The translations under genes were made by a program, and so were the position numbers. This document shows, piece by piece, positions 1-59,123 of a stretch of 59,123 nt of DNA. Below the pieces are notes generated by a model that saw nothing but the letters and a program-made list of their open reading frames with translations, ran no database searches and had not been told where the DNA came from. Numbering within the stretch: the stretch's first letter is position 1; the number at the start of each line of letters is the position of its first letter. The DNA comes from an uncultured Candidatus Saccharibacteria bacterium (GTDB taxonomy: Bacteria; Patescibacteriota; Minisyncoccia; Phycocordibacterales; UBA9973), in assembly GCA_964441495.1 (NCBI GenBank), contig CAYTXV010000005.1, positions 1 through 59,123 on the forward strand, in the 5' to 3' direction.

Positions 1-1
1 C

Positions 2-58
2 GCTCACATAGGCATTTGTGGTGGAGTTAGCACCCGCCGTTGCCAGATCGGGAAATGA
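2..58 (+). CDS. 3' end of an unidentified gene (partial, runs off the window start)
   Basis: The frame is open from the window edge to TGA at 56-58, and a strong intrinsic terminator follows at 77-108. Confidence 0.25.
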   Translation, partial: AHIGICGGVSTRRCQIGK

Positions 59-72
59 CAAGGTATAACGAC

Positions 73-108
73 AAAACAGACCTCACTTCGGTGAGGTCTG
101 TTTTGTTT
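73..108. terminator. Rho-independent terminator hairpin
   Basis: Stem cagacctcac (77-86), loop ttcg, stem gtgaggtctg (91-100), then ttttgttt. An A-run lies upstream, so it could work in both directions. Confidence 0.8.
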
Positions 109-153
109 GACTGCACAAGACAACCTTGCTAGGGTACAAGAAAAACAGTACAT

Positions 154-450
154 ATGAAATCTTTTTTAGGTATTGCAGCTTTTGCATTGATAGTAGCGTT
201 GATATTTAACGTTCTTCCTTCGATACCTAAGTCGGTGCAAGCAGGTGAGTGTATTTGTTCCCATGAACTTTTTTATGTGACGTTCGAATATGTGGGAACG
301 GCTATCACAACTAGCTATCACGGTGTGTATAGTATTGAACACATAGGTCAAGATACGTATCGACTGTCTATTTGTGAGAAGTTAAATAATTGCAATACAT
401 ACACGACCATTATTACCGGCAGGTTCATTAGAAAAAATCCAGATTGGTAA
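154..450 (+). CDS. Small secreted hypothetical protein (98 aa)
   Basis: ATG-started ORF with an N-terminal signal-peptide-like segment (MKSFLGIAAFALIVALIFNVLPSIPKSVQA). A terminator follows directly. I recognise no family. Confidence 0.45.
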   Translation: MKSFLGIAAFALIVALIFNVLPSIPKSVQAGECICSHELFYVTFEYVGTAITTSYHGVYSIEHIGQDTYRLSICEKLNNCNTYTTIITGRFIRKNPDW

Positions 451-453
451 TCT

Positions 454-478
454 AAAATTCTCGAAAGAGAATTTTTTT
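454..478 (+). terminator. Rho-independent terminator
   Basis: aaaattctc / gaaa / gagaatttt followed by a T-run. Confidence 0.7.
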
Positions 479-574
479 ACTACAAAAATATTTTCAAAAA
501 ACTTTTATATATTTTTTTTTAAAAATATTTTTGAAAAATAAAAAAAGTTATCCACACTTTTTATAAAAAAATTA

Positions 575-603
575 TTGCATGTGTGATTGATGCACGCGAT
601 AAT
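575..603 (+). promoter_or_regulatory. Sigma70-like promoter (TTGCAT-17 nt-GATAAT)
   Basis: -35 TTGCAT at 575-580, a 17-nt spacer, and -10 GATAAT at 598-603, upstream of the micro-ORF at 686. Confidence 0.4.
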
Positions 604-685
604 TAAAGTACGAGTGATGATAACGCGTTCAATCACAAACTGTGGTCGATCATCACTGAAAATTAATAGAACAATACACACTCTT

Positions 686-778
686 ATGGCAGCAAAGAAA
701 AAAGCAGCAAAGAAGAAGTCAGCTAAGAAAGCTACAAAGAAAGTAGCAAAGAAGAAAGCTTCAAAAAAGAAGCGATAG
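686..778 (+). CDS. Lysine-rich 30-aa micro-protein (MAAKKKAAKKKSAKKATKKVAKKKASKKKR)
   Basis: Internal ATG of track ORF 587..778; the upstream part of that ORF looks non-coding. The unit has its own candidate promoter and a terminator at 802-836. Confidence 0.4.
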   Translation: MAAKKKAAKKKSAKKATKKVAKKKASKKKR

Positions 779-801
779 TCTTCTGACTCTTTTCCACTTA
801 A

Positions 802-836
802 CAAAATCTCCCAGCAATGGGGGATTTTGTTTCGCC
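802..836 (+). terminator. Rho-independent terminator
   Basis: An 11-bp stem, caaaatctccc / gggggattttg (one G-U pair), with loop agcaat, then tttcgcctttt. Confidence 0.7.
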
Positions 837-856
837 TTTTAAAAAGAGCTGTTTCG

Positions 857-865
857 TGGTATAGT
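857..865 (+). promoter_or_regulatory. Extended -10 box TGgTATAGT, 9 nt upstream of the secA ATG
   Basis: Read directly from the sequence. It belongs to the recurrent TGnTATACT pattern described in the findings. Confidence 0.55.
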
Positions 866-874
866 CATGGTCTT

Positions 875-3193
875 ATGGCACTTACATTTCTCCAGTCATT
901 GTTTGACCGTGGTCAACTCGGCGCGTACCAAAAAAAGGTCCAAAGTATCAACCTTCTCGAAGAGGAGCTTGCAAAACTTGCCGATAGTGATTTCCCCAAA
1001 GAAACACAGGAGCTCAAAGCTGCTCTTGCAAACGGTAAAACGCTCGAGGATATCTTGCCACGAGCATTTGCGCTCGTCAGAGAAGCAGCAAAGCGCACCA
1101 TGGGCAAGCGTCACTATGATGTACAACTCATCGGAGGGATGGTGCTCCACGAAGGCAAGATCGCAGAGATGCGTACCGGTGAAGGAAAGACACTCGTTGC
1201 GACACTCCCTGTGTATCTCAATGCGCTTACAGGAAACGGTGTGCATGTGGTGACCGTCAACGACTACCTCGCACGGCGTGATGCGACGTGGATGGGTGAG
1301 ATTTATGCATTTCTCGGACTTTCTGTCGGTATCATCAATGACCAAAACACATCTTTTATCTACGATCCGACACATACAGAGATGGACGAGGAACGAGACG
1401 AGAAAGGATCGTTCAAAGTAGTGCAGCAGTTTTTGCGCCCTGTGTCTCGCAAAGAAGCATATGCAGCAGATATCACGTATGGTACCAATAGTCAGTTTGG
1501 ATTTGATTATCTGCGTGACAACCTCGTCCAAACCAAAGACCAAATCGTCCAGCGCCCACATGCGTATGCTGTTGTGGACGAAGTAGACTCTATCTTGATC
1601 GACGAGAGTCGTACACCACTTATCATTTCGAGCCCTGTTGCTGATTCAGAAGGCTTTTATAAGACAGCTCGTGATGTTGCAGCCAAGCTTGATCCAGAGG
1701 TTGATTATACGATTGATGAGAAACAGCGTGCTATCCAGCTCACCGATGCTGGTATCACCAAGGCGGAGAAGCTCCTCGGTATCACCGATATGTATACTGA
1801 AAAAAGTATCAAGTACGTCCACTACCTCGAAACTGCGGTTCGTGCTCGAGCACTCTTTCACAAAGACAAGGACTATGTGATCCGAGACGGAGAAGTCGTT
1901 ATCGTTGACCCGTTTACTGGTCGTATGCAACCAGGCAGACGCTGGAGCGAAGGACTTCACCAGGCAGTTGAAGCAAAAGAGGGCGTCAAAATAGAACAAG
2001 AAACTCGCTCTGTTGCTTCGATCACCTATCAAAACTACTTCAAGCTCTACACCAAGCTCGCAGGTATGACTGGTACAGCCAAGACCTCAGAGGAAGAGTT
2101 TATGAAAGTGTACGGTCTTGCAGTGGTGACTGTTCCGCCACACCGACAGAGTTTGCGTATAGATCATAGCGACCTCATCTTCATGACCGAAGACGGCAAA
2201 TTCAAAGCAATCGCCCAAAAGGTCAAAGAACTGCACGAAAAGGGGCAGCCGGTACTCATCGGTACGGTTTCTGTCGAAAAAAACGAACTTCTCTCAGCGT
2301 ACCTCAAGCAGGTAGGTATCCCACACCAGGTACTCAATGCCAAAAACCACGAATCAGAAGGGCAAGTCACTGCACAAGCTGGTAAAAAAGGCTCTGTCGT
2401 GATCGCAACCAACATGGCAGGTCGTGGCGTGGACATCATCCTCGGAGGTAACCCTTCAACACAAGAGGAGCAAGACGAGGTACGTGCGCTCGGCGGCCTC
2501 TATGTGATCGGTACAGAGCGACACGAAGCGCGCCGTATCGACAATCAGCTCCGCGGTCGTGCAGGACGACAGGGTGATCCAGGTGAGACACAGTTTTACG
2601 TCTCGCTCGATGATGATCTCATGCGCATCTTTGGCTCTGAGCGTATCAAAAGCATGATGGGGCGCCTCGGCATGGCAGACGACACCCCGATCACCAACAG
2701 TATCGTCTCACGCGCCCTCGAATCAGCACAGAAGAAGATCGAAGGATTTAATTTTGACGCACGTAAATACACACTCGAGTACGACACCGTCCTCTCATAC
2801 CAGCGCTCCATCGTGTATAGTCGCCGCCGGGCTATGGTAGAGGGTGACCGTGGGCATATCATGAGTACTTTCTATGCCTTTGCTGAAGGGCTTGAGTCAC
2901 TTGCTCAAGGAAAGATAGCGCTCATAGGAGAAGATCCATTTTGGGAACATGTCCGCAAGGTGGTTCTCTATACGACCGATATGCTCTGGGTTGAGCACAT
3001 CGATACTATGGAGCACATGCGCCAATCTGTTGGACTACGTTCATATGGCCAGCGAGAACCACTCGTCGAGTACAAAAAGGAGGCAACCAGACTGTTCAAA
3101 GAGATGGAACAACGCCTCAAAGACCAAGTAATAGCAATGATTTCTGGGATCGGGGCAGGAGAACCCTCATCTGAACAGGTACCTGCTAAATAG
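875..3193 (+). CDS. secA: Preprotein translocase ATPase SecA
   Basis: SecA motor motifs are present: MRTGEGKTLVATLP, VTVNDYLARRD, DEVDSILIDESRTPLIIS, GRAGRQGDPGETQFYVSLDD. I moved the start from 827 to ATG 875 because a terminator hairpin overlaps 827 and a -10 box lies at 857-865. There is no C-terminal Zn-finger tail. Confidence 0.95.
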   Translation: MALTFLQSLFDRGQLGAYQKKVQSINLLEEELAKLADSDFPKETQELKAALANGKTLEDILPRAFALVREAAKRTMGKRHYDVQLIGGMVLHEGKIAEMRTGEGKTLVATLPVYLNALTGNGVHVVTVNDYLARRDATWMGEIYAFLGLSVGIINDQNTSFIYDPTHTEMDEERDEKGSFKVVQQFLRPVSRKEAYAADITYGTNSQFGFDYLRDNLVQTKDQIVQRPHAYAVVDEVDSILIDESRTPLIISSPVADSEGFYKTARDVAAKLDPEVDYTIDEKQRAIQLTDAGITKAEKLLGITDMYTEKSIKYVHYLETAVRARALFHKDKDYVIRDGEVVIVDPFTGRMQPGRRWSEGLHQAVEAKEGVKIEQETRSVASITYQNYFKLYTKLAGMTGTAKTSEEEFMKVYGLAVVTVPPHRQSLRIDHSDLIFMTEDGKFKAIAQKVKELHEKGQPVLIGTVSVEKNELLSAYLKQVGIPHQVLNAKNHESEGQVTAQAGKKGSVVIATNMAGRGVDIILGGNPSTQEEQDEVRALGGLYVIGTERHEARRIDNQLRGRAGRQGDPGETQFYVSLDDDLMRIFGSERIKSMMGRLGMADDTPITNSIVSRALESAQKKIEGFNFDARKYTLEYDTVLSYQRSIVYSRRRAMVEGDRGHIMSTFYAFAEGLESLAQGKIALIGEDPFWEHVRKVVLYTTDMLWVEHIDTMEHMRQSVGLRSYGQREPLVEYKKEATRLFKEMEQRLKDQVIAMISGIGAGEPSSEQVPAK

Positions 3194-3252
3194 CTTTTGT
3201 AGAAAGACAAAATAAGACAATTTTTTTGCCAAAACGTCAATCTTTGTGTTCC

Positions 3253-3287
3253 AAAATACCCTTATTTTACAAGGGTATTTTTGATTT
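3253..3287 (+). terminator. Rho-independent terminator after secA
   Basis: aaaataccctt / attttac / aagggtatttt followed by tgattt. Confidence 0.75.
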
Positions 3288-3315
3288 GACACATAGTATT
3301 TCTATGGTCTAACCA

Positions 3316-3344
3316 TTGACATTTTCTATCCAATATGCTACTAT
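3316..3344 (+). promoter_or_regulatory. Consensus-type promoter TTGACA-17 nt-TACTAT (TGc extended)
   Basis: TTGACA at 3316-3321, a 17-nt spacer ending in tgc, and TACTAT at 3339-3344. Confidence 0.5.
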
Positions 3345-3462
3345 ATTGACATGCCCAACACCTACCCTGGTGTATGGGGTTTTTTCATCTAAGGGCAATA
3401 AACGTTGTCCAAAGCATGAAAGTCCACCGTCACGAAGTTCCTCCGGAGCTAAACCGGAACAT

Positions 3463-4029
3463 ATGAAAAACACAGTAAAAACAATCATTCACTCATTTAT
3501 CATTGTTCCTTTAGTAGCAACCAACCTCTCGATGAATACCCTTACGGTATCTATCAACGAGGCGGTCTCCAAGATCACGGCTTCTGCCGAAGCTATCTCT
3601 GCGGAAGAGCTCGCGCTCCAAACCGCTCGAGAAGAGAAGGCTGCCAAGATCGATGCGTACTTTGCGCAGTATGACCTTCCGCTTGCTGGACATGGTATGG
3701 CGATGGTTATTGCTGCAGAAAAGAACGATCTTGACTGGAGACTTCTCCCTGCACTCGCAATGCGCGAAAGTACAGGAGGAAAGTTTATCTGTAAGGATAG
3801 TAACAACCCATACGGGTGGGGATCATGTAAGATCCACTTCGATAGTTTCGAAGAAGCAACCGATACTGTTGCAGCTCACTTGGGTGGCACTATGGAGCGT
3901 ACTGCTCGATACTATGCCAACAAGACTACCGAGCAGAAGCTCAAAGCATATAACTCAGTGATCCCTTCATATACCGCAGATATCTTCGGTATCATGAACA
4001 AGATCGAAAAGATGGACATCAATGGATAA
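3463..4029 (+). CDS. Membrane-anchored secreted protein, possible lytic transglycosylase/muramidase-like
   Basis: Internal ATG of ORF 3316..4029, followed by a hydrophobic anchor (MKNTVKTIIHSFIIVPLVATNL). The LPALAMRESTGGKF...NPYGWG region resembles the catalytic Glu-Ser motif of SLT-type enzymes. The assignment is tentative. Confidence 0.5.
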   Translation: MKNTVKTIIHSFIIVPLVATNLSMNTLTVSINEAVSKITASAEAISAEELALQTAREEKAAKIDAYFAQYDLPLAGHGMAMVIAAEKNDLDWRLLPALAMRESTGGKFICKDSNNPYGWGSCKIHFDSFEEATDTVAAHLGGTMERTARYYANKTTEQKLKAYNSVIPSYTADIFGIMNKIEKMDING

Positions 4030-4040
4030 CCATCACACCT

Positions 4041-4071
4041 AAAACCCCGCACAATATCTGTGCGGGGTTTT
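4041..4071. terminator. Bidirectional terminator hairpin
   Basis: A 13-bp perfect stem, aaaaccccgcaca / tgtgcggggtttt, with loop atatc. Confidence 0.8.
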
Positions 4072-4104
4072 AGTATAAAAATGAGCCCCCTTTTTAGGGG
4101 GCTC
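4072..4104 (-). terminator. Terminator of the minus-strand gene 4103..4408
   Basis: gagccccc / ttttta / gggggctc, followed by a U-run on the minus strand. Confidence 0.6.
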
Positions 4105-4408
4105 ACCGTACGTATTCAAACACAATTTTTCTAACTCCGAGGGTTATTTTTTTGTACACCCCTGGAAATAGGTAGTTTTTACTAAATCCTAGGATTGTGA
4201 TACTACCCACAGAGGTTAGTTCAGGAGAGAGTTGTGCAACATGTGCATCAGTTTCGGTTGGGCACCAGGTAACAGTACAAGGAAACAGTGTTTCTGTTGA
4301 TTCCTTGTCTGTAACATCTTTAGGTACTCCGAGACCTATCTCTGTAAATTCAAGTATGCGCACTTCTTCTTGTGTTTGAATTTCTAAAGGTGGAAATAAG
4401 ATAGCCAT
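4103..4408 (-). CDS. Hypothetical protein (101 aa)
   Basis: ATG-started ORF with its own TTGACA-17-TAAAGT promoter (4426-4454, minus) and a terminator. I recognise no family. Confidence 0.45.
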   Translation of the reverse strand: MAILFPPLEIQTQEEVRILEFTEIGLGVPKDVTDKESTETLFPCTVTWCPTETDAHVAQLSPELTSVGSITILGFSKNYLFPGVYKKITLGVRKIVFEYVR

Positions 4409-4425
4409 ATGACTATGTTTTTCAT

Positions 4426-4454
4426 ACTTTAGTAGAACAATATCTTTTTGTCAA
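4426..4454 (-). promoter_or_regulatory. Promoter TTGACA-17 nt-TAAAGT (minus strand)
   Basis: Plus-strand acttta at 4426-4431 and tgtcaa at 4449-4454, with a 17-nt spacer. Confidence 0.5.
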
Positions 4455-7400
4455 CTAAGCACCTTTGCTTTATCTATAGTGATAGAGATGCGATCGTCAC
4501 GTTTGCTTGTCCCGCATTTGAGTACCATGACAGCACCTTCTGTGATGAGCGCGCCAAACTCTTTGAATGACTCAGGGAACACGACACCTTCGGCAGCACC
4601 AGTCTTGTCTCGTAGCGTCACAAACGCCATACGAGCATTTGATTTGGTCATGATGACTTTGACGCTATTGATATGGGCGATGAGTATCTGATCGCGCTCG
4701 ACCTTTTTGCTACTAGTGAGACTTGCAATTGTTGCGGTTGCTTTTGCGAGCTGGTCGGTGAACTGATCAAGGGGGTGTCCAGAGATGTACAGTCCAAGCA
4801 GTTCCTTTTCCCACGAGAGCCTTTGTGAGAGCGGGGCGGGCTCTGTCGGGGTGAGTGTGAGTACGCTCTTGGGCGCGGCGTCGCCGAGCGCTCCAAAGAG
4901 GCTTTCACTTACAGGACCACTCGAAGAGATGCCTTTGTGGAAGGCAAGGAGGTTGTCCATGTTGGCAAGCAGTGTGGCGCGCTCGCCAAAGGCGTCGAGC
5001 GCGCCACAGAGGATGAGCGCTTCAAGTGATTTTTTGTTGAGGTTTTTGTGTTGGACGCGCTCGAGGAAATCCTCAAGTGAGCGATATGCACCATTTGCTT
5101 TGCGCTCAGCGATGATCGCTTTGCCGATATCGGTGCCAAAGTTTTTGATATTGTCGAGTCCGAAACGGATCTTGTTGGTCACGGCAGCGTCTTCGACTAC
5201 AACAGTAAAGTCAGAGAAGGATTGGTTCACGTCAGGTGGAAGCATGACAAATCCCATGCGCTTTGCTTCCTCGATGTACTGACTACAGGTTTCGATGTCG
5301 CCTGATTCTGCGGTCATACAGGCGCTCATGTACTCTGCAGGATAGTTTGCTTTGAGGTATGCAGTTTTGTACGCAACCATCCCATAACTTGCCGCGTGTG
5401 CTTTGTTGAATCCGTATGCTTGGAATGGTTCAAACAGTTTCCAGAGATGCTCTGCAAACGCTTCTGTTTGCCCATTGGCAACGATGCCTTTCATGAGCTT
5501 TTCTTTTTGTGCAGCCATTTCTGCGGGAATTTTCTTACCAACCGCTTTTCGGAACTTGTCAGCTTCGAGCCAGTCATACCCAGCAAGTTCGATTGCCGAG
5601 AAGAGAAGGTCGTCTTGATACACGATGAGCCCATAGGATGCCTGGAGGTACTTTTCCATGCGAGGGTCGAGGTATGTGACGAGCTTTGGATTATTTTTGC
5701 GCTTGATGTACTCAGGGATCACATCCATCGGTCCTGGTCGGTAGAGCGCAACCATCGCCATGAGGTCTTCAACTTTTGTAGGTTGTAGTTCCTTGAGGTA
5801 TGCAGTCATACCATCTCCAGCCATTTGAAACACGCCTACTGTTTCTCCTCGAGAGAGCATTGCAAACACCTTTTTGTCATCAAGCGGGATTTTGTCGATA
5901 TCGATCTCGATACCACGGATCTTTTTGATACGCTCGATAGCTCCAGTGATGAACTGCAGGTTGCGGATCCCGAGCATGTCAAACTTTGGCATGTTGACGA
6001 CGCCGTCACGCCCACCAGAGAACATATCGTACTGGGTGATAACCTTTTGGTCACCTTTGGGGTCGTATTGGATCGGAGTGTAGTCAGTGATGTCTGGTGT
6101 GGGGGCAATCACAACACCAGCAGCGTGGATCGAGACATGGCGGACGTTACCTTCGATTTTCTTGGCCATGTCGATGATCTCGCGTGTTGGGCGGTCAGAT
6201 TCATATGCTTCTTTGAGCTCGGGAACTATCTCGAGTGCGTGGTCGATTGTCATTGGGAACCCTTGGCTTCCCATCGGGATCATTTTGGAGATTTTGTCAC
6301 CAACTGCGTATGGGTACCCGAGTGCGCGCGCGACATCTCTGACAGATCCTCGTGCAGCCATCGTTCCAAATGTACAGATCTGTGCGACTGCGCCCATGCC
6401 ATACTTTTGACGGACGTACATGATGAGATCATCTCGACGGTCGTCGGCGATATCAAGGTCGATATCAGGGATACCAGGACGAAGCGGGTTCAAAAAGCGT
6501 TCAAATGGCAGACCATACTTGATCGGATCAACAGTAGTGATCCCCATGAGGTACGAGACAAGGGAACCTGCAGCAGATCCTCGAGTGTTGGTATAGATAC
6601 CCATCTCTCGTGCTGCGCGCACAAGGTCTGCTTCAACAAGGAAGTATGAAGAAAACCCCTTTTGCTTGATGACGTCGAGCTCAAACTCAATCCGGGCACG
6701 TACCTCATCGGTAAGTGAGTAGTTCATTGCGTCTACACCAGCAAACACCGCCTTGCGAAGTTCGTCATCATACGTAGTGTTCTCCGGGATTGGATACGTG
6801 GGGAAGCGCCATGGTGAGAGCTCAATTTCAAGGTCTACTGATTCTGCGAGCTTGAGTGTGTTTTCAACTGCTCCCGGAATGTCTTTGAACACTTCTCGTG
6901 CTTCATCTGGACTGATGAACGAGTAGTTGCCCGCTTTCATAGATATCTTGCTTTCCCCGACGATTGTCCCAGTGTTGATCGCAACCAGTGTGTCGTGCGC
7001 TTCTGCATCACTTGGATGGAGGTAGTGCGAGTCCCATGTACCAACGAGCGGAAGGTCGAGCTCTTGTGCGAGTGCAACGATAGTCGGGATGAGCGGGACA
7101 TACCAGTCAACCTCTTTGTGATTCATCACTTCGACATATACGTTTTCTTTGCCAAAGATTTCGATATAAAACTCGAGAAGCTTCCGTGCTTCGTCACGAT
7201 TGTCGTTGCGCAGGTGTGTGATGAACTTACTTCCCGGACATCCAGAGAGACAGATGATACCTTCTGCATGTTCACGCAACAGATCGTGATCCATACGGGG
7301 TTTGTAGTAGTAGCCTTCGAGGTTCGCCTTACTCACGAGTTTCATGAGGTTTTTGTAGCCAGTATTGTTTTTGGCAAGGAGCGTGAGGTGATAGCGCTTG

Positions 7401-7648
7401 CTATCGATACCAGGCTCTTTGTCAAAGCGGGTCCGTTCAGCGATGTATGCTTCAACACCAATGATCGGTTTGATCTCAGCCTTTTTGCACTCATTATAAA
7501 ATTCGATTGCTCCATGCATCGCGCCGTGATCAGTGAGCGCAAGTGCTGGCATACCAAACTCCTTGGCTCGTTTGACAAGGTCCGGTACCTTGGAGAGTCC
7601 ATCCAAGAGCGAGTAGTGAGAGTGGGTGTGCAAGTGTACGAACGACAT
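4451..7648 (-). CDS. dnaE: DNA polymerase III alpha subunit
   Basis: PHP-domain N-terminus (MSFVHLHTHSHYSLLDG) followed by a long pol IIIa core and an OB-fold C-terminus. I set the start at ATG 7648, the M91 of track ORF 4451..7918, because TGCTATACT lies 8 nt upstream. Confidence 0.95.
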   Translation of the reverse strand: MSFVHLHTHSHYSLLDGLSKVPDLVKRAKEFGMPALALTDHGAMHGAIEFYNECKKAEIKPIIGVEAYIAERTRFDKEPGIDSKRYHLTLLAKNNTGYKNLMKLVSKANLEGYYYKPRMDHDLLREHAEGIICLSGCPGSKFITHLRNDNRDEARKLLEFYIEIFGKENVYVEVMNHKEVDWYVPLIPTIVALAQELDLPLVGTWDSHYLHPSDAEAHDTLVAINTGTIVGESKISMKAGNYSFISPDEAREVFKDIPGAVENTLKLAESVDLEIELSPWRFPTYPIPENTTYDDELRKAVFAGVDAMNYSLTDEVRARIEFELDVIKQKGFSSYFLVEADLVRAAREMGIYTNTRGSAAGSLVSYLMGITTVDPIKYGLPFERFLNPLRPGIPDIDLDIADDRRDDLIMYVRQKYGMGAVAQICTFGTMAARGSVRDVARALGYPYAVGDKISKMIPMGSQGFPMTIDHALEIVPELKEAYESDRPTREIIDMAKKIEGNVRHVSIHAAGVVIAPTPDITDYTPIQYDPKGDQKVITQYDMFSGGRDGVVNMPKFDMLGIRNLQFITGAIERIKKIRGIEIDIDKIPLDDKKVFAMLSRGETVGVFQMAGDGMTAYLKELQPTKVEDLMAMVALYRPGPMDVIPEYIKRKNNPKLVTYLDPRMEKYLQASYGLIVYQDDLLFSAIELAGYDWLEADKFRKAVGKKIPAEMAAQKEKLMKGIVANGQTEAFAEHLWKLFEPFQAYGFNKAHAASYGMVAYKTAYLKANYPAEYMSACMTAESGDIETCSQYIEEAKRMGFVMLPPDVNQSFSDFTVVVEDAAVTNKIRFGLDNIKNFGTDIGKAIIAERKANGAYRSLEDFLERVQHKNLNKKSLEALILCGALDAFGERATLLANMDNLLAFHKGISSSGPVSESLFGALGDAAPKSVLTLTPTEPAPLSQRLSWEKELLGLYISGHPLDQFTDQLAKATATIASLTSSKKVERDQILIAHINSVKVIMTKSNARMAFVTLRDKTGAAEGVVFPESFKEFGALITEGAVMVLKCGTSKRDDRISITIDKAKVLS

Positions 7649-7656
7649 GTGGGGAC

Positions 7657-7665
7657 AGTATAGCA
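7657..7665 (-). promoter_or_regulatory. Extended -10 box TGCTATACT for dnaE, 8 nt from the ATG
   Basis: The plus strand reads agtatagca. Confidence 0.55.
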
Positions 7666-7680
7666 GTGTGCGCGTCCTCC

Positions 7681-7689
7681 TGTTATATT
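7681..7689 (+). promoter_or_regulatory. Extended -10 box TGtTATATT for rnhB, 8 nt from the ATG
   Basis: Read directly. It is divergent from the dnaE box, which lies 16 nt away. Confidence 0.5.
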
Positions 7690-7697
7690 GACAATAC

Positions 7698-8354
7698 ATG
7701 CCGCAAGCGCCGCAAAAACAGCCATATACCTGGATAGTTGGGATCGATGAAGTGGGGCGTGGTCCTATCGCGGGCCCAGTCACTGTGTGCGCAGTTGCGA
7801 TAAGAGCGGCTGCGTACAAGGCTAGTCGATGGTCTGGGTTGACTGATTCCAAACAAATGACCAAATCTGCCCGAGAAAAATGGTATACAAAAGCAAAGCT
7901 TCTTGAAAAGGAAGGCAAAATACGGATTGTGCTAGCTTCTCAAACAGCGGCGCAGATAGACAAGAAGGGGATCGCTGATTGTATCAGGTTGTGTATTGCC
8001 AAGAGTCTGCAAATGCTTGATCTAGATCCAAACCAGACACGCATCCTGCTCGACGGTTCACTCAAGGCACCAATAGAGTACGCAAACCAAGAGACTGTTA
8101 TCAAAGGCGACCAGAAACACAAGATTATTTCACTTGCTTCAGTCATCGCAAAGGTATCCAGAGACGCGTACATGGCGATTCAGGCACGCACATACCCAGA
8201 GTACGGTTGGCAGTCCAATGCAGGCTATGGCACCGCGAGACACTACAAAGCGCTCAAAAAGCTAGGTTTTACAAGGCTTCACCGAAAGTCTTTTCTTACA
8301 AAATTTATTGACAAAAATATAAAAAAATGCTATAATGAAAAAAACAAAATTTAA
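7698..8354 (+). CDS. rnhB: Ribonuclease HII
   Basis: The motif GIDEVGRGPIAGPVTVCAV and the overall RNase HII layout. Confidence 0.9.
   Translation: MPQAPQKQPYTWIVGIDEVGRGPIAGPVTVCAVAIRAAAYKASRWSGLTDSKQMTKSAREKWYTKAKLLEKEGKIRIVLASQTAAQIDKKGIADCIRLCIAKSLQMLDLDPNQTRILLDGSLKAPIEYANQETVIKGDQKHKIISLASVIAKVSRDAYMAIQARTYPEYGWQSNAGYGTARHYKALKKLGFTRLHRKSFLTKFIDKNIKKCYNEKNKI
8308..8336 (+). promoter_or_regulatory. Perfect consensus promoter TTGACA-17 nt-TATAAT (TGc extended), inside the rnhB 3' end
   Basis: TTGACA at 8308-8313 and TATAAT at 8331-8336. Confidence 0.6.
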
Positions 8355-8362
8355 AACAAAAA

Positions 8363-8890
8363 ATGCTCGTTATGAAAAGAATAATCGCGTTAAGTATCTT
8401 ACTCATGGGACTTTTTGTCTCATGCACCTCTTCCAACAAAACCACAGTTCGGCAGCCTGTTGATGTGGTAAAGGGTAAATTGACGCTCCATCCTGTCTTT
8501 ACCGATATCCAAACAAAAGAGGAGCAATACTTCTTTTTCTTAGACGGTGTTAGCAGGACACTGTTCATGACCACGGACACAATCGTTTTTGAAACGATCG
8601 TTGACTATTTGCCGGTCAGAACAATCCAGTCCAGGTCCGTACTTTTGGAGGGTACGGCCATTGATCCGTTTACTCTTTTTACTAAAGATCAGTTCACAGA
8701 GTTTGGTTCAAAAGTTGCCCGACTCGGCGTAGAGCTCAACAAATGGCGAGTTGCCCGTATATTTAACTACGGACTCATTGATTCTTCAGGTGAAAACAGT
8801 CCTCCAAATAAAGGCACAGAAAAACCTGGTAAGGGATGGAGGCCAAGTTCGAATGATAGCCAGCTTAAAAAATGGAGAGATGGAATTTAA
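8363..8890 (+). CDS. Putative lipoprotein (175 aa)
   Basis: Signal peptide with a lipobox-like LFVSC (MLVMKRIIALSILLMGLFVSCTSSN). ATG 8372 is an alternative start. Confidence 0.5.
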   Translation: MLVMKRIIALSILLMGLFVSCTSSNKTTVRQPVDVVKGKLTLHPVFTDIQTKEEQYFFFLDGVSRTLFMTTDTIVFETIVDYLPVRTIQSRSVLLEGTAIDPFTLFTKDQFTEFGSKVARLGVELNKWRVARIFNYGLIDSSGENSPPNKGTEKPGKGWRPSSNDSQLKKWRDGI

Positions 8891-8900
8891 CTCAAGTATC

Positions 8901-8934
8901 AATGCCCCTCACAAATGTGAAGGGGCATTTTTTA
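8901..8934. terminator. Bidirectional terminator between convergent genes
   Basis: A 12-bp stem with one bulge, aatgcccctcac / gtgaaggggcatt, then ttttta. Confidence 0.75.
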
Positions 8935-9678
8935 TACAACAACAAGGAGTACAACGATTCCAAGAATGATTCGATACCATCCAAACCATGCGAGTGGTTT
9001 GCGCGTAAGTATGTTCATAAAAAACCTGATTGATATAAGTGCGGTGATAAATGCAATGATTGTGCCAAATCCGATGAGTCCCCATTGTGAAGTAGTGAGT
9101 CCGCTTACATGCCTGATCTCAACGACACTTGCGCCGAGGATTGTCGGGATCGCAAGGAGAAATGAAAATGACACGATCGTTTGTCGTGGGATCTTTAGTA
9201 GTGTACCTCCGATCAGTGTCGCACCTGCACGTGAGATACCAGGGATAAATGCGCCGATCTGTGCTACCCCGATCCAAAACGCTTGTTTGTATGACACGTC
9301 ACCAACAGCAGTTTCAGTATCGATTGGTTTGATGAGGAGGATTCCGATGCCGCCTACGATGAGTGCAAGGGCGATCACGGCAGTACTTCCCAGTGCAGAT
9401 TTGATGAGTGGGTAGAGGAGTACTCCTGCGATACTTGTTGGGATAAACGCAACCGCAATTTTGGGTATGATCGAAAGGTGTTTCCAGATAAATTTCCAAA
9501 AATAAAAGACAACTGCAAGGATAGCTCCTGACTGGATGCAGATCGAGAGTGCTTCGAGAAATGCATCCTGGGGGATACCAAGGAGTGCACCAGTCAGCAA
9601 CAGGTGTGCAGTCGAAGACACCGGGATAAACTCCGTCAATCCTTCTACGATACCGACGATGAGTGTATGAATGATCAT
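8932..9678 (-). CDS. uppP: Undecaprenyl-diphosphatase
   Basis: The BacA/UppP N-terminal motif GIVEGLTEFIPVSSTAHLLL in a polytopic membrane protein. Confidence 0.9.
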   Translation of the reverse strand: MIIHTLIVGIVEGLTEFIPVSSTAHLLLTGALLGIPQDAFLEALSICIQSGAILAVVFYFWKFIWKHLSIIPKIAVAFIPTSIAGVLLYPLIKSALGSTAVIALALIVGGIGILLIKPIDTETAVGDVSYKQAFWIGVAQIGAFIPGISRAGATLIGGTLLKIPRQTIVSFSFLLAIPTILGASVVEIRHVSGLTTSQWGLIGFGTIIAFITALISIRFFMNILTRKPLAWFGWYRIILGIVVLLVVV

Positions 9679-10367
9679 CGGAGTAACTCGTACGCGCCAA
9701 CGATGGCCGCAGTCTCTGCACGAAGTATCGTTGTGCCAAGTGTTCTAAATTCGACATTATGCGCCTCAAAGAGCAGTATCTCTTCATCGGTCCATCCGCC
9801 TTCTGGTCCGATACAGTACGCGATTGTTTCTTGGTCTTTGTGCGTACGAGGTTTGTGAGGTTGATGAGGGTCAAACACCACAATCGGTGTGCTGCAAGTC
9901 TTGAGGTACTCTGGCAAAGCTATCGGATTATGTATGTGCGGGAGACGGTGTTGTCCTGATTGTTCCACCGCTTCACGTGCGATTGCTTCAAGTCGATCAG
10001 CTCTGAGCGATTGCTTGACAGTACGCGCGCTGATAAGTGGTACTATTTCTCGTACGCCGAGCTCTGTGAGCTTCTGTACAACAAGTTCAAAGAGGTCGCG
10101 CTTGATGATACTCACCGCAGCGATGACGCTACGAGAAGGCGCAGTTAAAGGCGCTCGTCGCTCTTGTACCGATACTGAAACTGATTGTTTAGTACAGCTT
10201 TGTACCTCTACTACGACATCGCCCGATGTTTCATCAAAAACAATACAGGTTTCTCCAGGGGTATAGCGGAGTACAGCAGTGAATTGGTGGACAAGGCTTT
10301 TGTCCATAATCTCAAAAGTTTCTTTGTCCGGGATAGGAGTAAGGAAAAACCGGTGCAGTTTCTTCAT
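9675..10367 (-). CDS. rsmE: 16S rRNA (uracil1498-N3)-methyltransferase RsmE-like
   Basis: MKKLHRFFL N-terminus and a GPEGGWT motif near the C-terminus. A 4-nt overlap with uppP suggests an operon. Confidence 0.8.
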   Translation of the reverse strand: MKKLHRFFLTPIPDKETFEIMDKSLVHQFTAVLRYTPGETCIVFDETSGDVVVEVQSCTKQSVSVSVQERRAPLTAPSRSVIAAVSIIKRDLFELVVQKLTELGVREIVPLISARTVKQSLRADRLEAIAREAVEQSGQHRLPHIHNPIALPEYLKTCSTPIVVFDPHQPHKPRTHKDQETIAYCIGPEGGWTDEEILLFEAHNVEFRTLGTTILRAETAAIVGAYELLR

Positions 10368-10374
10368 GGCAAGT

Positions 10375-10380
10375 AGTATA
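10375..10380 (-). promoter_or_regulatory. -10 box TATACT for rsmE, 7 nt from the ATG
   Basis: The plus strand reads agtata. It lies back-to-back with the dedA box at 10390-10398. Confidence 0.5.
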
Positions 10381-10389
10381 CCTATTTCC

Positions 10390-10398
10390 TGCTATACT
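10390..10398 (+). promoter_or_regulatory. Extended -10 box TGCTATACT for the dedA-like gene, 9 nt from the ATG
   Basis: Read directly from the sequence. Confidence 0.55.
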
Positions 10399-10407
10399 GC
10401 CTACACA

Positions 10408-11007
10408 ATGCATATCGAATCCCTTTCTGGAACTCTGCTATATCTTGTTGCTTTTTTGATTATTTTTTCTGAAACAGGTTTATTTTTTCTATTCTTTTTG
10501 CCAGGAGACAGCCTGTTGTTTGCGCTTGGCCTTTTGGCAAATGAAGGCGCTATCAGCCTCTGGTACACACTCCCGCTACTTATCATTGCTTCTATTATCG
10601 GAAACTACCTTGCGTATTTTTTGGGAAACCTTGCTCGTGGAGGTATCGAGAAAGGTAAATGGTTTTCTCGTATTAAGCCAGCGCATTTGATACGGGCACA
10701 GATGTTTTATAACAAACACGGATTACTCGCGATACTCTTTGCTCGATTTATCCCTGTCATCAGAACATTTGTTCCGTTTTTTGCAGGGATTGTTTCAATG
10801 AACCGCAGAACGTTTTCCTTATGGACAATCGCTGGTGGTATAGCATGGATCACTACTGTTGTATGTTTGGGGTACGCGCTTGGGAGAGAATTTAACTTAC
10901 AAAACATCGCATTTCTTGGAACAGGAGTGATTGTCGTTGCTGTTATTGCAACACCAGTATGTATTGGACTCATTAGTCATTTTTTAAAGATTCCTGATCA
11001 AAAATAG
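10408..11007 (+). CDS. DedA/SNARE-associated family membrane protein
   Basis: The motif FSETGLFFLFFLPGDSLLF and FARFIPVIRTFVPFFAGI. The start is the internal ATG of ORF 10279..11007. Confidence 0.85.
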   Translation: MHIESLSGTLLYLVAFLIIFSETGLFFLFFLPGDSLLFALGLLANEGAISLWYTLPLLIIASIIGNYLAYFLGNLARGGIEKGKWFSRIKPAHLIRAQMFYNKHGLLAILFARFIPVIRTFVPFFAGIVSMNRRTFSLWTIAGGIAWITTVVCLGYALGREFNLQNIAFLGTGVIVVAVIATPVCIGLISHFLKIPDQK

Positions 11008-11878
11008 TCCCGAGATACGTATCAATCTCTCGCTGATCGATATCATACAGATAAGTGTTTTCTTCATGAAGCATGGTTGCAAGTGCGACACCGACAAACC
11101 GCCAGTGCCATGGTTCGTAGATGTAGTACTTGTTGTTTTTGGGATACGAGAGTACAAAGCCATACTTGTGCGCATTGTCTTTGAGCCAGATAGATTCAGG
11201 AGTCTTGTCAAATGCTGTCGAGAGCGTACCGGTTTTGGCTGTAGTGAAATCAACTGCGGTGCCGAGTTGGTGTTCTGAGTACCCTTGATCTGCCGAAAAC
11301 TTGTTTGCAGTGGCGGCGCCATAGGTCACCCTGTAGGTAGATTTGAGCGATGCCTGTGTCCCAAACGAACGATACCCACTTGCGATACGTAGCCCGAGTC
11401 CTGCACTTGCTGCATCATCGAGGAGTTGTTTGAGATACGGCCATACCTGTGTATGGATTTGTACGGTCTTGCCAGCAGCACTTATGTACTCGGGATCTAT
11501 ATCGGTAAGCGAAGTAGGGGTGTAGTGCTCATTGAGAAAGTATACTTTTGAATACTTTTTGAGAAGTTCTGGATCGGTTTCGCTAAGTTTGGTAAGCGCA
11601 TCAACAGTGCTTGCGAGTTCTGTTGATGTTGACTCGAGTTGAGCAGCACGATCTGCTGTTTGGGTAAGTACCTGGGAGAGTTTGTCGCGCTCGTATTCAG
11701 AAAGAGAAAGGTTTGTTGAGAGTTCAGTGATAGTCTCGCGAAGTTCGGTGATTGTTGTACGACTTGCTCGATATGCTTGTGAGAGCTCGATCAGTCGGAG
11801 CCCGCCGTATCCGATTGCAATGACACAGATACTTGCGATACTCCAGATGACGATACGTTGTGTGCGATGATGTTTCAT
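10973..11878 (-). CDS. D-alanyl-D-alanine carboxypeptidase, M15B/VanY-like
   Basis: N-terminal TM anchor and coiled coil, then SGYRSFGTQ, SEHQLGTAVDF and EPWHWRFVG (Zn-ligand motifs of VanY-type peptidases). Confidence 0.85.
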   Translation of the reverse strand: MKHHRTQRIVIWSIASICVIAIGYGGLRLIELSQAYRASRTTITELRETITELSTNLSLSEYERDKLSQVLTQTADRAAQLESTSTELASTVDALTKLSETDPELLKKYSKVYFLNEHYTPTSLTDIDPEYISAAGKTVQIHTQVWPYLKQLLDDAASAGLGLRIASGYRSFGTQASLKSTYRVTYGAATANKFSADQGYSEHQLGTAVDFTTAKTGTLSTAFDKTPESIWLKDNAHKYGFVLSYPKNNKYYIYEPWHWRFVGVALATMLHEENTYLYDIDQREIDTYLGTIFDQESLKND

Positions 11879-11880
11879 AG

Positions 11881-12765
11881 TTATCCTTGAGGTATCTCTT
11901 CCAAGATTTTACAACTTTGCTCATCGCCTTTCTGACAGAGTGTGTATAGCTCGCATAGTTTTTCATTGTCATACGGACATCGAGGAGCTCCAGCACCTTT
12001 TTCGGGCCACAGACCAACGCTTTCAAGTTCAGTACACGCGTCAGGGTTCCCCCAAATACATTTCTCGCGAACCGAACAGTATTTGACAGTTTCTCCGGTA
12101 TATGGACATGCTCCACCAGAGGGATTGTCGCCGGGTTCATCACCACCAGGTTCGGCAGATATCACGATGCCGTCTGTGTATTCAAACCCATACCCAAACG
12201 GACCAGAATCATCCTCAAGTCCTACGGTATAAAGGCGAAACGCTTCACGGGTTAGGTTATTGGTAGGTGCAGCGAGGGATTGCATACCATAAGCAAGTCC
12301 TGCTGGTGCTTCATAAATAAATCCAACACCGCCACGAGTTGTTAGAGAACGCTGCACCCCTATCGGGGTTTGTGCAAACGCTGTTGATTTGTTTTTGCGT
12401 GCGATACAGGATGGGCACGGATCTTGTTGAGGAAGAGAAATATATGGGCGCAGTTGTTCCGTGAGTGTATCCCAGTTGGTATTTGAGTAGACAGCGTCGC
12501 CACTATCAGCAATGCAGTTTGGGTTTGGTGTTTGTGGATCAAGACATCCTGGATTACCAAGATCTGGTAAGTCTCCGTTGTGGTCTGCTTGGTATAGTGC
12601 GATTGCATTATAGATAGAGCGCACCTCTTGCTTGCGCTGTGCATCACGTGCCTTGCCGCGTGCACTATTGAGTGCGACGAGTACTATAGAAGCAAGGATA
12701 CCGATGATTGCGATCACGACGAGGAGTTCGATGAGTGTAAACCCTTTTTGTGTACGTCGTTTCAT
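11881..12765 (-). CDS. Prepilin-type (type IV pilin/pseudopilin-like) protein with a Cys-rich C-terminal domain
   Basis: Class III signal [28 protein letters not shown] (G/FTLIE cleavage-methylation motif). The 294-aa protein has many C-terminal cysteines. Confidence 0.8.
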
Positions 12766-12774
12766 ATGGTCTTC

Positions 12775-12783
12775 AGTATATCA
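12775..12783 (-). promoter_or_regulatory. Extended -10 box TGaTATACT for the pilin-like gene, 9 nt from the ATG
   Basis: The plus strand reads agtatatca. Confidence 0.5.
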
Positions 12784-12812
12784 CGCAGGAGCAGGTATAT
12801 ACTGGAGAGGAT

Positions 12813-13817
12813 ATGCGACCAGCTACTACAAAAGTAAACAGTGTATTTTTTATCTTCGTTTTCATTCTTTGTGGCGCGAGTATTATGTACTTTTCAAAGA
12901 TCAAAGAAACAGCATCATTGTTCCAATCAGTTTCAGTGTACTGGCTTGCTATTGCAGTACTTGCACAGTGCGGGACGTATCTAGGAGTTGCTACTGTATA
13001 CAAAGGTATCATATCCTTGTCGCGATTTGCGGTGACTATACCGTTACGCATACTTGCCCAAATAGCTGTCGTATCGGTGTCGCTCAACCAGATTGTCCCG
13101 AGTGCTGGATTGAGCGGAAACTTGTTTTTGTTCAACTTGTTCAAGAAGCGAGGTGCCACACCGACACAGGCACTTACCCTGATCCTTCTTGAGTTGCAGA
13201 GCTTTTACAGCACGATACTTTTGGTGCTTGGCGGTGTGATCGCGGGTGCGATCAGTGGTGTTGTGCCACGTACGCCGTTTCTTGGGATTGCGATTGCTGG
13301 AGTTGTTGTATATGGAGTGTTTTTGCTTGCAGTGAGTGTATTTCGACACACTGCATTTACAAAGCACATACTACGTATCTTTGAGCGATTGCGGGTGGTC
13401 GATACGCACAACCCGTTGTATAGAGAGTTTCTAGATGCAAATGTTTCCGAGCGGTATCGAGGTGTATTTTCTCAAGATCTGGGTGGAACATTTCGTGTGG
13501 GAGTGTTTCAACTTATGGGTATGTGCTTCGATGCACTCACGATCTACGGATTGTTCCACGGGCTTGGTATAGTTATTGGATTTGTCCCTGTATGTATCGT
13601 GTTTCTTGCAACAAAAGTTATTGCGCTTTTGCCACTTACTCCAGGCTCGCTCCTCGTGTATGAAGGAGGGATGACCGTGTTCTTTACACTTCTTGGTGTA
13701 CCGACACAAGTCGCGCTCGCTGTGACACTGCTCTATCGAGCACTTTCGTTTTGGGTACCGATACCGATCGGATTGTTGCTCTATCGTAGGTTGCACTATC
13801 GACAAGGTGTATACTAA
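12813..13817 (+). CDS. Polytopic membrane protein, UPF0104 / lysyl-PG-synthase-TM (flippase-like) family
   Basis: About 8 TM segments and a family-like C-terminus (LLYRALSFWVPIPIGLLLY). The start is the internal ATG of ORF 12750..13817. Confidence 0.55.
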   Translation: MRPATTKVNSVFFIFVFILCGASIMYFSKIKETASLFQSVSVYWLAIAVLAQCGTYLGVATVYKGIISLSRFAVTIPLRILAQIAVVSVSLNQIVPSAGLSGNLFLFNLFKKRGATPTQALTLILLELQSFYSTILLVLGGVIAGAISGVVPRTPFLGIAIAGVVVYGVFLLAVSVFRHTAFTKHILRIFERLRVVDTHNPLYREFLDANVSERYRGVFSQDLGGTFRVGVFQLMGMCFDALTIYGLFHGLGIVIGFVPVCIVFLATKVIALLPLTPGSLLVYEGGMTVFFTLLGVPTQVALAVTLLYRALSFWVPIPIGLLLYRRLHYRQGVY

Positions 13818-13823
13818 ACACAT

Positions 13824-14237
13824 ATGCAAAAGATACTTACAGCACTTCGCATCAGCATGACACTTATTTTCTTGTGGGCATTTTTTGACAAACTCTTTGG
13901 ACTTGGATTTGCTACGACTGTAGACAAGGCATGGATAGCCGGTGGATCTCCGACGACAGGATTTCTCATGTACGCGACCAAGGGTCCATTTGCAGGATTT
14001 TTCCAGAGCCTTGCAGGAGTAGGTGTTGTTGATTGGCTTTTCATGCTCGGGTTACTTTTTGTCGGACTTACACTTATCCTCAACCGATATGTGAAATGGG
14101 GAGCACTTGCTGGTATTGTGATGATGCTTCTCATGTACCTTGCAGTGCTGCCACCAGAGAACAACCCGCTTATCGATGATCATATCATCTACGCACTTGT
14201 GCTCGGATTGTTTGTTGTTGAAAAGAAAAAGAGTTAG
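13824..14237 (+). CDS. DoxX-like membrane protein
   Basis: Four TM segments. The motif RISMTLIFLWAFFDKLFG is typical of DoxX/DoxD-like proteins. Confidence 0.55.
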   Translation: MQKILTALRISMTLIFLWAFFDKLFGLGFATTVDKAWIAGGSPTTGFLMYATKGPFAGFFQSLAGVGVVDWLFMLGLLFVGLTLILNRYVKWGALAGIVMMLLMYLAVLPPENNPLIDDHIIYALVLGLFVVEKKKS

Positions 14238-14251
14238 GTATAAATAAAAAT

Positions 14252-14638
14252 ATGAATGGTTTAAATCCCGAACAGCAGTGGCACCTTGAAAAAGAAGGAT
14301 TGGAGGCTCGTGTTCGAAACCAGTTGAGCCCATTTGTATCACTCTTGTCACTTGCTGAGGCATATCGCGACATAGAACAAGATAAAAAGGGTGGGATACT
14401 TACCCTTATACAAGATACATTCAAATCGGCTACTGATTCGTTTACTCATCTAAAAAATCTTTCAATCGAAACTAGCAAAGAACAACTAGGAGCCGAAATA
14501 GATAAACTTGGATCACTTCTTGAAACCGTTGAAGATTTTGTTGCAAATAAAAATGAAAGCGCTATTGATTTGATAGTAAATAATCAAGATTTATATACTG
14601 CAATATTGCAAAAAAGCATTGAACTTTCCAAAGATTAG
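14252..14638 (+). CDS. Hypothetical protein (128 aa)
   Basis: ATG-started ORF in a visibly AT-richer stretch. I recognise no family. Confidence 0.4.
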   Translation: MNGLNPEQQWHLEKEGLEARVRNQLSPFVSLLSLAEAYRDIEQDKKGGILTLIQDTFKSATDSFTHLKNLSIETSKEQLGAEIDKLGSLLETVEDFVANKNESAIDLIVNNQDLYTAILQKSIELSKD

Positions 14639-14665
14639 TTGAATGATATAGATTTTTGAAATAAA

Positions 14666-14692
14666 AACGCTACCTATTGTATTGGTAGCGTT
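14666..14692. terminator. Hairpin between convergent genes
   Basis: aacgctacc / tattgtatt / ggtagcgtt. The U-run is present only for the minus-strand reading. Confidence 0.5.
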
Positions 14693-14712
14693 GGAGTAGA
14701 AAGTTCAGTTAG

Positions 14713-14982
14713 TTAAAGATTTTCTAGTTTCTTAACCCTAGACTTTGCATACTGAAAAAGAAGCACACAAATGAAAAATGGAATAAAGCATATCCCTATA
14801 GTCATAAATGTGACAAAAAGAGAACTGTCGTTTGTGAGTGTAGTGTGGATAGAAAATATAAATAGGATCCCAGTATAAAATACACCTGGTGCCCTGTTAC
14901 TTCTTTTCTTTCTCCATTTTTCAAGTTCTTGCAATTCGATTTTTTTAAGAGGGTCGTTGCCCATGTCTATGTGAACTCCCAT
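14713..14982 (-). CDS. Small membrane protein (about 89 aa)
   Basis: Two hydrophobic helices. The start is uncertain (ATG 14982, or up to 15054 in the track ORF). Confidence 0.35.
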   Translation of the reverse strand: MGVHIDMGNDPLKKIELQELEKWRKKRSNRAPGVFYTGILFIFSIHTTLTNDSSLFVTFMTIGICFIPFFICVLLFQYAKSRVKKLENL

Positions 14983-15059
14983 AATGTATTTTTCTTTGAC
15001 ACTACAATCTAAACTTGACTTTGTCAAATAATACGATAAAGTGCTTGAAAACAAAGTCT

Positions 15060-15431
15060 ATGAAACAAAAGAACAGGAAAAGGAGGCACCTGATTAATGA
15101 CTCCGTTTTATTAAAAATTCATCGTGAATTTGGACACGATGAGGCGGTCAAGGCACTTGAGGCAGAGATTAGTAGCCTTAGATTTGAAAATGGTGTTTTG
15201 AAATCTGAAAAAGCAGAGCTTGAAGATGAAAACACTAAGTTTAAAAAAATCTTTGCCGCAATTCCTCAGCAGGTACTTATCGCTTCCGGCGGAACACCGA
15301 TCACTCTTGATGAGGATCCGCGGATTCCAGAAAAAATCAAAAAGGAGTTAAAAAAACTCCGACAAGATGTAAAAGAGTGGAGAGATAAATTTTTCCAGGC
15401 TCAACTATTGCTCAAAAAAAATGAATCTTAA
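15060..15431 (+). CDS. Hypothetical coiled-coil protein (about 123 aa)
   Basis: The internal ATG gives MKQKNRKRRHL. A heptad-like segment (EAEISSLRFENGVLKSEKAELEDENTKFKK) is present. I recognise no family. Confidence 0.4.
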   Translation: MKQKNRKRRHLINDSVLLKIHREFGHDEAVKALEAEISSLRFENGVLKSEKAELEDENTKFKKIFAAIPQQVLIASGGTPITLDEDPRIPEKIKKELKKLRQDVKEWRDKFFQAQLLLKKNES

Positions 15432-15443
15432 AATTCTATTAGA

Positions 15444-15471
15444 AAAGCCCTGCTTAAATCCGGGGCTTTTT
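15444..15471. terminator. Bidirectional terminator
   Basis: aaagccctg / cttaaatc / cggggcttt followed by tt. Confidence 0.65.
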
Positions 15472-15519
15472 AGTGCAAGAGTACTAAAATATCCCACGCA
15501 TTCGTGAGATATTTGGTAA

Positions 15520-16095
15520 TTAGACACTATGGCAACAATCTGCCTTTTTGGTAAGTTTGTCATACTCTTCGTGTATATGATGCAAAATGTCTCCCAAAAA
15601 GAGAAACACTGCCATATCAGCGATCGGTTCAAGCCATGGCGCACTGGCGATATATGCAAACGCGCCATACCCTGCATATGCACCAAGTAGCCATGTGCCT
15701 GTCACAATGAGTGGGACGAGGAGTAGGCGAGTAGGGGTGTGCGCGATGAACGGAGTAAGCATCCCCCACAGTACAACATAGAGTGCTGGTTGCCGCGCAA
15801 ACTCATGTGAGAGCATCGCAAGTCCTCCTGCAAATGAAGATACTTCACCGATTGATGCGCCGTCAATCATAGAGTGTACGATATTCAAAAGTACAAAAAT
15901 CGCAATAGTCATCCAGAAACCACTTTGTTTGGTGTGCAGGTGACACGTCCATTTACCAAGGTAATACCCGGCAAAAAGGGCAATTGTTGCAAAGACAAGT
16001 GTTTTTATCCCTTCGTATTCAAAATGAGTCGCGATGAGTATGCCCACTGCAATCAGGGCAATCGTGTGCAATCCAAAGTTTAGATATCGTTTCAT
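15520..16095 (-). CDS. ZIP-like divalent metal transporter (tentative)
   Basis: Polytopic, with NIVHSMIDGASIG and LSHEFARQPAL resembling the ZIP TM4/TM5 metal-site motifs. It has an HHIHEE segment and a C-terminal CCH. It is divergent from a Fur-family gene. Confidence 0.5.
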   Translation of the reverse strand: MKRYLNFGLHTIALIAVGILIATHFEYEGIKTLVFATIALFAGYYLGKWTCHLHTKQSGFWMTIAIFVLLNIVHSMIDGASIGEVSSFAGGLAMLSHEFARQPALYVVLWGMLTPFIAHTPTRLLLVPLIVTGTWLLGAYAGYGAFAYIASAPWLEPIADMAVFLFLGDILHHIHEEYDKLTKKADCCHSV

Positions 16096-16127
16096 ATAAT
16101 GGGTATAGTACCGTATACCAGGGTTTT

Positions 16128-16144
16128 ATGCAAATGATTTGCAT
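16128..16144. promoter_or_regulatory. Perfect 8-1-8 palindrome ATGCAAAT-G-ATTTGCAT, a candidate Fur/Zur box
   Basis: It lies in the 69-bp divergent intergenic region, between the -10 boxes of the ZIP-like gene (16105-16110, minus) and the Fur-family gene (16150-16155, plus). Confidence 0.6.
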
Positions 16145-16164
16145 TATGCTATCATATACTTGTC

Positions 16165-16500
16165 ATGCGCACAAATATCTATAAAGAAAAAGTCCTGGGA
16201 GCATTTAAGGGGGCACACCTTCTTTCGATTACTGATATTCAGCGCAAAATCCCAAAAGCAGATTTTTCGACTATCTTTCGCAACCTCGATCAACTCTGTA
16301 GGGCAGGTATGGTGCGTAAAGTTACTGTGTCAAAAGATGTCGTACTATATGAAGTAGTCGACGAGGGACATCGGCACGATCACTTTGTCTGCAGTGATTG
16401 TGGTGTGATAGAAACGATTTATGTTCCTGTGCGTAGTATCACAAAAGGTAGAGTGCACGATGTCGTTGTGCACGGCATGTGTGAGAAGTGTGAAAAATAA
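16165..16500 (+). CDS. Fur-family metalloregulator (short, Zur-like)
   Basis: A winged-helix N-terminus, then HRHDHFVCSDCG and HGMCEKCEK (CxxC...CxxC structural Zn site). Confidence 0.85.
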   Translation: MRTNIYKEKVLGAFKGAHLLSITDIQRKIPKADFSTIFRNLDQLCRAGMVRKVTVSKDVVLYEVVDEGHRHDHFVCSDCGVIETIYVPVRSITKGRVHDVVVHGMCEKCEK

Positions 16501-16503
16501 CGT

Positions 16504-17622
16504 ATGACCACTGTCTGGAAAAATATATGTATATCGATAGCGCTCGCACTCCTCTTTCCAATGAGTGTTTTTGCACAAGTAGAACAAATCTTTCACGCAA
16601 CGATAGTTGAAGTGATATCTGAAACACCTGTTAACGACACAATTACTGGAGAGTATGTTGTCCAGGAGCTCAAGGCGCGACTTGAGGATTCTGATAAAAA
16701 GGGTGAGATTGTATCGCTTACCAATGATTTTGCGCAATTTAAAAAAGGAGACAAAGTATTTCTTCGCGCGGCATCCGAGTCTGCTGATGCTACTTCGTAC
16801 AGTATCGTTGAGCGAGATCGTCGTCCGGTACTACTTGGATTTGTGATACTTTTTGTCATGGTGATTATATGGTTCGGCAAAAAGCAGGGACTGCGATCAC
16901 TCCTGAGCCTCGCGGGGAGCATGCTGGTCCTTGCGTATGTACTGATGCCTGCACTCCTTAGAGGGATTCATCCTATGCTTGTAAGTACTGTTATCGCAGC
17001 GATTATACTTTGTATCGCCATCTACTTCACCCATGGGTTCAAACGAGAGTCGACAGTGGCGCTCCTGGGCACTGTTGCTGCTGTTGTGGTGACAGGGCTT
17101 TTGTCGATACTTGCAGTGAAGCTACTTCACTTTACCGGACTCGGCACCGAAGATGCATGGTATCTCAAGCAGCGTATAGATCTTGATTTTAGAGGACTAC
17201 TTCTGGGCGGTATCATGATCGGTGTTCTCGGTGTACTCGATGATATCGCGGTGACACAAGTCTCTGTAGTACGCGAGCTGTATAGTTCCGCAGCGCATCT
17301 CTCAAAGTCTCAGATTTATACCAAGGCACTTCGTGTCGGACAGGAGCACGTCGGTGCACTCGTCAACACACTTGCGCTTGCATACACCGGCGCATCGCTT
17401 CCACTGCTTCTACTCTTTTCGCAACCAACGCTCTACCCAGCTTCGGTGATTGTCAGTCAAGAAATGTTTTCAGTTGAAATCATCCGGACGATCGTGGGAA
17501 GTATCGGACTTATCCTTACAGTACCGATCACGACTGCGCTTGCGGTACACATGCTCGAGCACTATCGAGGCAAACCACATGACCACCAGCATCAGGGACA
17601 CGCACATACCCATATACACTAA
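16504..17622 (+). CDS. YibE/F-family membrane protein with a His-rich tail
   Basis: N-terminal periplasmic domain plus about 7 TM segments in a YibE/F-like layout. The C-terminus reads HYRGKPHDHQHQGHAHTHIH. It begins 3 nt after the Fur-family gene. Confidence 0.7.
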   Translation: MTTVWKNICISIALALLFPMSVFAQVEQIFHATIVEVISETPVNDTITGEYVVQELKARLEDSDKKGEIVSLTNDFAQFKKGDKVFLRAASESADATSYSIVERDRRPVLLGFVILFVMVIIWFGKKQGLRSLLSLAGSMLVLAYVLMPALLRGIHPMLVSTVIAAIILCIAIYFTHGFKRESTVALLGTVAAVVVTGLLSILAVKLLHFTGLGTEDAWYLKQRIDLDFRGLLLGGIMIGVLGVLDDIAVTQVSVVRELYSSAAHLSKSQIYTKALRVGQEHVGALVNTLALAYTGASLPLLLLFSQPTLYPASVIVSQEMFSVEIIRTIVGSIGLILTVPITTALAVHMLEHYRGKPHDHQHQGHAHTHIH

Positions 17623-17710
17623 CAACAACGACGTACATACGAAACATACAATAGTTCACTGGTCTGTATTGCAATGTTTAATTCGTTTCAAGCTATCAAA
17701 AGAATGTTGT

Positions 17711-17738
17711 TTGACAAAACATATTGTATGGCTAATCT
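17711..17738 (+). promoter_or_regulatory. Promoter TTGACA-16 nt-TAATCT
   Basis: TTGACA at 17711-17716 and TAATCT at 17733-17738. Confidence 0.45.
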
Positions 17739-17756
17739 TAAGAAAAAACATATAAA

Positions 17757-17999
17757 ATGAGTAAAACACGATCTGATTTACCGCTTCGGCACTCTGATGG
17801 GAGATGGATGTACGATGATAAACGTATCGAACAGGTTTTCCAAAAAATGTCAGATAAGCGCAAGGTCAAGATCCTCACTCGGGCGTTGGATTATATGAGT
17901 AATCGAAACATCCCAAAATCGTCTGCAATCGCATATGCGCTTGGTTGCTCTTATGATGATGCGGGTTTTTGGACAAGAAAGACCCAAATTCGACCTTGA
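17757..17999 (+). CDS. Hypothetical protein (80 aa)
   Basis: ATG-started ORF with its own promoter. I recognise no family. Confidence 0.4.
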   Translation: MSKTRSDLPLRHSDGRWMYDDKRIEQVFQKMSDKRKVKILTRALDYMSNRNIPKSSAIAYALGCSYDDAGFWTRKTQIRP

Positions 18000-18050
18000 T
18001 CACTTAAACGACTTCGATACTCGCCTTGCGGGTATTTTTATTTGCAGCGG

Positions 18051-18353
18051 CTACTTCTTGGGTGATCCCCACTGCCAGCCAGGTTTTTCTCCTTTTTTAT
18101 AGGCAATGTAGATAAAGAGCGCGGTGAGTACAATGATCGGCAATGCAAACGTCAAGAAGTTGGTTCCAGAGTCAGGGTTTCCTGGGATCGTTTGCTCTCC
18201 TGTACGCGTAACGATCAAAACTAATCCCGCATAGACAAACGTAACAACCCACCCTTGCCACTTGGCAGGGGTCCAGCCCCAACCGTAGCGCTTGGCCTTG
18301 AACCAGTGACCTTCGGGGTTATTTTTTACATAAGCTATATATTTTTTGAGCAC
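18051..18353 (-). CDS. Small membrane protein (100 aa, Trp-rich N-terminus)
   Basis: GTG start. The motif WFKAKRYGWGWTPAKWQGW is followed by two TM helices. Confidence 0.45.
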   Translation of the reverse strand: MLKKYIAYVKNNPEGHWFKAKRYGWGWTPAKWQGWVVTFVYAGLVLIVTRTGEQTIPGNPDSGTNFLTFALPIIVLTALFIYIAYKKGEKPGWQWGSPKK

Positions 18354-18428
18354 GTAAGTATTTTAGCAAGATTTGCTCCGAACGTTAGAGGATGTTCGAA
18401 ATGTTCTGAGCGGAGTATAATCATTCGT

Positions 18429-18935
18429 ATGAAGAAAATTGTATTAGTCGCCATGCTTTTGCTAGTAGTTTGGGGGATTATTTTGCTTTCTAAAAAAGAC
18501 AGCAATTTGTCGAATGAAGTAAAAAACGAACCACTGGGAATGGTATCTGATATTGAAACAGGGAAAGGCTTTATTCGTTCTATTGATACAGTGAACGGGA
18601 AGCTGTATATAAAAATTGACCCAACAGAAAAGGAATCATGTGAAGACTCTGAGGGTGGAGATTGTGAAGAGGATGTCAAGAATACTGACCCTACCGTCTT
18701 CTCGTTTTCTACAGTAGGTGATGTACAGATTGATGGATTCACCTGCTATGTTGATAATAAGCCATTTAAATTAAATAGCATTGAGCTTTTACAAAATGAA
18801 ATAAATAATTTTCCTAACTCAAAATGCGGTACTTACGTTAGACAAAATGACTGGGATAATTTGCTCTATCTAGTTACATTCAATACTACTGGCGAAATTA
18901 AAACAATAAAGAGTGACCCAGTACATAATCAGTGA
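18429..18935 (+). CDS. Membrane-anchored or secreted hypothetical protein (168 aa)
   Basis: The internal ATG gives MKKIVLVAMLLLVVWGIILL. I recognise no family. Confidence 0.45.
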   Translation: MKKIVLVAMLLLVVWGIILLSKKDSNLSNEVKNEPLGMVSDIETGKGFIRSIDTVNGKLYIKIDPTEKESCEDSEGGDCEEDVKNTDPTVFSFSTVGDVQIDGFTCYVDNKPFKLNSIELLQNEINNFPNSKCGTYVRQNDWDNLLYLVTFNTTGEIKTIKSDPVHNQ

Positions 18936-19068
18936 TTTCTAATTTGCTCCCTCTGGTGGACGCATTCAGAACTCTTAATTGGGTTGCTATAAAAAGGGAA
19001 TTGGAGTTTTCTAAGATTTTTGAGGTGTTTCCACTAGTAGTAGTTTAGAACTAAGAGTAGTGGTTTTA

Positions 19069-19097
19069 TTGACTTAAATCACATATTATGCTCTAAT
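19069..19097 (+). promoter_or_regulatory. Promoter TTGACT-17 nt-TCTAAT (TGc extended)
   Basis: Read directly from the sequence, upstream of 19154. Confidence 0.4.
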
Positions 19098-19153
19098 AAT
19101 GTAGAATTTATGATTGCATATTGCGGTCCTCTAGTTCACTTAAATTGATAATA

Positions 19154-19783
19154 ATGAAAAAAACTAATCGTTTAGCACTCTACGATACTCGCGGACTGCT
19201 TGCACAAATCCTTGATTGTTTATCAGGGCAAGACGGCCTTTACTGGATGGAAGTCTTTAAGAAGACATTGCGTAAAGAAAATCCGTTTAAACAAGAATTT
19301 TTTAAGCGGATTAAGCTCGGCATTTATTCTGACATAGCTGGCTATAGAAAAGCTTTGCGAGAAATGAAGTATGAGGTAGGAAACTATGCAGCATGTTTGT
19401 TAAAACAGGTACCAATTTCACAAACTGAACAGGAACTTGATTTAGTTCTCGCTACCGCTGATGTGTTGAGTGTCTCCAGTCTGAAACATTTAACATATAA
19501 AGAAATTTGTAATCTGGCTTTCAAGCGGGGGTTAAAGCTATGTCCACCAGAAACCGCATTGGCTCTAAGGCTTCAGTTGCCAGAACAGCCTACAAGTTAT
19601 CCTCATGGTGATAATGAATATATTCAACAATATCGTATAGCCATGGAACAGCTTGAATATAACGGTAATCCTTATATTTTTCATGTTTCTGGCAGTATGT
19701 GGGTTCAGGGTCCAACTTTGTATGTTGATGCAATGCGAATGCGGGATACAACCAAATCGTATGATTTAGTTTTCTGTAAGTAA
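19154..19783 (+). CDS. Hypothetical cytoplasmic protein (209 aa)
   Basis: The internal ATG gives MKKTNRLALYD. I recognise no family. The region is AT-rich. Confidence 0.45.
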   Translation: MKKTNRLALYDTRGLLAQILDCLSGQDGLYWMEVFKKTLRKENPFKQEFFKRIKLGIYSDIAGYRKALREMKYEVGNYAACLLKQVPISQTEQELDLVLATADVLSVSSLKHLTYKEICNLAFKRGLKLCPPETALALRLQLPEQPTSYPHGDNEYIQQYRIAMEQLEYNGNPYIFHVSGSMWVQGPTLYVDAMRMRDTTKSYDLVFCK

Positions 19784-19793
19784 TTCAATTGTA

Positions 19794-19822
19794 AGTCCAT
19801 CCGTTAGGGTGGACTTTTTTGT
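19794..19822 (+). terminator. Rho-independent terminator
   Basis: aagtccatcc / gtta / gggtggactt followed by ttttt. Confidence 0.75.
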
Positions 19823-19889
19823 TTGCAAAAGTTCTGAAGTCACTTAGGGTATCAAAAATAACCATTATAAAATAAGCTTCAAAAAAGTG

Positions 19890-19961
19890 CTCCCCCGGCT
19901 GGATTCGAACCAACGACCAATCGCTTAACAGGCGACTGCTCTACCGCTGAGCTACAGGGGA
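19890..19961 (-). tRNA. tRNA-Asn (anticodon GTT)
   Basis: I folded the cloverleaf by hand: acceptor tcccctg/cggggga, anticodon loop ctGTTaa, T-loop ttcgaat. CCA is not encoded. Confidence 0.9.
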
Positions 19962-20006
19962 ATGTATTGTTCTGTAAATGAACGCGGAAACTATACCATT
20001 TTTCGT

Positions 20007-20249
20007 TTACCACTTCAACTCGAAGTCTTCTCGTGAGACAGATCTGCCAGTGGTGGGCGGGTTGTTCCAGACATCGAACCTGAACCATCCGTACCCTTCT
20101 GGTGGGGTAGCGAGGAAGTCTTGGTTGTTGGCGCTCACATAGTCTGCCATCCAGGTACCAGGCGCAACAGGGCTAGGAGCGATGAATTCGCCCCGTTTGA
20201 CATGCGGGTACATGACCCAGATCACAAGGAGTGCAGCGATGGTTGCCAA
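20007..20249 (-). CDS. Small hypothetical membrane protein (80 aa, TTG start)
   Basis: The ORF has one N-terminal hydrophobic helix. It uses a non-ATG start and belongs to no family I recognise. Confidence 0.3.
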   Translation of the reverse strand: MATIAALLVIWVMYPHVKRGEFIAPSPVAPGTWMADYVSANNQDFLATPPEGYGWFRFDVWNNPPTTGRSVSREDFELKW

Positions 20250-20309
20250 TACTTTGCCTATGGGACTATACTACTGACTCATAACAGAATTTCAACCAAG
20301 CGCTTCACT

Positions 20310-21725
20310 ATGCATCACTTTGCCAAAAAGACCAAAATCGTCGCAACTATCGGACCCGCTACAGAGACCAAAGAGATGTTTACTCGGATCCTCGATGCGG
20401 GTGTCAATGTCGCTCGGATCAATATGAGTCACGGGACGTACGAGGAGCAGTCTCGCAAGATCAAGACAATCAAGGCTGTTGCAAAAAAGGAAGGGTATCC
20501 ACTTGCGATACTCCTTGATCTGTGTGGTCCCAAGATCCGTATCGGAGACTTCGCAGACGGAGTTGTCGAGCTTGTGGAAGGGAGTGAGCTTGTTCTGACA
20601 GGACAGAAGTGCGTCGGAGATGCATCGCGCGTGCATTTCAGCTATCCGCATATCGAGACAGATATCAAGGCGGGGATGACACTCATGCTCGATGATGGCA
20701 AAAAGAAACTTCTCGTCACCAAGGTTGTAGGAACTGATATCTATACCAAAGTCATCGTCGGTGGTACGACCAAGAGTCGTCGCGGAGTCAACATCCCGGG
20801 CGCGTATCTGTCGATCGATGCGCTCACCGCAAAAGACAAAAAAGATCTCGTGTTTGGACTCGAACAAGGCATCGACTTTGTCGCGCTGTCGTTTGTGCGA
20901 ACAGCAGAGGATATCGATGCGCTTCGTAAACTACTCAAAAAGTATAAGTCTCATGCGCAGATCGTCGCCAAGATAGAAACACAAGAAGCGGTCGAACATA
21001 TCGATGCGATTATCGAGCGCGCTGATGCGATCATGGTTGCGCGCGGTGATCTTGCGATCGAGGTTGGTCCAGAAAAGGTCCCGTCGCTTCAAAAAGATAT
21101 CATCAACAAGTGTAATGAGGTTGGTAAACCAGTGATCGTCGCAACACAAATGCTCGAGTCGATGATCACCACACCGGTACCGACACGTGCAGAGGTCTCT
21201 GATGTTGCAAATGCGATATTTGACGGCGCAGATGCAGTGATGCTCTCCGAAGAAACAACACTCGGCAAATACCCAGTCCAAGCAGTACAGATGATGCACG
21301 ATATCGCGCTCCGTACCGAGGCAACGATCGGTACGCACCGTCGGCACAAGGTACACAAAGGTGACGTGGTCGACTCTATCTCCTCATCGGTTGTGCACAA
21401 TGCCGAAGACGTGCAGGCTGCAGCGATTGTTGCGCTCACTGAGCGAGGTTCCACACCACGTATGATTGCTCGGTACAAACCACAGCAACCAATCATGGCA
21501 TTTACTCCACATGAGCATGTCATGCGACAGCTCCTCCTCGTCTATGGATGCTATCCGATCAAGATCAAGCCGTTCCAGTACATCGCGCAGATCATCCCGA
21601 CGGTAAGTACAACACTCAAAAAGGAGGGGATTGCTGAAGTGGCAGACCAGATCGTGATCTCTGCCGGAGTACCGTTTGGGATATCAGGAAGCACCAACAT
21701 GCTCATGATTGTCGCTGTAGAATAG
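20310..21725 (+). CDS. pyk: Pyruvate kinase
   Basis: KTKIVATIGPA, NVARINMSHG, and MVARGDLAIEVG. The start is the internal ATG of ORF 20121..21725. Confidence 0.95.
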   Translation: MHHFAKKTKIVATIGPATETKEMFTRILDAGVNVARINMSHGTYEEQSRKIKTIKAVAKKEGYPLAILLDLCGPKIRIGDFADGVVELVEGSELVLTGQKCVGDASRVHFSYPHIETDIKAGMTLMLDDGKKKLLVTKVVGTDIYTKVIVGGTTKSRRGVNIPGAYLSIDALTAKDKKDLVFGLEQGIDFVALSFVRTAEDIDALRKLLKKYKSHAQIVAKIETQEAVEHIDAIIERADAIMVARGDLAIEVGPEKVPSLQKDIINKCNEVGKPVIVATQMLESMITTPVPTRAEVSDVANAIFDGADAVMLSEETTLGKYPVQAVQMMHDIALRTEATIGTHRRHKVHKGDVVDSISSSVVHNAEDVQAAAIVALTERGSTPRMIARYKPQQPIMAFTPHEHVMRQLLLVYGCYPIKIKPFQYIAQIIPTVSTTLKKEGIAEVADQIVISAGVPFGISGSTNMLMIVAVE

Positions 21726-21742
21726 TGCTATACTAAAAGAGT

Positions 21743-22099
21743 ATGATATCAATAACCGCACAAAACATGGAACTTACCCCGGCACTTCAGGATTACACCG
21801 AAAAGCGGCTTGGGGGACTTGGCAAGTTTACTGCAGGCGACCCAACGGTCACTGTTGAGATTGGTAAAACAACAGAACATCACCACAAAGGAGATATCTT
21901 TGAAGCAAAGGTTACAGCAACGACGCTGCTCGGCAAGCAGTATCACGCAGTCTCACACAAAGCAGATCTGTATGAAGCAATCGATGATGTTCGCTCTGAA
22001 ATCGTTCGCATGCTCACCTCTGACAAAGACAAAAAAACCACATTGTTCAAACGTGGCGCACAAAAAGTAAAAGATATGCTACGAGGATTTCGAAGCTAG
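21743..22099 (+). CDS. hpf: Ribosome hibernation-promoting factor (short HPF/RaiA)
   Basis: The N-terminus ITAQNMELTPALQDYTEKRL matches the sigma-54 modulation protein/S30EA family pattern. TGCTATACT lies 8 nt upstream. Confidence 0.8.
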   Translation: MISITAQNMELTPALQDYTEKRLGGLGKFTAGDPTVTVEIGKTTEHHHKGDIFEAKVTATTLLGKQYHAVSHKADLYEAIDDVRSEIVRMLTSDKDKKTTLFKRGAQKVKDMLRGFRS

Positions 22100-22912
22100 G
22101 TACGTTATATACGGCATCTGTTTCCCGTTTTCTGGGATCACTTCATCGATCACAAACTGTCCATCCGCAAGATGGGCAGTTGTTATTTTGATACGCTTGC
22201 CATTATCAAAAAAGTACGTGCCGATAGATCCACTGTACGCGCGAAACCTCCGATCGTTTGTTATCGCATCGTCATGCAAATCTAGTTCACCCATATCTTT
22301 GGTAAATTTGCCGCACCTGGTTGCGAGAGATTCGTCTTGTGGCGTGCGAGAAATAGTGCCATCAAAGATTTTTTTGATTGTTTCTGGGAGAAGGGTGAGT
22401 GCTTCTGTATTGAGTTTGGCGCGAAGTGTAGGAGTAGTGTCTGTTGGATCAATAGTTACTTCTCGGGTAGCAAGGATATCGCCCGCATCAAGTTGGTACA
22501 CCATCTGCTGGATCGTCACACCAGTCACTGTATCGCCATGTAGTATTGCGGACTCGGTTGGAGTCGCACCACGGTATTTGGGAAGGAGGGAATAGTGCAC
22601 ATTGATCGTGCCGTGCTTTGGTAGGTTGATCACGCGCTCTGGCATGATCTTGCCATAGGCTACGACGACAAAGAGATCCCACTGTGTCTTGGATAGTTCT
22701 GCAAAAAATGCATCATCGAGTTTCTCGGGCTGTAGTACTTTGATGTTGTGCGCGTTTGCCCAAACTTTGGGCTCGGGTGCAGTCAGCACCATGCCGCGAC
22801 CAACCGGGCGATCGGGAGCAGTCACGACGAGACTTGGACGATACCCAGCAGCCACAAGTGCATCGAGGAAGTCAGTCGTGAATGGTGGAGTACCAAAGAA
22901 TGCGATGTTCAT
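22079..22912 (-). CDS. fmt: Methionyl-tRNA formyltransferase
   Basis: MNIAFFGTPPF and NVHYSLLPKYRGATP. I set the start at ATG 22912 because TGCTACAAT lies 6 nt upstream. Confidence 0.9.
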   Translation of the reverse strand: MNIAFFGTPPFTTDFLDALVAAGYRPSLVVTAPDRPVGRGMVLTAPEPKVWANAHNIKVLQPEKLDDAFFAELSKTQWDLFVVVAYGKIMPERVINLPKHGTINVHYSLLPKYRGATPTESAILHGDTVTGVTIQQMVYQLDAGDILATREVTIDPTDTTPTLRAKLNTEALTLLPETIKKIFDGTISRTPQDESLATRCGKFTKDMGELDLHDDAITNDRRFRAYSGSIGTYFFDNGKRIKITTAHLADGQFVIDEVIPENGKQMPYITYLASKSS

Positions 22913-22929
22913 AGGGGTATTGTAGCATA

Positions 22930-22958
22930 TTGACAAAATATAATAAATATGTTATACT
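22930..22958 (+). promoter_or_regulatory. Consensus promoter TTGACA-17 nt-TATACT
   Basis: TTGACA at 22930-22935 and TATACT at 22953-22958, with a 41-nt leader to ATG 23000. Confidence 0.6.
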
Positions 22959-22999
22959 TATAAAAGTAAACAATTCTTTCAAACCAAAATAAATACAAG

Positions 23000-23368
23000 A
23001 TGAAAAAGTTATTTTTTATTTTCTTTTGCCTCGCCGTAACTACCGCCGTAAATGCACAATCCAGGGTAGATCAGTACGCTCAACCGATGCTTACTGTGCA
23101 TCAGGATGATCCGATCATTGAACAGCAGTTCATCAGAGAACAAAACGGAATCAAATATCGGATTGTCATAGAAGAGCACCCGATTAATCCTGCAAAAAAT
23201 ACGGTATTTATCTACCGGTATCGTCCTCAGGAACCTGTATCTTTCCTTCGGTTAGCGCTTGCTCCGAAGTTTGAAAATTTCAGGGTTATGCCGGTTGACG
23301 GCATTTCTAACAAATTCGTTATTTTGTACAGCTTCAACGGAGCAGAAAAGGTAATCGAATTTGATTGA
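23000..23368 (+). CDS. Small secreted hypothetical protein (122 aa)
   Basis: Signal peptide MKKLFFIFFCLAVTTAVNA/Q. The cassette is AT-rich and has its own promoter and terminator. Confidence 0.45.
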   Translation: MKKLFFIFFCLAVTTAVNAQSRVDQYAQPMLTVHQDDPIIEQQFIREQNGIKYRIVIEEHPINPAKNTVFIYRYRPQEPVSFLRLALAPKFENFRVMPVDGISNKFVILYSFNGAEKVIEFD

Positions 23369-23382
23369 ATGTAAACAATAAC

Positions 23383-23416
23383 AAAAACCCTTTCAGTTTA
23401 CTGAGAGGTTTTTTTA
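23383..23416. terminator. Bidirectional terminator
   Basis: An imperfect stem, aaaaccctttcag / ttta / ctgagaggtttt, followed by a T-run. Confidence 0.6.
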
Positions 23417-23902
23417 TTTCTCCGGAGGGATGTCTTGTATATCTGTTGCTTTATCGATGAAAAGCACACCGTTTAAGTGGTCGATTTCATGCTGAAATAT
23501 TTGTGCAAGGAGTCCGCGGCCACTCACGACAAACTCGTTGCCTTGTGCATTGTACGCACGTACCGTTGCGCTCGTTGCACGCTTCACGAGTCCATACTTC
23601 CAGCGAACACTAAGGCATCCTTCGGAAAGCATTTCCTTGGTCTTGCCCATACGGACAAACTCGGGGTTGATGAACACTGCGTCTTCGGTGAGTTGTTTGG
23701 ATGCGCGCTTGGCAACGACAAAGATGCGCAAAGATACACCGATCTGTGGCGCAGCGATCGCGACACCGTCTGCTTCACCGGCGAGTGCTTTGCGCATATC
23801 GGCGATCACCTTCTGGATGCCTACAGAGGTGATATCTCTCTGTGGTACCGGCGCTGCTACTTGACGTAGCACAGGAGTGGGTTCTTGGACAATAGAGTTC
23901 AT
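23414..23902 (-). CDS. def: Peptide deformylase
   Basis: The EGCLSV and QHEIDHLNG motifs. The start is ATG 23902, directly after the hisS stop. Confidence 0.9.
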   Translation of the reverse strand: MNSIVQEPTPVLRQVAAPVPQRDITSVGIQKVIADMRKALAGEADGVAIAAPQIGVSLRIFVVAKRASKQLTEDAVFINPEFVRMGKTKEMLSEGCLSVRWKYGLVKRATSATVRAYNAQGNEFVVSGRGLLAQIFQHEIDHLNGVLFIDKATDIQDIPPEK

Positions 23903-23903
23903 A

Positions 23904-25196
23904 CTATTTGAGATGCTTGATATACGAAGCGAGCTCACTGATAGGGACGGTTTCTTGGCTACGGGTGTCCATGTTGCGAACGATGACAGTGTCGTGCACT
24001 GCTTCCATCTGACCAAAGATCATCACGTATGGTGTACCGCTTTTCTCAGCAACAGCAAGCTGCGCACCGAGACTATCTTTGGAGAGTGACTGCATGACAG
24101 GGATGTGCGCCTTGCGGAGGATCTCGATGACGTTGAGACTTTTGAGCTTGGCTTCGATACCGATCTGGATGAAGTACACTTTGGGCTTCTTCATGATGCG
24201 TGGCGCGATGTCTTTGAACCATGGTTGCTCGATGATGCGGTCGATACCTATGGAGCCACCCATTGCAGGGATATCCTTTTTGCCACCGAGCTGTTTGCCG
24301 AGGTAGTCGTATCTGCCGCCACCTGCGATCGTCATCTTGCTTCCGTCCTCTGCTGTTTCGATGATCTCAAACACGGTGTGTGTGTAGTACGAGAGACCGC
24401 GTACCAACATCTTGTCTATCTGGTAGGGGATCTCCATCTGATCGAGGTATTCGAGTACTTCTTTGAAGTGCTTTTTGCCTGAAGGAGAGAGATAGCTCAC
24501 CGCATCTGGGGCACCTTGGTTTATTTCGATAGTCTTTGGTTCTTTGGAGTCGAGGATGCGAAGCGGGTTGGTCTTGAGACGTTCACGATCTACTTCTGGC
24601 AAGTCACCGAGGTGCTTTTTGTAGTAGTTGGTCAGATCGCGAATATATGCAGGGCGTGAGTCTTTGTCGCCGATAGAGTTGATCGTGACAAAGAGGTTTT
24701 TGGCGCCAGCTTCTTCGAGGATGGTGTATATAGTTTTGATCACGAGCGCGTCCACGATACTCTTTTCGCTTCCAAGCGCATCCACATCAAACTGATAGAA
24801 CTGTCGATAGCGACCCTTTTGTGGTTTGTCGTGACGAAACACTGGACCTGAGTGATACAGGAGTACTGGTTGTGGCAGGCTCTGCATACCGTGTTCGATA
24901 TATGCACGCATGAGTCCTGCGGTGTGCTCAGGGCGCATCGCAAGGTGATCACCACCCTTTGTTTTGAGCGTGTACATTTCCTTGTCGACGATGTCAGTGC
25001 CGACACCAACTGCGGTGGTAAATGTTTCTTCGTGTTCGAGGACTGGTGTTTCGATCGGTTTGAACCCGTAGTACACAGCGACTTCTTGTGCCTTTTCAAA
25101 AAATCCTTGGAACTTGTAGTAGTCATCCCCGATGATGTCACGCATCCCTTTGGGACTTGCGAGTTCTTTGTTTGATTTTGCTTGTTCTTTACTCAT
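23904..25196 (-). CDS. hisS: Histidine--tRNA ligase
   Basis: The class II aaRS HisRS pattern: PKGMRD, FRHDKPQKGRYRQFYQFD, GGGRYD. Confidence 0.95.
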   Translation of the reverse strand: MSKEQAKSNKELASPKGMRDIIGDDYYKFQGFFEKAQEVAVYYGFKPIETPVLEHEETFTTAVGVGTDIVDKEMYTLKTKGGDHLAMRPEHTAGLMRAYIEHGMQSLPQPVLLYHSGPVFRHDKPQKGRYRQFYQFDVDALGSEKSIVDALVIKTIYTILEEAGAKNLFVTINSIGDKDSRPAYIRDLTNYYKKHLGDLPEVDRERLKTNPLRILDSKEPKTIEINQGAPDAVSYLSPSGKKHFKEVLEYLDQMEIPYQIDKMLVRGLSYYTHTVFEIIETAEDGSKMTIAGGGRYDYLGKQLGGKKDIPAMGGSIGIDRIIEQPWFKDIAPRIMKKPKVYFIQIGIEAKLKSLNVIEILRKAHIPVMQSLSKDSLGAQLAVAEKSGTPYVMIFGQMEAVHDTVIVRNMDTRSQETVPISELASYIKHLK

Positions 25197-25758
25197 AGGT
25201 TTCGTGCGCAGGGAGGTACGCTATCGTTTGTAGGGGAAGGAGTCGCAGGAGTGCTCGACCGCGAATGTTTTTCTCTGGAAGCATACCCCAACTTCGTGAA
25301 TCATAACTTCCACTTCGATTGTCGCCAAGCACAAAGTATTTACCCGGAGGAACTGTCACTGTGAGGATGTCTTTGTGTGTGTGCGTGATGTAGTCTTCTG
25401 TGAGAGTAAATCCTTCAGGGTGCGTAGCGTTTTTGATAGAGACAGTGCTGCCGTCGATAGTGACTGTGTCGCCAGGTACTCCAATGATACGTTTGATGTA
25501 GTACTTGGTTGGTTCTGGAGGTGATTTAAATACCACAACATCTCCTCGTGCTGGTTCTCTGAATCGATACGTGACTTCGTCGATGATGAGATACTGACCG
25601 TTTTTGATATTGGGGTCCATCGAGTTGCCCGAGACGATAAATGGGCGAACAACAAATGCCTGGATGAGGAGCGCAAGTCCAACTGCTGCAGCGATATAGA
25701 GGACATTTTCGATAAATATCCAGAGTCTGTTGGGAGTCTTGACGACGGTAGGTTCCAT
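25189..25758 (-). CDS. lepB: Signal peptidase I
   Basis: GNSMDPN, GDVVVF, YIKRIIGVPGD and GDNRSGSYDSR. It overlaps hisS by 8 nt. Confidence 0.9.
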   Translation of the reverse strand: MEPTVVKTPNRLWIFIENVLYIAAAVGLALLIQAFVVRPFIVSGNSMDPNIKNGQYLIIDEVTYRFREPARGDVVVFKSPPEPTKYYIKRIIGVPGDTVTIDGSTVSIKNATHPEGFTLTEDYITHTHKDILTVTVPPGKYFVLGDNRSGSYDSRSWGMLPEKNIRGRALLRLLPLQTIAYLPAHETYE

Positions 25759-25839
25759 GACTGGGCGTAGTATAGACGATTTGGAGCGCTCTCACAACAG
25801 CACAAGACAATAGTGTGATTTTGTAGTTTACTACTGTCT

Positions 25840-26382
25840 ATGATCACCATCATCGGACTCGGCAATCCAGGCACAAAGTATGAAGCAAACCGTCACAATA
25901 TCGGGTTTCAGGTACTCGATCGACTTGCGACCAATTTTGCACCTGACAAGTACGCACACGCACTCGTTGCGCCCTATGACGGCATGCGCCTCGTCAAACC
26001 CGAGACGTTCATGAACGAGTCTGGTCGCTCTGCGCACCACTACATCGATGACACGATAGTTGTGGTCTATGACGACATCGATATCCCACTTGGTACTGTG
26101 AAGTGTTCATTTGATAGAGGTGCAGGTGGACACAACGGCGTCCAAAGCATCATCGATCACCTCGGAACGACTGCATTTGCACGTATCCGTGTGGGCGTGC
26201 GGCCAGTGCACGAGGAGCTCCTGCCACGCATCGCACCACCGGACGGGTTTGAGAAATTCCTTCTGTCAGACTTTGCACCGATGGAAGGTGAGCTCCGCGA
26301 GCAAGGCATCACACACGCGCTCCAGATCATCGAAGCGCTCAAAACCAAGAGTTTCGAGGAGGTGATGAATGAGTTTAACTAA
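25840..26382 (+). CDS. pth: Peptidyl-tRNA hydrolase
   Basis: The motif GLGNPGTKYEANRHNIGF. Confidence 0.9.
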   Translation: MITIIGLGNPGTKYEANRHNIGFQVLDRLATNFAPDKYAHALVAPYDGMRLVKPETFMNESGRSAHHYIDDTIVVVYDDIDIPLGTVKCSFDRGAGGHNGVQSIIDHLGTTAFARIRVGVRPVHEELLPRIAPPDGFEKFLLSDFAPMEGELREQGITHALQIIEALKTKSFEEVMNEFN

Positions 26383-26386
26383 AATA

Positions 26387-26414
26387 TTGACAACGCACGA
26401 TTCTATGATAATTT
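26387..26414 (+). promoter_or_regulatory. Promoter TTGACA-16 nt-TAATTT (TGa extended)
   Basis: Read directly from the sequence, upstream of 26430. Confidence 0.4.
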
Positions 26415-26429
26415 CAAAAGAAAATTATC

Positions 26430-26756
26430 ATGAAAAGTCTATTTGTACTGACCATGTTTTTTACGATGGGTTGTTGCGACTGCCTCCCAACTCGTTTTGC
26501 TGTTATTTCTAAATCCCTTACCGATACCACCATTGTACGGGTTGGGTATTTAAAATTTGAAAACACTCCTAAGAACCCAACAATCAATGATTCGTTGTGG
26601 GTTGGTTTAAATTTACAAAAACAAATTGTTGGTTGTGATACAGGAAAAGCTCACCCAACAAGAAATTGTTATGTAACTACGAGTGGAATGTTTTCTCAGT
26701 ACTCAGATACTATCCCTGTTGTATTTGAAAAAGCAAAGATAGTTAAGGTTTTTTAA
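26430..26756 (+). CDS. Small putative lipoprotein (108 aa)
   Basis: The N-terminus MKSLFVLTMFFTMGCCDC (lipobox-like MGC). The cassette is AT-rich and has its own terminator. Confidence 0.4.
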   Translation: MKSLFVLTMFFTMGCCDCLPTRFAVISKSLTDTTIVRVGYLKFENTPKNPTINDSLWVGLNLQKQIVGCDTGKAHPTRNCYVTTSGMFSQYSDTIPVVFEKAKIVKVF

Positions 26757-26759
26757 TGA

Positions 26760-26797
26760 AAATCGCCTCACATTTTGTGAGGCGATTTCTTTTTTTA
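26760..26797. terminator. Bidirectional terminator
   Basis: A 12-bp perfect stem, aaatcgcctcac / gtgaggcgattt, then ctttttttatt. Confidence 0.8.
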
Positions 26798-26798
26798 T

Positions 26799-27926
26799 TT
26801 ACTCTTTTACAGCTTCTTTTTGCTCACCATAGACGAGCGTCATGCGCTGTTCTTTGGGTTCAAAGAGAGTGACTGTAAACGGATAGGTCTTGCCAAGCTG
26901 GAGTGCTTCGCGGAGCTTTTCTTCGCTACCAAATGTTGATTGGTGTACGAGTCCAGCAACACCTTCCTTGATAGAAACGAGTGCGCCGTGCTTGTTGTAC
27001 TTGATGACCACACCTTTGACAGTGTCACCCTTTTTGAGTGACCCTTCAAATGATTTCCAAGGATTTTCTTTGAGTGCCTTGATAGAGAGTGAGATCTTGC
27101 CGTCTTTGATGTCGATGATCTTTGCTTTCACTTTGTCCTTGAGTTTGAACATAGAGCGTGGATCTTCGACGAGGCCCCAGTCGAGCTCACTGATGTGAAC
27201 GAGTCCTTCGAGACCGTCCTCAATCTTGAGGAACACACCAAAGTCAACGATACCAGTGACTTCACACGTGAGCTCATCGCCAACTGCGTAGCGTGAGACA
27301 ACTTCTTGGCGATCCTCAGGGTTGCTATCCTTTTCAGAAAAGATGATTTTGCCATCCTTTGGGTTTGCACTGATCATCATCACGCCGAGCTTGGTACCGA
27401 TGAGTTTCTTGAGTTCACGGAGGATCTTGTCTTTGTCAGAGTCTTCGACACGAGGGTAGTGCTCAGCCTTGAGTTGAGATGCAGGGAGAAATCCTGACAC
27501 ACCTTGCCAATCGATGATTAGGCCACCTTTGTTTGCATCCTTGATCGAGAGTTCAAAGATAGTTTTGTCTTTGATTGCAAGCTCAGCCTCACTCCACAGA
27601 AGTGCCGCTTTTGCTTCCTTGAGAGAGAGCTCGATGTAGCCATCACTGTTTTCGGTGTCGACGACTTTTGCTTTGATCACATCACCGATGCTTGTTTTCT
27701 TGATGAGGTCACGAGCGGCGATGTACTCGCGGCCGTAGATGATACCGGTACCGTATGGTGCGAGGTCGATGTAGATCGCAGCCTTGTCGATGCCGATGAC
27801 TGGACCTTCGACGAGTTCGTCCATACGAGGGCGGTGTGGACCTTCATCTACTGCGTCAGCTGAAACCTCAACAGGGACTGCCTTTGGTTCCATTTCTTCT
27901 AACTTTGTTTCTGTCTTTTTTGCCAT
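26799..27926 (-). CDS. rpsA: 30S ribosomal protein S1-like (four S1 domains)
   Basis: Repeated S1 OB-fold motifs, for example G.V..I.DFGVFLKIEDGLEGLVHISE. Confidence 0.85.
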   Translation of the reverse strand: MAKKTETKLEEMEPKAVPVEVSADAVDEGPHRPRMDELVEGPVIGIDKAAIYIDLAPYGTGIIYGREYIAARDLIKKTSIGDVIKAKVVDTENSDGYIELSLKEAKAALLWSEAELAIKDKTIFELSIKDANKGGLIIDWQGVSGFLPASQLKAEHYPRVEDSDKDKILRELKKLIGTKLGVMMISANPKDGKIIFSEKDSNPEDRQEVVSRYAVGDELTCEVTGIVDFGVFLKIEDGLEGLVHISELDWGLVEDPRSMFKLKDKVKAKIIDIKDGKISLSIKALKENPWKSFEGSLKKGDTVKGVVIKYNKHGALVSIKEGVAGLVHQSTFGSEEKLREALQLGKTYPFTVTLFEPKEQRMTLVYGEQKEAVKE

Positions 27927-28126
27927 AAATATATAAATAAAAATGCGCCACAGAGGTGGCGATCCGGTAAGCCTTGTTTGTAGCTCCCGAACTGCCTACC
28001 AAGATTTCGTCTGCCATTTGGAGCACAGACGAGGTTATTCCTAATAGGTTACTTATTAACTCCGTAGAGTGGTCATACCATAGCATTTTTTGATGAAAGT
28101 ATCAATAGTATCTGACCTACTGTTTC

Positions 28127-28135
28127 TGCTATACT
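28127..28135 (+). promoter_or_regulatory. Extended -10 box TGCTATACT, 8 nt from ATG 28144
   Basis: Read directly from the sequence. Confidence 0.5.
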
Positions 28136-28143
28136 AACGACCT

Positions 28144-28755
28144 ATGGTTATCACATACTACGACCGGCAATACTTCAAACTCACCCTCGGGGACCTCACG
28201 ATTGCGACCAATCCGCCGAGCAAATCCTTGAAGCCCTCACGCTTCGGCGCAGACATCGCGCTCATCACGACCAATGTCGAGGAAGGAAACGACCCAGAAA
28301 CTGTGTCACTTGGAGACAAAGCACCGTTTGTGATCGATAGTGCAGGCAGCTATGAAGTACAGAGTCTCTTTTTCAGCGGAGCGCCAACCACAGTCTCTAT
28401 CGATGGGGTAGAGCGTATCAATACAGTGTACGGATTTGAACTCGACGGGATCAAGATAGCGTTTCTCGGCGCTGCATATGATGACAAGGCGTTTTCTCCC
28501 GAAGCAAAAGAGATAGCATCGCAAGCAGATATGGTATTTGTCAGCATTGGTCAAGACCCAGCACTCGCGTATAAAACTGCGACAAGTTTCGATCCCAATG
28601 TGATCATCCCGATGGACTATGATGCAGAGAGTCTCAGGCGATTTCTCAAAGAGGGTGGTCAGGACAAAAACGAACCACAAGACAAAGCAACACTCAAACG
28701 TCGAGATCTCGATGGCAAAGAAGGATTTATCATAGTACTTGCACCTCAGGGCTAA
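28144..28755 (+). CDS. Degenerate metallo-beta-lactamase-fold (UPF0173-like) protein
   Basis: The length and strand pattern resemble YtkL/UPF0173 hydrolases, but the HxHxDH position reads TTNVEEGND. The call is tentative. Confidence 0.4.
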   Translation: MVITYYDRQYFKLTLGDLTIATNPPSKSLKPSRFGADIALITTNVEEGNDPETVSLGDKAPFVIDSAGSYEVQSLFFSGAPTTVSIDGVERINTVYGFELDGIKIAFLGAAYDDKAFSPEAKEIASQADMVFVSIGQDPALAYKTATSFDPNVIIPMDYDAESLRRFLKEGGQDKNEPQDKATLKRRDLDGKEGFIIVLAPQG

Positions 28756-28761
28756 AAACAT

Positions 28762-28959
28762 ATGCTCGAAGACCGACCACAGCATGTACGCAAGCGAATC
28801 GCGCTTCTCGTTGCAGGCGGGGTAGGGATCGTACTTGTTGCGATACTTGTCGCTATGTATACAACCAAACAAGGTGAGCACACTGATTCTGGCGCAAAAT
28901 TAAAGGATTTTTACACCACACTCCGGGCTACAGGACAATCGTTTTTTGAAGGGAAATAA
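28762..28959 (+). CDS. Small single-pass membrane protein (65 aa)
   Basis: ATG-started ORF with a central TM helix ([21 protein letters not shown]). Confidence 0.35.
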
Positions 28960-28979
28960 GGTACAATAGAAGGATAGTT

Positions 28980-31433
28980 ATGGCCAAAAAAGCTCCAGAA
29001 CCACAACCAGCTATGCCGCGACAGAGTGTCATCCCGGTCAATATCACCACAGAGATGCGTACGAGCTTCATCGACTATGCGATGTCGGTGATCACTGATC
29101 GTGCACTTCCTGATGTGCGTGATGGACTCAAGCCGGTGCACCGTCGCATCCTCTATGCGATGTACAAAAACGGCCTCACTGCGAGTGCAAAGTTTCGTAA
29201 AAGTGCGCTCATCGTCGGTGATGTGCTCGGTAAATACCACCCGCACGGTGATCAGTCAGTTTATGACGCCATGGTCAAGATGGCGCAAGAGTTTAGTTAC
29301 CGATACCCATTGATCAAAGGACAAGGAAACTTCGGTTCTGTTGATGGAGACGCTGCTGCTGCGATGCGTTATACCGAAGCCAAGATGAGTAAGTTTGCGA
29401 TGGAGATGATCCGCGACATCGAAAAGGAAACGATCGACTATCGTCCCAACTATGACGCAACACTCAATGAACCAGTGGTGATGCCAACTGCAGTACCAAA
29501 CCTACTCTTGAACGGTACGCTCGGTATCGCAGTGGGTATGGCGACCAACATCGCACCGCACAACCTCGGTGAAGTCATCGACGCGTGTTTGTATATGATC
29601 GAGCACGATGATGCGACCAACGAAGATCTCGCAAACATCATCCAAGGTCCAGATTTCCCAACCGGCGGTATTGCATTTAACAAAGCAGACATTGCGCATG
29701 CATTTGCAACAGGGCGCGGTGGTGTGGTGTGTCGTGGCGAAGCTGAGATCGCTGAAACAAAAAGTGGTGTGTATCAGATCACAGTGACCTCGCTCCCATA
29801 TCAGGTGGTGCGTTCAAGCTTCGTCGAATCAATCGCATCACTTGTCCAAGAAAAGAAGCTCGAAGGTATTAAAAACCTCGACGATTTCTCAGCGGCAGAC
29901 ACACGTGTTGTTATCACACTCAAAAGTGGGGTCAATCCACAAAAAGTGCTCAACTATCTCTACAAGCACACACAGCTTGAGCAAACATTTCACTACAACA
30001 TGGTGGCACTTGTTGATGGTGTCCCAGAAACACTTTCACTCAAGTCAATCCTTTCTTCGTTTATTGCGCACCGTGAAGACGTCGTCCGTCGTCGTACTGC
30101 ATATGACCTCGCAAAGGCAAAAGATCGCGAGCATATCTTGCTCGGTCTCAAAAAGGCGCTCGACCACATCGACCGCATCATCACGATCATTCGCGGATCC
30201 AAAGATGTCCCAACTGCAAAAACAAACCTTATCAAAGAATTTAAATTCTCAGACCTCCAGGCAGATGCGATCCTTGAGATGCGCCTCCAGAAACTTGCTG
30301 GACTTGAACGCAAAGCTGTTGAACAAGAGCTCAAAGAAAAACAAGAACTCATCGCAGAACTCGAAGCACTCCTTGCAAGTGCAAAGAAAATATTTAAAGT
30401 TATCGGCGATGAACTTCGTGATATCAAAGACAAGTATGCAGATGAGCGCCGCACCAAGATAGTCGCAGGCGGTACCAAACAAATCTCTGATGAAGATCTC
30501 ATCCCTGAAAAAGAATCAGTACTCGTCCTCACCGCAGGAGGGTATGTGAAGCGTACCGATCCAGGTGAATACAAGATCCAAAAGCGTGGCGGCGTAGGTG
30601 TAGTAGACCTTGAAACTAAAGAAGAAGATTTTGTGACAACACTTCTGACAACTGATACACACTCAGACCTTCTCTTCTTTACCAACAAGGGTAAGGCATA
30701 TCAGATCAAGATGTACGACATCCCTGAAGGCAAGCGTGCAACCAAAGGTAAATCAATCATGAACTACCTCTCGCTCAGTGCTGATGAACAAGTGACAAGT
30801 GTCCTTGCGGTCCCCAAACATGCCAAACAAGAAAAGGCATCACTGTTTCTCATCACACGAAACGGTACTGCCAAGAAAATGACGTATGATAGTTTCAAAG
30901 ACGTCAGACGCAACGGCATCATCGCTATCAGACTTGATCCACACGACGAGCTCCAAGCAGCGCTTCGTGTACAAAAGGGGCAGAGCATCATCCTTGCAAG
31001 TAAAGAGGGGCAATCAATCAGATTTGCAGAGAGTGATGTGCGTGAGATGGGGCGTACCGCAGGTGGTGTACGCGCAATGAAACTCGGTAAACATGACAGT
31101 ATCGTCGGAGCAAATGTGATCACAACAGAAGAAGCAACCTATCTCCTCACGATGGGTGCAAACGGTATCGGCAAAAAGACCAAGATAGGTGAATACAAAG
31201 TGCAAAAGCGCGGCGGAAGCGGTATCAAAACCGCAAAGATCACTCCCAAAACAGGCGCGCTCATGGTTGCGATGGTGGTACATGATGGGACTGAGCTTGT
31301 TGCAATGAGTAAAAAGGGACAAGTCATCCGTGTGGACCTTGCAACGATTCCTTCATCGGGGCGACAGACACAAGGTGTCACTATCATGAAGCTTCGTGCA
31401 GGAGATACGCTTGCATCAGTGACATCACTCTAA
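28980..31433 (+). CDS. gyrA: DNA gyrase subunit A
   Basis: [12 protein letters not shown] and AAAMRYTE (active-site Tyr), followed by C-terminal beta-pinwheel repeats. Confidence 0.95.
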
Positions 31434-31455
31434 CAGAGAGTGTATACTAGTATCC

Positions 31456-31980
31456 ATGTTCATGGATCCTTCAGCGCTCCTTGCGCCGTGCAATCTTCAA
31501 ACAACAGATACTGTTGCTGACTTTGGTGCAGGGACAGGGTTTCTCGCAAAGGCTGCGCTTGCGTATGTTCCCAAAGGAAATGTATTTGCGATTGAGATCA
31601 ATCGCGACATGGTGACCAGACTTACTCGAGAAGCGACTGAAATGCATGCAAACAATCTCCATGCTATCTGGGGAGACATCGAAGTCCCCGGAGGATGCAA
31701 ACTCGCTGATGAATCAGTTGATTTTGTGATACTTTCCAACACACTCTTTTATCTCGAGGACCGAGCAGGTGCGATGACTGAAGCGGTGCGCGTGCTCAAA
31801 CCAGGAGGACGACTCCTTGTGGTTGATTGGACAGAGAGTTTCGGAGGGATGGGTCCACGACCAGACTCTGTACTCACCAAAGCACAAGCAGAAGCGCTCG
31901 CAAGTAGGTTCGGACTCACTGTACTCACCGACACACTGCCTGCAGGTGCGCATCACTATGCTATACTTTTCAGGAAGTAG
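31456..31980 (+). CDS. Class I SAM-dependent methyltransferase
   Basis: Motif I VADFGAGTGFLA and post-I/II LKPGGRLLVVDW. Confidence 0.8.
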   Translation: MFMDPSALLAPCNLQTTDTVADFGAGTGFLAKAALAYVPKGNVFAIEINRDMVTRLTREATEMHANNLHAIWGDIEVPGGCKLADESVDFVILSNTLFYLEDRAGAMTEAVRVLKPGGRLLVVDWTESFGGMGPRPDSVLTKAQAEALASRFGLTVLTDTLPAGAHHYAILFRK

Positions 31981-31992
31981 TCATCTATCGAC

Positions 31993-33300
31993 ATGAAATC
32001 ATCATTTCAAACAATCTTGGTCGTGGTGTTCGCCGCACTCTTTGTCGGTGCGGTTGTTGTGTTCTCGGGGTTGATACCTATTGGGTCAAAGCAGGACGCC
32101 GCAAAACCACAAGGCAATGTTGTGATGTGGGGTACGGTACCACAGACACTTATGCAGGCATACCTCGACACTCTCAACACAGCAAATACTGACTATACGA
32201 TATCCTATGTAGAGCGCAGGAGTGATACCTTCAATCAAGATCTTATCATTGCACTTGCAAACGGTACGCCCCCAGACCTTCTCCTTTTTCCTTCAGAGCA
32301 ATTTACTACGTTCAAAGACAAACTGTACCCGATTCCGTATTCTGTGTATACAGAACGTACGTACCGTGATACCAACATCGATGGTGCACAAATTTTTCTT
32401 TCAAAAAACGGAGTTCTCGCAGCGCCTCTAGTTGTCGACCCGCTTGTTGTGTACTACAACAAAGACCTTTTGGCACAAGCAAAACTTATTCTCCCACCAA
32501 AGACGTGGTCAACACTACAGCAAACTATACCGCTACTTACCAGGCGCGATAGTCGTAACGTGATCACTCAGTCAACTATAGCGCTTGGTACTGGAACAAA
32601 TGTTGATCATGTGAAAGACATCCTTGCAACTTTGTTTTTGCAAACAGGAAATAATATCATTTCTTATGATGGGGTGTCAGGTACGGATACTGTCGTACTC
32701 GGTGCAACACCTGCAAGTGCGCAAAGCGCTCCGACTGCTCAAGCGCTCAACTTTTATACGAGCTTTGCAAATCCAACAAGTGCGAACTATTCGTGGAGCA
32801 CTGCATTTCCTGATAGCCTCAACCAGTTCCTTGCAGGCAAAAGTGCGTTTTATATCGGACGAGCAAGTCAGCTCTTTACGATCCAGTCACAAAATCCAAA
32901 CCTCAACTTTGATGTGATTGAAATGTTTCAGACCGGAGCAACAACACGTCCCGTTACGTTTGGCTCATTTCTTGCTGTCGGAGTCCTTGCCAAGGCGCCA
33001 AACTTTGTGACCGCATATACTGCTGCTGGTGCATTAGGACAACCAGCAAACGTTGATACGCTTTCAAAAATACTTGCTCTGCCACCGGTGCGTCGAGACC
33101 TCCTCTTGGTGCCTCAGTCAAATCCATATGTTGCAACATTTTTCTCAGCAGCACTTTCTTCGTTTGCGTGGCCAGATCCAGACCCAAATCAGACAACGGT
33201 AGTGTTTCGCGACATGGTCACAGGAGTACTTAGTGGCAGGTATGATCCAGACATTGCGATATTTGAAACAGTCAAGAAACTACAATCACTCATTCGATAA
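31993..33300 (+). CDS. Extracellular solute-binding protein (ABC family-1-like), TM-anchored, with no cognate permease nearby
   Basis: N-terminal TM anchor, then GTPPDLLLF and VVYYNKDLLAQAKLILPPKTWSTL, which are typical of sugar SBPs. Confidence 0.65.
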   Translation: MKSSFQTILVVVFAALFVGAVVVFSGLIPIGSKQDAAKPQGNVVMWGTVPQTLMQAYLDTLNTANTDYTISYVERRSDTFNQDLIIALANGTPPDLLLFPSEQFTTFKDKLYPIPYSVYTERTYRDTNIDGAQIFLSKNGVLAAPLVVDPLVVYYNKDLLAQAKLILPPKTWSTLQQTIPLLTRRDSRNVITQSTIALGTGTNVDHVKDILATLFLQTGNNIISYDGVSGTDTVVLGATPASAQSAPTAQALNFYTSFANPTSANYSWSTAFPDSLNQFLAGKSAFYIGRASQLFTIQSQNPNLNFDVIEMFQTGATTRPVTFGSFLAVGVLAKAPNFVTAYTAAGALGQPANVDTLSKILALPPVRRDLLLVPQSNPYVATFFSAALSSFAWPDPDPNQTTVVFRDMVTGVLSGRYDPDIAIFETVKKLQSLIR

Positions 33301-33302
33301 CT

Positions 33303-34334
33303 ATGAAATATTTCACTACACTGTGTCTCATACTTACTGCTTTGTGGACGACGACTGTCTCTGCTGCAGACCTCACCCTTACCGCAAGCGGAGTCACCGG
33401 CAACTCTGTATCTGTCAGCATCAAAAACAATGGACCTGTAGGAGTAAATCCAGATGGTACATACAAGAGTACGTTAACCGGTAGGCTTTATGCGATCAAT
33501 ACAACCTCTGGCAGAGAAGAAAATAGTGTGGATATAGGTGTGGTCGTAGGTGGTGCATCCAAATCTGTAACCATTATCAATCTCAATCCAAATACAGCAT
33601 ACAGTGTTGAGTTTCAAGAAGGAGGAGGCTTTTATAATGCAACACAAGTTATCAAAAAGATAACTATGCGGACAGCGCAGGGAACAGTGATCTGTAGAGC
33701 GCCCAAGATTTTGGTAAATGGTGTATGTGTTGATCCGCCACCAGCTCAGCAGCAAACACAACCTACTCAAACCCCTCCTGTCAATACTCCTGCAATCACT
33801 CCAACAACTCCTGTACAATCAGCATCTACAAGTCCAGATCAGTGTAACGATGGTATCGACAATCAGGTCGGTGACGGCAAGAATTACGGATACGGTATCG
33901 GTGCAGGTGATCGCAAAGCAGATCGGTACGGTGTTGTCGGTATGGAGCCAGATCCGAGCTGTTTTGCAACGTCGGTAAAAGTAGAAAAAGGTGATGATCT
34001 CGCGTACAACTCTGATGGTACTCCAGCAAGTGTTATCCCATGTACAGACAAGTGCACCTTTGGAGATGTGTTTCGACTCCTTAACAACATCATTAGTTTC
34101 TTTTTCAAGGTTATCCTGATACCGTTATTTATCATCATCCTCATCTATGCAGGGGTCAAATACATCACTGCCGAAGGCAATCCTGCCAAGATCGCAAACC
34201 TACGCAAGATACTCTGGAACATCACAAAAGGTATCATCCTCATGCTCTGTTCATGGCTCATCGTACGCACGATCATGACGACGCTTCTGAATGAAGAATT
34301 TAAACAAAGTGGGGTAGAATTCTTGGGAGAGTAA
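33303..34334 (+). CDS. Surface protein: signal peptide + FN3-like domain + Thr/Pro/Gln linker + Cys-containing domain + C-terminal VirB2/TrbC-like pilin module (paralog A)
   Basis: Signal peptide MKYFTTLCLILTALWTTTVSA. The C-terminus reads IPLFIIILIYAGVKYITAEGNPAKIANLRKILWNITKGIILMLCSWLIV. Confidence 0.7.
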   Translation: MKYFTTLCLILTALWTTTVSAADLTLTASGVTGNSVSVSIKNNGPVGVNPDGTYKSTLTGRLYAINTTSGREENSVDIGVVVGGASKSVTIINLNPNTAYSVEFQEGGGFYNATQVIKKITMRTAQGTVICRAPKILVNGVCVDPPPAQQQTQPTQTPPVNTPAITPTTPVQSASTSPDQCNDGIDNQVGDGKNYGYGIGAGDRKADRYGVVGMEPDPSCFATSVKVEKGDDLAYNSDGTPASVIPCTDKCTFGDVFRLLNNIISFFFKVILIPLFIIILIYAGVKYITAEGNPAKIANLRKILWNITKGIILMLCSWLIVRTIMTTLLNEEFKQSGVEFLGE

Positions 34335-34352
34335 CGCTATACTACTGTGAGT

Positions 34353-35477
34353 ATGAAACCATATCTCATCTCTGTGCTTACAATACTTCTTGTGGTGTTG
34401 TCTCCGCAGCGCGCGCTTGCAAACCACTTCAGTTGTACTGCAACAACAACCGAAACAACTGCCACACTCACAGTTCGCACGACGCAACCTGGTATCTTTG
34501 CGACACAATACGTCAAGATAGTCGATGCTGCAAACTCGACAATGGACGGTACGATAGCCCCGTTTGAATCAATCGATCAAACAGCTGATACAAGTGTGTA
34601 TACATACCGATACCTTGATCCTGGCAAAACATACAAAGCAGTCGTATACGACAGAGCAGGCTTATTTGTCGAAGATATCAAAGGGTGTACCTTTACTACC
34701 AAGGGCGGAACTACTACCCCCACACAAACACCAACTACTCCAAATCTCCCGTTTCGTATCAGTATCCAGGACAAGACTGCAACAAGTGCAAAGATAAACG
34801 CACAATCACTCCTGCCGTTTTCGACACTAGGAGAATTCCAGCTTCGTAAATATGTCGGACAAACAGCAAGTGCGCAGACACAGGTCTCCTACTGTACGAG
34901 CAGTACGTTTGCATCTGCAGAAACAGTGCAGTGTATTGTGACTGGGCTTGCACCAGCTACACGATACCTTGTCATTGTGATTGCAAATGGACCAGATAAC
35001 AGACAGTACAGTGCGCCGATGGAGTTCACAACTCTTGCACAAACCAGTACCACTCCTGTTGGTACTGGTACTAACACAGGTAGTCCATCTCCAGGGAGTG
35101 GCAACACAGGTAGTCCATCTCCAGGACAAGATAGTGGTATCCCTATGACGACGACCGGATCTGGTTCTGTCGCAACGACAGCAGGCATCCAGGCAGGAGG
35201 ACTGTTTGAAGTCAAACTCAAAAACCCCCTCAAAGTAAATAACATTTCAGATGCAATCAAGTTTTTCTTGGACGTCCTTATCAAGATCGCGATTCCATTT
35301 ATTGTGATATTCTTTATTTGGTCAGGACTCAAGTTTATCCTTGCGCAAGGTAACCCTACCGAAATCACCAAAGCAAAAAAGATGTTTTGGTATACGATCA
35401 TCGGGACACTCCTCATCCTAGGCGCATGGACGATCACCAATGCGGTTATCGGCACTATCAACTCAATCATCAACTAA
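34353..35477 (+). CDS. Surface protein: signal peptide + two FN3-like domains + Gly/Ser/Pro linker + VirB2/TrbC-like pilin module (paralog B)
   Basis: The C-terminus reads IPFIVIFFIWSGLKFILAQGNPTEITKAKKMFWYTIIGTLLILGAWTI. The track ORF starts at GTG 34347; I prefer ATG 34353, which has TATACT 9 nt upstream. Confidence 0.7.
   Translation: MKPYLISVLTILLVVLSPQRALANHFSCTATTTETTATLTVRTTQPGIFATQYVKIVDAANSTMDGTIAPFESIDQTADTSVYTYRYLDPGKTYKAVVYDRAGLFVEDIKGCTFTTKGGTTTPTQTPTTPNLPFRISIQDKTATSAKINAQSLLPFSTLGEFQLRKYVGQTASAQTQVSYCTSSTFASAETVQCIVTGLAPATRYLVIVIANGPDNRQYSAPMEFTTLAQTSTTPVGTGTNTGSPSPGSGNTGSPSPGQDSGIPMTTTGSGSVATTAGIQAGGLFEVKLKNPLKVNNISDAIKFFLDVLIKIAIPFIVIFFIWSGLKFILAQGNPTEITKAKKMFWYTIIGTLLILGAWTITNAVIGTINSIIN
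35073..35125 (+). repeat. Direct tandem duplication (23-nt perfect core, 30-nt period) inside the paralog B linker
   Basis: aacacaggtagtccatctccagg occurs at 35073-35095 and again at 35103-35125, encoding NTGSPSPG twice. Confidence 0.85.
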
Positions 35478-35478
35478 C

Positions 35479-36144
35479 ATGAACAAACTATCTATAACCA
35501 TTGCGCTCGCACTCCTCTTTTTGATAGCGCCAACCATACATGCAGAAATGATCAAAGAGGGGGATGGTCCAATCCTCGTCGGTGAACAGACGACAATCCC
35601 TGTTTCGACACAAAGTACTCCCACTACAGTACAATTTGACCCTGTGCCAACGATCAACGGTACACCTATAGATATGCAAGTACCTATTGATGATGCTCCG
35701 AGTATGCCAGCCGGTACTCCTGGAGGAGGAGCGCTTCCAACAGGTGCGCTCAACGCCAATAGTCCACAACCACCAGCTGCAAGTAGTACCCCACAGTCAG
35801 GCTCTTCTGAGCTATCTCAGTGTAGCAATCTCAAGATCGTTTCATTGCTCGACTTTTTGATCTGGATCAAATGCATTATTGTGGTTGCGATCATTCCACT
35901 CATCTTTGCACTTGCGCTTATGTTCTTCCTCTGGGGAGTGATGAAGTTCATCATGGCAAATGATTCGACCAAACGAGAAGAGGGGCGCAAGTTTATCCTC
36001 GGCGGACTCATCGGGCTCTTTGTGATGACGAGTCTGTGGGGTATCGTTAGGATACTCGGTACCACGTTGGGACTCGATAGCGCTGTCCCACTTCTCCAGA
36101 CCGAGTGCTTGACCCAAAACGGTTGTACTCCTCCTACCAAGTAG
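35479..36144 (+). CDS. Secreted Pro/Thr-rich protein with a VirB2/TrbC-like pilin module (paralog C)
   Basis: Signal peptide MNKLSITIALALLFLIAPTIHA. The C-terminus reads IPLIFALALMFFLWGVMKFIMANDSTKREEGRKFILGGLIGLFVMTSLWGIV. Confidence 0.65.
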   Translation: MNKLSITIALALLFLIAPTIHAEMIKEGDGPILVGEQTTIPVSTQSTPTTVQFDPVPTINGTPIDMQVPIDDAPSMPAGTPGGGALPTGALNANSPQPPAASSTPQSGSSELSQCSNLKIVSLLDFLIWIKCIIVVAIIPLIFALALMFFLWGVMKFIMANDSTKREEGRKFILGGLIGLFVMTSLWGIVRILGTTLGLDSAVPLLQTECLTQNGCTPPTK

Positions 36145-36199
36145 TGCTATACTTACGACATACCTTATTAATGGTAATAGTTATACAAATAATTTATTT

Positions 36200-36613
36200 A
36201 TGAAAAAATCAGTTCTCGCATCGCTCGGTACGGCACTCATGGCTCCTGCTGTAGCGCTTGCACAGTGGACCGTAACGAGTGGTACACCAAACACAGGATA
36301 CGTTGACACCTGGCTTACAAAAGCAATCGGATGGTTGTCGCAATCGATCACCATCATCATGGTGCTCATGACTGTATGGTTCCTTATCAGTGTGCTTCGA
36401 TATGTCATGGAGAAAGATCCAGGCAAACTCAAAGACAAGCGCAAGACTATGATGTCTGGCCTCCTCGGACTCTTTATCGCAGTGTCAGTATGGGGTATCA
36501 TCCAGATCGCAGGTACTATCTTTGGTACGCGAAATGCAGTAACTCCAGATCTCACCTGTCCTCCAGGAACCGTTGTTGATACAACTGGTAACTGTGGTAT
36601 CCCTGTGCGATAA
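36200..36613 (+). CDS. VirB2/TrbC-like pilin (paralog D, canonical size 137 aa)
   Basis: Signal peptide MKKSVLASLGTALMAPAVALA, then two TM helices flanking the basic loop LRYVMEKDPGKLKDKRKTMMSG. Confidence 0.65.
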   Translation: MKKSVLASLGTALMAPAVALAQWTVTSGTPNTGYVDTWLTKAIGWLSQSITIIMVLMTVWFLISVLRYVMEKDPGKLKDKRKTMMSGLLGLFIAVSVWGIIQIAGTIFGTRNAVTPDLTCPPGTVVDTTGNCGIPVR

Positions 36614-36619
36614 CCATCT

Positions 36620-36955
36620 ATGTCTTGGATCGCATATGCTGACTCTGTAGATACTCTTGTGTTCAAGATAAACGCAAAGGTTATCAACCCCGCGATTGAG
36701 TTTGCGTTCATCATCGCACTTGTTGTATTCCTTTTTGGTGTCATGGAGTACATCCGTGGTGCTGCAAACGAAGACAAGCGCAAAAAGGGGAGAGAGCACA
36801 TGCTCTGGGGTGTCGTCGGGTTTGTCATCATGCTCGGTGTGTTTGGGATCATCACATTTCTCACGCGCACATTTGGTATCCAGGGTGCAACCTTCACCAA
36901 GGATCAACAAACGTTTACTCCGCCACCTATCCAAGACCTCAAATTTCCGCAATAA
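36620..36955 (+). CDS. VirB2/TrbC-like pilin (paralog E, 111 aa)
   Basis: A two-helix module, FIIALVVFLFGVMEYIRGAANEDKRKKGREHMLWGVVGFVIMLGVFGII. Confidence 0.6.
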   Translation: MSWIAYADSVDTLVFKINAKVINPAIEFAFIIALVVFLFGVMEYIRGAANEDKRKKGREHMLWGVVGFVIMLGVFGIITFLTRTFGIQGATFTKDQQTFTPPPIQDLKFPQ

Positions 36956-36990
36956 AAAAAGCCGCACTCGTTGTGCGGCTTTTGCGTTTT
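36955..36990. terminator. Bidirectional terminator closing the pilin array and the convergent SPFH operon
   Basis: A-run, then gccgcac / tcgtt / gtgcggc, then ttttgcgtttt. Confidence 0.8.
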
Positions 36991-37011
36991 GGAAAGAACG
37001 TACTAAACATA

Positions 37012-37584
37012 CTACTTGTTGCTTGACTTGTTGGTGAAGTCGATGATCGTGCTCGGTGTGAGCAGACGAACCGCATACTCACCAACATCGGCTTTGCCGA
37101 TGAAGTCGTAGTATTCACCATCTACCCTGGTAGCAGACTTGCGTACTGCCCATTGTTTCCAGTGAGCTTTGGTACCTTGTATCTCTATTTCGATACGTTC
37201 ATCGAGTCTCGTTGGCTCAAAATATACCGTGTCGGCAAAAGAGAACCGATACCATTTACCCTGCTCAAACACTTGTTCTCCATAGGAGATACGTAGTCCT
37301 TCAGGGATAGAAACAGTCGGTACTGGCTGGGGAGGTGGAGGGGTGTACGATGCTGTTGTTACGTATGAAGGTGTTGTTTGAGTCGGCGCTTCATCATGGG
37401 ATGAACTTTGTACCAATTTAAAAACATACACAAACATAACAACAAGTACTACTCCGACTGCATAGCGTACCCACACTGGTGTTTTACTAAAAATACTTAA
37501 AAATGTTTTTTTAGCGACACCTTTCTTGTCTTTGTCGATTGCTATTAAGCAACCAAGAAAAATCAAAACTAATAAGATTTTCAT
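37012..37584 (-). CDS. Membrane-anchored beta-rich protein, translationally coupled to the SPFH gene (NfeD-analogous position)
   Basis: Its start overlaps the upstream stop (ATGA). It has TM segments, a Pro/Thr linker and a C-terminal beta-rich domain. I recognise no family. Confidence 0.5.
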   Translation of the reverse strand: MKILLVLIFLGCLIAIDKDKKGVAKKTFLSIFSKTPVWVRYAVGVVLVVMFVYVFKLVQSSSHDEAPTQTTPSYVTTASYTPPPPQPVPTVSIPEGLRISYGEQVFEQGKWYRFSFADTVYFEPTRLDERIEIEIQGTKAHWKQWAVRKSATRVDGEYYDFIGKADVGEYAVRLLTPSTIIDFTNKSSNK

Positions 37585-38777
37585 TTGCTACCTCCTTTTT
37601 TTTCGGAATTTTTACCTTGGTTGATTTCATGGGCAAGGTCAAGACCAACAGCAGTCTGAACAAGATTCGCAACATCGATTGAGGGAGACATGTTCTGCCC
37701 GCTGTTACTTTCTACAAGCACTCTTAGGTTTTGCATGTTTTTTGACCGTTCGATAATCGTTACATCCCGCACTTTTTTCTTTGCTATAGTTGCATCTCTA
37801 TCCGCATTGATCAGCTCAATAGCTCCTTCAATACGAGGTCTCATTTCTGCTTTTAGCGCAGTACCCTTGTTTTGCGATGTTTCCAATCTGACTTCTGATA
37901 CAGCTCTCTCGGTGAGTGCTTTAACATACTCGATTGACTCCTCGCTTATTTGATAGTCGAGAAGTGGTATGTTTATCAGAAACACGCCAAGACGTTTAAC
38001 AATGAGAATTTCGTAGTTGATCCTTTCCAGGAAAGTAACCTTTGCTTTTCTTCTACTATTAGAATCTTTAAAAAAGAATTCAGGTTGCTGGTTTTGTCCA
38101 ACAATTCGAGTAGGATTTTGAGGCTCAGTGTTTTTTACCAGGTAGGTTTCAAGTTTCTCACCGCGAATTTTGGGTAAGTCGGCATAGGTTAGAGTCGAAA
38201 CTATTTCGCTGACAGCAGACTTTATAGTTGCTTCAACGCTCGGATGCCAGTATGCAGAGTTGCGAAACTCTGCTTCGTACGGCGAGTCCATTTTTACAGT
38301 ACCTTGAAGAAACAAGTCAACCGTAACGTTTTCAGGGTTTTTTTCTTCGGTTTTCTTTTTCTTTTTTTCACCAGTTTCGATACTAAACACATCGAACCGG
38401 TAATCGTGCTGATCGCGATGATGATTTGTTTTTTCATAGCGATAATAAGAAACCTCAACATCTTTTTCAGGGTCACCTGATATGATGTTTTTGTCTCCAG
38501 CGGTGACATCACTGCTTTTTTTAGGTTCTTTCCATGGGAATCGGTAATAACTTATCCACTGAAATCCAAACCATATCCAACCGAGTGTTGCATGATTTGG
38601 TTCTGTAGCAGGGATAAGTCGCTTGGTCGTTTTGTCGTATATGCGATCAGCTGTTCCACTAATCGTACGAGAAAAACGACCTAGTGTTATAACGTTTTTA
38701 TGCTTACCCTCTTCTCTCACTACAATACATTTGTAGATCCAGAAAAAAAAGAGAACAGCAAAGATAACTTCTGCCAT
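37581..38777 (-). CDS. SPFH/band-7-like membrane protein (divergent, 398 aa)
   Basis: N-terminal TM helix, then IVVREEGKHKNVITLGRFSRT, NVTVDLFLQGTVKMDSP and GVFLINIPLLDYQISEE, followed by a C-terminal coiled coil. This is the SPFH pattern with a Lys-rich insert. Confidence 0.5.
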   Translation of the reverse strand: MAEVIFAVLFFFWIYKCIVVREEGKHKNVITLGRFSRTISGTADRIYDKTTKRLIPATEPNHATLGWIWFGFQWISYYRFPWKEPKKSSDVTAGDKNIISGDPEKDVEVSYYRYEKTNHHRDQHDYRFDVFSIETGEKKKKKTEEKNPENVTVDLFLQGTVKMDSPYEAEFRNSAYWHPSVEATIKSAVSEIVSTLTYADLPKIRGEKLETYLVKNTEPQNPTRIVGQNQQPEFFFKDSNSRRKAKVTFLERINYEILIVKRLGVFLINIPLLDYQISEESIEYVKALTERAVSEVRLETSQNKGTALKAEMRPRIEGAIELINADRDATIAKKKVRDVTIIERSKNMQNLRVLVESNSGQNMSPSIDVANLVQTAVGLDLAHEINQGKNSEKKGGSK

Positions 38778-38823
38778 AATGTGTGTTTTATTTGTGAAAG
38801 AATGTTGTTTAAATATTTTTATT

Positions 38824-38852
38824 ATTATAACAAAAAATACTTATTTTGTCAA
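38824..38852 (-). promoter_or_regulatory. Perfect consensus promoter TTGACA-17 nt-TATAAT (TGt extended) for the SPFH operon
   Basis: Plus-strand attata at 38824-38829 and tgtcaa at 38847-38852. Confidence 0.6.
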
Positions 38853-38880
38853 ATAAAAAACCACCTCTTCACAGAGGTGG
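38853..38880 (-). terminator. Terminator of the lipoprotein gene 38908..39492
   Basis: ccacctct / tcac / agaggtgg, with a U-run on the minus strand. Confidence 0.75.
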
Positions 38881-38907
38881 TGTAAGGTTTTCGTTTTGTT
38901 TTTACAA

Positions 38908-39492
38908 CTATAACCGGATTATCGGTTGTCCGGGGCCTGCCAGTACTGTGGCTCGATAAAACCAACCCGGAAACCACTGAATAGTGGTCCATGTTGCAGG
39001 GTTTAAGGCCGGGGACCATTGCCCTGTTATAGGCTCAATGTCTAGAGAGGCCTTGAGTTGCCATGTCCCTACCCAAACCCATTCAGCGCGAACAACATAC
39101 ACAGTGCCATGAGAGGCACTCATTCCTTGGTTGAAAGTAAACCCTTCAGCTATCGGTTGCCCTGTAACAGGGTCATAGCTTACCTGGTTAGGCCGGCATG
39201 GTGTGTTTACCATGATGCCGGTACCATTTTGGCCGGCAGAGACACGCACCCCGTTTTGGAACAAGGGCTGGATCAGTGTTCTGACCCATGTTTGTTGCCC
39301 GTTAGGCATGACAACCAGTGCCTGTGTAAGGTCCTGGTTATACTGTACGAGCTGTGGCAGTATCGTTTGCTGTGGTGCCGCCAGGTTACCCGGGTTATTC
39401 CTGATTGTGTCCAAGACTTGCTGCTTGGAGCAGGATATCAGTGTACTGGATATGAAAATCAAAACGATTGCGATTGAAAAGAACTTTTTCAT
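38908..39492 (-). CDS. Putative lipoprotein, Gln/Asn/Trp-rich (194 aa)
   Basis: The N-terminus MKKFFSIAIVLIFISSTLISCSKQQ (lipobox LISC). I recognise no family. Confidence 0.5.
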   Translation of the reverse strand: MKKFFSIAIVLIFISSTLISCSKQQVLDTIRNNPGNLAAPQQTILPQLVQYNQDLTQALVVMPNGQQTWVRTLIQPLFQNGVRVSAGQNGTGIMVNTPCRPNQVSYDPVTGQPIAEGFTFNQGMSASHGTVYVVRAEWVWVGTWQLKASLDIEPITGQWSPALNPATWTTIQWFPGWFYRATVLAGPGQPIIRL

Positions 39493-39603
39493 GATTTGTT
39501 ATTTTTTAAGTTATGAAATTTGAATGTATCAGCCGTCCAACAGGGCAGTGCGGGATAACTGATACATTCAACTCTCACATCCATATCAATGATTTCTAAG
39601 TAC

Positions 39604-39632
39604 ATTATAGCAAATACAATCAGATTTGTCAA
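39604..39632 (-). promoter_or_regulatory. Perfect consensus promoter TTGACA-17 nt-TATAAT (TGc extended)
   Basis: Plus-strand attata at 39604-39609 and tgtcaa at 39627-39632. The leader to ATG 39492 is about 105 nt. Confidence 0.6.
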
Positions 39633-39647
39633 GTACCTTGGGCAATA

Positions 39648-39676
39648 CAAAAACCCTTACAGCATAAGGGTTTTTG
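39648..39676. terminator. Bidirectional terminator after the tRNA cluster
   Basis: aaaaaccctta / cagca / taagggttttt. Confidence 0.8.
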
Positions 39677-39702
39677 TAGAGAAAAGGGTGTTTATGTACT
39701 TG

Positions 39703-39778
39703 TGGTGCCCCTAGCAGGGCTCGAACCTGCGACCGTCTCCTTAAGAGGGAGCTGCTCTACCAACTGAGCTATAGAGGC
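39703..39778 (-). tRNA. tRNA-Lys (anticodon CTT), CCA encoded
   Basis: Hand-folded cloverleaf: acceptor gcctcta/taggggc, anticodon loop ctCTTaa, T-loop ttcgagc, and 3' acca. Confidence 0.9.
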
Positions 39779-39789
39779 GTCTGATTGTG

Positions 39790-39871
39790 TGCTGGAGAAG
39801 GGACTCGAACCCTTAAGCCTTGCGGCACTGGTTCCTAAGACCAGCGCGTATACCAATTCCGCCACTCCAGC
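39790..39871 (-). tRNA. tRNA-Leu (anticodon TAG), long variable arm
   Basis: Acceptor gctggag/tctccagc, anticodon stem ctggt/accag, and loop ctTAGga. CCA is not encoded. Confidence 0.9.
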
Positions 39872-39928
39872 AGTTCGCGCCTGGCCAAAGCATCATAACG
39901 TATATACGAGCGTCTATCAAGGTGTCTG

Positions 39929-40011
39929 TGCCCAGGGTGGGACTCGAACCCACACGGTATTGCTACCTGGGGATTTTAAGTCCCCTATGTCTACCATTCC
40001 ATCACCTGGGC
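39929..40011 (-). tRNA. tRNA-Leu (anticodon TAA), long variable arm
   Basis: Acceptor gcccagg/cctgggc, anticodon stem gggga/tcccc, and loop ctTAAaa. CCA is not encoded. Confidence 0.9.
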
Positions 40012-40023
40012 AATATAGTGTTG

Positions 40024-40098
40024 TGGAGACCCGAGCGAGAATCGAACTCGCGCATAGAGATTTTGCAGATCTCCGCCTTACCACTTGGCCATCGGGTC
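40024..40098 (-). tRNA. tRNA-Cys (anticodon GCA), CCA encoded
   Basis: Acceptor gacccga/tcgggtc, anticodon loop ctGCAaa, and T-arm gcgag-ttcgatt-ctcgc. The 5' end abuts the rbfA stop codon. Confidence 0.9.
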
Positions 40099-40416
40099 TT
40101 ATTCCTTGAGCAAGGTTTCTATAGTGTGGAGTGCTTTGAGCCCAGTGTCAATCTCGACATCGATAAATGGGATAGTGCGGATGTTGAGCGATGCCTTGAT
40201 CGCATCGCGGAGCTCTGGGCGTTTGCGCTTCAAGAAGTTGAGTGCAGACGCTTCGCCGTCTGCTGGCATGACACTGATGTACAGAGTTGCGCGACGTCCT
40301 CGTTCAAAGAGCTCGACGCGCGTGATTGTGATGAGCGCTGTTTTGTTGCTTTCGCGTTCGATGAACCGTGCGGCTGATTCTCGGATTGCTTCTTGGATTT
40401 TCTCTGATCGTTCCAT
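40099..40416 (-). CDS. rbfA: Ribosome-binding factor A
   Basis: The size and the motifs ITITRVE and IPFIDVEID are typical of RbfA. It lies directly downstream of infB. Confidence 0.85.
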   Translation of the reverse strand: MERSEKIQEAIRESAARFIERESNKTALITITRVELFERGRRATLYISVMPADGEASALNFLKRKRPELRDAIKASLNIRTIPFIDVEIDTGLKALHTIETLLKE

Positions 40417-40422
40417 ATATAG

Positions 40423-41901
40423 TTAGATAGTTTTCATGACGTATGCTTCGAGTACATCACCTGGAGCGATATCGTGCTTGCATTCAACTTGGAGTCCGCA
40501 CTCACCATCAGCGATTTCTTTGACCTTTTGCTTTGCTTGCTGTATCTCAACGATACGTGCTTCAGCAAGGGGGAAGTCTCGACGGATCACGCTCACACGA
40601 GCACCGGTCGTGATGATGCCACCCATGACACGAGCACCGATGACGTGTTTGTCTTTGGTACTTGAAAATGTTTTGAGCACTTTCATCGTACCGATCACCT
40701 CGCGTGTTTCGACGCGAGGGCGGCGACGCTCGAGCTCTTCGGTGAGCCATTCGGTGAGTTTGTAGATGATGTCAAAGGTTTGTACAAGCGCGCCAACCGT
40801 CTGGTTGGTCTCGCGCGCACGTGCGTCGAGCGCTACATTGAACCCGAGGATGATCGTTTCTTTGTCAGATTGTGCCATGCGGATATCGCCTTCACTGATT
40901 GCGCCGATACCTTTTTGGATGATCTTGATGTGCAGTCCTTCGACTCCAAGCTTTGCGATCTCACGCTCGATTGCTTCTGCAGTACCGTATACATCAGTCT
41001 TGATGATGATTGGGACGACTTTGTGATCAGCACTCACGGCTTTGATCTCAACAGTTGTTGGCGCAGAGAGTTCTTCGACGTAGTCTTCTGCGTCGCGCTT
41101 CTTGTCAAAGACAGTGATGGTTGCGCCGACATCAGGCGCCTGATCAAATCCGATGAGTTTGACGGGTGTACCTGGACCAGCTTCAGGGATAGCTACTCCG
41201 AGGAAGTTTTCCATGATGCGTGTGGTGGTGATGGCTTTGCCAGCAACGACAAACTGGCCGCGGCGAAGCGTCCCCGCTTTGATGACGATCGTTGCGGCGA
41301 TACCGCGCTTGGGATCAAGCGCGCTTTCGATAACGATACCTGATACTGGTGCTTTGGGATCCGCAGTCATTTCTTCGAGATCTGCGACAAGGAGGATCGT
41401 ATCGAGAAGCTCAGGAACACCCGTTCCTACCTTTGCAGAGATAGCAACCCACGGGATGGTCCCACCATATCCTTCAACGAGTACTTCATGCTCGGCGAGC
41501 ATTTGCTTGGTGCGCTCGATGTTTGCTTCCGGGCGATCTATCTTGTTGATTGCAACGATGAAGGGGATTTGTGCGTCACGGATGGTCTGGAGTGCTTCGA
41601 TAGTTTGTGCTTTGACACCGTCTTCGGCAGAGACGACAAGGATCGCGATATCTGCGACACGCGCACCTCGCTCACGCATCCCAGTGAACGCTGCGTGCCC
41701 TGGTGTGTCGACAAAGGTGATGTGGCGGTTTGCGCCCTGATACGGGATGGTGATCTCGTATGCAGAGAGGTGCTGGGTGATACCACCTGCTTCTCCTGCA
41801 ACCACATTTGATTTGCGGATGTAGTCAAGCAGTGTAGATTTGCCGTGGTCGATGTGACCCATGACGGCAACGATTGGGGAAGCGGGAAGTGATGAAGACA
41901 T
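40423..41901 (-). CDS. infB: Translation initiation factor IF-2 (minimal form, 492 aa)
   Basis: The G domain starts at residue 10 (VAVMGHIDHGKSTLLD; DTPGHAAF; NKID), and the IF-2 C-terminal domains follow. Confidence 0.9.
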   Translation of the reverse strand: MSSSLPASPIVAVMGHIDHGKSTLLDYIRKSNVVAGEAGGITQHLSAYEITIPYQGANRHITFVDTPGHAAFTGMRERGARVADIAILVVSAEDGVKAQTIEALQTIRDAQIPFIVAINKIDRPEANIERTKQMLAEHEVLVEGYGGTIPWVAISAKVGTGVPELLDTILLVADLEEMTADPKAPVSGIVIESALDPKRGIAATIVIKAGTLRRGQFVVAGKAITTTRIMENFLGVAIPEAGPGTPVKLIGFDQAPDVGATITVFDKKRDAEDYVEELSAPTTVEIKAVSADHKVVPIIIKTDVYGTAEAIEREIAKLGVEGLHIKIIQKGIGAISEGDIRMAQSDKETIILGFNVALDARARETNQTVGALVQTFDIIYKLTEWLTEELERRRPRVETREVIGTMKVLKTFSSTKDKHVIGARVMGGIITTGARVSVIRRDFPLAEARIVEIQQAKQKVKEIADGECGLQVECKHDIAPGDVLEAYVMKTI

Positions 41902-41905
41902 GGTG

Positions 41906-42379
41906 TTAACTCAATGATTTTTTTGCTTCGGATAATGCAGTAGTTTCTTCGGTAGTGAGACTTACTTCGGGGATGCCACGATTTATTTTCTTGGCGTAGA
42001 CGCCGACATGGTTGCGATGCGTGATGACCGAGAGGATATACCCGTCACCGTGCTCGTCGAGGAGACCTGAAGCGAAGCTCTGCTCTCCACCAGCACTCTC
42101 GTATGCGTCGTAGCGCACGAGTGAGTATCCGCGGATACTTCGTTTGACTCGTGCGTCGATGTGCTCAAGTCCTTCTTTGTGTGCCTCGAGTGTTTCGTCT
42201 GTTGCAGCTGCCTTGTGCGTCAGCCAGGCAAGTGTGGACTCAAGTGATGCTCCATCTTTGCCAGCCATGAACGAGCGTAGTGTTTGTCGAAGGTTACGTA
42301 CGACTATGAAAAGTGCAACCACCAGTATAAACAATATGATGAGCGCTATGGCGATGCTTGGTGGTATACTGCCTGTCAT
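41906..42379 (-). CDS. DUF4446-like membrane-anchored protein
   Basis: N-terminal TM helix, then the pattern VRYDAY....G.QSFA.A.LD..G.G as I recall it for DUF4446. Confidence 0.6.
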   Translation of the reverse strand: MTGSIPPSIAIALIILFILVVALFIVVRNLRQTLRSFMAGKDGASLESTLAWLTHKAAATDETLEAHKEGLEHIDARVKRSIRGYSLVRYDAYESAGGEQSFASGLLDEHGDGYILSVITHRNHVGVYAKKINRGIPEVSLTTEETTALSEAKKSLS

Positions 42380-42387
42380 AAGACCAC

Positions 42388-42395
42388 ATTATACT
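42388..42395. promoter_or_regulatory. Overlapping divergent -10 boxes (TATAAT minus / TATACT plus)
   Basis: Plus-strand attatact. TATAAT lies 8 nt from ATG 42379 (minus) and TATACT 9 nt from ATG 42405 (plus). Confidence 0.5.
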
Positions 42396-42404
42396 GAATT
42401 TTTT

Positions 42405-43577
42405 ATGTTTTTCAAGCGCCGTCGCACATACCTCGACTATGCATCAGCAACACCGATCGATCAGCGGATGATGCGATCGTGTGCGCGTATCGACCCAGTA
42501 GTACCTGGCGCTAACCCGCACGCGCTTCATCGTGAAGGTGTGGCAGCGAGATCGGTGCTTGAACGTGCTCGCACGCACGTGGCGCGCACTATCGGCGCAC
42601 ATCCGGATGAAATACTCTTTGTCAGTGGTGCGACAGAGAGCGACAACCTCGCGCTACTCGGTTCTATATATAGCGCGATAGAAGAAGGTGTTGATCCTGC
42701 ACGTATCACACTTATCACAAGCGACCTTGAGCATGCTGCTGTGGCAGAAGTTGCTTCTCGTACTGCCGGTATCAATACGATCACTATCCCTAGTACTGAT
42801 GGCGTGATTGATCCATCGCACATCATAGTGCCAGAGGATTGTCTGGTTGCGATAGTCTCTATCATGTATGTGAACAACGAGATCGGTACCGTGCAACCGA
42901 TCAAATCAATCGCAAAGCGTGTACGGTTCTTGCGCAAACAGTACCCTCAGATGAAGATTGTCTTTCACACTGACGCAACACAGGCACCAGTACACTTTGG
43001 GCTCAGTGTCCCGCAGCTCGGTGTCGACATGATGACGCTCGGCGCAACCAAGCTCTACACACACAAAGGTGTCGGCGTGCTCTATAAAAAGAGAAGCATC
43101 ACACTTGTGCCGATCATGTATGGCGGCGGACAAGAGGAAGGGTTACGTCCTGGCACCGAGTCAATCGAACTTGCGCACAGCTTCGCGCACGCACTCGCAT
43201 ATGCAGTGCAGATGCGAGAGGTAGAAACCGCGCGTATCGCACAGCTACAAAACTATTTTGAAAGTACACTCAAAGCACTACTACCAGATGTACGTATCAC
43301 GGCAGAGGATCAAGAGCGCACTCCACATATCACCCATGTTGCGATCAAAGACTTTGATTCAGAGCTCCTCGTGATCGAACTTGATGCCCGTGGTATCGCA
43401 GTATCTGCAAAGTCGGCTTGCAAAAATGAGGACAGCAATGAGTCTGCGATTGTTGAGAAGTTGTATGGCAAAGGCTGGGGAGCAGTACGGTTTTCGTTTG
43501 GGAGGATGACCAAGAAAGGTGACATCGATCGCGCAGTCAAAGCGCTTCAAAAGGTGGTGGGGAAGTATAAAAAATAA
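42405..43577 (+). CDS. Cysteine desulfurase (class V aminotransferase, NifS/IscS-like)
   Basis: YLDYASATP, SGATESDNLAL, HTDATQA, and the active-site region SAKSAC. The start is the internal ATG of ORF 42144..43577. Confidence 0.85.
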   Translation: MFFKRRRTYLDYASATPIDQRMMRSCARIDPVVPGANPHALHREGVAARSVLERARTHVARTIGAHPDEILFVSGATESDNLALLGSIYSAIEEGVDPARITLITSDLEHAAVAEVASRTAGINTITIPSTDGVIDPSHIIVPEDCLVAIVSIMYVNNEIGTVQPIKSIAKRVRFLRKQYPQMKIVFHTDATQAPVHFGLSVPQLGVDMMTLGATKLYTHKGVGVLYKKRSITLVPIMYGGGQEEGLRPGTESIELAHSFAHALAYAVQMREVETARIAQLQNYFESTLKALLPDVRITAEDQERTPHITHVAIKDFDSELLVIELDARGIAVSAKSACKNEDSNESAIVEKLYGKGWGAVRFSFGRMTKKGDIDRAVKALQKVVGKYKK

Positions 43578-43604
43578 GCCACCTTTCAGTGACTTATTTA
43601 AGAA

Positions 43605-44138
43605 TCATTTTTTGGGATAGTCATACCAGATCCTGGCACTTGCTCCGTCGCACATATGAACAAACTGCGCAAGTTCATTCATGATTCTGTTGTCGGGATC
43701 GTAATCATCTCCTTCACCGTGCACATAACGCAAAGCATTGAGGTGTTGACTCGTAAGCTCGATTTGGTAATCGTTTACGATCTTCATGAGAAACTTCCAC
43801 TTTTTTTCGTCTGTACCTAGTACGTGCTCACTTGCAACATACTTGAACGGTTTCTCTTTGTCATGAAGAAATAAAACAAGAATCGCATCGGACAAGGTAA
43901 ACGGCAGCGTACGTTCTTTTATCATCAAGTCATACAGTTTTTGAGCAAACCACATCGTTTCTATGAGATGGTCAACGTATCCACCTGGCCATGCTTGGTG
44001 TTTTGTTTTTGATCCAGGAGCTTCAGTGAAGCGCTGTGCGTGTGCAGTCAACAAGTCAATACACCGTTGCTGATTTGCGCCCTCGATAAGGCTCAGGTAT
44101 ACAAGAAGCCTATTTGGTACATAAGTTTTTTCTTCCAT
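43605..44138 (-). CDS. HD-domain-like hypothetical protein (177 aa)
   Basis: Contains H...HD-type residues (GGYVDHLIE; LFLHDKEKP). The call is tentative. Confidence 0.45.
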   Translation of the reverse strand: MEEKTYVPNRLLVYLSLIEGANQQRCIDLLTAHAQRFTEAPGSKTKHQAWPGGYVDHLIETMWFAQKLYDLMIKERTLPFTLSDAILVLFLHDKEKPFKYVASEHVLGTDEKKWKFLMKIVNDYQIELTSQHLNALRYVHGEGDDYDPDNRIMNELAQFVHMCDGASARIWYDYPKK

Positions 44139-44307
44139 ATTGTTTTTGTAGATACATTACTTGCTGGGATGTACTTGTCAAACAATACACCTAGAAATCC
44201 CTTGACTTTTGTGCTATAGTGTATGCATTCAGAACTACGGTATTTCCTGTTGCGACTGCCTGTCTGCTGTTCCTGTTTGTAATAACTCGAATTTTATATA
44301 TTCAAAA

Positions 44308-47001
44308 ATGATGCCTCCACTGAATCAATTTACGACCAAGGCCAAAGAGGTGATCAAACGTGCACACGAGCTTGCCATCGAACGAGGGCAAAACTCTGTT
44401 TCGACACTTCACCTCCTTGCGGCTCTTTTGGTCCAAGAAGAATCAAATATCATCACACTCCTCGAGCGACTCGACGTCGACACTATCCTCATGACTGATT
44501 CGGTACTCGAAGCGATCGAGAGTGCTGACGGTGCAACTACAGTTGCGCCTTCGTACCAGATGTTCCTCACCGCAGATCTCGCACAAACGATAGAACAGTC
44601 GCTCAAGGTTGCTGCTGAGATGAAAGATAACTTCGTTTCAACAGAGCATTTGTTCATCGCACTGTTTGATGTCAACAACCAGGCAAGTGATTTGCTCGGA
44701 CGGTTCAAGATCGATCGCAGTGCACTCGTGGGTGCAGTGGGTGAATATCGCACCAATAAAGGAGTCGATACCAAAGAAGGCAAAAAGCTCCGCATGATCA
44801 CCAAATACACACGCAACCTTACCGCGCTTGCGCGTGAAGACAAACTCGATCCGGTCATCGGGCGCGACACCGAGATCATGCGCATCATGCAGATCCTCTC
44901 TCGTCGTACCAAGAACAACCCGATCCTCCTCGGTGAGCCAGGCACGGGCAAGACTGCAGTCGTCGAAGGGCTCGCAAACCGTATCGCGCGAGGAGATGTC
45001 GCAGAGTCACTTAAAGACAAGGAAATCGTCTCACTTGATCTCGGCGCGCTCCTTGCGGGGACCAAGTACCGTGGTGAGTTTGAAGAACGTCTCAAAAACA
45101 TCCTCAAAGAAGTTGAGCGCGCTGAAGGAAAAATCGTGCTGTTCATCGACGAGATCCACACACTCGTTGGGGCGGGAAGTGCAGAAGGAACAATGGATGC
45201 TGCAAACATGCTCAAGCCAGCACTTGCGCGTGGTGAGCTTCGTGCTATCGGTGCAACCACGCTCAAGGAATACCAAAAGTATATAGAAAAGGATCCAGCG
45301 CTCGCGCGACGGTTCCAGCCAGTCTATGTCGAAGAACCTTCTCCAGAAGACGCGATCGCAATCTTGCGCGGTCTCAAAGAAAAGTACGAGCTCTATCACG
45401 GTGTGCACATCACTGACGATGCGCTCGTCTGTGCAGTTGAGCTCTCGACGCGCTACATCACCAACCGATTTCTCCCTGACAAGGCGATAGATCTCCTTGA
45501 TGAAGCGTCGTCTGCACTACGCATGACGCTTGAGAACAAGCCTACTATCCTCGAAGAGGCGCATCGCAAGATCATGCGACTTGAGATCGAGCGTGAAGCA
45601 CTGCGCAAAGACATCGAAGCTGATACTGGTGCAAAGGTTGCCAAAGATCGTATCCGCGATATCGAAGCCGAAATCGCAAACGTAAGCGAGCGCACCAAAG
45701 AGCTTGAGATGAAGTGGAAGCATGAAAAGAGTACGCTCCAAGACATCGGCAAAATCAAAAAGGATCTCGAAACGCTCAGGCTCGAAGCAGAAAACGCTGA
45801 AGCACGAGCAGACCTTGGTCGTGCGGCAGAGATCCGCTACGGACACATCCCGATGCTACAAAAAGATCTCGAAGCAAAAACCGCAAAACTCAAGAAACTT
45901 CAAAAGACTCGCCGTGTCCTCAAAGAAGAAATCACCGCAGAAGACATCGCACAAGTTGTCGCACGCTGGACTGGTGTACCACTTGCCAAGATGCTCGAAG
46001 AAGAACGTGAGAAGCTCGTCAACATGGAGGCAGAGCTTCACAAGCGTGTCGTCGGACAAGATGAGGCAATCGAAAAGATCGCACATGTCATCCGTCGCAA
46101 TCGTGCAGGGATCGGAGATCCTAATCGTCCAATCGGATCATTCCTCTTCCTTGGACCAACTGGTGTGGGTAAGACTGAGCTCACCAAGGCGCTCGCAGAG
46201 TTTATGTTCAACGATGACAAGGCACTTGTCCGTGTGGACATGAGTGAGTACATGGAGCGTCACAGTGTCTCCAAGCTCATCGGTTCGCCACCAGGCTATG
46301 TCGGTCATGAAGAGTCTGGACACCTTACTGAAGCAGTCAGACATCGACCGTATGCCGTTGTGCTCTTTGATGAAGTAGAAAAGGCGCACCCTGAAGTGTT
46401 CAATGTGCTCCTGCAGGTGCTCGACGAAGGACACCTGCGCGATGCCAAGGGGCGTCTCGTTAACTTCAAAAACACGGTCATCATCATGACAAGTAACATT
46501 GGTAGTCAGTTCATCCAAAAGATGGAAACAATCGGCTTCCATGCGCAGACTGAGGAAGGCGAGTACCTCCAGATGAAAGAAAAAGTCGAAGACGCACTCA
46601 AGGATTACTTCCGACCAGAGTTCTTGAACCGTATTGACGAAACGATAGTCTTTGATATCCTCTCTCAGGCGGCGATCAAAGACATCGTCAAGCTCCGTAC
46701 CGATGCTGTCCTTGCCCGACTTGCGGACAAAGGGATCACCGTATCGATCACGGACGACGTGCTTTCATATCTGGCTCGTGTCGGGTATAATCCCCACTAC
46801 GGGGCACGCCCCCTCAATCGTTTGATTCAGACCAAAATCCTGAATCCGATTGCAACCCGCATCATCGCTCGATCCGTCGATGAAGGTGATCGGGTAACCG
46901 TTTCAATGGATGGTGACAACGTCCTTGTCAGTGTCCAGCACAATAAAAAGAAACGAAGCAGTTCTTTATCACGTCGACAGCAAGAAGTTTCGACTTCATA
47001 G
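44308..47001 (+). CDS. clpB: Chaperone disaggregase ClpB
   Basis: Two AAA+ modules (GEPGTGKTA; GPTGVGKTE) separated by a long coiled-coil M-domain. The start is the internal ATG of ORF 44209..47001. Confidence 0.95.
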
Positions 47002-47031
47002 CTCTCGACTTACCTCCCCTGAGGGAGGCAC

Positions 47032-47114
47032 GCGTCGGTGGTAGAGTGGTCAATTACATCAGACTGTAAATCTGACGCCTTCGGGCTACGCAGGTTCAAA
47101 TCCTGCCCGGCGCA
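47032..47114 (+). tRNA. tRNA-Tyr (anticodon GTA), long variable arm
   Basis: Acceptor gcgtcgg/ccggcgc, anticodon stem tcaga/tctga, loop ctGTAaa, and T-arm gcagg-ttcaaat-cctgc. Confidence 0.9.
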
Positions 47115-47138
47115 CAAGCTATATAACACAAGCGTATA

Positions 47139-47147
47139 TGCTATAAT
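47139..47147 (+). promoter_or_regulatory. Extended -10 box TGCTATAAT, 8 nt from ATG 47156
   Basis: Read directly from the sequence. Confidence 0.55.
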
Positions 47148-47155
47148 CAAAAGCA

Positions 47156-50100
47156 ATGATTTTCTTGAAGAAAAAGAAACTATATTTTTTTGCGGGATTT
47201 ATTTGTGCTTTGGTTTTAATCTCTATTTCAAAAGCTCATGCATATACATATGATTTTGAAACAGATACCGTAGGGCAAACACCGTCAGGGGTTACGGTTA
47301 CCGCAGGAACTTTTACTGTCTCAAATGACGCGACATCAAACAATAGTAACGCAATGCGTTCGACTTCGACTACTTCGACTCCTGTACTTACTTTTAACAA
47401 TTTTTCCTCAGCAAGTAATTATTCTGTTACATGGAAAGATATGTATTCAAACAACACAGGGCGTTACGGATTTGTTTTGAGGGCACAAAGCGGTACTACT
47501 TCATCGATTGCGGGTATGCAGCAAGGGTATATATTTCGGGTTGATCACGAAGGTACAAGTACTCCCAATACTGTTCGAATATATAAAAATGGAGCTTCTG
47601 CTTCAACACAACTAACCTCAGTCAGTCTGACAAGTGCTACAAATCGATGGTTTAAGGCAATTGTGTATGATACAGAACTCAAGTTGTATTATTCAAACAA
47701 CGGAGTTGATTTTACACTAATCACAAGTACTTCAGACAACTCGTATACTACCGGAGGAGTCCAGTACGCATCAGGTTTTAGTGGTAGTAGTAACGGTGGT
47801 CGATTTACATACATTGATAATATTACTCAGGAAGATATCGAACATCAAGATCCACCCATCATATCAAATATAGTAGTCTCTGGGACAGAAACTACTGGGG
47901 CAACAATCACGTGGACTACTGATGAACTTTCCACATCTCAAGTGGTGTATGGTACAACCTCGGCATATGGATCAACTACCGTCCTTGATACAACACTGAC
48001 AACTTCACATTCAGTTACTTTGTCCGGATTGACAACCAATACGGTCTATCACTTTGCGGTCAAGAGTGCTGATGAGTTAAGCAATGAATCCACTTCTCGT
48101 GACGGAACGTTTAACACGGGTACGCCGGTCAACAATATCGCTGTTACTACTCCGAGTGCATACGAAGTATTTCAGCGTAATGGTTCAAATCAGGCCAATA
48201 TCACTATTGTTGGTACATATACAGGTACTCCAACTGCTATAGAGGCGAGTTGGAATGGAGGTGCGTATACAACAATTGAATCAAATCCAACAGGGGGTTC
48301 ATTTTCAGGCACGCTTTCTAATCAGACGGGGGGTCAGGGGACGCTTACTGTTAGATTTGTAAATAGTACAGGTACCTCAGCGAGTATTTCATATGTTGGT
48401 GTCGGCGATGTATATGTTATAGCTGGACAAAGTAATGCAAGTGGTAAGGGGACAAATAATCAATCTTATTCACATCCGACACTCAAGGCAGGGTTGTTTG
48501 GTAATGATGATGTATGGAAAAACCTTACCGATCCTGTTGACTCAAACTCTGGACAGGTTGATTCTGTAAGTAGTGATACAGGAGCCGGAGGTTCTGTATG
48601 GCCACTTCTTGCCACATATATACTCAATGATCAGGGTGTACCTGTTGCATTTATACCCGCACCAAAAGGGGGAACATCGATTACTCAATGGGATCAGGGA
48701 TTATTAGCATCGACATTGTACGGGTCAATGTATCGACGCATCAACGAAGTTACCGGTGGTATAAAAGCAGTGCTTTATTTCCAAGGAGAAACCGACGCAA
48801 GCAATTCAATGAGTACTGCAACCTACCTTTCATATCTCAATGCGCTTGCCAACAATATCAACAGTGACTTCGGTGTAAAAACAGTAGTTGGTATGATAGG
48901 TAACGCTTCATATACCGCTACACAGCTCGACAATATTCGTCTTGCACAAATCTCTGGGTGGAACACAAATGCAAATATAATTCCAGGGCCAAATGTTGTA
49001 GACGTAAATCTTGCTGATGAGAGTGGGGATAATCTGCACTTCAAGAGTGATGCAGATCTTGCAGTTTTTGCTGCTCGATGGTGGGCGGCTCTCAAGGCGG
49101 GGTTTTATAGTGGGACGGATGATGGACGCGGCCCACGTATCAGTGGTGCAACATACAATACTGCAAAAACAGAACTTACGCTTACTTTTACTGATACATC
49201 TGGTCTTGCAAATACTGCCGTGGGTCCAGAAGTGTTCACTGTCAAAGATAATGGAACCCCTGTTAGTGTATCTACAGTTACACGACTTAACTCATCACAA
49301 CTAAAACTTACACTTGCATCTGCGGCAACTGGTACTATTACTGTTACGCTTGCCTCTGGTATAACAGGATACAGTGGAGCAATGCCTACCGATGCGAGTG
49401 CGTATACAATCCCAGCAGAGCCGTTTGTTGATTACGCAACAACACTTTATGATCCAGACATCACCGCCCCAACCGTTTCGATCACCGCCCCAACTGATGG
49501 CGCAACTGTGAGTGGTGCTTCAGTCACCGTTTCTGCAAATGCCTCAGACAATAGTGGTGTTGTGGGAGTACAGTTTAAACTCGATGGTGCAAACCTTGGA
49601 TCTGAAGATACTACAGCACCGTATTCGATAGTGTGGGATACGACAGTTGCGACAAACGGTACTCATACCATTACTGCAGTAGCTCGAGACGCTGCAGCAA
49701 ACACTACTACAGCAACCACAATTACGGTGACGGTTGATAATCGTGCACCTATAGTATCAGTCGCTGATTCGTCTGTCGCACTTGCTGCGGGGACCACAGG
49801 TACATCACTTTCAGTTACAACAGACGAATCAAGTACTTGTAAATATGCTACCGTAGCAGGTACCGCATACTCTTCTATGACAGAAACATTTAGTACAATA
49901 AATGGACTTGCACATACTGCTCCAGTGACTGGTTTTACGAACGGTACCACCTATACATACTATATTCGTTGTGTAGACGCTGTTGGTAATGTCACAACAG
50001 AAGATACAACTGTTTCTTTTGTAGTAGCAAACCCTACACCAGAACCAGAACCTGAAAATTCTGAACCAGAACAAGCATCATCTACTGTGTACGGTTCAAT

Positions 50101-50449
50101 CTCTACGGTACGCCGCGCAGTTTCGACAGATACTCGTGCCTGTACACCAACCACGAACTTTAGCCCAGTTACGGGAGCAAAATGTCCAAAACATATAGTT
50201 ACGAACAATAATTTTTTAACAAACCTGCGGATAGGTATGAACCATCCTGATGTCAAAAGATTACAACAATACCTCAACACACACGGTTTTATAGTAGCAA
50301 CTAGTGGTCCCGGATCTCTTGGTAAAGAAACAACTTATTTTGGTTCAGCAACAAGAACCGCCATTGTTCGATTGCAAAAAACATATAATATCTCGCCAGT
50401 AAGTGGTATATTCGGTCCCAAAACCCGTGCGTTACTACATAATTTTTAA
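47156..50449 (+). CDS. 1097-aa multidomain surface protein: LamG/ConA-like + FN3 + SASA-type (sialate O-acetylesterase/CE6-like) esterase + Ig-like domains + PG_binding_1
   Basis: A signal/anchor segment, then FN3 (ATITWTTDELSTSQVVYG...YHFAV) and SASA motifs (VIAGQSNASGKG ... GDNLHF). An Ig-like domain follows (APTVSITAPTDGATVSG...TAPYSIVWDT). The C-terminus is a peptidoglycan-binding repeat (GMNHPDVKRLQQYLN...GIFGPKTRALL). Confidence 0.8.
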   Translation: MIFLKKKKLYFFAGFICALVLISISKAHAYTYDFETDTVGQTPSGVTVTAGTFTVSNDATSNNSNAMRSTSTTSTPVLTFNNFSSASNYSVTWKDMYSNNTGRYGFVLRAQSGTTSSIAGMQQGYIFRVDHEGTSTPNTVRIYKNGASASTQLTSVSLTSATNRWFKAIVYDTELKLYYSNNGVDFTLITSTSDNSYTTGGVQYASGFSGSSNGGRFTYIDNITQEDIEHQDPPIISNIVVSGTETTGATITWTTDELSTSQVVYGTTSAYGSTTVLDTTLTTSHSVTLSGLTTNTVYHFAVKSADELSNESTSRDGTFNTGTPVNNIAVTTPSAYEVFQRNGSNQANITIVGTYTGTPTAIEASWNGGAYTTIESNPTGGSFSGTLSNQTGGQGTLTVRFVNSTGTSASISYVGVGDVYVIAGQSNASGKGTNNQSYSHPTLKAGLFGNDDVWKNLTDPVDSNSGQVDSVSSDTGAGGSVWPLLATYILNDQGVPVAFIPAPKGGTSITQWDQGLLASTLYGSMYRRINEVTGGIKAVLYFQGETDASNSMSTATYLSYLNALANNINSDFGVKTVVGMIGNASYTATQLDNIRLAQISGWNTNANIIPGPNVVDVNLADESGDNLHFKSDADLAVFAARWWAALKAGFYSGTDDGRGPRISGATYNTAKTELTLTFTDTSGLANTAVGPEVFTVKDNGTPVSVSTVTRLNSSQLKLTLASAATGTITVTLASGITGYSGAMPTDASAYTIPAEPFVDYATTLYDPDITAPTVSITAPTDGATVSGASVTVSANASDNSGVVGVQFKLDGANLGSEDTTAPYSIVWDTTVATNGTHTITAVARDAAANTTTATTITVTVDNRAPIVSVADSSVALAAGTTGTSLSVTTDESSTCKYATVAGTAYSSMTETFSTINGLAHTAPVTGFTNGTTYTYYIRCVDAVGNVTTEDTTVSFVVANPTPEPEPENSEPEQASSTVYGSISTVRRAVSTDTRACTPTTNFSPVTGAKCPKHIVTNNNFLTNLRIGMNHPDVKRLQQYLNTHGFIVATSGPGSLGKETTYFGSATRTAIVRLQKTYNISPVSGIFGPKTRALLHNF

Positions 50450-50460
50450 TTATTTATTTT

Positions 50461-51204
50461 ATGAAAGAAGAAAAAATATATCTCTATGGCAAGCACGCAC
50501 TTCGTGAGGCGCTCCTTGCGCGCCCAGGGGTCGTGGCAAAGGTGTTTCTTGATACCAACGCATCAAGTGATAGCGAAATCAAAGATCTGCTCAAAAAAGC
50601 TGGCATCACACCAAGTGCAATGAAAGGCGGTGATGCTGACAAAAAGGTTGGAGGAGATGCGGTCCACCAAGGCGTCATAGCTGTCATCAGTCCAGAGAAA
50701 CTATACACACCACTTGATGAGGTACTAGAAAAGACAGATATGGGTACACAGCCGTGCTTTGTACTCCTCGACGAGCTTCATGATCCACACAATGTAGGGG
50801 CAATCATCCGTTCTGCAGCGGCATTTGGTGCAAGCGCGGTCCTGATGCCAGAGCACAATCAGTCACCAGTCACAGGCACTGTTATCAAGACATCGGCTGG
50901 TATGGCGTTTCGTATACCGATCGTGCGCATCGGCAACGTCAACCAAACGATTCGCACCCTCAAAGAAAAGGGTATGTGGGTCTACGGTCTCGTCATGGAT
51001 GGGACAGCGCCGCTCAACAAGACAGTGTTTGATACGCCGACGCTGTTTGTTGTCGGTAACGAATCTACAGGGATCCGAGAAAAGACACGTGAGCTCTGTG
51101 ATGTACCGCTCACGATACCGATGCAACCAACATGTGAATCACTCAATGCCTCTGTTGCTGCGTCGGTGGTGCTGTATGAGTGGAGTCGAGGTAGAAAGAA
51201 ATAA
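50461..51204 (+). CDS. rlmB: SpoU/TrmH-family rRNA 2'-O-methyltransferase (RlmB-like)
   Basis: N-terminal substrate-binding segment (LYGKHALREAL), then the SPOUT motifs HDPHNVGAIIRSA, VVGNESTGI and ESLNASVA. Confidence 0.8.
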   Translation: MKEEKIYLYGKHALREALLARPGVVAKVFLDTNASSDSEIKDLLKKAGITPSAMKGGDADKKVGGDAVHQGVIAVISPEKLYTPLDEVLEKTDMGTQPCFVLLDELHDPHNVGAIIRSAAAFGASAVLMPEHNQSPVTGTVIKTSAGMAFRIPIVRIGNVNQTIRTLKEKGMWVYGLVMDGTAPLNKTVFDTPTLFVVGNESTGIREKTRELCDVPLTIPMQPTCESLNASVAASVVLYEWSRGRKK

Positions 51205-51224
51205 AAAAGAACCACAAAGTATAT

Positions 51225-51557
51225 TTATGGTTCATAGTGTTTTTGTTTTTTTGCAATAATATAACCGATCATATATCCAAGTATTGAGGTAGTACTTATG
51301 TATATAAAAAAATTAATCGGTTTTATGTGGTTATTTATACACGCAGCTCCTACAAAAAAAGCCGAGGCGATAATTGTAGAAATAATAATATCTGGTTTTA
51401 CACCCCCAGCATATCGTTTTGACGATCCTTCTGAGAAGTCAAAAAGTGCCTTGAAACCTCCACGATGAGACATATATCCCACAAATAATCCACCAATAAT
51501 AATTACTGCAAACGTAAGTAAAATATTTCCATTCATTTCAATACATTTTTTCATCAT
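51225..51557 (-). CDS. Small membrane protein (about 110 aa)
   Basis: Three hydrophobic helices. I set the start at ATG 51557 to avoid overlap with the gltX promoter and start. Confidence 0.4.
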   Translation of the reverse strand: MMKKCIEMNGNILLTFAVIIIGGLFVGYMSHRGGFKALFDFSEGSSKRYAGGVKPDIIISTIIASAFFVGAACINNHIKPINFFIYISTTSILGYMIGYIIAKKQKHYEP

Positions 51558-51611
51558 CCTATCGTAAAAACATCCTTTGTCAACAGCGTCTATTTTTGCT
51601 AGGATACAGCC

Positions 51612-52913
51612 ATGAATACAGCTCACACAGTCGTCACTCGCTTTGCGCCAAGTCCGACAGGGCACATGCATGCGGGTAGTTATCGTACGGCGTTTTTCTC
51701 ATACCTCTTTGCCAAGAAGCATGGTGGTAAATTTATCTTGCGCATCGAAGACACTGACAAAGAGCGATCCAAAGAAGAGTACACCCAAGAAATCCTTCGC
51801 GTGTTTGAAAAGATCGGAATCGCATACGATGAAAAGTATGTCCAATCAGAGCATGTCGAACGTCACAAGGAGCTACTCCAAAAGATGATTGCTGATGGCA
51901 GCGCATATGTCTCTCGCGAGGAAGCAAAAGATGGTTCAGGTGTGATCAAAGACATCATCAGATTTAAAAACCCAAACAAAGTAGTCACGTTTACCGATCT
52001 CATCCGTGGACCGATCTCGACAGATACGACAGATCTTGGAGACTTTGTGATCGCCAAGAACCTGAGTGAACCACTCTTTCACCTTGCAGTTGTGATTGAT
52101 GATCATGATGAAGGTGTGACCCATGTGATCCGTGCAGAGGAACACATCGCAAATACACCGCGGCAGATACTCATCCACGAAGCACTTGGGTTTGCGGTCC
52201 CGCAGTACGCACATCTGCCACTTGTGCTTGCTCCCGACAAAACAAAGATGAGTAAGCGCAAAGGCGCGGTGCCGGTAATCGAATACCTGGCGCAGGGATA
52301 TCTCCCAGAAGCACTCCTCAACGCTATCTGCTTGTGCGGATGGAACCCAGGGACTGAGCAAGAGCTCTTTACTCGGACAGAGCTTGAGCAGGTATTTGAT
52401 TTTGATCGAGTACAAAAGGCGGGTGCTGTGTTTAACCAAGAAAAACTTGACTGGTTCAACCGTGAGTACATCAAAATGCTTTCATCAGAAGAGTTCATCA
52501 CACATGCAACACTATTCCTTCCGTCATGGGGAACGCAAGATATGCTTGTACAAGTAGAGAGTATGCTGCGCGAACGCATTGTGAAGTTTGCAGATGTTGC
52601 CACCTTTTTTCAAGAGAGTAGATACCTCTTTGAGGATCCAGTAGTAGATGAATCACTGCTTGTCTGGAAACAAGACACGCTCCAAAACGCAAAGGCTCAT
52701 ATCGCGCGCGTAGCAGAGCTGCTCGAAGGAGTGAATGAATGGAATATTGAGACAATAAAAGCTGCAATCATGCCGTATGCAGTAGAGGTAGGCAAGGGAA
52801 ACGTGCTCTGGCCAGTACGTGTTGCGCTCAGTGGCAAAGAAAAGTCGCCTGATCCATTTGAGATTGCGCATCTCATCGGCAAAGTTGCGACGCTCAAGCG
52901 ATTGTCTCTGTAA
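51612..52913 (+). CDS. gltX: Glutamate--tRNA ligase (short form)
   Basis: RFAPSPTGHMHAG (HIGH motif), ILRIEDTD, and KMSKRKG (KMSKS motif). Confidence 0.9.
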   Translation: MNTAHTVVTRFAPSPTGHMHAGSYRTAFFSYLFAKKHGGKFILRIEDTDKERSKEEYTQEILRVFEKIGIAYDEKYVQSEHVERHKELLQKMIADGSAYVSREEAKDGSGVIKDIIRFKNPNKVVTFTDLIRGPISTDTTDLGDFVIAKNLSEPLFHLAVVIDDHDEGVTHVIRAEEHIANTPRQILIHEALGFAVPQYAHLPLVLAPDKTKMSKRKGAVPVIEYLAQGYLPEALLNAICLCGWNPGTEQELFTRTELEQVFDFDRVQKAGAVFNQEKLDWFNREYIKMLSSEEFITHATLFLPSWGTQDMLVQVESMLRERIVKFADVATFFQESRYLFEDPVVDESLLVWKQDTLQNAKAHIARVAELLEGVNEWNIETIKAAIMPYAVEVGKGNVLWPVRVALSGKEKSPDPFEIAHLIGKVATLKRLSL

Positions 52914-52925
52914 AAATATCTACAA

Positions 52926-52958
52926 ATACAAATCCCCTCGTAAAGAGGGGATTTGTAT
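52926..52958 (+). terminator. Terminator hairpin after gltX
   Basis: A 14-bp perfect stem, atacaaatcccctc / gaggggatttgtat, with loop gtaaa. Confidence 0.75.
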
Positions 52959-53160
52959 CGTTATACCTTGTCTATCGCTATTAGCGTTATCAGAACCTTC
53001 ATCAGAATCACTTACGAGCTATCTTCCAATAGGCTCATGACACTATTCTGATAGACATTTAGTATAGCAAGGTATGTTAAACACTGCAAACGCGAGAGCA
53101 TGTGAATAAGTATCACAAAGGTGCTATACTTCACCTGTTAGAAGTTAAACGGTATTTCTT

Positions 53161-53523
53161 ATGCAGATTTTATTTTTGATTGGACGAATTCTTTTGGGCG
53201 GATACTTTCTTTATAGCGGTATCGGACACTTCAAAGGACTTGCTGGTATGACTGGGTATGCCAAGATGAAAGGCGTACCAGCTGCACGCGCAGCAGTTGT
53301 CATCGGCGGCATCATGCTTGCACTCGGAGGTCTCTCGATTGTTATCAATCGCTATGCAATCCTTGGCATGTGCTTGCTCGTAGTGTTTTTGATCCCAACA
53401 ACAATCATGATGCACGCATTTTGGAAAGAAAAGGATCCACAAGCTCGTATGGGTGAGCAGATTCACTTTACCAAAAACCTCGCGCTCATTGGAGCACTTA
53501 TCCTTTTGGTTTCGATTGGGTAG
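53161..53523 (+). CDS. DoxX-family membrane protein
   Basis: The motif GRILLGGYFLYSGIGHF and four TM segments. Confidence 0.7.
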   Translation: MQILFLIGRILLGGYFLYSGIGHFKGLAGMTGYAKMKGVPAARAAVVIGGIMLALGGLSIVINRYAILGMCLLVVFLIPTTIMMHAFWKEKDPQARMGEQIHFTKNLALIGALILLVSIG

Positions 53524-53535
53524 TACTCTTTATAT

Positions 53536-53570
53536 AAAACACCTCCTGCCTGGGGGTGTTTTATATTTTA
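53536..53570 (+). terminator. Rho-independent terminator
   Basis: aaaacacctcc / tgcct / gggggtgtttt followed by atatttta. Confidence 0.7.
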
Positions 53571-53604
53571 TATTGTATGGTATAATGCTAAAAAATAACC
53601 TCTT

Positions 53605-53730
53605 ATGGAGTTTAAAGTAATAACCGTATTTTTACGATACAAAATTTTTGGAAATGAAGTGATAAACAAACTACTCATTTTCCTCCTCCTTTTTATAGGG
53701 CTTATATGGTCCTGTACTTTGAGTAAATAA
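53605..53730 (+). CDS. Unannotated 41-aa hydrophobic micro-protein (MEFKVITVFLRYKIFGNEVINKLLIFLLLFIGLIWSCTLSK)
   Basis: It is below the ORF-track size cutoff. I read it by hand, from ATG 53605 to TAA 53728-53730. TGgTATAAT lies at 53578-53586 upstream and a hairpin terminator at 53739-53770 downstream. Confidence 0.35.
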   Translation: MEFKVITVFLRYKIFGNEVINKLLIFLLLFIGLIWSCTLSK

Positions 53731-53738
53731 CTACCCAT

Positions 53739-53770
53739 AAGCACCCATAAATGGGTGCTTTATCTTTTCT
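53739..53770 (+). terminator. Terminator hairpin
   Basis: aagcaccca / taaa / tgggtgctt followed by tatcttttct. Confidence 0.6.
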
Positions 53771-53798
53771 TGAGCTCGGTATAGTACACTACAGCAAC

Positions 53799-55466
53799 AT
53801 GAGACAAGCTCAGGCACTCGACATCCTCAAAACAGGCGCGCACGTCTTTCTCACTGGAGAGCCAGGTGCTGGCAAGACACATACCGTCAATGCATATGTG
53901 GCGTACCTCCGTGAGCACGGGATCGAGCCTGCCATCACTGCCTCTACTGGTATCGCCGCGACACATATCCATGGACAGACCATCCACTCGTGGAGCGGGA
54001 TAGGGATCCGTCGGTTTCTTTCTCCGTACGATCTCGAGCAGCTCGCAACGACAGAATATCTTGTCAAACGCATTAGGCGTACAACGACACTGATCATCGA
54101 TGAGGTTTCGATGATCGATGCAACGACACTTGATATGGTCGATGTGGTATGTCAAACGATTCGTGGTTCCACGGAACCGTTTGGTGGGATACAGGTTGTA
54201 CTTGTTGGTGACTTTTTCCAGCTTCCACCTGTTGCGCGTTCTGGTGACGAGGGTAGATTTGCATTTACATCACAGGCGTGGCGTGCGATGCGTCCAGTTG
54301 TCTGTTATCTCACTGAGCAGCATCGTCAACAAGATGAACGGTTTCTCTCGGTACTTGGAGCTATTCGCACAGATACATATGATGAAGCGCATCATGACCA
54401 TCTCGCCAAGTGTTTTATTTCTTCTGATACTAACGAGTCACTCACGATCACGCGTTTGTTCCCACACAATGTTGATGTTGACGAGATCAACAATCGTGAA
54501 CTTGCGAGGCTCGACGGTGTCCCGCAAACATACACGATGACAAGCAAGGGAAGAGAGTCACTTGTCGCTGGACTCAAAAAGGGTTGCCTTTCTCCAGAAG
54601 TACTCGTGCTCAAAGAGGGTGCGATTGTCATGTGTACCAAAAACAATCCACAAAAAGGCTATGTCAACGGCACGCTTGGGACAGTACTCGGATTTGAAGC
54701 CGGGACCAAGTATCCGATCATTGAAACCAGGGATGGACAGCGGATCACCATCGAAGCGGTTGACTGGGTGCTCGAAGAGGACGGTAAACAAAAAGCGTCT
54801 ATTACGCAGATACCACTGCGACTTGCATGGGCGATCACTATCCACAAGAGTCAAGGGATGAGTCTCGATGCTGCGGTGATGGACCTCAGAGAAGTGTTTG
54901 AGTACGGGCAAGGGTATGTTGCACTCTCTCGAGTTCGTTCACTCGAGGGACTCAAACTCCTCGGTATCAACAGGCGAGCAGTTGAGGTGCACCCACAGAT
55001 TCGCGCCCAAGATAGTGCCTTTGTACAACAGTCAGATATAGCAGAGGTTTCATTTGGCGACATCCCCAAAGACGAGCTTCGATCGATGCATGAGCGATTC
55101 ATCCTTGCTTCAGGTGGTGTGGTGACCAAGGCAAAAAAGCAAGTCAAACTAGATACACTTGAACACACGCTCATGCTTGTTCTCCAAGCAAAACCGATTG
55201 CAGTTATTGCCAGAGAGCGTAAACTGACACAAGCAACAGTTTATACGCATATCGAAAAGCTAATTGCACAAGGGCGACTTGCCTACGAAGACATCGCGTA
55301 TCTCATCACAGACAAGATTCGTAAAGGGTATCGCGAGATCAAGCGAGCATTTCAAACAGCAGATACATCCAAGCTTGCACCAATCCATGAACTATACAAG
55401 GGTAGATATACGTTTGACGAGTTACGGATTGCGCGGATGATGATGGTACTTGAGACAAACGAATAA
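53799..55466 (+). CDS. PIF1/RecD-family (TraA-like) ATP-dependent DNA helicase with a C-terminal HTH
   Basis: Walker A GEPGAGKTH, motif II IIDEVSMID, VGDFFQLPPV, AITIHKSQGMS and YVALSRV. The C-terminal HTH-like segment reads ARERKLTQATVYTHIEKLI. The start is the internal ATG of ORF 53751..55466. Confidence 0.85.
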   Translation: MRQAQALDILKTGAHVFLTGEPGAGKTHTVNAYVAYLREHGIEPAITASTGIAATHIHGQTIHSWSGIGIRRFLSPYDLEQLATTEYLVKRIRRTTTLIIDEVSMIDATTLDMVDVVCQTIRGSTEPFGGIQVVLVGDFFQLPPVARSGDEGRFAFTSQAWRAMRPVVCYLTEQHRQQDERFLSVLGAIRTDTYDEAHHDHLAKCFISSDTNESLTITRLFPHNVDVDEINNRELARLDGVPQTYTMTSKGRESLVAGLKKGCLSPEVLVLKEGAIVMCTKNNPQKGYVNGTLGTVLGFEAGTKYPIIETRDGQRITIEAVDWVLEEDGKQKASITQIPLRLAWAITIHKSQGMSLDAAVMDLREVFEYGQGYVALSRVRSLEGLKLLGINRRAVEVHPQIRAQDSAFVQQSDIAEVSFGDIPKDELRSMHERFILASGGVVTKAKKQVKLDTLEHTLMLVLQAKPIAVIARERKLTQATVYTHIEKLIAQGRLAYEDIAYLITDKIRKGYREIKRAFQTADTSKLAPIHELYKGRYTFDELRIARMMMVLETNE

Positions 55467-55484
55467 TCGATTTATACTAACGAC

Positions 55485-55547
55485 ATGGCAAAAGGAAATA
55501 ATTCACGCAAAAAAGAAACCAAAAAACCAAAGAAGGTAGCAAAATAA
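55485..55547 (+). CDS. Unannotated lysine-rich 20-aa micro-protein (MAKGNNSRKKETKKPKKVAK)
   Basis: I read it by hand. A TATACT box at 55473-55478 lies 6 nt upstream of the ATG, and a 14-bp perfect hairpin follows at 55553-55584. Confidence 0.35.
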   Translation: MAKGNNSRKKETKKPKKVAK

Positions 55548-55552
55548 TGTGT

Positions 55553-55584
55553 GCAAATCCCACCACATCCGTGGTGGGATTTGC
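55553..55584 (+). terminator. 14-bp perfect hairpin (terminator-like, no long T-run)
   Basis: gcaaatcccaccac / atcc / gtggtgggatttgc. The 3' arm overlaps the TGC of the next -10 box. Confidence 0.55.
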
Positions 55585-55590
55585 TATACT
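55582..55590 (+). promoter_or_regulatory. Extended -10 box TGCTATACT, 10 nt from ATG 55601
   Basis: Read directly from the sequence. Confidence 0.55.
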
Positions 55591-55600
55591 ATAACTATCT

Positions 55601-57526
55601 ATGGTTCCGTATGATCCTGAACACATCACGTACTTTGCAGAAACTGACGCTCGTGGTCAGCGTGTAAAGTTTGGCATCAAGAGTCGTGATCGTACTCGTC
55701 ATATGTACGTGATCGGTAAAAGCGGTGTTGGTAAATCCACTCTTCTTGAAAACATGGCGATCCAAGACATAGCGCACGGTGAGGGTGTTGCGGTTCTCGA
55801 CCCACACGGAAGCTTCGCTGAAAAGATGCTTGAGTATATCCCGCAAGAGCGCATCAAAGACGTCGTATACTTTGCTCCGTTTGATACCGACAACCCGATC
55901 TCGTTCAATGTGCTCGAAGACGTCGGGCATGACAAACGCCACTTGGTTGCAAGTGGACTCATGTCGTCGTTCAAAAAGATCTGGGTAGATGCGTGGAGTG
56001 CGCGTATGGAGTACATCCTCAACAACATCCTCCTTGCGCTCCTCGAGTACCCCGATGCGACACTCCTTGGAGTCAACCGCATGCTCTCAGACAAGGTGTA
56101 CCGCAACAAAGTTGTGGAGAACCTCACTGATCCTTCAGTCAAATCTTTCTGGACTGACGAGTTTGCAAAGTACGGCGAGCGCTATATGCAAGAAGCCGGT
56201 GCTGCAATCCAAAACAAAATCGGTCAGTTTACTGCCAATCCGCTTGTACGTAACATCATCGGGCAACCCAAGAGTACGTTTGATATCCGCAAAGTGATGG
56301 ATGAGCAAAAGATCCTCATCATCAACCTTTCCAAGGGTCGCATCGGTGAGCAGAACACGTCACTTCTTGGTTCAATGATTATCACCAAGATTTATCTTGG
56401 TGCAATGAGTCGCGCAGAAGTTTCTTCGAGTCGCATGGGAGGACTTGCAAACTTTTATTTCTATGTCGACGAGTTCCAGTCGTTTGCAAACGAAACGTTT
56501 GCAGATATCCTCGCAGAGGCACGCAAGTACCGACTTGCGCTCATCATCGCACACCAGTACGTCGCACAGATGGAAGACAAAGTCCGGGACGCAGTGTTTG
56601 GTAACGTCGGTACAACGATATCATTTCGGGTGGGTCCGCTCGATGCAGAGCTTTTGGAAAAGGTATTTGCGCCACAGTTTAGTGCCAACGATATCATCAA
56701 CCTTGGTATGGCAGAGATCTATCTCACGCTCATGATCAACGATATCGGTTCGCAGCCGTTCTCTGCACGGACGCTGCCGCCGCTTCAACGACCTACGATA
56801 ACCTTTAGAAACGATGCGATTGAATGGTCTCGCAAGGCATATGCCGCACCCAAAGAAGATGTGGAGAAAAATATCCGCGAGTGGTACGCAGATGGTGCTG
56901 ATGAACTCAAGGCGCTTGATGAGCAAGCAAAAAACAAAAAGAAAATCACATTTGCAGACACACCTCGTACAACTGCAACTGCTCCTGCGCAAGGATTTGT
57001 CAAAAAGCCATTTACTCCTCGTGAAAAGTCTGGTGATATCGAGACACACAAGCCGTTTGCAAAGTCATTTACCAAACCGCTCGCTCGACCATTTGCGAAT
57101 ACTCAATCTGAGCAGATAGCTGTCACTGACAAAGAAAGTGTTGTACATACACATGAGGTTACCGTCAAAACCTCCCCAGAACTCAAATCACTCCTTGATG
57201 CGATCGATGGGAGCCCAACAACAGACGTGCGCGTACAAGAACCTCCAAACAAAGAGGCGCCATTTGTCGGAGAGAAACCTCTTCGTGAGACAGTACTTCC
57301 GGTCAAGCACGCAGAGCGAGGTCCTACAGAAAAAAACAAAGATCTCTTGCGTGCAGCACTTCAGCAAGCTATCAAAGACACCTCTAAACCATCCACTACC
57401 TCTACTGAGGCACCACCGGTTGCTACTGGTACAGGAGTTTCTGGTAGTGATATTACACATAAGCAAGTGTCTCCGAATACTGCAGAAATTCTTCCCGAAG
57501 ATCTGCAAAAAGTATTGGAGCAATGA
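55601..57526 (+). CDS. TraD/VirD4/TraG-type (T4SS coupling-protein-like) P-loop ATPase, soluble, with a long disordered C-terminal tail
   Basis: Walker A GKSGVGKST, Walker B-like FYFYVDEFQSF, and EARKYRLALIIAHQYVAQM (TraG-D_C-type motif). There is no N-terminal TM helix. The last 220 aa or so are low-complexity. Confidence 0.75.
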   Translation: MVPYDPEHITYFAETDARGQRVKFGIKSRDRTRHMYVIGKSGVGKSTLLENMAIQDIAHGEGVAVLDPHGSFAEKMLEYIPQERIKDVVYFAPFDTDNPISFNVLEDVGHDKRHLVASGLMSSFKKIWVDAWSARMEYILNNILLALLEYPDATLLGVNRMLSDKVYRNKVVENLTDPSVKSFWTDEFAKYGERYMQEAGAAIQNKIGQFTANPLVRNIIGQPKSTFDIRKVMDEQKILIINLSKGRIGEQNTSLLGSMIITKIYLGAMSRAEVSSSRMGGLANFYFYVDEFQSFANETFADILAEARKYRLALIIAHQYVAQMEDKVRDAVFGNVGTTISFRVGPLDAELLEKVFAPQFSANDIINLGMAEIYLTLMINDIGSQPFSARTLPPLQRPTITFRNDAIEWSRKAYAAPKEDVEKNIREWYADGADELKALDEQAKNKKKITFADTPRTTATAPAQGFVKKPFTPREKSGDIETHKPFAKSFTKPLARPFANTQSEQIAVTDKESVVHTHEVTVKTSPELKSLLDAIDGSPTTDVRVQEPPNKEAPFVGEKPLRETVLPVKHAERGPTEKNKDLLRAALQQAIKDTSKPSTTSTEAPPVATGTGVSGSDITHKQVSPNTAEILPEDLQKVLEQ

Positions 57527-58824
57527 AACAATGGTTCGGGGTAGTTGTTGCGGTGCTGCTGAGCGCATCACGTGTGTATGCTGATGTGCAGATTACTGAA
57601 ATCGCATGGATGGGAACGAGTGCAAGTCAGTACTCAGAATGGTTTGAACTCTACAATGATGCAGCCGAGTCAGTAAACCTTGCAGGATGGAAACTTGTCC
57701 AGGGTGATGGCTCGGTTATATTTACCATGACCAAATCAATCGGTGGAGGAGAGTACCTCCTCGTTGAGCGAACGACCGCATCTGCCCCTGATGCTGTTCC
57801 AGGTATCGATGATGAGTCAGGTCCATTTGGTGCGAGCGGGTTTGCAAACACCGGTGAAGATCTTGTACTCAAAGATGCAAGTGGTACGGCGGTACAAACG
57901 CTCAGCTATGCATCGGGATGGCCTGCAGGGGATGCAAGTACAAAACAAACGATGCAGTGGGACGGAAGTAGTTGGATAACTGCTGATCCGACACCCAAAG
58001 CAGCTACAGACGGTAGTGGTATGTCTTCGAACGAAACTGATGTAGCACAAAAAGACGAAGAAAAAGATCCATACCCGATCCCTCCAACATCTCCCAACAA
58101 ACCGCACATCGAGTTTACGATACCTAAACCGATCTACGTCGGTGTCCCATATGAGTACAAAGCTCGTCCAGTGTTTGAGTACAACTATACGCTTACTGAA
58201 GGGGATTTCACTTGGAACATGGGTGAGGGGACTATCTATACACAGCGCACATATGCCCCACTCATGCATACATATCGGTACCCTGGCACGTACACGATAT
58301 CGTTTCGTTACCGCGATCCAGCCAAATCAGAGATTACACTCGTTGGTTCACAAAAAGTGAGTGTCGTTGCGCCAACGATTGCACTTTCGCTCAAAGATAG
58401 TCGAGCCGTCGAACTCAAAAACACTGCTTCTACTGCGGTTGATATATCAGGGTGGATGCTTCGTGGTGTGGGATACAACATCACGATCCCTGACATGACA
58501 GTACTCGCAGAGCGCGCGACGATCACGATACCGCTTGGAGGATTTGGTGTGTCGTATGCAACGAGCGCATCGTTGGTAGATCCGTCCGGCACTGTCGTTG
58601 CAACAACAGCGCCGGCTATGGTGGCACAGACAACAACCTTGCCAGTTGTACTAGATGATACCGTTGTTCCTGAATACGAAGCGCCGATACCTCGCACAGA
58701 TACTCCGATACGAAAACACACCAAAGTGATTATCTTTGGTGTGATCGCGTTATTTGTTATCGGTTTGTCGATACTCCTCGAGCGGTTTATGGCCCGACAG
58801 GAGTACCAACAGGAGAAGGGGTGA
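57523..58824 (+). CDS. Secreted lamin-tail-domain (LTD) + PKD-like + second LTD-like protein with a C-terminal TM anchor
   Basis: A signal peptide, then LTD (ITEIAWMGT...SEWFELYN...NLAGWKL...GEDLVLKD) and a PKD-like segment (FTWNMGEGT...YRYPGTYTISF). A C-terminal TM helix follows (VIIFGVIALFVIGLSILL). The start overlaps the upstream stop (ATGA). Confidence 0.75.
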   Translation: MKQWFGVVVAVLLSASRVYADVQITEIAWMGTSASQYSEWFELYNDAAESVNLAGWKLVQGDGSVIFTMTKSIGGGEYLLVERTTASAPDAVPGIDDESGPFGASGFANTGEDLVLKDASGTAVQTLSYASGWPAGDASTKQTMQWDGSSWITADPTPKAATDGSGMSSNETDVAQKDEEKDPYPIPPTSPNKPHIEFTIPKPIYVGVPYEYKARPVFEYNYTLTEGDFTWNMGEGTIYTQRTYAPLMHTYRYPGTYTISFRYRDPAKSEITLVGSQKVSVVAPTIALSLKDSRAVELKNTASTAVDISGWMLRGVGYNITIPDMTVLAERATITIPLGGFGVSYATSASLVDPSGTVVATTAPAMVAQTTTLPVVLDDTVVPEYEAPIPRTDTPIRKHTKVIIFGVIALFVIGLSILLERFMARQEYQQEKG

Positions 58825-59123
58825 TGAGGGTTGTATCAGGGGTTGTTGTAGTTGCATCGACGCTTGAAGCGATCGCATCGATCTCTTTTGAGATGATCTT
58901 TACTTCCTGGTCAGCAACTTTTTGGAGTGTACCGTTGAGTGCCTGGAGCGCACCTTCTTTTGCTGCAGTATCGGTTGTAGCGTTTTCGATGAGTACCTTG
59001 CTTTCGTTAAGGGTATCTTCGAGGTTTGCTGTTGCAGTGAGCGCAACGTTTGGCGCAACAGAGTCGAGGTTTACCGAAAGGTCTTTGATGTGTTCATCGA
59101 GCGCTTTTTGTACGGTTGCTTGT
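58787..59123 (-). CDS. 3' part of a minus-strand gene running off the window (coiled-coil/Thr-Pro tail, unknown function)
   Basis: By hand translation the frame is open from the window end to TAA at 58787-58789 (…KEIDAIASSVDATTTTPDTTLITPSPVGTPVGP*). It overlaps the LTD gene 3' end by 38 nt. Confidence 0.35.
   Translation of the reverse strand, partial: QATVQKALDEHIKDLSVNLDSVAPNVALTATANLEDTLNESKVLIENATTDTAAKEGALQALNGTLQKVADQEVKIISKEIDAIASSVDATTTTPDTTLITPSPVGTPVGP

Follow-up and report, generated by a model that had tools for sequence, protein, structure and literature searches.

What five adjacent genes whose products all end in a pilin-like module may build is the question raised by the locus analyzed here. 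In the window, i.e. the whole stretch of 59,123 nucleotides analyzed, the reading of open reading frames bore out five genes in a row on the plus strand where they had been placed by the first-pass annotation, namely subunits A (33303-34334, 343 aa), B (34353-35477, 374 aa), C (35479-36144, 221 aa), D (36200-36613, 137 aa) and E (36620-36955, 111 aa), with gaps of 18 (A-B), 1 (B-C), 55 (C-D) and 6 nt (D-E). The terminator claimed behind E (36955-36990) was recovered, by a terminator scan and direct sequence reading, as a bidirectional, terminator-like hairpin of the intrinsic type at 36957-36983. It is G+C-rich, with an 11-bp stem and A/T runs on both sides, and is common to E and a convergent gene (37012-37584), between which it lies. 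An SPFH operon that had also been proposed downstream found no support in Pfam or NCBIfam.

All five proteins end in two long hydrophobic helices with a short turn between them, then a K/R cluster, and the loops of the modules are K/R-rich. This helix-loop-helix had been described as common to all five, which was confirmed by Pfam matches, profile comparisons and AF2 models. In the Pfam search, PF18895 (T4SS_pilin) was matched by all five proteins (E 5e-9 to 2e-4), its curated cutoff of 26.6 bits being reached by A (29.5 bits), B (36.5 bits) and E (26.7 bits), with D (23.3 bits, E 6.7e-5) and C (21.9 bits, E 1.9e-4) slightly below it. PF18895 is also the "T4SS pilin" family of CPR bacteria to which the annotation had pointed. 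Position-specific profiles of the five modules match one another with hhalign probabilities of 91-99.7% (99.7% for C with D and E), AF2 predicts module helices of 33-45 residues with 4-residue turns (pLDDT 85-96), and 38-44 homologs share invariant polar, Gly and Pro positions. The five modules are homologous helix-turn-helix units. A structural match to VirB2/TrbC, which the annotation had named as a test, did not emerge at a significant level: Foldseek with the E model gave a best E-value of 1.2 and no T4SS pilin among the top 50, and HMM searches of PDB sequences found none. Likewise, PF04956 (TrbC/VirB2) was matched at E <= 1 by none of the five window proteins in the Pfam search; its cutoff of 27.9 is reached by relatives of A and B (27.9-30.9 bits) with modules 57-67% identical. 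Against single VirB2/TraA sequences hhalign stayed at noise level, except for A-type vs VirB2 (probability 16%, P 0.0016). NF045849, the Mbov_0395 pilin-like conjugal transfer protein of a Mycoplasma ICE, was nearly reached by E (35.9 bits, cutoff 40), with D at 24.8 bits. No prepilin-peptidase motif was found in A-E.

Signal peptides and FN3-like ectodomains had been attributed to A, B and C. Signal peptide prediction for all five proteins agreed on these three and added D, all Sec-type, while E is without one; of the ectodomains only those of B, two in number, held, the signal in A being weak and C having just a Pro/Thr-rich linker. All parts described below lie on the plus strand. In A, the signal peptide (aa 1-21) is followed by a beta-rich domain (aa 22-135, 33366-33707) with an hhalign probability of 15% for FN3, a Pro/Thr/Gln linker (aa 136-174), a conserved Cys-rich domain (aa 175-255, 33825-34067) and the pilin module (aa 257-343, 34071-34331). 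Cys 131, 142, 181, 220, 247, 251 and 316 are kept in 6-7 of 7 orthologs; homologs of A have the C-terminal ~170 aa in common, while the N-terminal domain differs. In B, a signal peptide (aa 1-23) precedes FN3 domains at aa 26-115 (34428-34697) and aa 134-226 (34752-35030), both identified by AF2 and Foldseek, a disordered Thr/Ser/Pro/Gly linker (aa 227-290, 35031-35222) and the module (aa 291-374, 35223-35474). The AF2 model (overall pLDDT 79.6) comprises two beta-sandwiches at >90, best matched in the PDB by tandem FNIII domains (Foldseek E 6e-8, about 1e-7), and a hairpin (H298-330/H335-373); the disordered linker that bears the two FN3 domains in B is ~64 residues long. The B module is 57-81% identical in proteins whose ectodomains are unrelated. 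C consists of a signal peptide (aa 1-22), a low-complexity Pro/Thr/Ser/Gly-rich segment of ~90 residues with no evident fold (aa 23-114, 35545-35820) and the module with a C-terminal CX5C tail (aa 115-221, 35821-36141); its ortholog in one related locus (L005) has an additional N-terminal domain, FN3-like by sequence, that is missing from the window C. D has a signal peptide (aa 1-21), a short N-terminal segment, the module and a C-terminal tail that includes C120 and C132 as a Cys pair, and is 82% and 68% identical to syntenic orthologs. E is little beyond the helical hairpin (H2-46 and H51-84 in the AF2 model, core pLDDT 87-96) and a 25-residue tail, and is the most conserved of the five subunits (89% and 75% identity to orthologs).

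A comparison of neighborhoods in relatives, suggested with the annotation, found synteny conserved in 55 related loci, and the array kept in order in about 45 species, in a setting of gyrA, a methyltransferase and a solute-binding protein (SBP), with infB also in the neighborhood. Modules at the same position are 47-64% identical across genomes, as against an average of 22% between different positions within one genome (at most 53%), and the nearest neighbor of a module is from the same array position in 216 out of 220 cases. Nothing in the module identity comparison points to recent duplication or conversion among the five types. At every position of the array stands an ancient ortholog, in an order that is fixed across about 45 species. 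Evolution is slower in the modules (70-89% identity among orthologs) than in the N-terminal ectodomains (32-63%), and FN3, PKD and Cys-rich ectodomains are exchanged between lineages on the same module. Across species, the ectodomains of A and B range from 113 to 572 aa and vary in type too. Single chains with 2-17 tandem modules occur among related proteins.

The solute-binding protein reported upstream of the array stood up to the Pfam search (SBP_bac_8 1e-20, SBP_bac_1 3e-15). Its gene (31993-33300, plus strand, 435 aa) encodes a membrane-anchored protein, with an N-terminal TM anchor and no lipobox Cys, and its stop codon is 2 nt from the start of A. In nearly all related loci it lies directly 5' of the array, with a gap of <=60 nt in 98%; no ABC permease or ATPase for it was found in the window. 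Two promoter-like extended -10 elements, both TGCTATACT on the plus strand, are proposed as P1 (31959-31967, 26 nt 5' of the SBP start codon) and P2 (36145-36153, between C and D, 1 nt past the C stop and 46 nt before the D start). Against an expectation of 2.7, the window has 17 copies of the motif TGNTATAMT, most of them just 5' of genes. In related loci the motif is found 5' of SBP in 32 out of 41 (background 2.6%) and between C and D in 40 out of 44, and 5' of A or of E in none of 44. Conservation of these motifs suggests that the locus is transcribed as two units, SBP-A-B-C and D-E. Behind P2 lies an inverted repeat that is conserved, as TACC-N8-GGTA here and as ACCTG-N8-14-CAGGT in relatives, and for which the comparison of relatives gave no compensatory changes.

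The absence of T4SS machinery nearby, as first claimed, held for the VirB3, VirB4, VirB6 and VirB8 families, none of which was found in the scanned ORFs of the window (essentially all of at least 80 aa), but not for a lone VirD4/TrwB-like P-loop ATPase gene 18.6 kb 3' of the array (55601-57526, plus strand). Its product matches TrwB_AAD_bind (5.5e-11) and T4SS-DNA_transf (3.4e-8) in Pfam, and scores 44.7 bits against the NCBIfam VirD4-like CD1115, far below the cutoff of 250. Patescibacteria often have orphan T4CP homologs (5,713 in 2,918 genomes, only 148 of them near virB4; PMC12102498). A functional link between the ATPase of the window and the array is improbable. No T4SS core gene was found in the 59-kb contig, nor within 10 kb on either side of the array in 55 out of 55 related loci, and it is therefore family membership alone that links the array to a T4SS in its lineage.

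The five-paralog array and its distance from T4SS genes had been regarded as unusual, but both are already published for Patescibacteria (PMC12102498, PMC10633639, PMC12857230). PF18895 arrays of 2-11 genes were catalogued there in 2025 by Quinonero-Coronel et al., with pilin genes away from virB4 in 813 of the 1,948 assemblies containing pilin and VirB4 (PMC12102498), and Southlakia epibionticum has an essential six-gene array (PMC10633639, PMC12857230), in strain ML1 the PF18895 genes SEML1_0014-0019 inside a T4SS cluster (Wang et al. 2023, PMC10633639). Common to these and the window are PF18895, tandem same-strand divergent paralogs (about 25% identity), a monoderm CPR bacterium and, for the Patescibacteria arrays, pilin genes often apart from virB4. 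Unlike the Southlakia array, that of the window is situated at a gyrA-methyltransferase-SBP locus, on a contig without a T4SS core gene, and three of its subunits have N-terminal regions of 90-270 residues, whereas Southlakia members are short (about 126-185 aa). The survey stressed Microgenomatia and Saccharimonadia, and arrays as variable paralogs (PMC12102498), in contrast to five fixed orthologous types here. The array is of a known kind, here with three subunits bearing extra, presumably outward-facing regions. New are the five fixed orthologous types at this locus, a module more conserved than the ectodomains swapped on it, promoter motifs that suggest two transcription units, and related proteins with 2-17 modules per chain.

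Among T4SS pilins, the conjugative VirB2/TrbC/TraA of Gram-negative systems (T-pilus 8CUE/8EXH, F-type 5LER/5LEG) resemble the window proteins in their pair of long hydrophobic helices, in the short turn with basic residues beside it, in the signal-peptide leader (for A-D) and in an N-out/C-out topology, by which the termini would come to lie on the filament surface. The window proteins have no significant direct sequence or Foldseek match to them, however, and each of the known pili is a homopolymer of a single small pilin, as opposed to five obligate types here, three with ectodomains. PrgF(B2) of pCF10 and the VirB2-like proteins of Gram-positive MPF-FATA systems (bioRxiv 10.64898/2025.12.18.695078), and the Mbov_0395 family, are likewise small two-TM pilin-like proteins, belonging to monoderm T4SS of the class to which Patescibacteria VirB4 is related; yet their genes are single-copy, beside virB6 and without ectodomains, and the NF045849 match of E is below cutoff. 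Tandem VirB2-like amplification in a host-associated bacterium is also seen in the Bartonella Trw virB2 (trwL) arrays and the Anaplasma virB2 paralogs, which, as cited in the survey (PMC12102498), are recent variable duplications, whereas the window types are ancient and in fixed order.

We consider it fairly probable that the locus, from a Patescibacteria bacterium that is probably of class Paceibacteria, encodes five different VirB2-like (PF18895) subunits that polymerize into a decorated pilus on a Patescibacteria T4SS. In solved pili both termini are outside and the loop is in the lumen (bioRxiv 10.64898/2025.12.18.695078). Pilus formation by the array is inferred by analogy to three systems: solved VirB2/TraA pili, pCF10 PrgF and the Southlakia pilin array, which is essential. 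Two promoters would be used, one for SBP-A-B-C and the other for D-E, the small and most conserved subunits; A-D would be inserted by Sec and cleaved by signal peptidase, and E inserted leaderless, all subunits presumably being N-out/C-out with the basic turn cytoplasmic. The hairpins could then be drawn from the membrane and polymerized on a VirB6/VirB4 core encoded elsewhere in the genome, with D and E as likely core subunits. Since both termini would point outward and the basic turns line the lumen, the A, B and C ectodomains would decorate the outside together with the C and D Cys-loop tails, and may there contact a host cell; a surface-filament or adhesion role is reasonable for such an array. 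To our knowledge, no characterized VirB2 pilin has an ectodomain of 250-290 residues, and we know of no filament seen for the PF18895 family.

It is possible, if doubtful, that the module is instead a membrane-resident oligomerizing hairpin that is never extruded, forming a hetero-oligomer or anchoring surface domains in the monoderm membrane independently of any T4SS. Such a hairpin would suit an array that never adjoins T4SS genes in the clade and has housekeeping surroundings (gyrA, methyltransferase, SBP, infB), the lack of a specific pilin match in the Foldseek and PDB searches, the proposed co-transcription with a membrane-anchored SBP, and the 2-17-module chains, which fit polytopic membrane proteins and poorly fit ordinary helical pilus subunits. 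A plain anchor, however, would not be expected to be more conserved than its cargo, nor would it need five fixed types with the cargo-less D and E the most conserved; moreover, the predicted helices of 33-45 residues far exceed a bilayer span, the Southlakia family members are inside a T4SS cluster and essential, and relatives attain the TrbC/VirB2 cutoff.

Rather improbable is that the five genes are interchangeable paralogs by which one major pilin varies in antigenicity or host range, a reading proposed for the VirB2 arrays of Bartonella and Anaplasma and, in the survey (PMC12102498), suggested for those of Patescibacteria. The low within-array identity (22% on average, 25% reported for other arrays) and the variation of the A and B ectodomains between species in length (113-572 aa) and type would agree with this, but the genes are stable orthologs in fixed order in about 45 species (same-position nearest neighbor in 216 out of 220), show no recent duplication or conversion, with same-genome identity at most 53%, are not built alike (with or without a signal peptide, with different tails and ectodomains) and appear divided into two transcription units; in Southlakia, SEML1_0017-0019 are each essential in the Tn-seq table and the whole array is reported essential. 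Least credible of all is a chance or compositional likeness of unrelated two-TM proteins, e.g. holin-like or generic hydrophobic hairpins. The five-module profile does have weak PDB matches to TM segments, those of GPCR among them, and E has many weak Pfam matches to TM families, but the common PF18895 family, the hhalign probabilities of 91-99.7% and the same-position neighbors in 216 out of 220 cases effectively refute it, as further opposed by the invariant polar, Gly and Pro positions in 38-44 homologs, the absence of a PHROG holin match and the conserved synteny.

The proposed decorated pilus also resembles filaments of other kinds. In modular type IV pilins such as PilB/PilC of Streptococcus sanguinis, a polymerizing module carries a folded adhesin-type domain along the filament, the same concept as proposed for the window, with an unrelated fold and T4P machine and a class III signal peptide. 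Pam pili are, as is proposed for the window proteins, CPR-specific surface filament proteins with Ig-like folds and implicated in host contact (bioRxiv 10.64898/2026.03.03.709456). They are nevertheless a different system, because they lack the two-TM hairpin module and are assembled otherwise, their Ig-like pilins being joined through donor-strand exchange with the help of chaperone-usher-like factors (bioRxiv 10.64898/2026.03.03.709456).

Five adjacent plus-strand genes, here called A to E, were identified at 33303-34334 (A), 34353-35477 (B), 35479-36144 (C), 36200-36613 (D) and 36620-36955 (E), with ORFs of 343, 374, 221, 137 and 111 aa, respectively, and intergenic gaps of 18, 1, 55 and 6 nt. 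A hairpin with an 11-bp stem and A/T runs on both sides (36957-36983) is situated between E and the convergent gene at 37012-37584. Each of the five proteins ends in a C-terminal module of two strongly hydrophobic segments with a short turn between them, the turn being followed by 4-7 Lys/Arg residues. Sec-type signal peptides were found on A to D; E has none, and an upstream extension of its ORF is impossible. By scanning against Pfam, PF18895 (T4SS_pilin, curated gathering score 26.6 bits) was found to be the best family for all five proteins, with B (36.5 bits), A (29.5) and E (26.7) reaching the cutoff and D (23.3 bits, E-value 6.7e-5) and C (21.9 bits, E-value 1.9e-4) falling below it, whereas the TrbC/VirB2 family PF04956, likewise suggested for checking by the first-pass annotation, was matched by none of them at E-value <= 1. 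Protein E also scored 35.9 bits against NCBIfam NF045849 (a Mycoplasma ICE 'pilin-like conjugal transfer protein'), where the cutoff is 40. When position-specific profiles made from 44 genomes were compared by hhalign, A to E aligned mutually at probabilities of 91-99.7%, and C, D and E among themselves at 99-99.7%; module identity among the five in the window is 15-31%. The originally described five-gene array with a common module is thus borne out by the ORFs, PF18895 and hhalign, and the feature is real and belongs to a known family. With an iterated HMM, no further module-bearing ORFs were found in the window, and an exact look-up of B returned no other record.

In a 2025 survey of 3,035 Patescibacteria genomes, searched with PF18895, PF04956 and CONJScan profiles, VirB2-like pilins were found in 1,948 VirB4-containing assemblies, being near virB4 in only 1,135, and 441 arrays of 2-11 pilin genes each, with about 25% mutual identity, were read as a possible aid in adapting to different hosts (PMC12102498). 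An array is there taken as at least two PF18895/VirB2-like genes of low mutual identity, in tandem or with a single gene in between; with five such genes adjacent, A to E belong both to PF18895 and to the VirB2-like arrays of Patescibacteria. Another array, in Southlakia epibionticum, has six members (SEML1_0014-0019, PF18895 pilins of about 126-185 aa), lies inside a T4SS cluster and is essential (PMC10633639; PMC12857230). In the sole Patescibacteria species tested, T4SS and pilin array are both essential. Proximity to virB4 or virB6 is lacking at the present array, as it often is across Patescibacteria according to the literature. Of the three points that the first-pass annotation regarded as unusual, two (paralogs in a row, and no machinery close by) are thus already on record for the family (PMC12102498), and the strangeness of the feature had been overrated.

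What goes beyond the literature searched is the fixed organization into five orthologous types, the conserved context of gyrA, a methyltransferase and a solute-binding protein (SBP), the putative split operon, and the modular ectodomains, including tandem fibronectin-III (FN3) domains on a VirB2-like module. Homologs of B, E and A were all PF18895 proteins from Paceibacterota-type MAGs, and the nearest loci belonged to MAGs with the labels Candidatus Paceibacterota, Nomurabacteria, Minisyncoccia and Saccharibacteria. The gene order in 55 species-level loci is (hisS-lepB-pth-S1-MBL)-gyrA-methyltransferase-SBP-[array]-...-infB, and exactly five module genes were found in 44 non-redundant loci. 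Mean module identity per position is 47-64% between different genomes, compared to a mean of 22% (maximum 53%) between different positions in one genome, and the nearest neighbor of a module was the same array position in 216 out of 220 cases. Judged by these comparisons, every array position is a separate ortholog group. Whole-protein identity to two syntenic relatives climbs from A to E, being 63% and 63% for A, 67% and 46% for B, 71% and 52% for C, 82% and 68% for D, and 89% and 75% for E (for reference, GyrA, compared with one of the relatives only, is 92% identical). By part, the modules are 70-89% and the ectodomains 32-63% identical to those of the two relatives. Lengths are nearly constant at positions D (median 133 aa) and E (median 112 aa), while those at positions A and B vary between 113 and 572 aa. 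Taken together, these lengths and identities indicate that the ectodomains are accessory and exchangeable, and that the module is constrained.

Three of the proteins had initially been described as fused to FN3-like ectodomains, which holds for B. In its AlphaFold2 model (38-sequence alignment, mean pLDDT 79.6), two beta-sandwiches (residues 26-115 and 134-226, pLDDT >90) are followed by a Thr/Ser/Pro/Gly linker (227-290) that is disordered, and then by two long helices (298-330 and 335-373) arranged as a hairpin. Compared with the PDB by Foldseek, the model matched the tandem fibronectin-III domains of sDscam, Tie2 and fibronectin (E-values 6e-8 to 1e-6, probability 1.0), so that the ectodomain of B is confirmed, at the level of the predicted structure, as two FN3 domains; against Pfam fn3 it scored 22 bits, under the 25-bit cutoff. 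In protein A, a beta-rich domain (aa 22-135, about 114 residues) precedes a Pro/Thr/Gln linker, but this domain gave only a weak hhalign signal to the first FN3 domain of B (15% probability) and no Pfam match. The N-terminal region of C in the window consists only of an approximately 90-residue segment (aa 23-114), which is Pro/Thr/Ser/Gly-rich and of low complexity and therefore most likely not a folded domain. With FN3 upheld for B, a weak signal in A and a linker in C, the description of all three as FN3-like was an overstatement. In the C ortholog from a JGI contig of 633 kb, a further N-terminal domain is present, FN3-like as judged by sequence. Short C-terminal tails bearing a Cys pair are found on both C and D.

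Protein A further contains a Cys-rich domain (about 80 residues, aa 175-255, window 33825-34067; CNDGIDNQ...CTDKC), the cysteines of which are kept in orthologs. The A-type homologs have in common the C-terminal 170 or so residues, i.e. this domain and the module, while the N-terminal domain is swapped for PKD or FN3 domains, or is absent. No family matched the Cys-rich segment of A, which we take to be reminiscent of Asp-rich metal- or calcium-binding repeats. Segments with a motif of this type, CNDGIDN(x)3DG, are found on A-type as well as B-type pilin modules, P0041 being one example.

The tie of A to E to VirB2 itself is indirect. A/B-type relatives with 57-67% identical modules match PF04956 (P0051, 29.6 bits; P0057 and P0060, 30.9 bits each; P0177, 27.9 bits; curated cutoff 27.9 bits), as do two Southlakia pilins, and precomputed PF04956 matches were present for four of the 63 B-type, three of the 66 A-type and none of the 80 E-type homologs. 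VirB2-like pilins are also found in Gram-positive T4SS (PrgF), and the defining pilin anatomy is one of a TM helix pair, a short, charged loop on the cytoplasmic side that lines the lumen, and termini outside (bioRxiv 10.64898/2025.12.18.695078). A hairpin geometry is present in all five proteins by sequence and was modelled for B and E, where AlphaFold2 predicts helices of 33-45 residues with a 4-residue turn; small mature proteins are D and E only, given the 343, 374 and 221 aa of A, B and C. Solved T4SS pilins used for comparison were 8CUE, 8EXH, 5LER and 5LEG. HMM searches of PDB sequences, with the five-module profile and the 38-sequence B-family profile, turned up no pilin; their matches were noise, e.g. 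TM segments of GPCRs and low-complexity regions. The best Foldseek match of the E model in the PDB had an E-value of 1.2, with no T4SS pilin in the top 50, a two-helix hairpin being too simple to discriminate. Against single VirB2/TraA chains, hhalign stayed at the level of the controls (shuffled sequences and AtpE; P >= 0.09), except for a weak A-type/VirB2 alignment (16% probability, P 0.0016, 60 columns), and tblastn of E against PLSDB gave no match. The first-pass annotation had rightly pointed to a 'T4SS pilin' family of CPR genomes (PF18895), but no pilin appeared among the PDB-sequence matches or the top 50 Foldseek matches.

Other families were considered as well. A type IV (T4P/T2SS) pilin was ruled out, as A to E have neither a PF07963/TIGR02532 match nor a class III signal peptide motif. 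Likewise ruled out was a class II holin or phage membrane protein, the PHROGs scan being without a holin match; the only two matches for the array (E-value about 5e-3) hit a tail protein in one case and, in the other, a family of unknown function. The Pam pilus system was also set aside, its architecture being a different one.

In the window, 17 copies of the extended -10 motif TGnTATAMT are present, compared to 2.7 expected, mostly just 5' of start codons, and the motif looks like the main promoter signal of this organism. One copy (31959-31967) is located 26 nt before the start of the SBP gene, and another (36145-36153) right after the stop of C. Among the related loci, the motif was found upstream of D in 40 out of 44 and upstream of SBP in 32 out of 41, compared to 7 out of 44 for B, 4 out of 44 for C and none out of 44 for both A and E (background 2.6% per comparable stretch). 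In 98% of the loci, SBP and A are no more than 60 nt apart, and the gap between C and D has a median of 76 nt. Motif placement and gap sizes therefore lead us to propose two putative transcription units, SBP-A-B-C and D-E. In the D-E leader (window about 36160-36180), an inverted repeat, (T)ACCTG-N8-14-CAGGT(A), is conserved just 3' of the promoter motif in the related loci L002-L053. RNAalifold predicts no RNA structure in this leader and compensatory changes are absent; therefore no RNA element is claimed, either an RNA hairpin or a DNA operator being possible.

The contig is ordinary chromosome, with e.g. secA, dnaE, pyk, hisS, lepB (25189-25758), pth, gyrA, infB, clpB, gltX and tRNAs, the latter being all that the Rfam scan found. 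None of the VirB3/PrgI, VirB4, VirB6, VirB8 and VirB1 families was found in the scanned ORFs of the window, small ones included. The reported absence of T4SS machinery near the array accordingly stands for the core genes, but a lone VirD4/TrwB-like ATPase (55601-57526), 18.6 kb downstream of the array, is present as the sole T4SS-related gene. Orphan homologs of coupling proteins number about two in each Patescibacteria genome and seldom lie close to virB4 (PMC12102498). The ATPase gene is preceded by its own promoter motif at 55582 and lies in a cluster (53751-58824) between a PIF1/RecD2-like helicase with an HTH_40 domain and a protein with LTD (lamin-tail) and PKD domains; the cluster may be tied to DNA uptake or transfer and is separate from the pilin array. 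Among large ORFs beside the arrays in the 55 related loci, no T4SS genes were found; VirB4 was also sought beside arrays of distant lineages and ruled out by the identities of the large neighboring ORFs, i.e. P-type ATPases, RecG, tRNA synthetases, ribonucleotide reductase and GH38.

Directly upstream of A, the gene at 31993-33300 encodes a membrane-anchored SBP_bac_8/1 protein, for which no ABC permease or ATPase was found in the contig. This SBP gene is tightly linked to, and apparently co-transcribed with, the pilin array in nearly all related genomes. Downstream, the three convergent genes at 37012-39492 (minus strand) keep their position in relatives and show poor conservation, the identity of two of them being 24-42%. 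They match no Pfam or NCBIfam family, and the 'SPFH operon' of the first-pass annotation is therefore unconfirmed.

By employing an exhaustive profile search with the five modules over 1.84 billion representatives, 47,559 clusters were matched at E-value <= 1e-3 and 3,940 at E-value <= 1e-10. Of the top 150 matches (P0210-P0359, from public metagenomes), 116 contain 2-17 modules per polypeptide, with a repeat period of about 90-110 aa and 22-37% identity between copies within one protein. Examples of these 'poly-pilins' are P0216 (1775 aa, 17 modules), P0215 (1147 aa, 11 modules) and P0210 (555 aa, 6 modules). One multi-module cluster includes an Altiarchaeales archaeon, and one three-module relative is named 'pilin [Ca. 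Paceibacterota]' at NCBI. Their predicted topology is consistent, with linkers all outside and turns all inside, and they may represent fused arrays, or else precursors of the polyprotein type.

Much of bacterial diversity is accounted for by Patescibacteria, the cultivated members of which live attached to host cells. By analogy, we infer that A to E may form a pilus. A to D would be exported via Sec and then cleaved, lepB being present in the window, while E would be inserted without a leader, and all subunits would be oriented N-out/C-out with the basic turn in the cytoplasm, as per the positive-inside rule. A T4SS core (VirB6/VirB4/PrgI/TrsD), encoded elsewhere, would extract and stack the hairpins, in analogy with VirB2/TraA/PrgF. 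D and E, which are cargo-less, most conserved and separately promoted, would be the likely core, with A to C joining via the same module and presenting their ectodomains, carried by linkers that are long and flexible, on the surface of the filament for contact with the host. The SBP, if co-transcribed with A to C, might bind glycans of the host, or capture solutes where contact is made.

A more far-reaching reading, in which the five fixed types build a heteropolymeric VirB2-type filament or conduit, with a D/E core, FN3, Cys-rich and Pro/Thr-rich regions displayed by A to C, and a co-expressed SBP, is tentative and in our judgment rather unlikely. As the locus is permanently uncoupled from virB4, such a filament may assemble independently of a canonical T4SS, or serve host attachment and nutrient capture instead of DNA transfer. 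The same permanent separation from T4SS genes, together with the existence of multi-module single chains, favors the main rival of the pilus, a membrane-resident hairpin complex, or an anchor, independent of T4SS. We regard this rival as doubtful, yet well within the possible. Helices of the predicted lengths, with so short a turn, suit a pilin better than they suit a plain membrane anchor. For the heteropolymeric filament, the conjugative pili solved so far are, to our knowledge, all homopolymers of one small pilin, and an obligate five-component, adhesin-decorated VirB2 polymer would therefore be a new architecture, of which the single-chain poly-pilins, with their 2-17 modules, would be an extreme form.

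Across a large clade (Paceibacteria/Nomurabacteria-like), the array is a conserved kit of five parts that differ in architecture, and not a variable-copy pool. Its constrained part is the module, presumed to polymerize, onto which different lineages have swapped folded domains of adhesin type (FN3, PKD, Cys-rich), making the ectodomains candidate host-recognition determinants; a D/E core, decoration by A to C and co-regulation of the SBP are offered as hypotheses. Small-protein filters (e.g. 50-150 aa) would overlook many VirB2-like pilins.

Lastly, some other genes of the contig may be mentioned. The last gene of the window recurs on one other contig only, of 1.9 kb, and the window itself appears to span the complete 59,123-bp contig. 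A T4P-type pilin gene (11881-12765, minus strand, 294 aa), with an N-terminal methylation motif and of a pilin type that has no relation to A to E, is found on the same contig as the array, and a VanY-type D-Ala-D-Ala carboxypeptidase gene (10973-11878, minus strand) adjoins this type IV pilin/pseudopilin-like gene. In the 1097-aa protein encoded at 47156-50449 (plus strand), an FN3-like N-terminal region (its match being Pur_ac_phosph_N) is joined to a SASA-type domain, i.e. a sialate/carbohydrate O-acetylesterase, and to Big_7 Ig and peptidoglycan-binding domains; the protein is a candidate enzyme for host cell-wall glycans.

Follow-up and report, generated by a model that had tools for sequence, protein, structure and literature searches.

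A predicted anchorless VirD4/TrwB-type ATPase encoded in tandem with a lamin-tail-domain surface protein on a Candidatus Saccharibacteria chromosome

Introduction

Toward the end of the DNA analysed here (a stretch of 59,123 nucleotides, hereafter the window), a helicase gene, a 20-codon small gene, a P-loop ATPase gene and a gene for a surface protein with lamin-tail domains (LTDs) follow one another on the plus strand. A first-pass annotation, made from the sequence, had grouped all four into a candidate module for DNA import or export. This raises the question of which of the genes belong together, and what they might do. All four ORFs, their quoted motifs and the ATGA overlap between the last two are real, with coordinates that are exact or very nearly so. 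We find that only the ATPase and LTD genes form a unit, and that this unit is chromosomal, in a genome of the Paceibacteria/Nomurabacteria type.

Results

The helicase and the small gene are independent of the ATPase-LTD unit

The helicase ORF spans positions 53751-55466, and a start at 53799 (MRQAQALDILKTG...) fits the N-termini of its homologues. Pfam matches cover PIF1 (114 bits), the Pif1 2B domain and a C-terminal HTH_40, and the protein matches human PIF1 structures (PDB 6hph) with E = 6e-72. The gene (53799..55466, + strand) therefore encodes an ordinary Pif1-family SF1B helicase with HTH_40, and the original description as a PIF1/RecD/TraA-type helicase with an HTH stands in that part. 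A TraA-type relaxase-helicase was rejected, as NCBIfam TraA_Ti scored 47 bits against a cutoff of 590. Proximity to the ATPase gene, with one or two ORFs between, was seen in only 4 of 80 loci, which argues against the helicase as part of a module; elsewhere in the clade it lies 3-5 genes from the ATPase gene, among housekeeping genes.

The Lys-rich small gene (55485..55547, + strand) encodes MAKGNNSRKKETKKPKKVAK. Five related loci (L001, L002, L003, L004 and L006) preserve its reading frame at 20-21 codons; it is an independent gene and not a chance ORF. A promoter-like site (match 10/12) lies at 55450-55478 on the + strand. On the 3' side of the small gene, a hairpin (CCCACCAC-ATCC-GTGGTGGG, 55559-55578) can be read from the sequence, although its weak T-run kept it from being called in the terminator scan. 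As an independent conserved gene followed by a hairpin, the small gene also drops out of the proposed module. Both genes are neighbours outside the ATPase-LTD unit and independent of it.

The ATPase resembles the motor domain of conjugation coupling proteins

The first gene of the unit (55601..57526, + strand) encodes a P-loop ATPase of 641 aa that exceeds the gathering cutoffs of four Pfam families: TrwB_AAD_bind (PF10412, 42.4 bits, cutoff 20.5), T4SS-DNA_transf (PF02534, 33.2), DUF87 (PF01935, 28.9) and TraG-D_C (PF12696, 24.2). Its architecture is a Walker A motif, an all-alpha-sized insert, a Walker B motif and a TraG-D_C region. Walker A (GKSGVGKST, residues 39-47; 55715..55741, + strand) is invariant in 34 homologues and aligns to the TrwB P-loop. 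Walker B (FYFYVDEF, residues 285-292), within which VDEFQSF (residues 289-295) begins, is followed by RKYRLALIIAHQY (residues 308-320); both fall in invariant columns (56453..56560, + strand) and align to 'LWLFIDEL...RKAGLRVVAGLQS' of TrwB. TrwB was also the sole significant PDB sequence match (E = 0.002). An hhalign comparison with a plasmid protein that holds the Walker A stretch of TrwB (PDB 1e9r) at 100% gave a probability of 91% over 263 columns (query residues 29-325, Walker A to Walker B), a remote profile match. The window ATPase and 79 of 81 family members show no hydrophobic segment, and the remaining two are ORF-calling artefacts, so that a TM anchor is predicted to be lacking family-wide. 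With the Gram-positive homology described below, the Pfam and TrwB matches bear out the early reading of a TraD/VirD4-type P-loop ATPase without an N-terminal TM anchor, and on these profiles we class it as a predicted VirD4/TrwB-type coupling protein (T4CP) motor domain.

AlphaFold2 modelled the ATPase with low confidence (pLDDT 46). By alignment and composition, the C-terminal tail (residues 411-641; 56831..57523, + strand) varies in length and is rich in K, T, A, P and E. It had been described as a disordered tail of about 220 aa; it is indeed of low complexity, and about 230 aa long, but it is not featureless. Three short conserved stretches, predicted as helices in this low-confidence model, occupy residues 526-535, 577-591 and 632-640 (57176-57205, 57329-57373 and 57494-57520), and these motifs are kept with or without an LTD gene at the locus.

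Closer relatives point to the origin of the family. BLASTP matched the ATPase to an Embleya conjugative T4CP (31% identity, E = 4e-61) and to a pLS20-like Bacillus T4CP (30% identity, E = 7e-36), with residues 15-408 matching the C-terminal motor domains of both end to end. Both Gram-positive proteins adjoin replication-relaxation proteins and VirB4-like or unnamed ATP-binding proteins. By this homology, the ATPase is probably a descendant of T4CPs from Gram-positive-type conjugation systems; the Patescibacteria T4SS has been reported to trace back to monoderm conjugation systems of the MPF_FATA lineage (PMC12102498). Homologues number at least 584 species-level matches at 68-96% core identity, the family holds more than 8,000 protein clusters, and the single IMG/VR match falls at an integration junction, on its host side. 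Inherited vertically and very strongly conserved, the ATPase gene now belongs to the chromosomal core.

The ATPase gene has housekeeping or envelope neighbours and lies away from T4SS genes

Relaxase, VirB4 and channel genes were absent within 6 kb of the ATPase gene in 80 ATPase-centred loci, and from two further ATPase loci with Pfam-listed neighbours. The first-pass annotation had seen no VirB4, relaxase or channel gene in the window, and VirB4, relaxase and a second FtsK/HerA-type ATPase are indeed absent from it: the ATPase used as a phmmer query across the window returned only itself, and all ORFs longer than about 470 aa were identified as housekeeping except 42144-43577. The five-gene pilin array noted earlier does exist (33303-36955), with a C-terminal T4SS_pilin domain (PF18895) in each gene, three above the Pfam cutoff and two below; its end lies 18.6 kb upstream of the ATPase gene. 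With T4SS core genes absent from the 59-kb window and, over 6 kb, from every locus, a connection to a T4SS is something we infer. The distance from other T4SS genes agrees with a published census of Patescibacteria, which counted 5,713 T4CP homologues in 2,918 of 3,035 genomes, only 148 of the 5,713 genes being near virB4; relaxases were rare, and exaptation of the T4CP was raised as possible (PMC12102498).

In distant relatives, the conserved neighbours belong to cell-envelope biosynthesis, not secretion: RsmI, DUF4015, L,D-transpeptidase/S11 carboxypeptidase, MurD, GT4 runs and CofD/YvcK. The order there is RsmI, a small 2-TM protein, DUF4015, (L,D-transpeptidase/carboxypeptidase), ATPase, LTD, a variable number of GT4 genes and CofD.

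Such a setting invites a housekeeping explanation, with the ATPase as a soluble DNA translocase that acts in chromosome clearance or segregation at division, much as SftA, a soluble FtsK-family protein of Bacillus subtilis. A division-linked role would explain a core ATPase gene near cell-wall genes, and the ATPase is soluble, near-universal, very highly conserved and chromosomal, with MurD, the peptidoglycan transpeptidase/carboxypeptidase and CofD/YvcK among its neighbours. T4CPs and FtsK also form one ATPase superfamily (PMC7434980). However, the ATPase has no Pfam match to FtsK_SpoIIIE or FtsK-gamma and its best families are all T4CP families. FtsK itself is mentioned in papers on a Saccharibacterium, so there appears to be no obvious gap to fill, and the T4CP homologue of Ca. 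Southlakia epibionticum is non-essential, other T4SS genes there being essential (PMC12102498). We consider a division role quite improbable.

The partner is a predicted type I membrane protein with an acidic ectodomain

The second gene of the unit (57523..58824, + strand) encodes an LTD-PKD-LTD bitopic surface protein of 433 aa. Its AlphaFold2 model (mean pLDDT 81) shows a signal peptide (residues 1-20), three beta-sandwich domains, a stalk and a C-terminal TM helix. The first LTD (residues 21-158; 57583-57996) is recognised by Pfam (77 bits, in two stretches) and is followed by an acidic linker. Next come a PKD-like domain (residues 194-283; 58102-58371; Pfam PKD, 24.9 bits) and a second LTD-like beta-domain seen in the model (residues 284-362; 58372-58608), then the stalk. 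A TM segment is predicted at residues 402-419 (58726-58779), ahead of a cytoplasmic stub, ERFMARQEYQQEKG (residues 420-433). Pfam and the model thus uphold the secreted protein with LTD, PKD-like domain, second LTD-like domain and C-terminal TM anchor that had been proposed, modelled here as a type I membrane protein. In the family alignment, conservation is seen in the TM helix and the LLERFMA.QE stub but not in the adjacent stalk; the conserved stub suggests a specific intracellular contact.

The composition of the ectodomain bears on whether the four genes could be a DNA import or export device, in which the LTD protein would capture DNA while the ATPase and helicase pump and unwind it. In favour, the ATPase shares its ancestry with DNA-conjugation coupling proteins. 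Both extracellular nucleases and membrane metallo-beta-lactamase-type hydrolases can carry LTDs (PMC6085458, citing Mans et al. 2004), and the nuclease activity of ExeM in vitro drops when its LTD is deleted (PMC6085458). Patescibacteria do not synthesise nucleotides and ComEC is non-essential in S. epibionticum; a different route of uptake has been proposed on these grounds (PMC12102498). One LTD homologue (P0240) is labelled 'competence protein ComEA' by one source, but this is a single unsupported label. Pfam, NCBIfam and Foldseek found no nuclease or ComEC domain in the ectodomain: Foldseek of the model returned only Ig-like and PKD matches and no enzyme fold, and NCBIfam gave a weak ExeM match confined to the LTD (E = 0.002). 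Nor does the unit or its conserved neighbourhood hold a relaxase, a channel protein, a nuclease or a ComEC/ComEA domain, and the helicase, an ordinary Pif1, is set apart from the ATPase gene by the hairpin and the independent small gene. Across 37 homologues, the first LTD has a median net charge of -12 and a pI of 4.1, the opposite of a typical DNA-binding surface, and an ectodomain this acidic argues against a simple DNA receptor. The device proposed by the first-pass annotation draws its sole support from the ATPase's ancestry, against envelope neighbours and an acidic, enzyme-free ectodomain, and we give it little chance.

The ATPase-LTD pair is tightly joined and widely kept, though not obligate

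The ATPase stop and the LTD start overlap in ATGA (57523-57526), with GGAG at 57517-57520, 2 nt before the LTD ATG. Over 39 related loci, the gap between the two genes has a median of 4 bp and does not exceed 10 bp in 85% of cases. The overlap and the short gaps in relatives support the suggested translational coupling of the two genes. A median of 4 bp resembles that of sigma/anti-sigma pairs.

Of 78 ATPase-centred loci, 44 have the LTD gene as the next gene downstream; of 36 LTD-centred metagenome loci, 22 have the ATPase gene immediately upstream, as do the two loci with Pfam-listed neighbours and a further locus, L087. For at least 50 of the 120 LTD homologues listed, the longest contig is of the same length as that of a listed ATPase homologue. 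On the ATPase tree, LTD presence requires 7 parsimony changes, compared with a shuffled mean of 25.8 (minimum 18), and the root state is 'present'; the pairing looks ancestral. The order is conserved well beyond close relatives, so the objection that the adjacency is lost in related genomes fails, and the pair is kept as a unit in at least three genomic contexts. In the window, the unit is bounded downstream by a convergent DUF5667-like gene (58787..59122, - strand; identified by its cluster), of which the window holds only the 3' part and whose 3' end overlaps that of the LTD gene. The order LTD, DUF5667, ECF sigma recurs in other loci.

The pairing is not obligate in either direction. No LTD gene lies within about 5 kb in 34 of the 78 ATPase loci, a GT4 gene being directly next in 21 of these, and 13 of the 36 LTD loci have no upstream ATPase gene. 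An LTD gene stands alone in a sigma-factor context (L089) and in a glycosylation context, GT4-GT4-CofD-LTD-GtrA-GT2-PMT_2 (L088).

These exceptions, together with the envelope gene order of distant relatives, favour the possibility that the adjacency is inherited order within an old envelope block and no machine, the ATPase acting independently and the LTD protein being a (glyco)protein of the surface or cell wall whose function is linked to the glycosyltransferase cluster. Of 14 LTD loci in which no ATPase gene is directly adjacent, 6 have the LTD gene at the head of a GT4/GT2 run, and the acidic ectodomain has Ser/Thr/Pro-rich linkers. Constraint on the ATPase is the same with or without an LTD neighbour (column entropy 0.66 in both, no fixed differences), and other junctions of the block are at least as frequent (85% from the small 2-TM protein to DUF4015, and 85% from the transpeptidase to the ATPase). 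However, the ATPase-LTD junction is far tighter than the others, with medians of 22 bp from LTD to GT4, 30 bp from ATPase to GT4 and 20-66 bp at flanking junctions. The pair also moves jointly into glycosyltransferase-free contexts, including the window clade and a further locus (L087), and its conserved stub, as noted, suggests an intracellular contact. We therefore regard inherited order as unlikely, though less so than a division role or a DNA device.

Discussion

We propose, with evenly balanced confidence, a two-gene unit of an anchorless T4CP-derived motor and an LTD partner that may serve a chromosomal T4SS. The ATPase would be a peripheral, probably hexameric motor at the cytoplasmic membrane that recruits substrates or supplies energy, most plausibly feeding the relaxase-less chromosomal T4SS of Patescibacteria encoded elsewhere, and its substrate would be at least as likely to be protein as DNA. 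The LTD protein may be an adhesin or anchor on the cell surface, through which the motor is positioned or regulated where cells make contact. Several results weigh against this proposal: the pairing is not obligate, ATPases without an LTD neighbour are equally constrained, the T4CP homologue of S. epibionticum is dispensable although other T4SS genes there are essential, and the neighbours conserved in distant relatives are envelope genes. The arrangement would resemble other anchorless T4CPs, such as TraJ of pIP501.

The literature searched holds no description of a T4CP-LTD pairing, and none joining the lamin tail with Patescibacteria. Patescibacteria T4CP homologues far from virB4 are known; relative to that literature, the LTD partner is new. 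The VirD4-type T4CPs of the published census (PMC12102498, Quinonero-Coronel et al. 2025) are the same kind of protein, from the same phylum and likewise chromosomal, but the census gives counts only, and the missing TM domain, tail motifs, envelope neighbourhood and LTD partner are unreported there.

ExeM of Shewanella likewise carries a secreted N-terminal LTD and is membrane-associated (PMC6085458), but it has OB-fold and EEP nuclease domains where the window protein has no catalytic domain. TrwB of R388 (PDB 1E9R) shares the aligned P-loop, Walker B and 'RK...Q' motifs with the ATPase, a remote similarity; it has an N-terminal TMD of about 70 aa, needed for DNA transfer (PMC7434980), and adjoins a MOBF relaxase, and the ATPase has neither. 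The pLS20-like (Bacillus) and Embleya/Streptomyces T4CPs are the closest identifiable relatives outside Patescibacteria with known context. The pLS20-like and Embleya proteins share 30-31% identity over the whole motor domain and have Walker A, the insert, Walker B and TraG-D_C in matching order. They are 812-913 aa long, with an extra N-terminal 350-400 aa that the window ATPase does not have (one TM segment in the Embleya protein, none detected in the Bacillus protein), and they are flanked by PrgI and NlpC/P60 (Embleya) or TcpD/TcpE (Bacillus), none of which lies by the window ATPase.

A subfamily of T4CPs is recognised in which the TMD is missing and small membrane proteins serve as interaction partners; for TraJ of pIP501, the proposed membrane anchor is TraI (PMC7434980, PMC12857230). 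TraJ, from a Gram-positive plasmid of the MPF_FATA type, is by description similarly a soluble, TMD-less T4CP motor. Unlike the window locus, which is chromosomal and has no tra genes, the TraJ and TraI genes share a conjugation operon with those for a relaxase and VirB4. TraI is also small, with two TM segments and no large ectodomain, whereas the candidate partner in the window is a 433-aa bitopic protein with three predicted extracellular beta-sandwich domains.

A coupling protein motor domain without a membrane anchor

The gene at positions 55601–57526 encodes a 641-aa ATPase with Walker A, Walker B and RK...Q motifs. Its product scores above the Pfam gathering cutoffs for TrwB_AAD_bind (PF10412, 42.4 bits against a cutoff of 20.5), T4SS-DNA_transf (PF02534, 33.2 against 20.1), TraG-D_C and, below the type IV coupling protein (T4CP) families, DUF87 (PF01935, 28.9 against 23.2). 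TrwB is the only significant PDB sequence match; the ATPase motifs align with those of TrwB, and a PDB profile search with the ATPase alignment returned nothing else. Using hhalign, we obtained a probability of 91% against a plasmid protein that holds the TrwB Walker A stretch at 100% identity, with an alignment running continuously from Walker A, via the all-alpha-domain region, past Walker B. An insert at approximately residues 106–258 is of the right size for the all-alpha domain and is predicted to be helical (H121–236) in a low-confidence model; the hhalign and Pfam alignments cross this region with low column confidence. Since the 34-sequence alignment was too shallow and its sequences too similar, AlphaFold2 gave a mean pLDDT of 46, and the class assignment therefore rests on sequence and profile evidence. 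The ATPase falls below every curated cutoff of the named NCBIfam T4CP equivalogs (CD1115, TraD and others); the best model is NF045973 (44.7 bits, cutoff 250), and the TraD families score 27–43 bits against cutoffs of 366–648.

Other classes of DNA motor fit less well. No NurA-like neighbour, as would be expected for HerA/DUF87, was found in any locus examined. The possibility of a housekeeping DNA pump similar to SftA appears remote to us, as neither the FtsK_SpoIIIE motor (PF01580) nor the gamma (KOPS-binding) domain is among the 15 Pfam hits at E ≤ 0.1. FtsK is reportedly mentioned in papers on Saccharibacteria, and it is unlikely that this ATPase replaces it.

A search of 72,556 plasmids with the ATPase returned 704 records, three of which were opened. 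Two are Gram-positive conjugative coupling proteins, from Embleya (31% identity, E = 4e-61; residues 15–408 of the ATPase aligned with 405–794 of 812) and from a pLS20-like Bacillus subtilis plasmid (30% identity, E = 7e-36). Both genes adjoin that of a replication-relaxation protein, with PrgI, a VirB4-like ATP-binding protein and NlpC/P60 near the former and TcpD, TcpE and an ATP-binding protein near the latter. The ATPase thus corresponds to the motor domain of such a T4CP minus the N-terminal region of 350–400 residues. The third, which is also the best hit overall, is a 395-aa soluble protein with no conjugation genes around it, encoded on the Sulfitobacter mediterraneus plasmid NZ_CP081110.1 (locus L084, 6989–8176). 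This tail-less homologue (40% identity to the ATPase core, E = 5e-86) is much nearer to the core than any Gram-positive T4CP. The plasmid, which is non-mobilizable and alphaproteobacterial, has transposases and a recombinase around this gene; the homologue may reflect horizontal transfer of the anchorless form.

The first-pass annotation had described a TraD/VirD4/TraG-type ATPase lacking the N-terminal membrane anchor, and both parts of that description hold. Hydropathy analysis found no 19-residue hydrophobic segment in the ATPase or in 79 of 81 family members (the other two are ORF-calling artefacts), and only 14 residues precede the start of motor-domain homology, so there is no N-terminal transmembrane domain (TMD). 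TMD-less T4CPs are a recognised subfamily that includes TraJ of pIP501, for which TraI has been proposed as the membrane anchor (PMC7434980, PMC12857230). The 913-aa pLS20-like T4CP (L086 5948–8686; B. subtilis plasmid NZ_OX419581.1) likewise has no TM-like hydrophobic segment in the same hydropathy test; Gram-positive systems may therefore have anchorless T4CPs more often than pIP501 alone would imply.

The ATPase family comprises more than 8,000 protein clusters, annotated as 'type IV secretion system DNA-binding domain-containing protein' in Paceibacteria, Nomurabacteria and Minisyncoccia. At least 584 species-level genomes match, with core identities of 68–96%, and a comparison of 34 homologues (66–87% identity) showed no variation in approximately two thirds of the core residues. 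At the ATPase start (55580–55603) there is no Shine-Dalgarno motif. A TATACT/TATAAC -10-like sequence, not called by a promoter scan, stops some 10 nt short of the start codon, and the transcript may thus have little or no leader.

A secreted, non-enzymatic surface protein

The neighbouring gene (57523–58824) encodes a protein that matches the lamin-tail domain (LTD) family PF00932 with 77 bits (cutoff 34.3) over two stretches, together with a PKD domain. In its AlphaFold2 model (pLDDT 81), a signal peptide precedes three beta-sandwich domains, followed by a stalk and a long TM helix at the C-terminus, bearing out the proposed secreted LTD/PKD/LTD architecture. The protein differs from the LTD-carrying extracellular nucleases and ComEC-type DNA-uptake proteins: Pfam and NCBIfam detect no nuclease (EEP, OB-fold) or ComEC (Competence, metallo-beta-lactamase) domain in it. 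Foldseek returned only Ig-like and PKD folds (collagenase PKD domains with target-normalised TM-scores of approximately 0.7–0.8, phage Hoc and GhpA repeats), with no enzyme fold among the matches.

The LTD protein family has 2,611 representatives at E ≤ 1e-30, and of the top 150, more than 100 show the full-length architecture. Conservation is highest in the first LTD (residues 21–158), whose strongly acidic character is shared by all 37 homologues (median net charge -12, pI 4.1); outside it, the ectodomain ranges from neutral to acidic. The function of bacterial LTDs is unsettled in the literature (PMC6085458). The first-pass annotation had suggested that the ATPase and LTD protein, beside a DNA helicase, form a device for importing or exporting DNA. 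The acidity of the first LTD argues against a ComEA-like electrostatic DNA receptor and leaves room for metal-bridged binding; overall, we consider such a device very unlikely. Conservation extends to the TM helix and a short cytoplasmic stub (LLERFMA.QE), skipping the adjacent stalk, and this pattern hints at a specific intracellular contact.

An ancient and often retained gene pair

The stop codon of the ATPase gene overlaps the start codon of the LTD gene (ATGA, 57523–57526). Genes were called with our own simple ORF caller and then clustered for 80 species-level loci, chosen as the best matches to the ATPase rather than drawn at random. Of the 78 loci with enough sequence, 44 have an LTD gene immediately after the ATPase. 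In the sample centred on the LTD gene, the ATPase lies directly upstream for 22 of 36 full-length members, and for at least 50 of 120 listed LTD homologues the size of the longest contig equals that of a listed ATPase homologue. Mapped onto the ATPase tree, LTD presence requires seven changes, compared to a mean of 25.8 (minimum 18) when shuffled, and the root state is 'present'. Adjacency thus reaches well beyond close relatives. The junction between the two genes has a median gap of 4 bp, with 85% of gaps no longer than 10 bp, resembling the sigma/anti-sigma pair; flanking junctions in the block have median gaps of 20–66 bp. It is among the tightest junctions in the block, though not the most frequent. 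The pair is also kept as a unit where the glycosyltransferase block has been lost, in the window's clade and in L087. Taken together, these data show an ancient, often retained two-gene unit. One gene encodes a T4CP motor that has been domesticated and has no anchor, and the other a non-enzymatic, bitopic surface protein that is co-translated with it.

The pairing is not obligate. The LTD gene is absent from 34 of the 78 ATPase loci, with GT4 directly next in 21 of those. The ATPase is absent from 13 of the 36 LTD loci, where unrelated genes lie upstream and GT4 or GT2 is often still downstream; in L088, the LTD gene lies within the series GT4-GT4-CofD-LTD-GtrA-GT2-PMT_2. One alternative is that the pair reflects inherited gene order, with independent functions for the two proteins, that of the LTD protein lying in envelope or glycan biology. 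We regard this as a serious but lesser possibility, to be weighed against the retention and tight spacing of the pair.

Several further candidates were rejected. Constraint is not relaxed after partner loss, as the entropy of the ATPase core is 0.66 whether or not the LTD gene is next to it, and no near-fixed differences were found. Tail motifs do not track the partner; three conserved helices in the ATPase tail are present with and without it. Nor was a retained anchor-stub gene found, as the loci without the LTD gene yielded no small membrane protein after the ATPase.

It should also be noted that a convergent DUF5667 (anti-sigma-like) and ECF sigma-factor pair follows the LTD gene in the window (58787–59122, minus strand), L001–L013, L081, L082 and L089. 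This is always so in the window's clade, where the 3' ends overlap, and L089 keeps this neighbour although it lacks the ATPase.

Genomic neighbourhood

In distant relatives, the gene order is RsmI, a small 2-TM protein, DUF4015, (L,D-transpeptidase/S11 carboxypeptidase or MurD), ATPase, LTD, GT4 runs and CofD/YvcK, a conserved cell-envelope block. Searching the window with tblastn for homologues of GT4, DUF4015, MurD, RsmI and CofD gave zero hits. A mobile-element origin of the ATPase in the phylum was rejected, as the sole IMG/VR hit is the host side of an integrase junction. In L083 (6982–10290; IMGVR_UViG_3300009666_001272), a serine recombinase and an N6/N4 DNA methylase lie directly downstream of the ATPase, at the usual LTD position, which suggests an integrative element inserted at, or replacing, that position.

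Two further genes of the proposed four-gene module do not belong to it. The gene at 53799–55466 (ORF 53751–55466; homologue N-termini favour the start at 53799) had been described as a PIF1/RecD/TraA-type helicase with a C-terminal HTH. The Pif1 assignment, the HTH and the start stand: PF05970 scores 114 bits and Pif1_2B_dom 30.9 bits, Pfam places an HTH_40 at the C-terminus, and residues 18–417 match human PIF1 structures in the PDB (E = 6e-72). The TraA link does not, as TraA relaxase models fall far under their cutoffs and no HUH relaxase domain is present. The protein therefore has the PIF1 core and 2B domain, without HUH relaxase, that define a Pif1-family SF1B helicase. Only 4 of the 80 loci, each from a close relative, have it beside the ATPase, and even these have one or two other ORFs in between. 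In two further loci reached via LTD homologues it lies three to five genes upstream, among DoxX, PMSR, SpoU, GluRS and ClpB. Its proximity to the ATPase is ordinary chromosomal synteny.

The micro-ORF (55485–55547, plus strand), a Lys-rich gene of 20–21 codons, is a real conserved gene that is independent of the ATPase. Its frame is conserved in five related loci (L001 5086–5148, L002 656–718, L003 1545–1610, L004 5029–5091 and L006 5102–5164) with the consensus M[AG]KG[ND][ND]..KKKPKK.., and it is closely preceded by a promoter-like TTGAGA-17-TATACT and followed by a hairpin. L003 has the micro-ORF and lacks the helicase. The peptide has no match in Pfam or NCBIfam even at E = 10, and a possible N-terminal resemblance to ribosomal protein bTHX was not borne out by any search. 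The slot between micro-ORF and ATPase is empty in the window (55548–55600); in close relatives it holds a basic protein of 220–245 aa (L001 5234–5947, L002 817–1476, L003 4895–5590, L004 5199–5933 and L006 5259–5921). These proteins share only 14–27% identity with the L001 copy and a common 'GWV.I' motif, with no Pfam match. The slot appears to be fast-evolving or replaceable.

No relaxase, VirB4 or VirB6 gene was found within 6 kb of the ATPase in any of the 80 loci, which fits a published census in which only 148 of 5,713 Patescibacteria T4CP genes lie near virB4, and whose authors suggest possible exaptation (PMC12102498). The 59-kb window, in line with the first-pass annotation, has no relaxase gene and no virB4 or virB6, notwithstanding an array of five consecutive VirB2-like T4SS_pilin genes (33303–36955, plus strand). 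These carry a C-terminal PF18895 domain, three above the cutoff of 26.6 bits (29.5, 36.5 and 26.7) and two below it (21.7 and 23.3). In genes one to three the N-terminal region is long, and one of them has a weak fibronectin-III-like match. According to published data, pilin genes lie near virB4 in 1,135 of the 1,948 assemblies having both. The window contains no second ATPase of the T4CP superfamily. The rest is ordinary chromosome (SecA, DnaE, pyruvate kinase, HisRS, ClpB, a surface protein and, named from their translations alone, a GyrA-like protein and an IF-2-like GTPase). The surface protein (47156–50449, plus strand; 1,097 aa), a few kb upstream of the two-gene unit, is another large secreted protein, with a SASA-type carbohydrate esterase, Big_7 Ig domains and a C-terminal peptidoglycan-binding domain.

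Possible roles and relation to known systems

Much of bacterial diversity consists of Patescibacteria, which apparently depend on host cells. To our knowledge, theirs is the only T4SS shown to be essential for the growth of its owner (Ca. Southlakia epibionticum). The census detected T4CP homologues in 2,918 of 3,035 Patescibacteria genomes (PMC12102498), and the S. epibionticum T4SS cluster has no recognisable coupling protein (PMC10633639).

We favour a model, which we give an even chance of being correct, in which the ATPase would act peripherally at the membrane as a substrate-recruiting or energising motor, most plausibly for a relaxase-less chromosomal T4SS encoded elsewhere, and adhesion or anchoring would fall to the LTD protein. 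A more specific proposal is that the two proteins are halves of a split coupling protein. The LTD-PKD-LTD half would sense or bind the host-cell surface, its conserved TM helix and stub would recruit or switch on the anchorless motor, and substrate delivery through the Patescibacteria T4SS would be gated by host contact. In this proposal, the LTD protein could also fill the role of surface adhesin; the census found no PrgB-type adhesin in Patescibacteria (PMC12102498). We consider the split arrangement improbable as a whole. If true, such a contact-gated module would be a new way of linking outside events to a cytoplasmic secretion motor; if not, a tempting but unsupported 'DNA uptake machine' annotation has still been removed.

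Earlier publications already describe TMD-less T4CPs, VirB2-like pilin arrays and, for Patescibacteria, T4CP genes distant from virB4. The clade-wide anchorless state, the tail motifs, the cell-envelope neighbourhood and, above all, the LTD-PKD-LTD partner are not in the literature we searched. Our data add a single large, highly conserved T4CP clade that lacks a membrane anchor and sits in a cell-envelope neighbourhood. Its pairing with the gene for a specific bitopic surface protein is frequent and of ancient origin. The candidate partner and the conserved, putative docking motifs provide a testable handle on the role of T4CPs in Patescibacteria.

One parallel is TraJ of pIP501, which, like the ATPase, has no TMD. 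In 44 of the 78 loci, a translationally coupled gene for a membrane protein adjoins the ATPase, and its product is a candidate partner. Unlike TraI, a small membrane protein, this candidate is the LTD surface protein.
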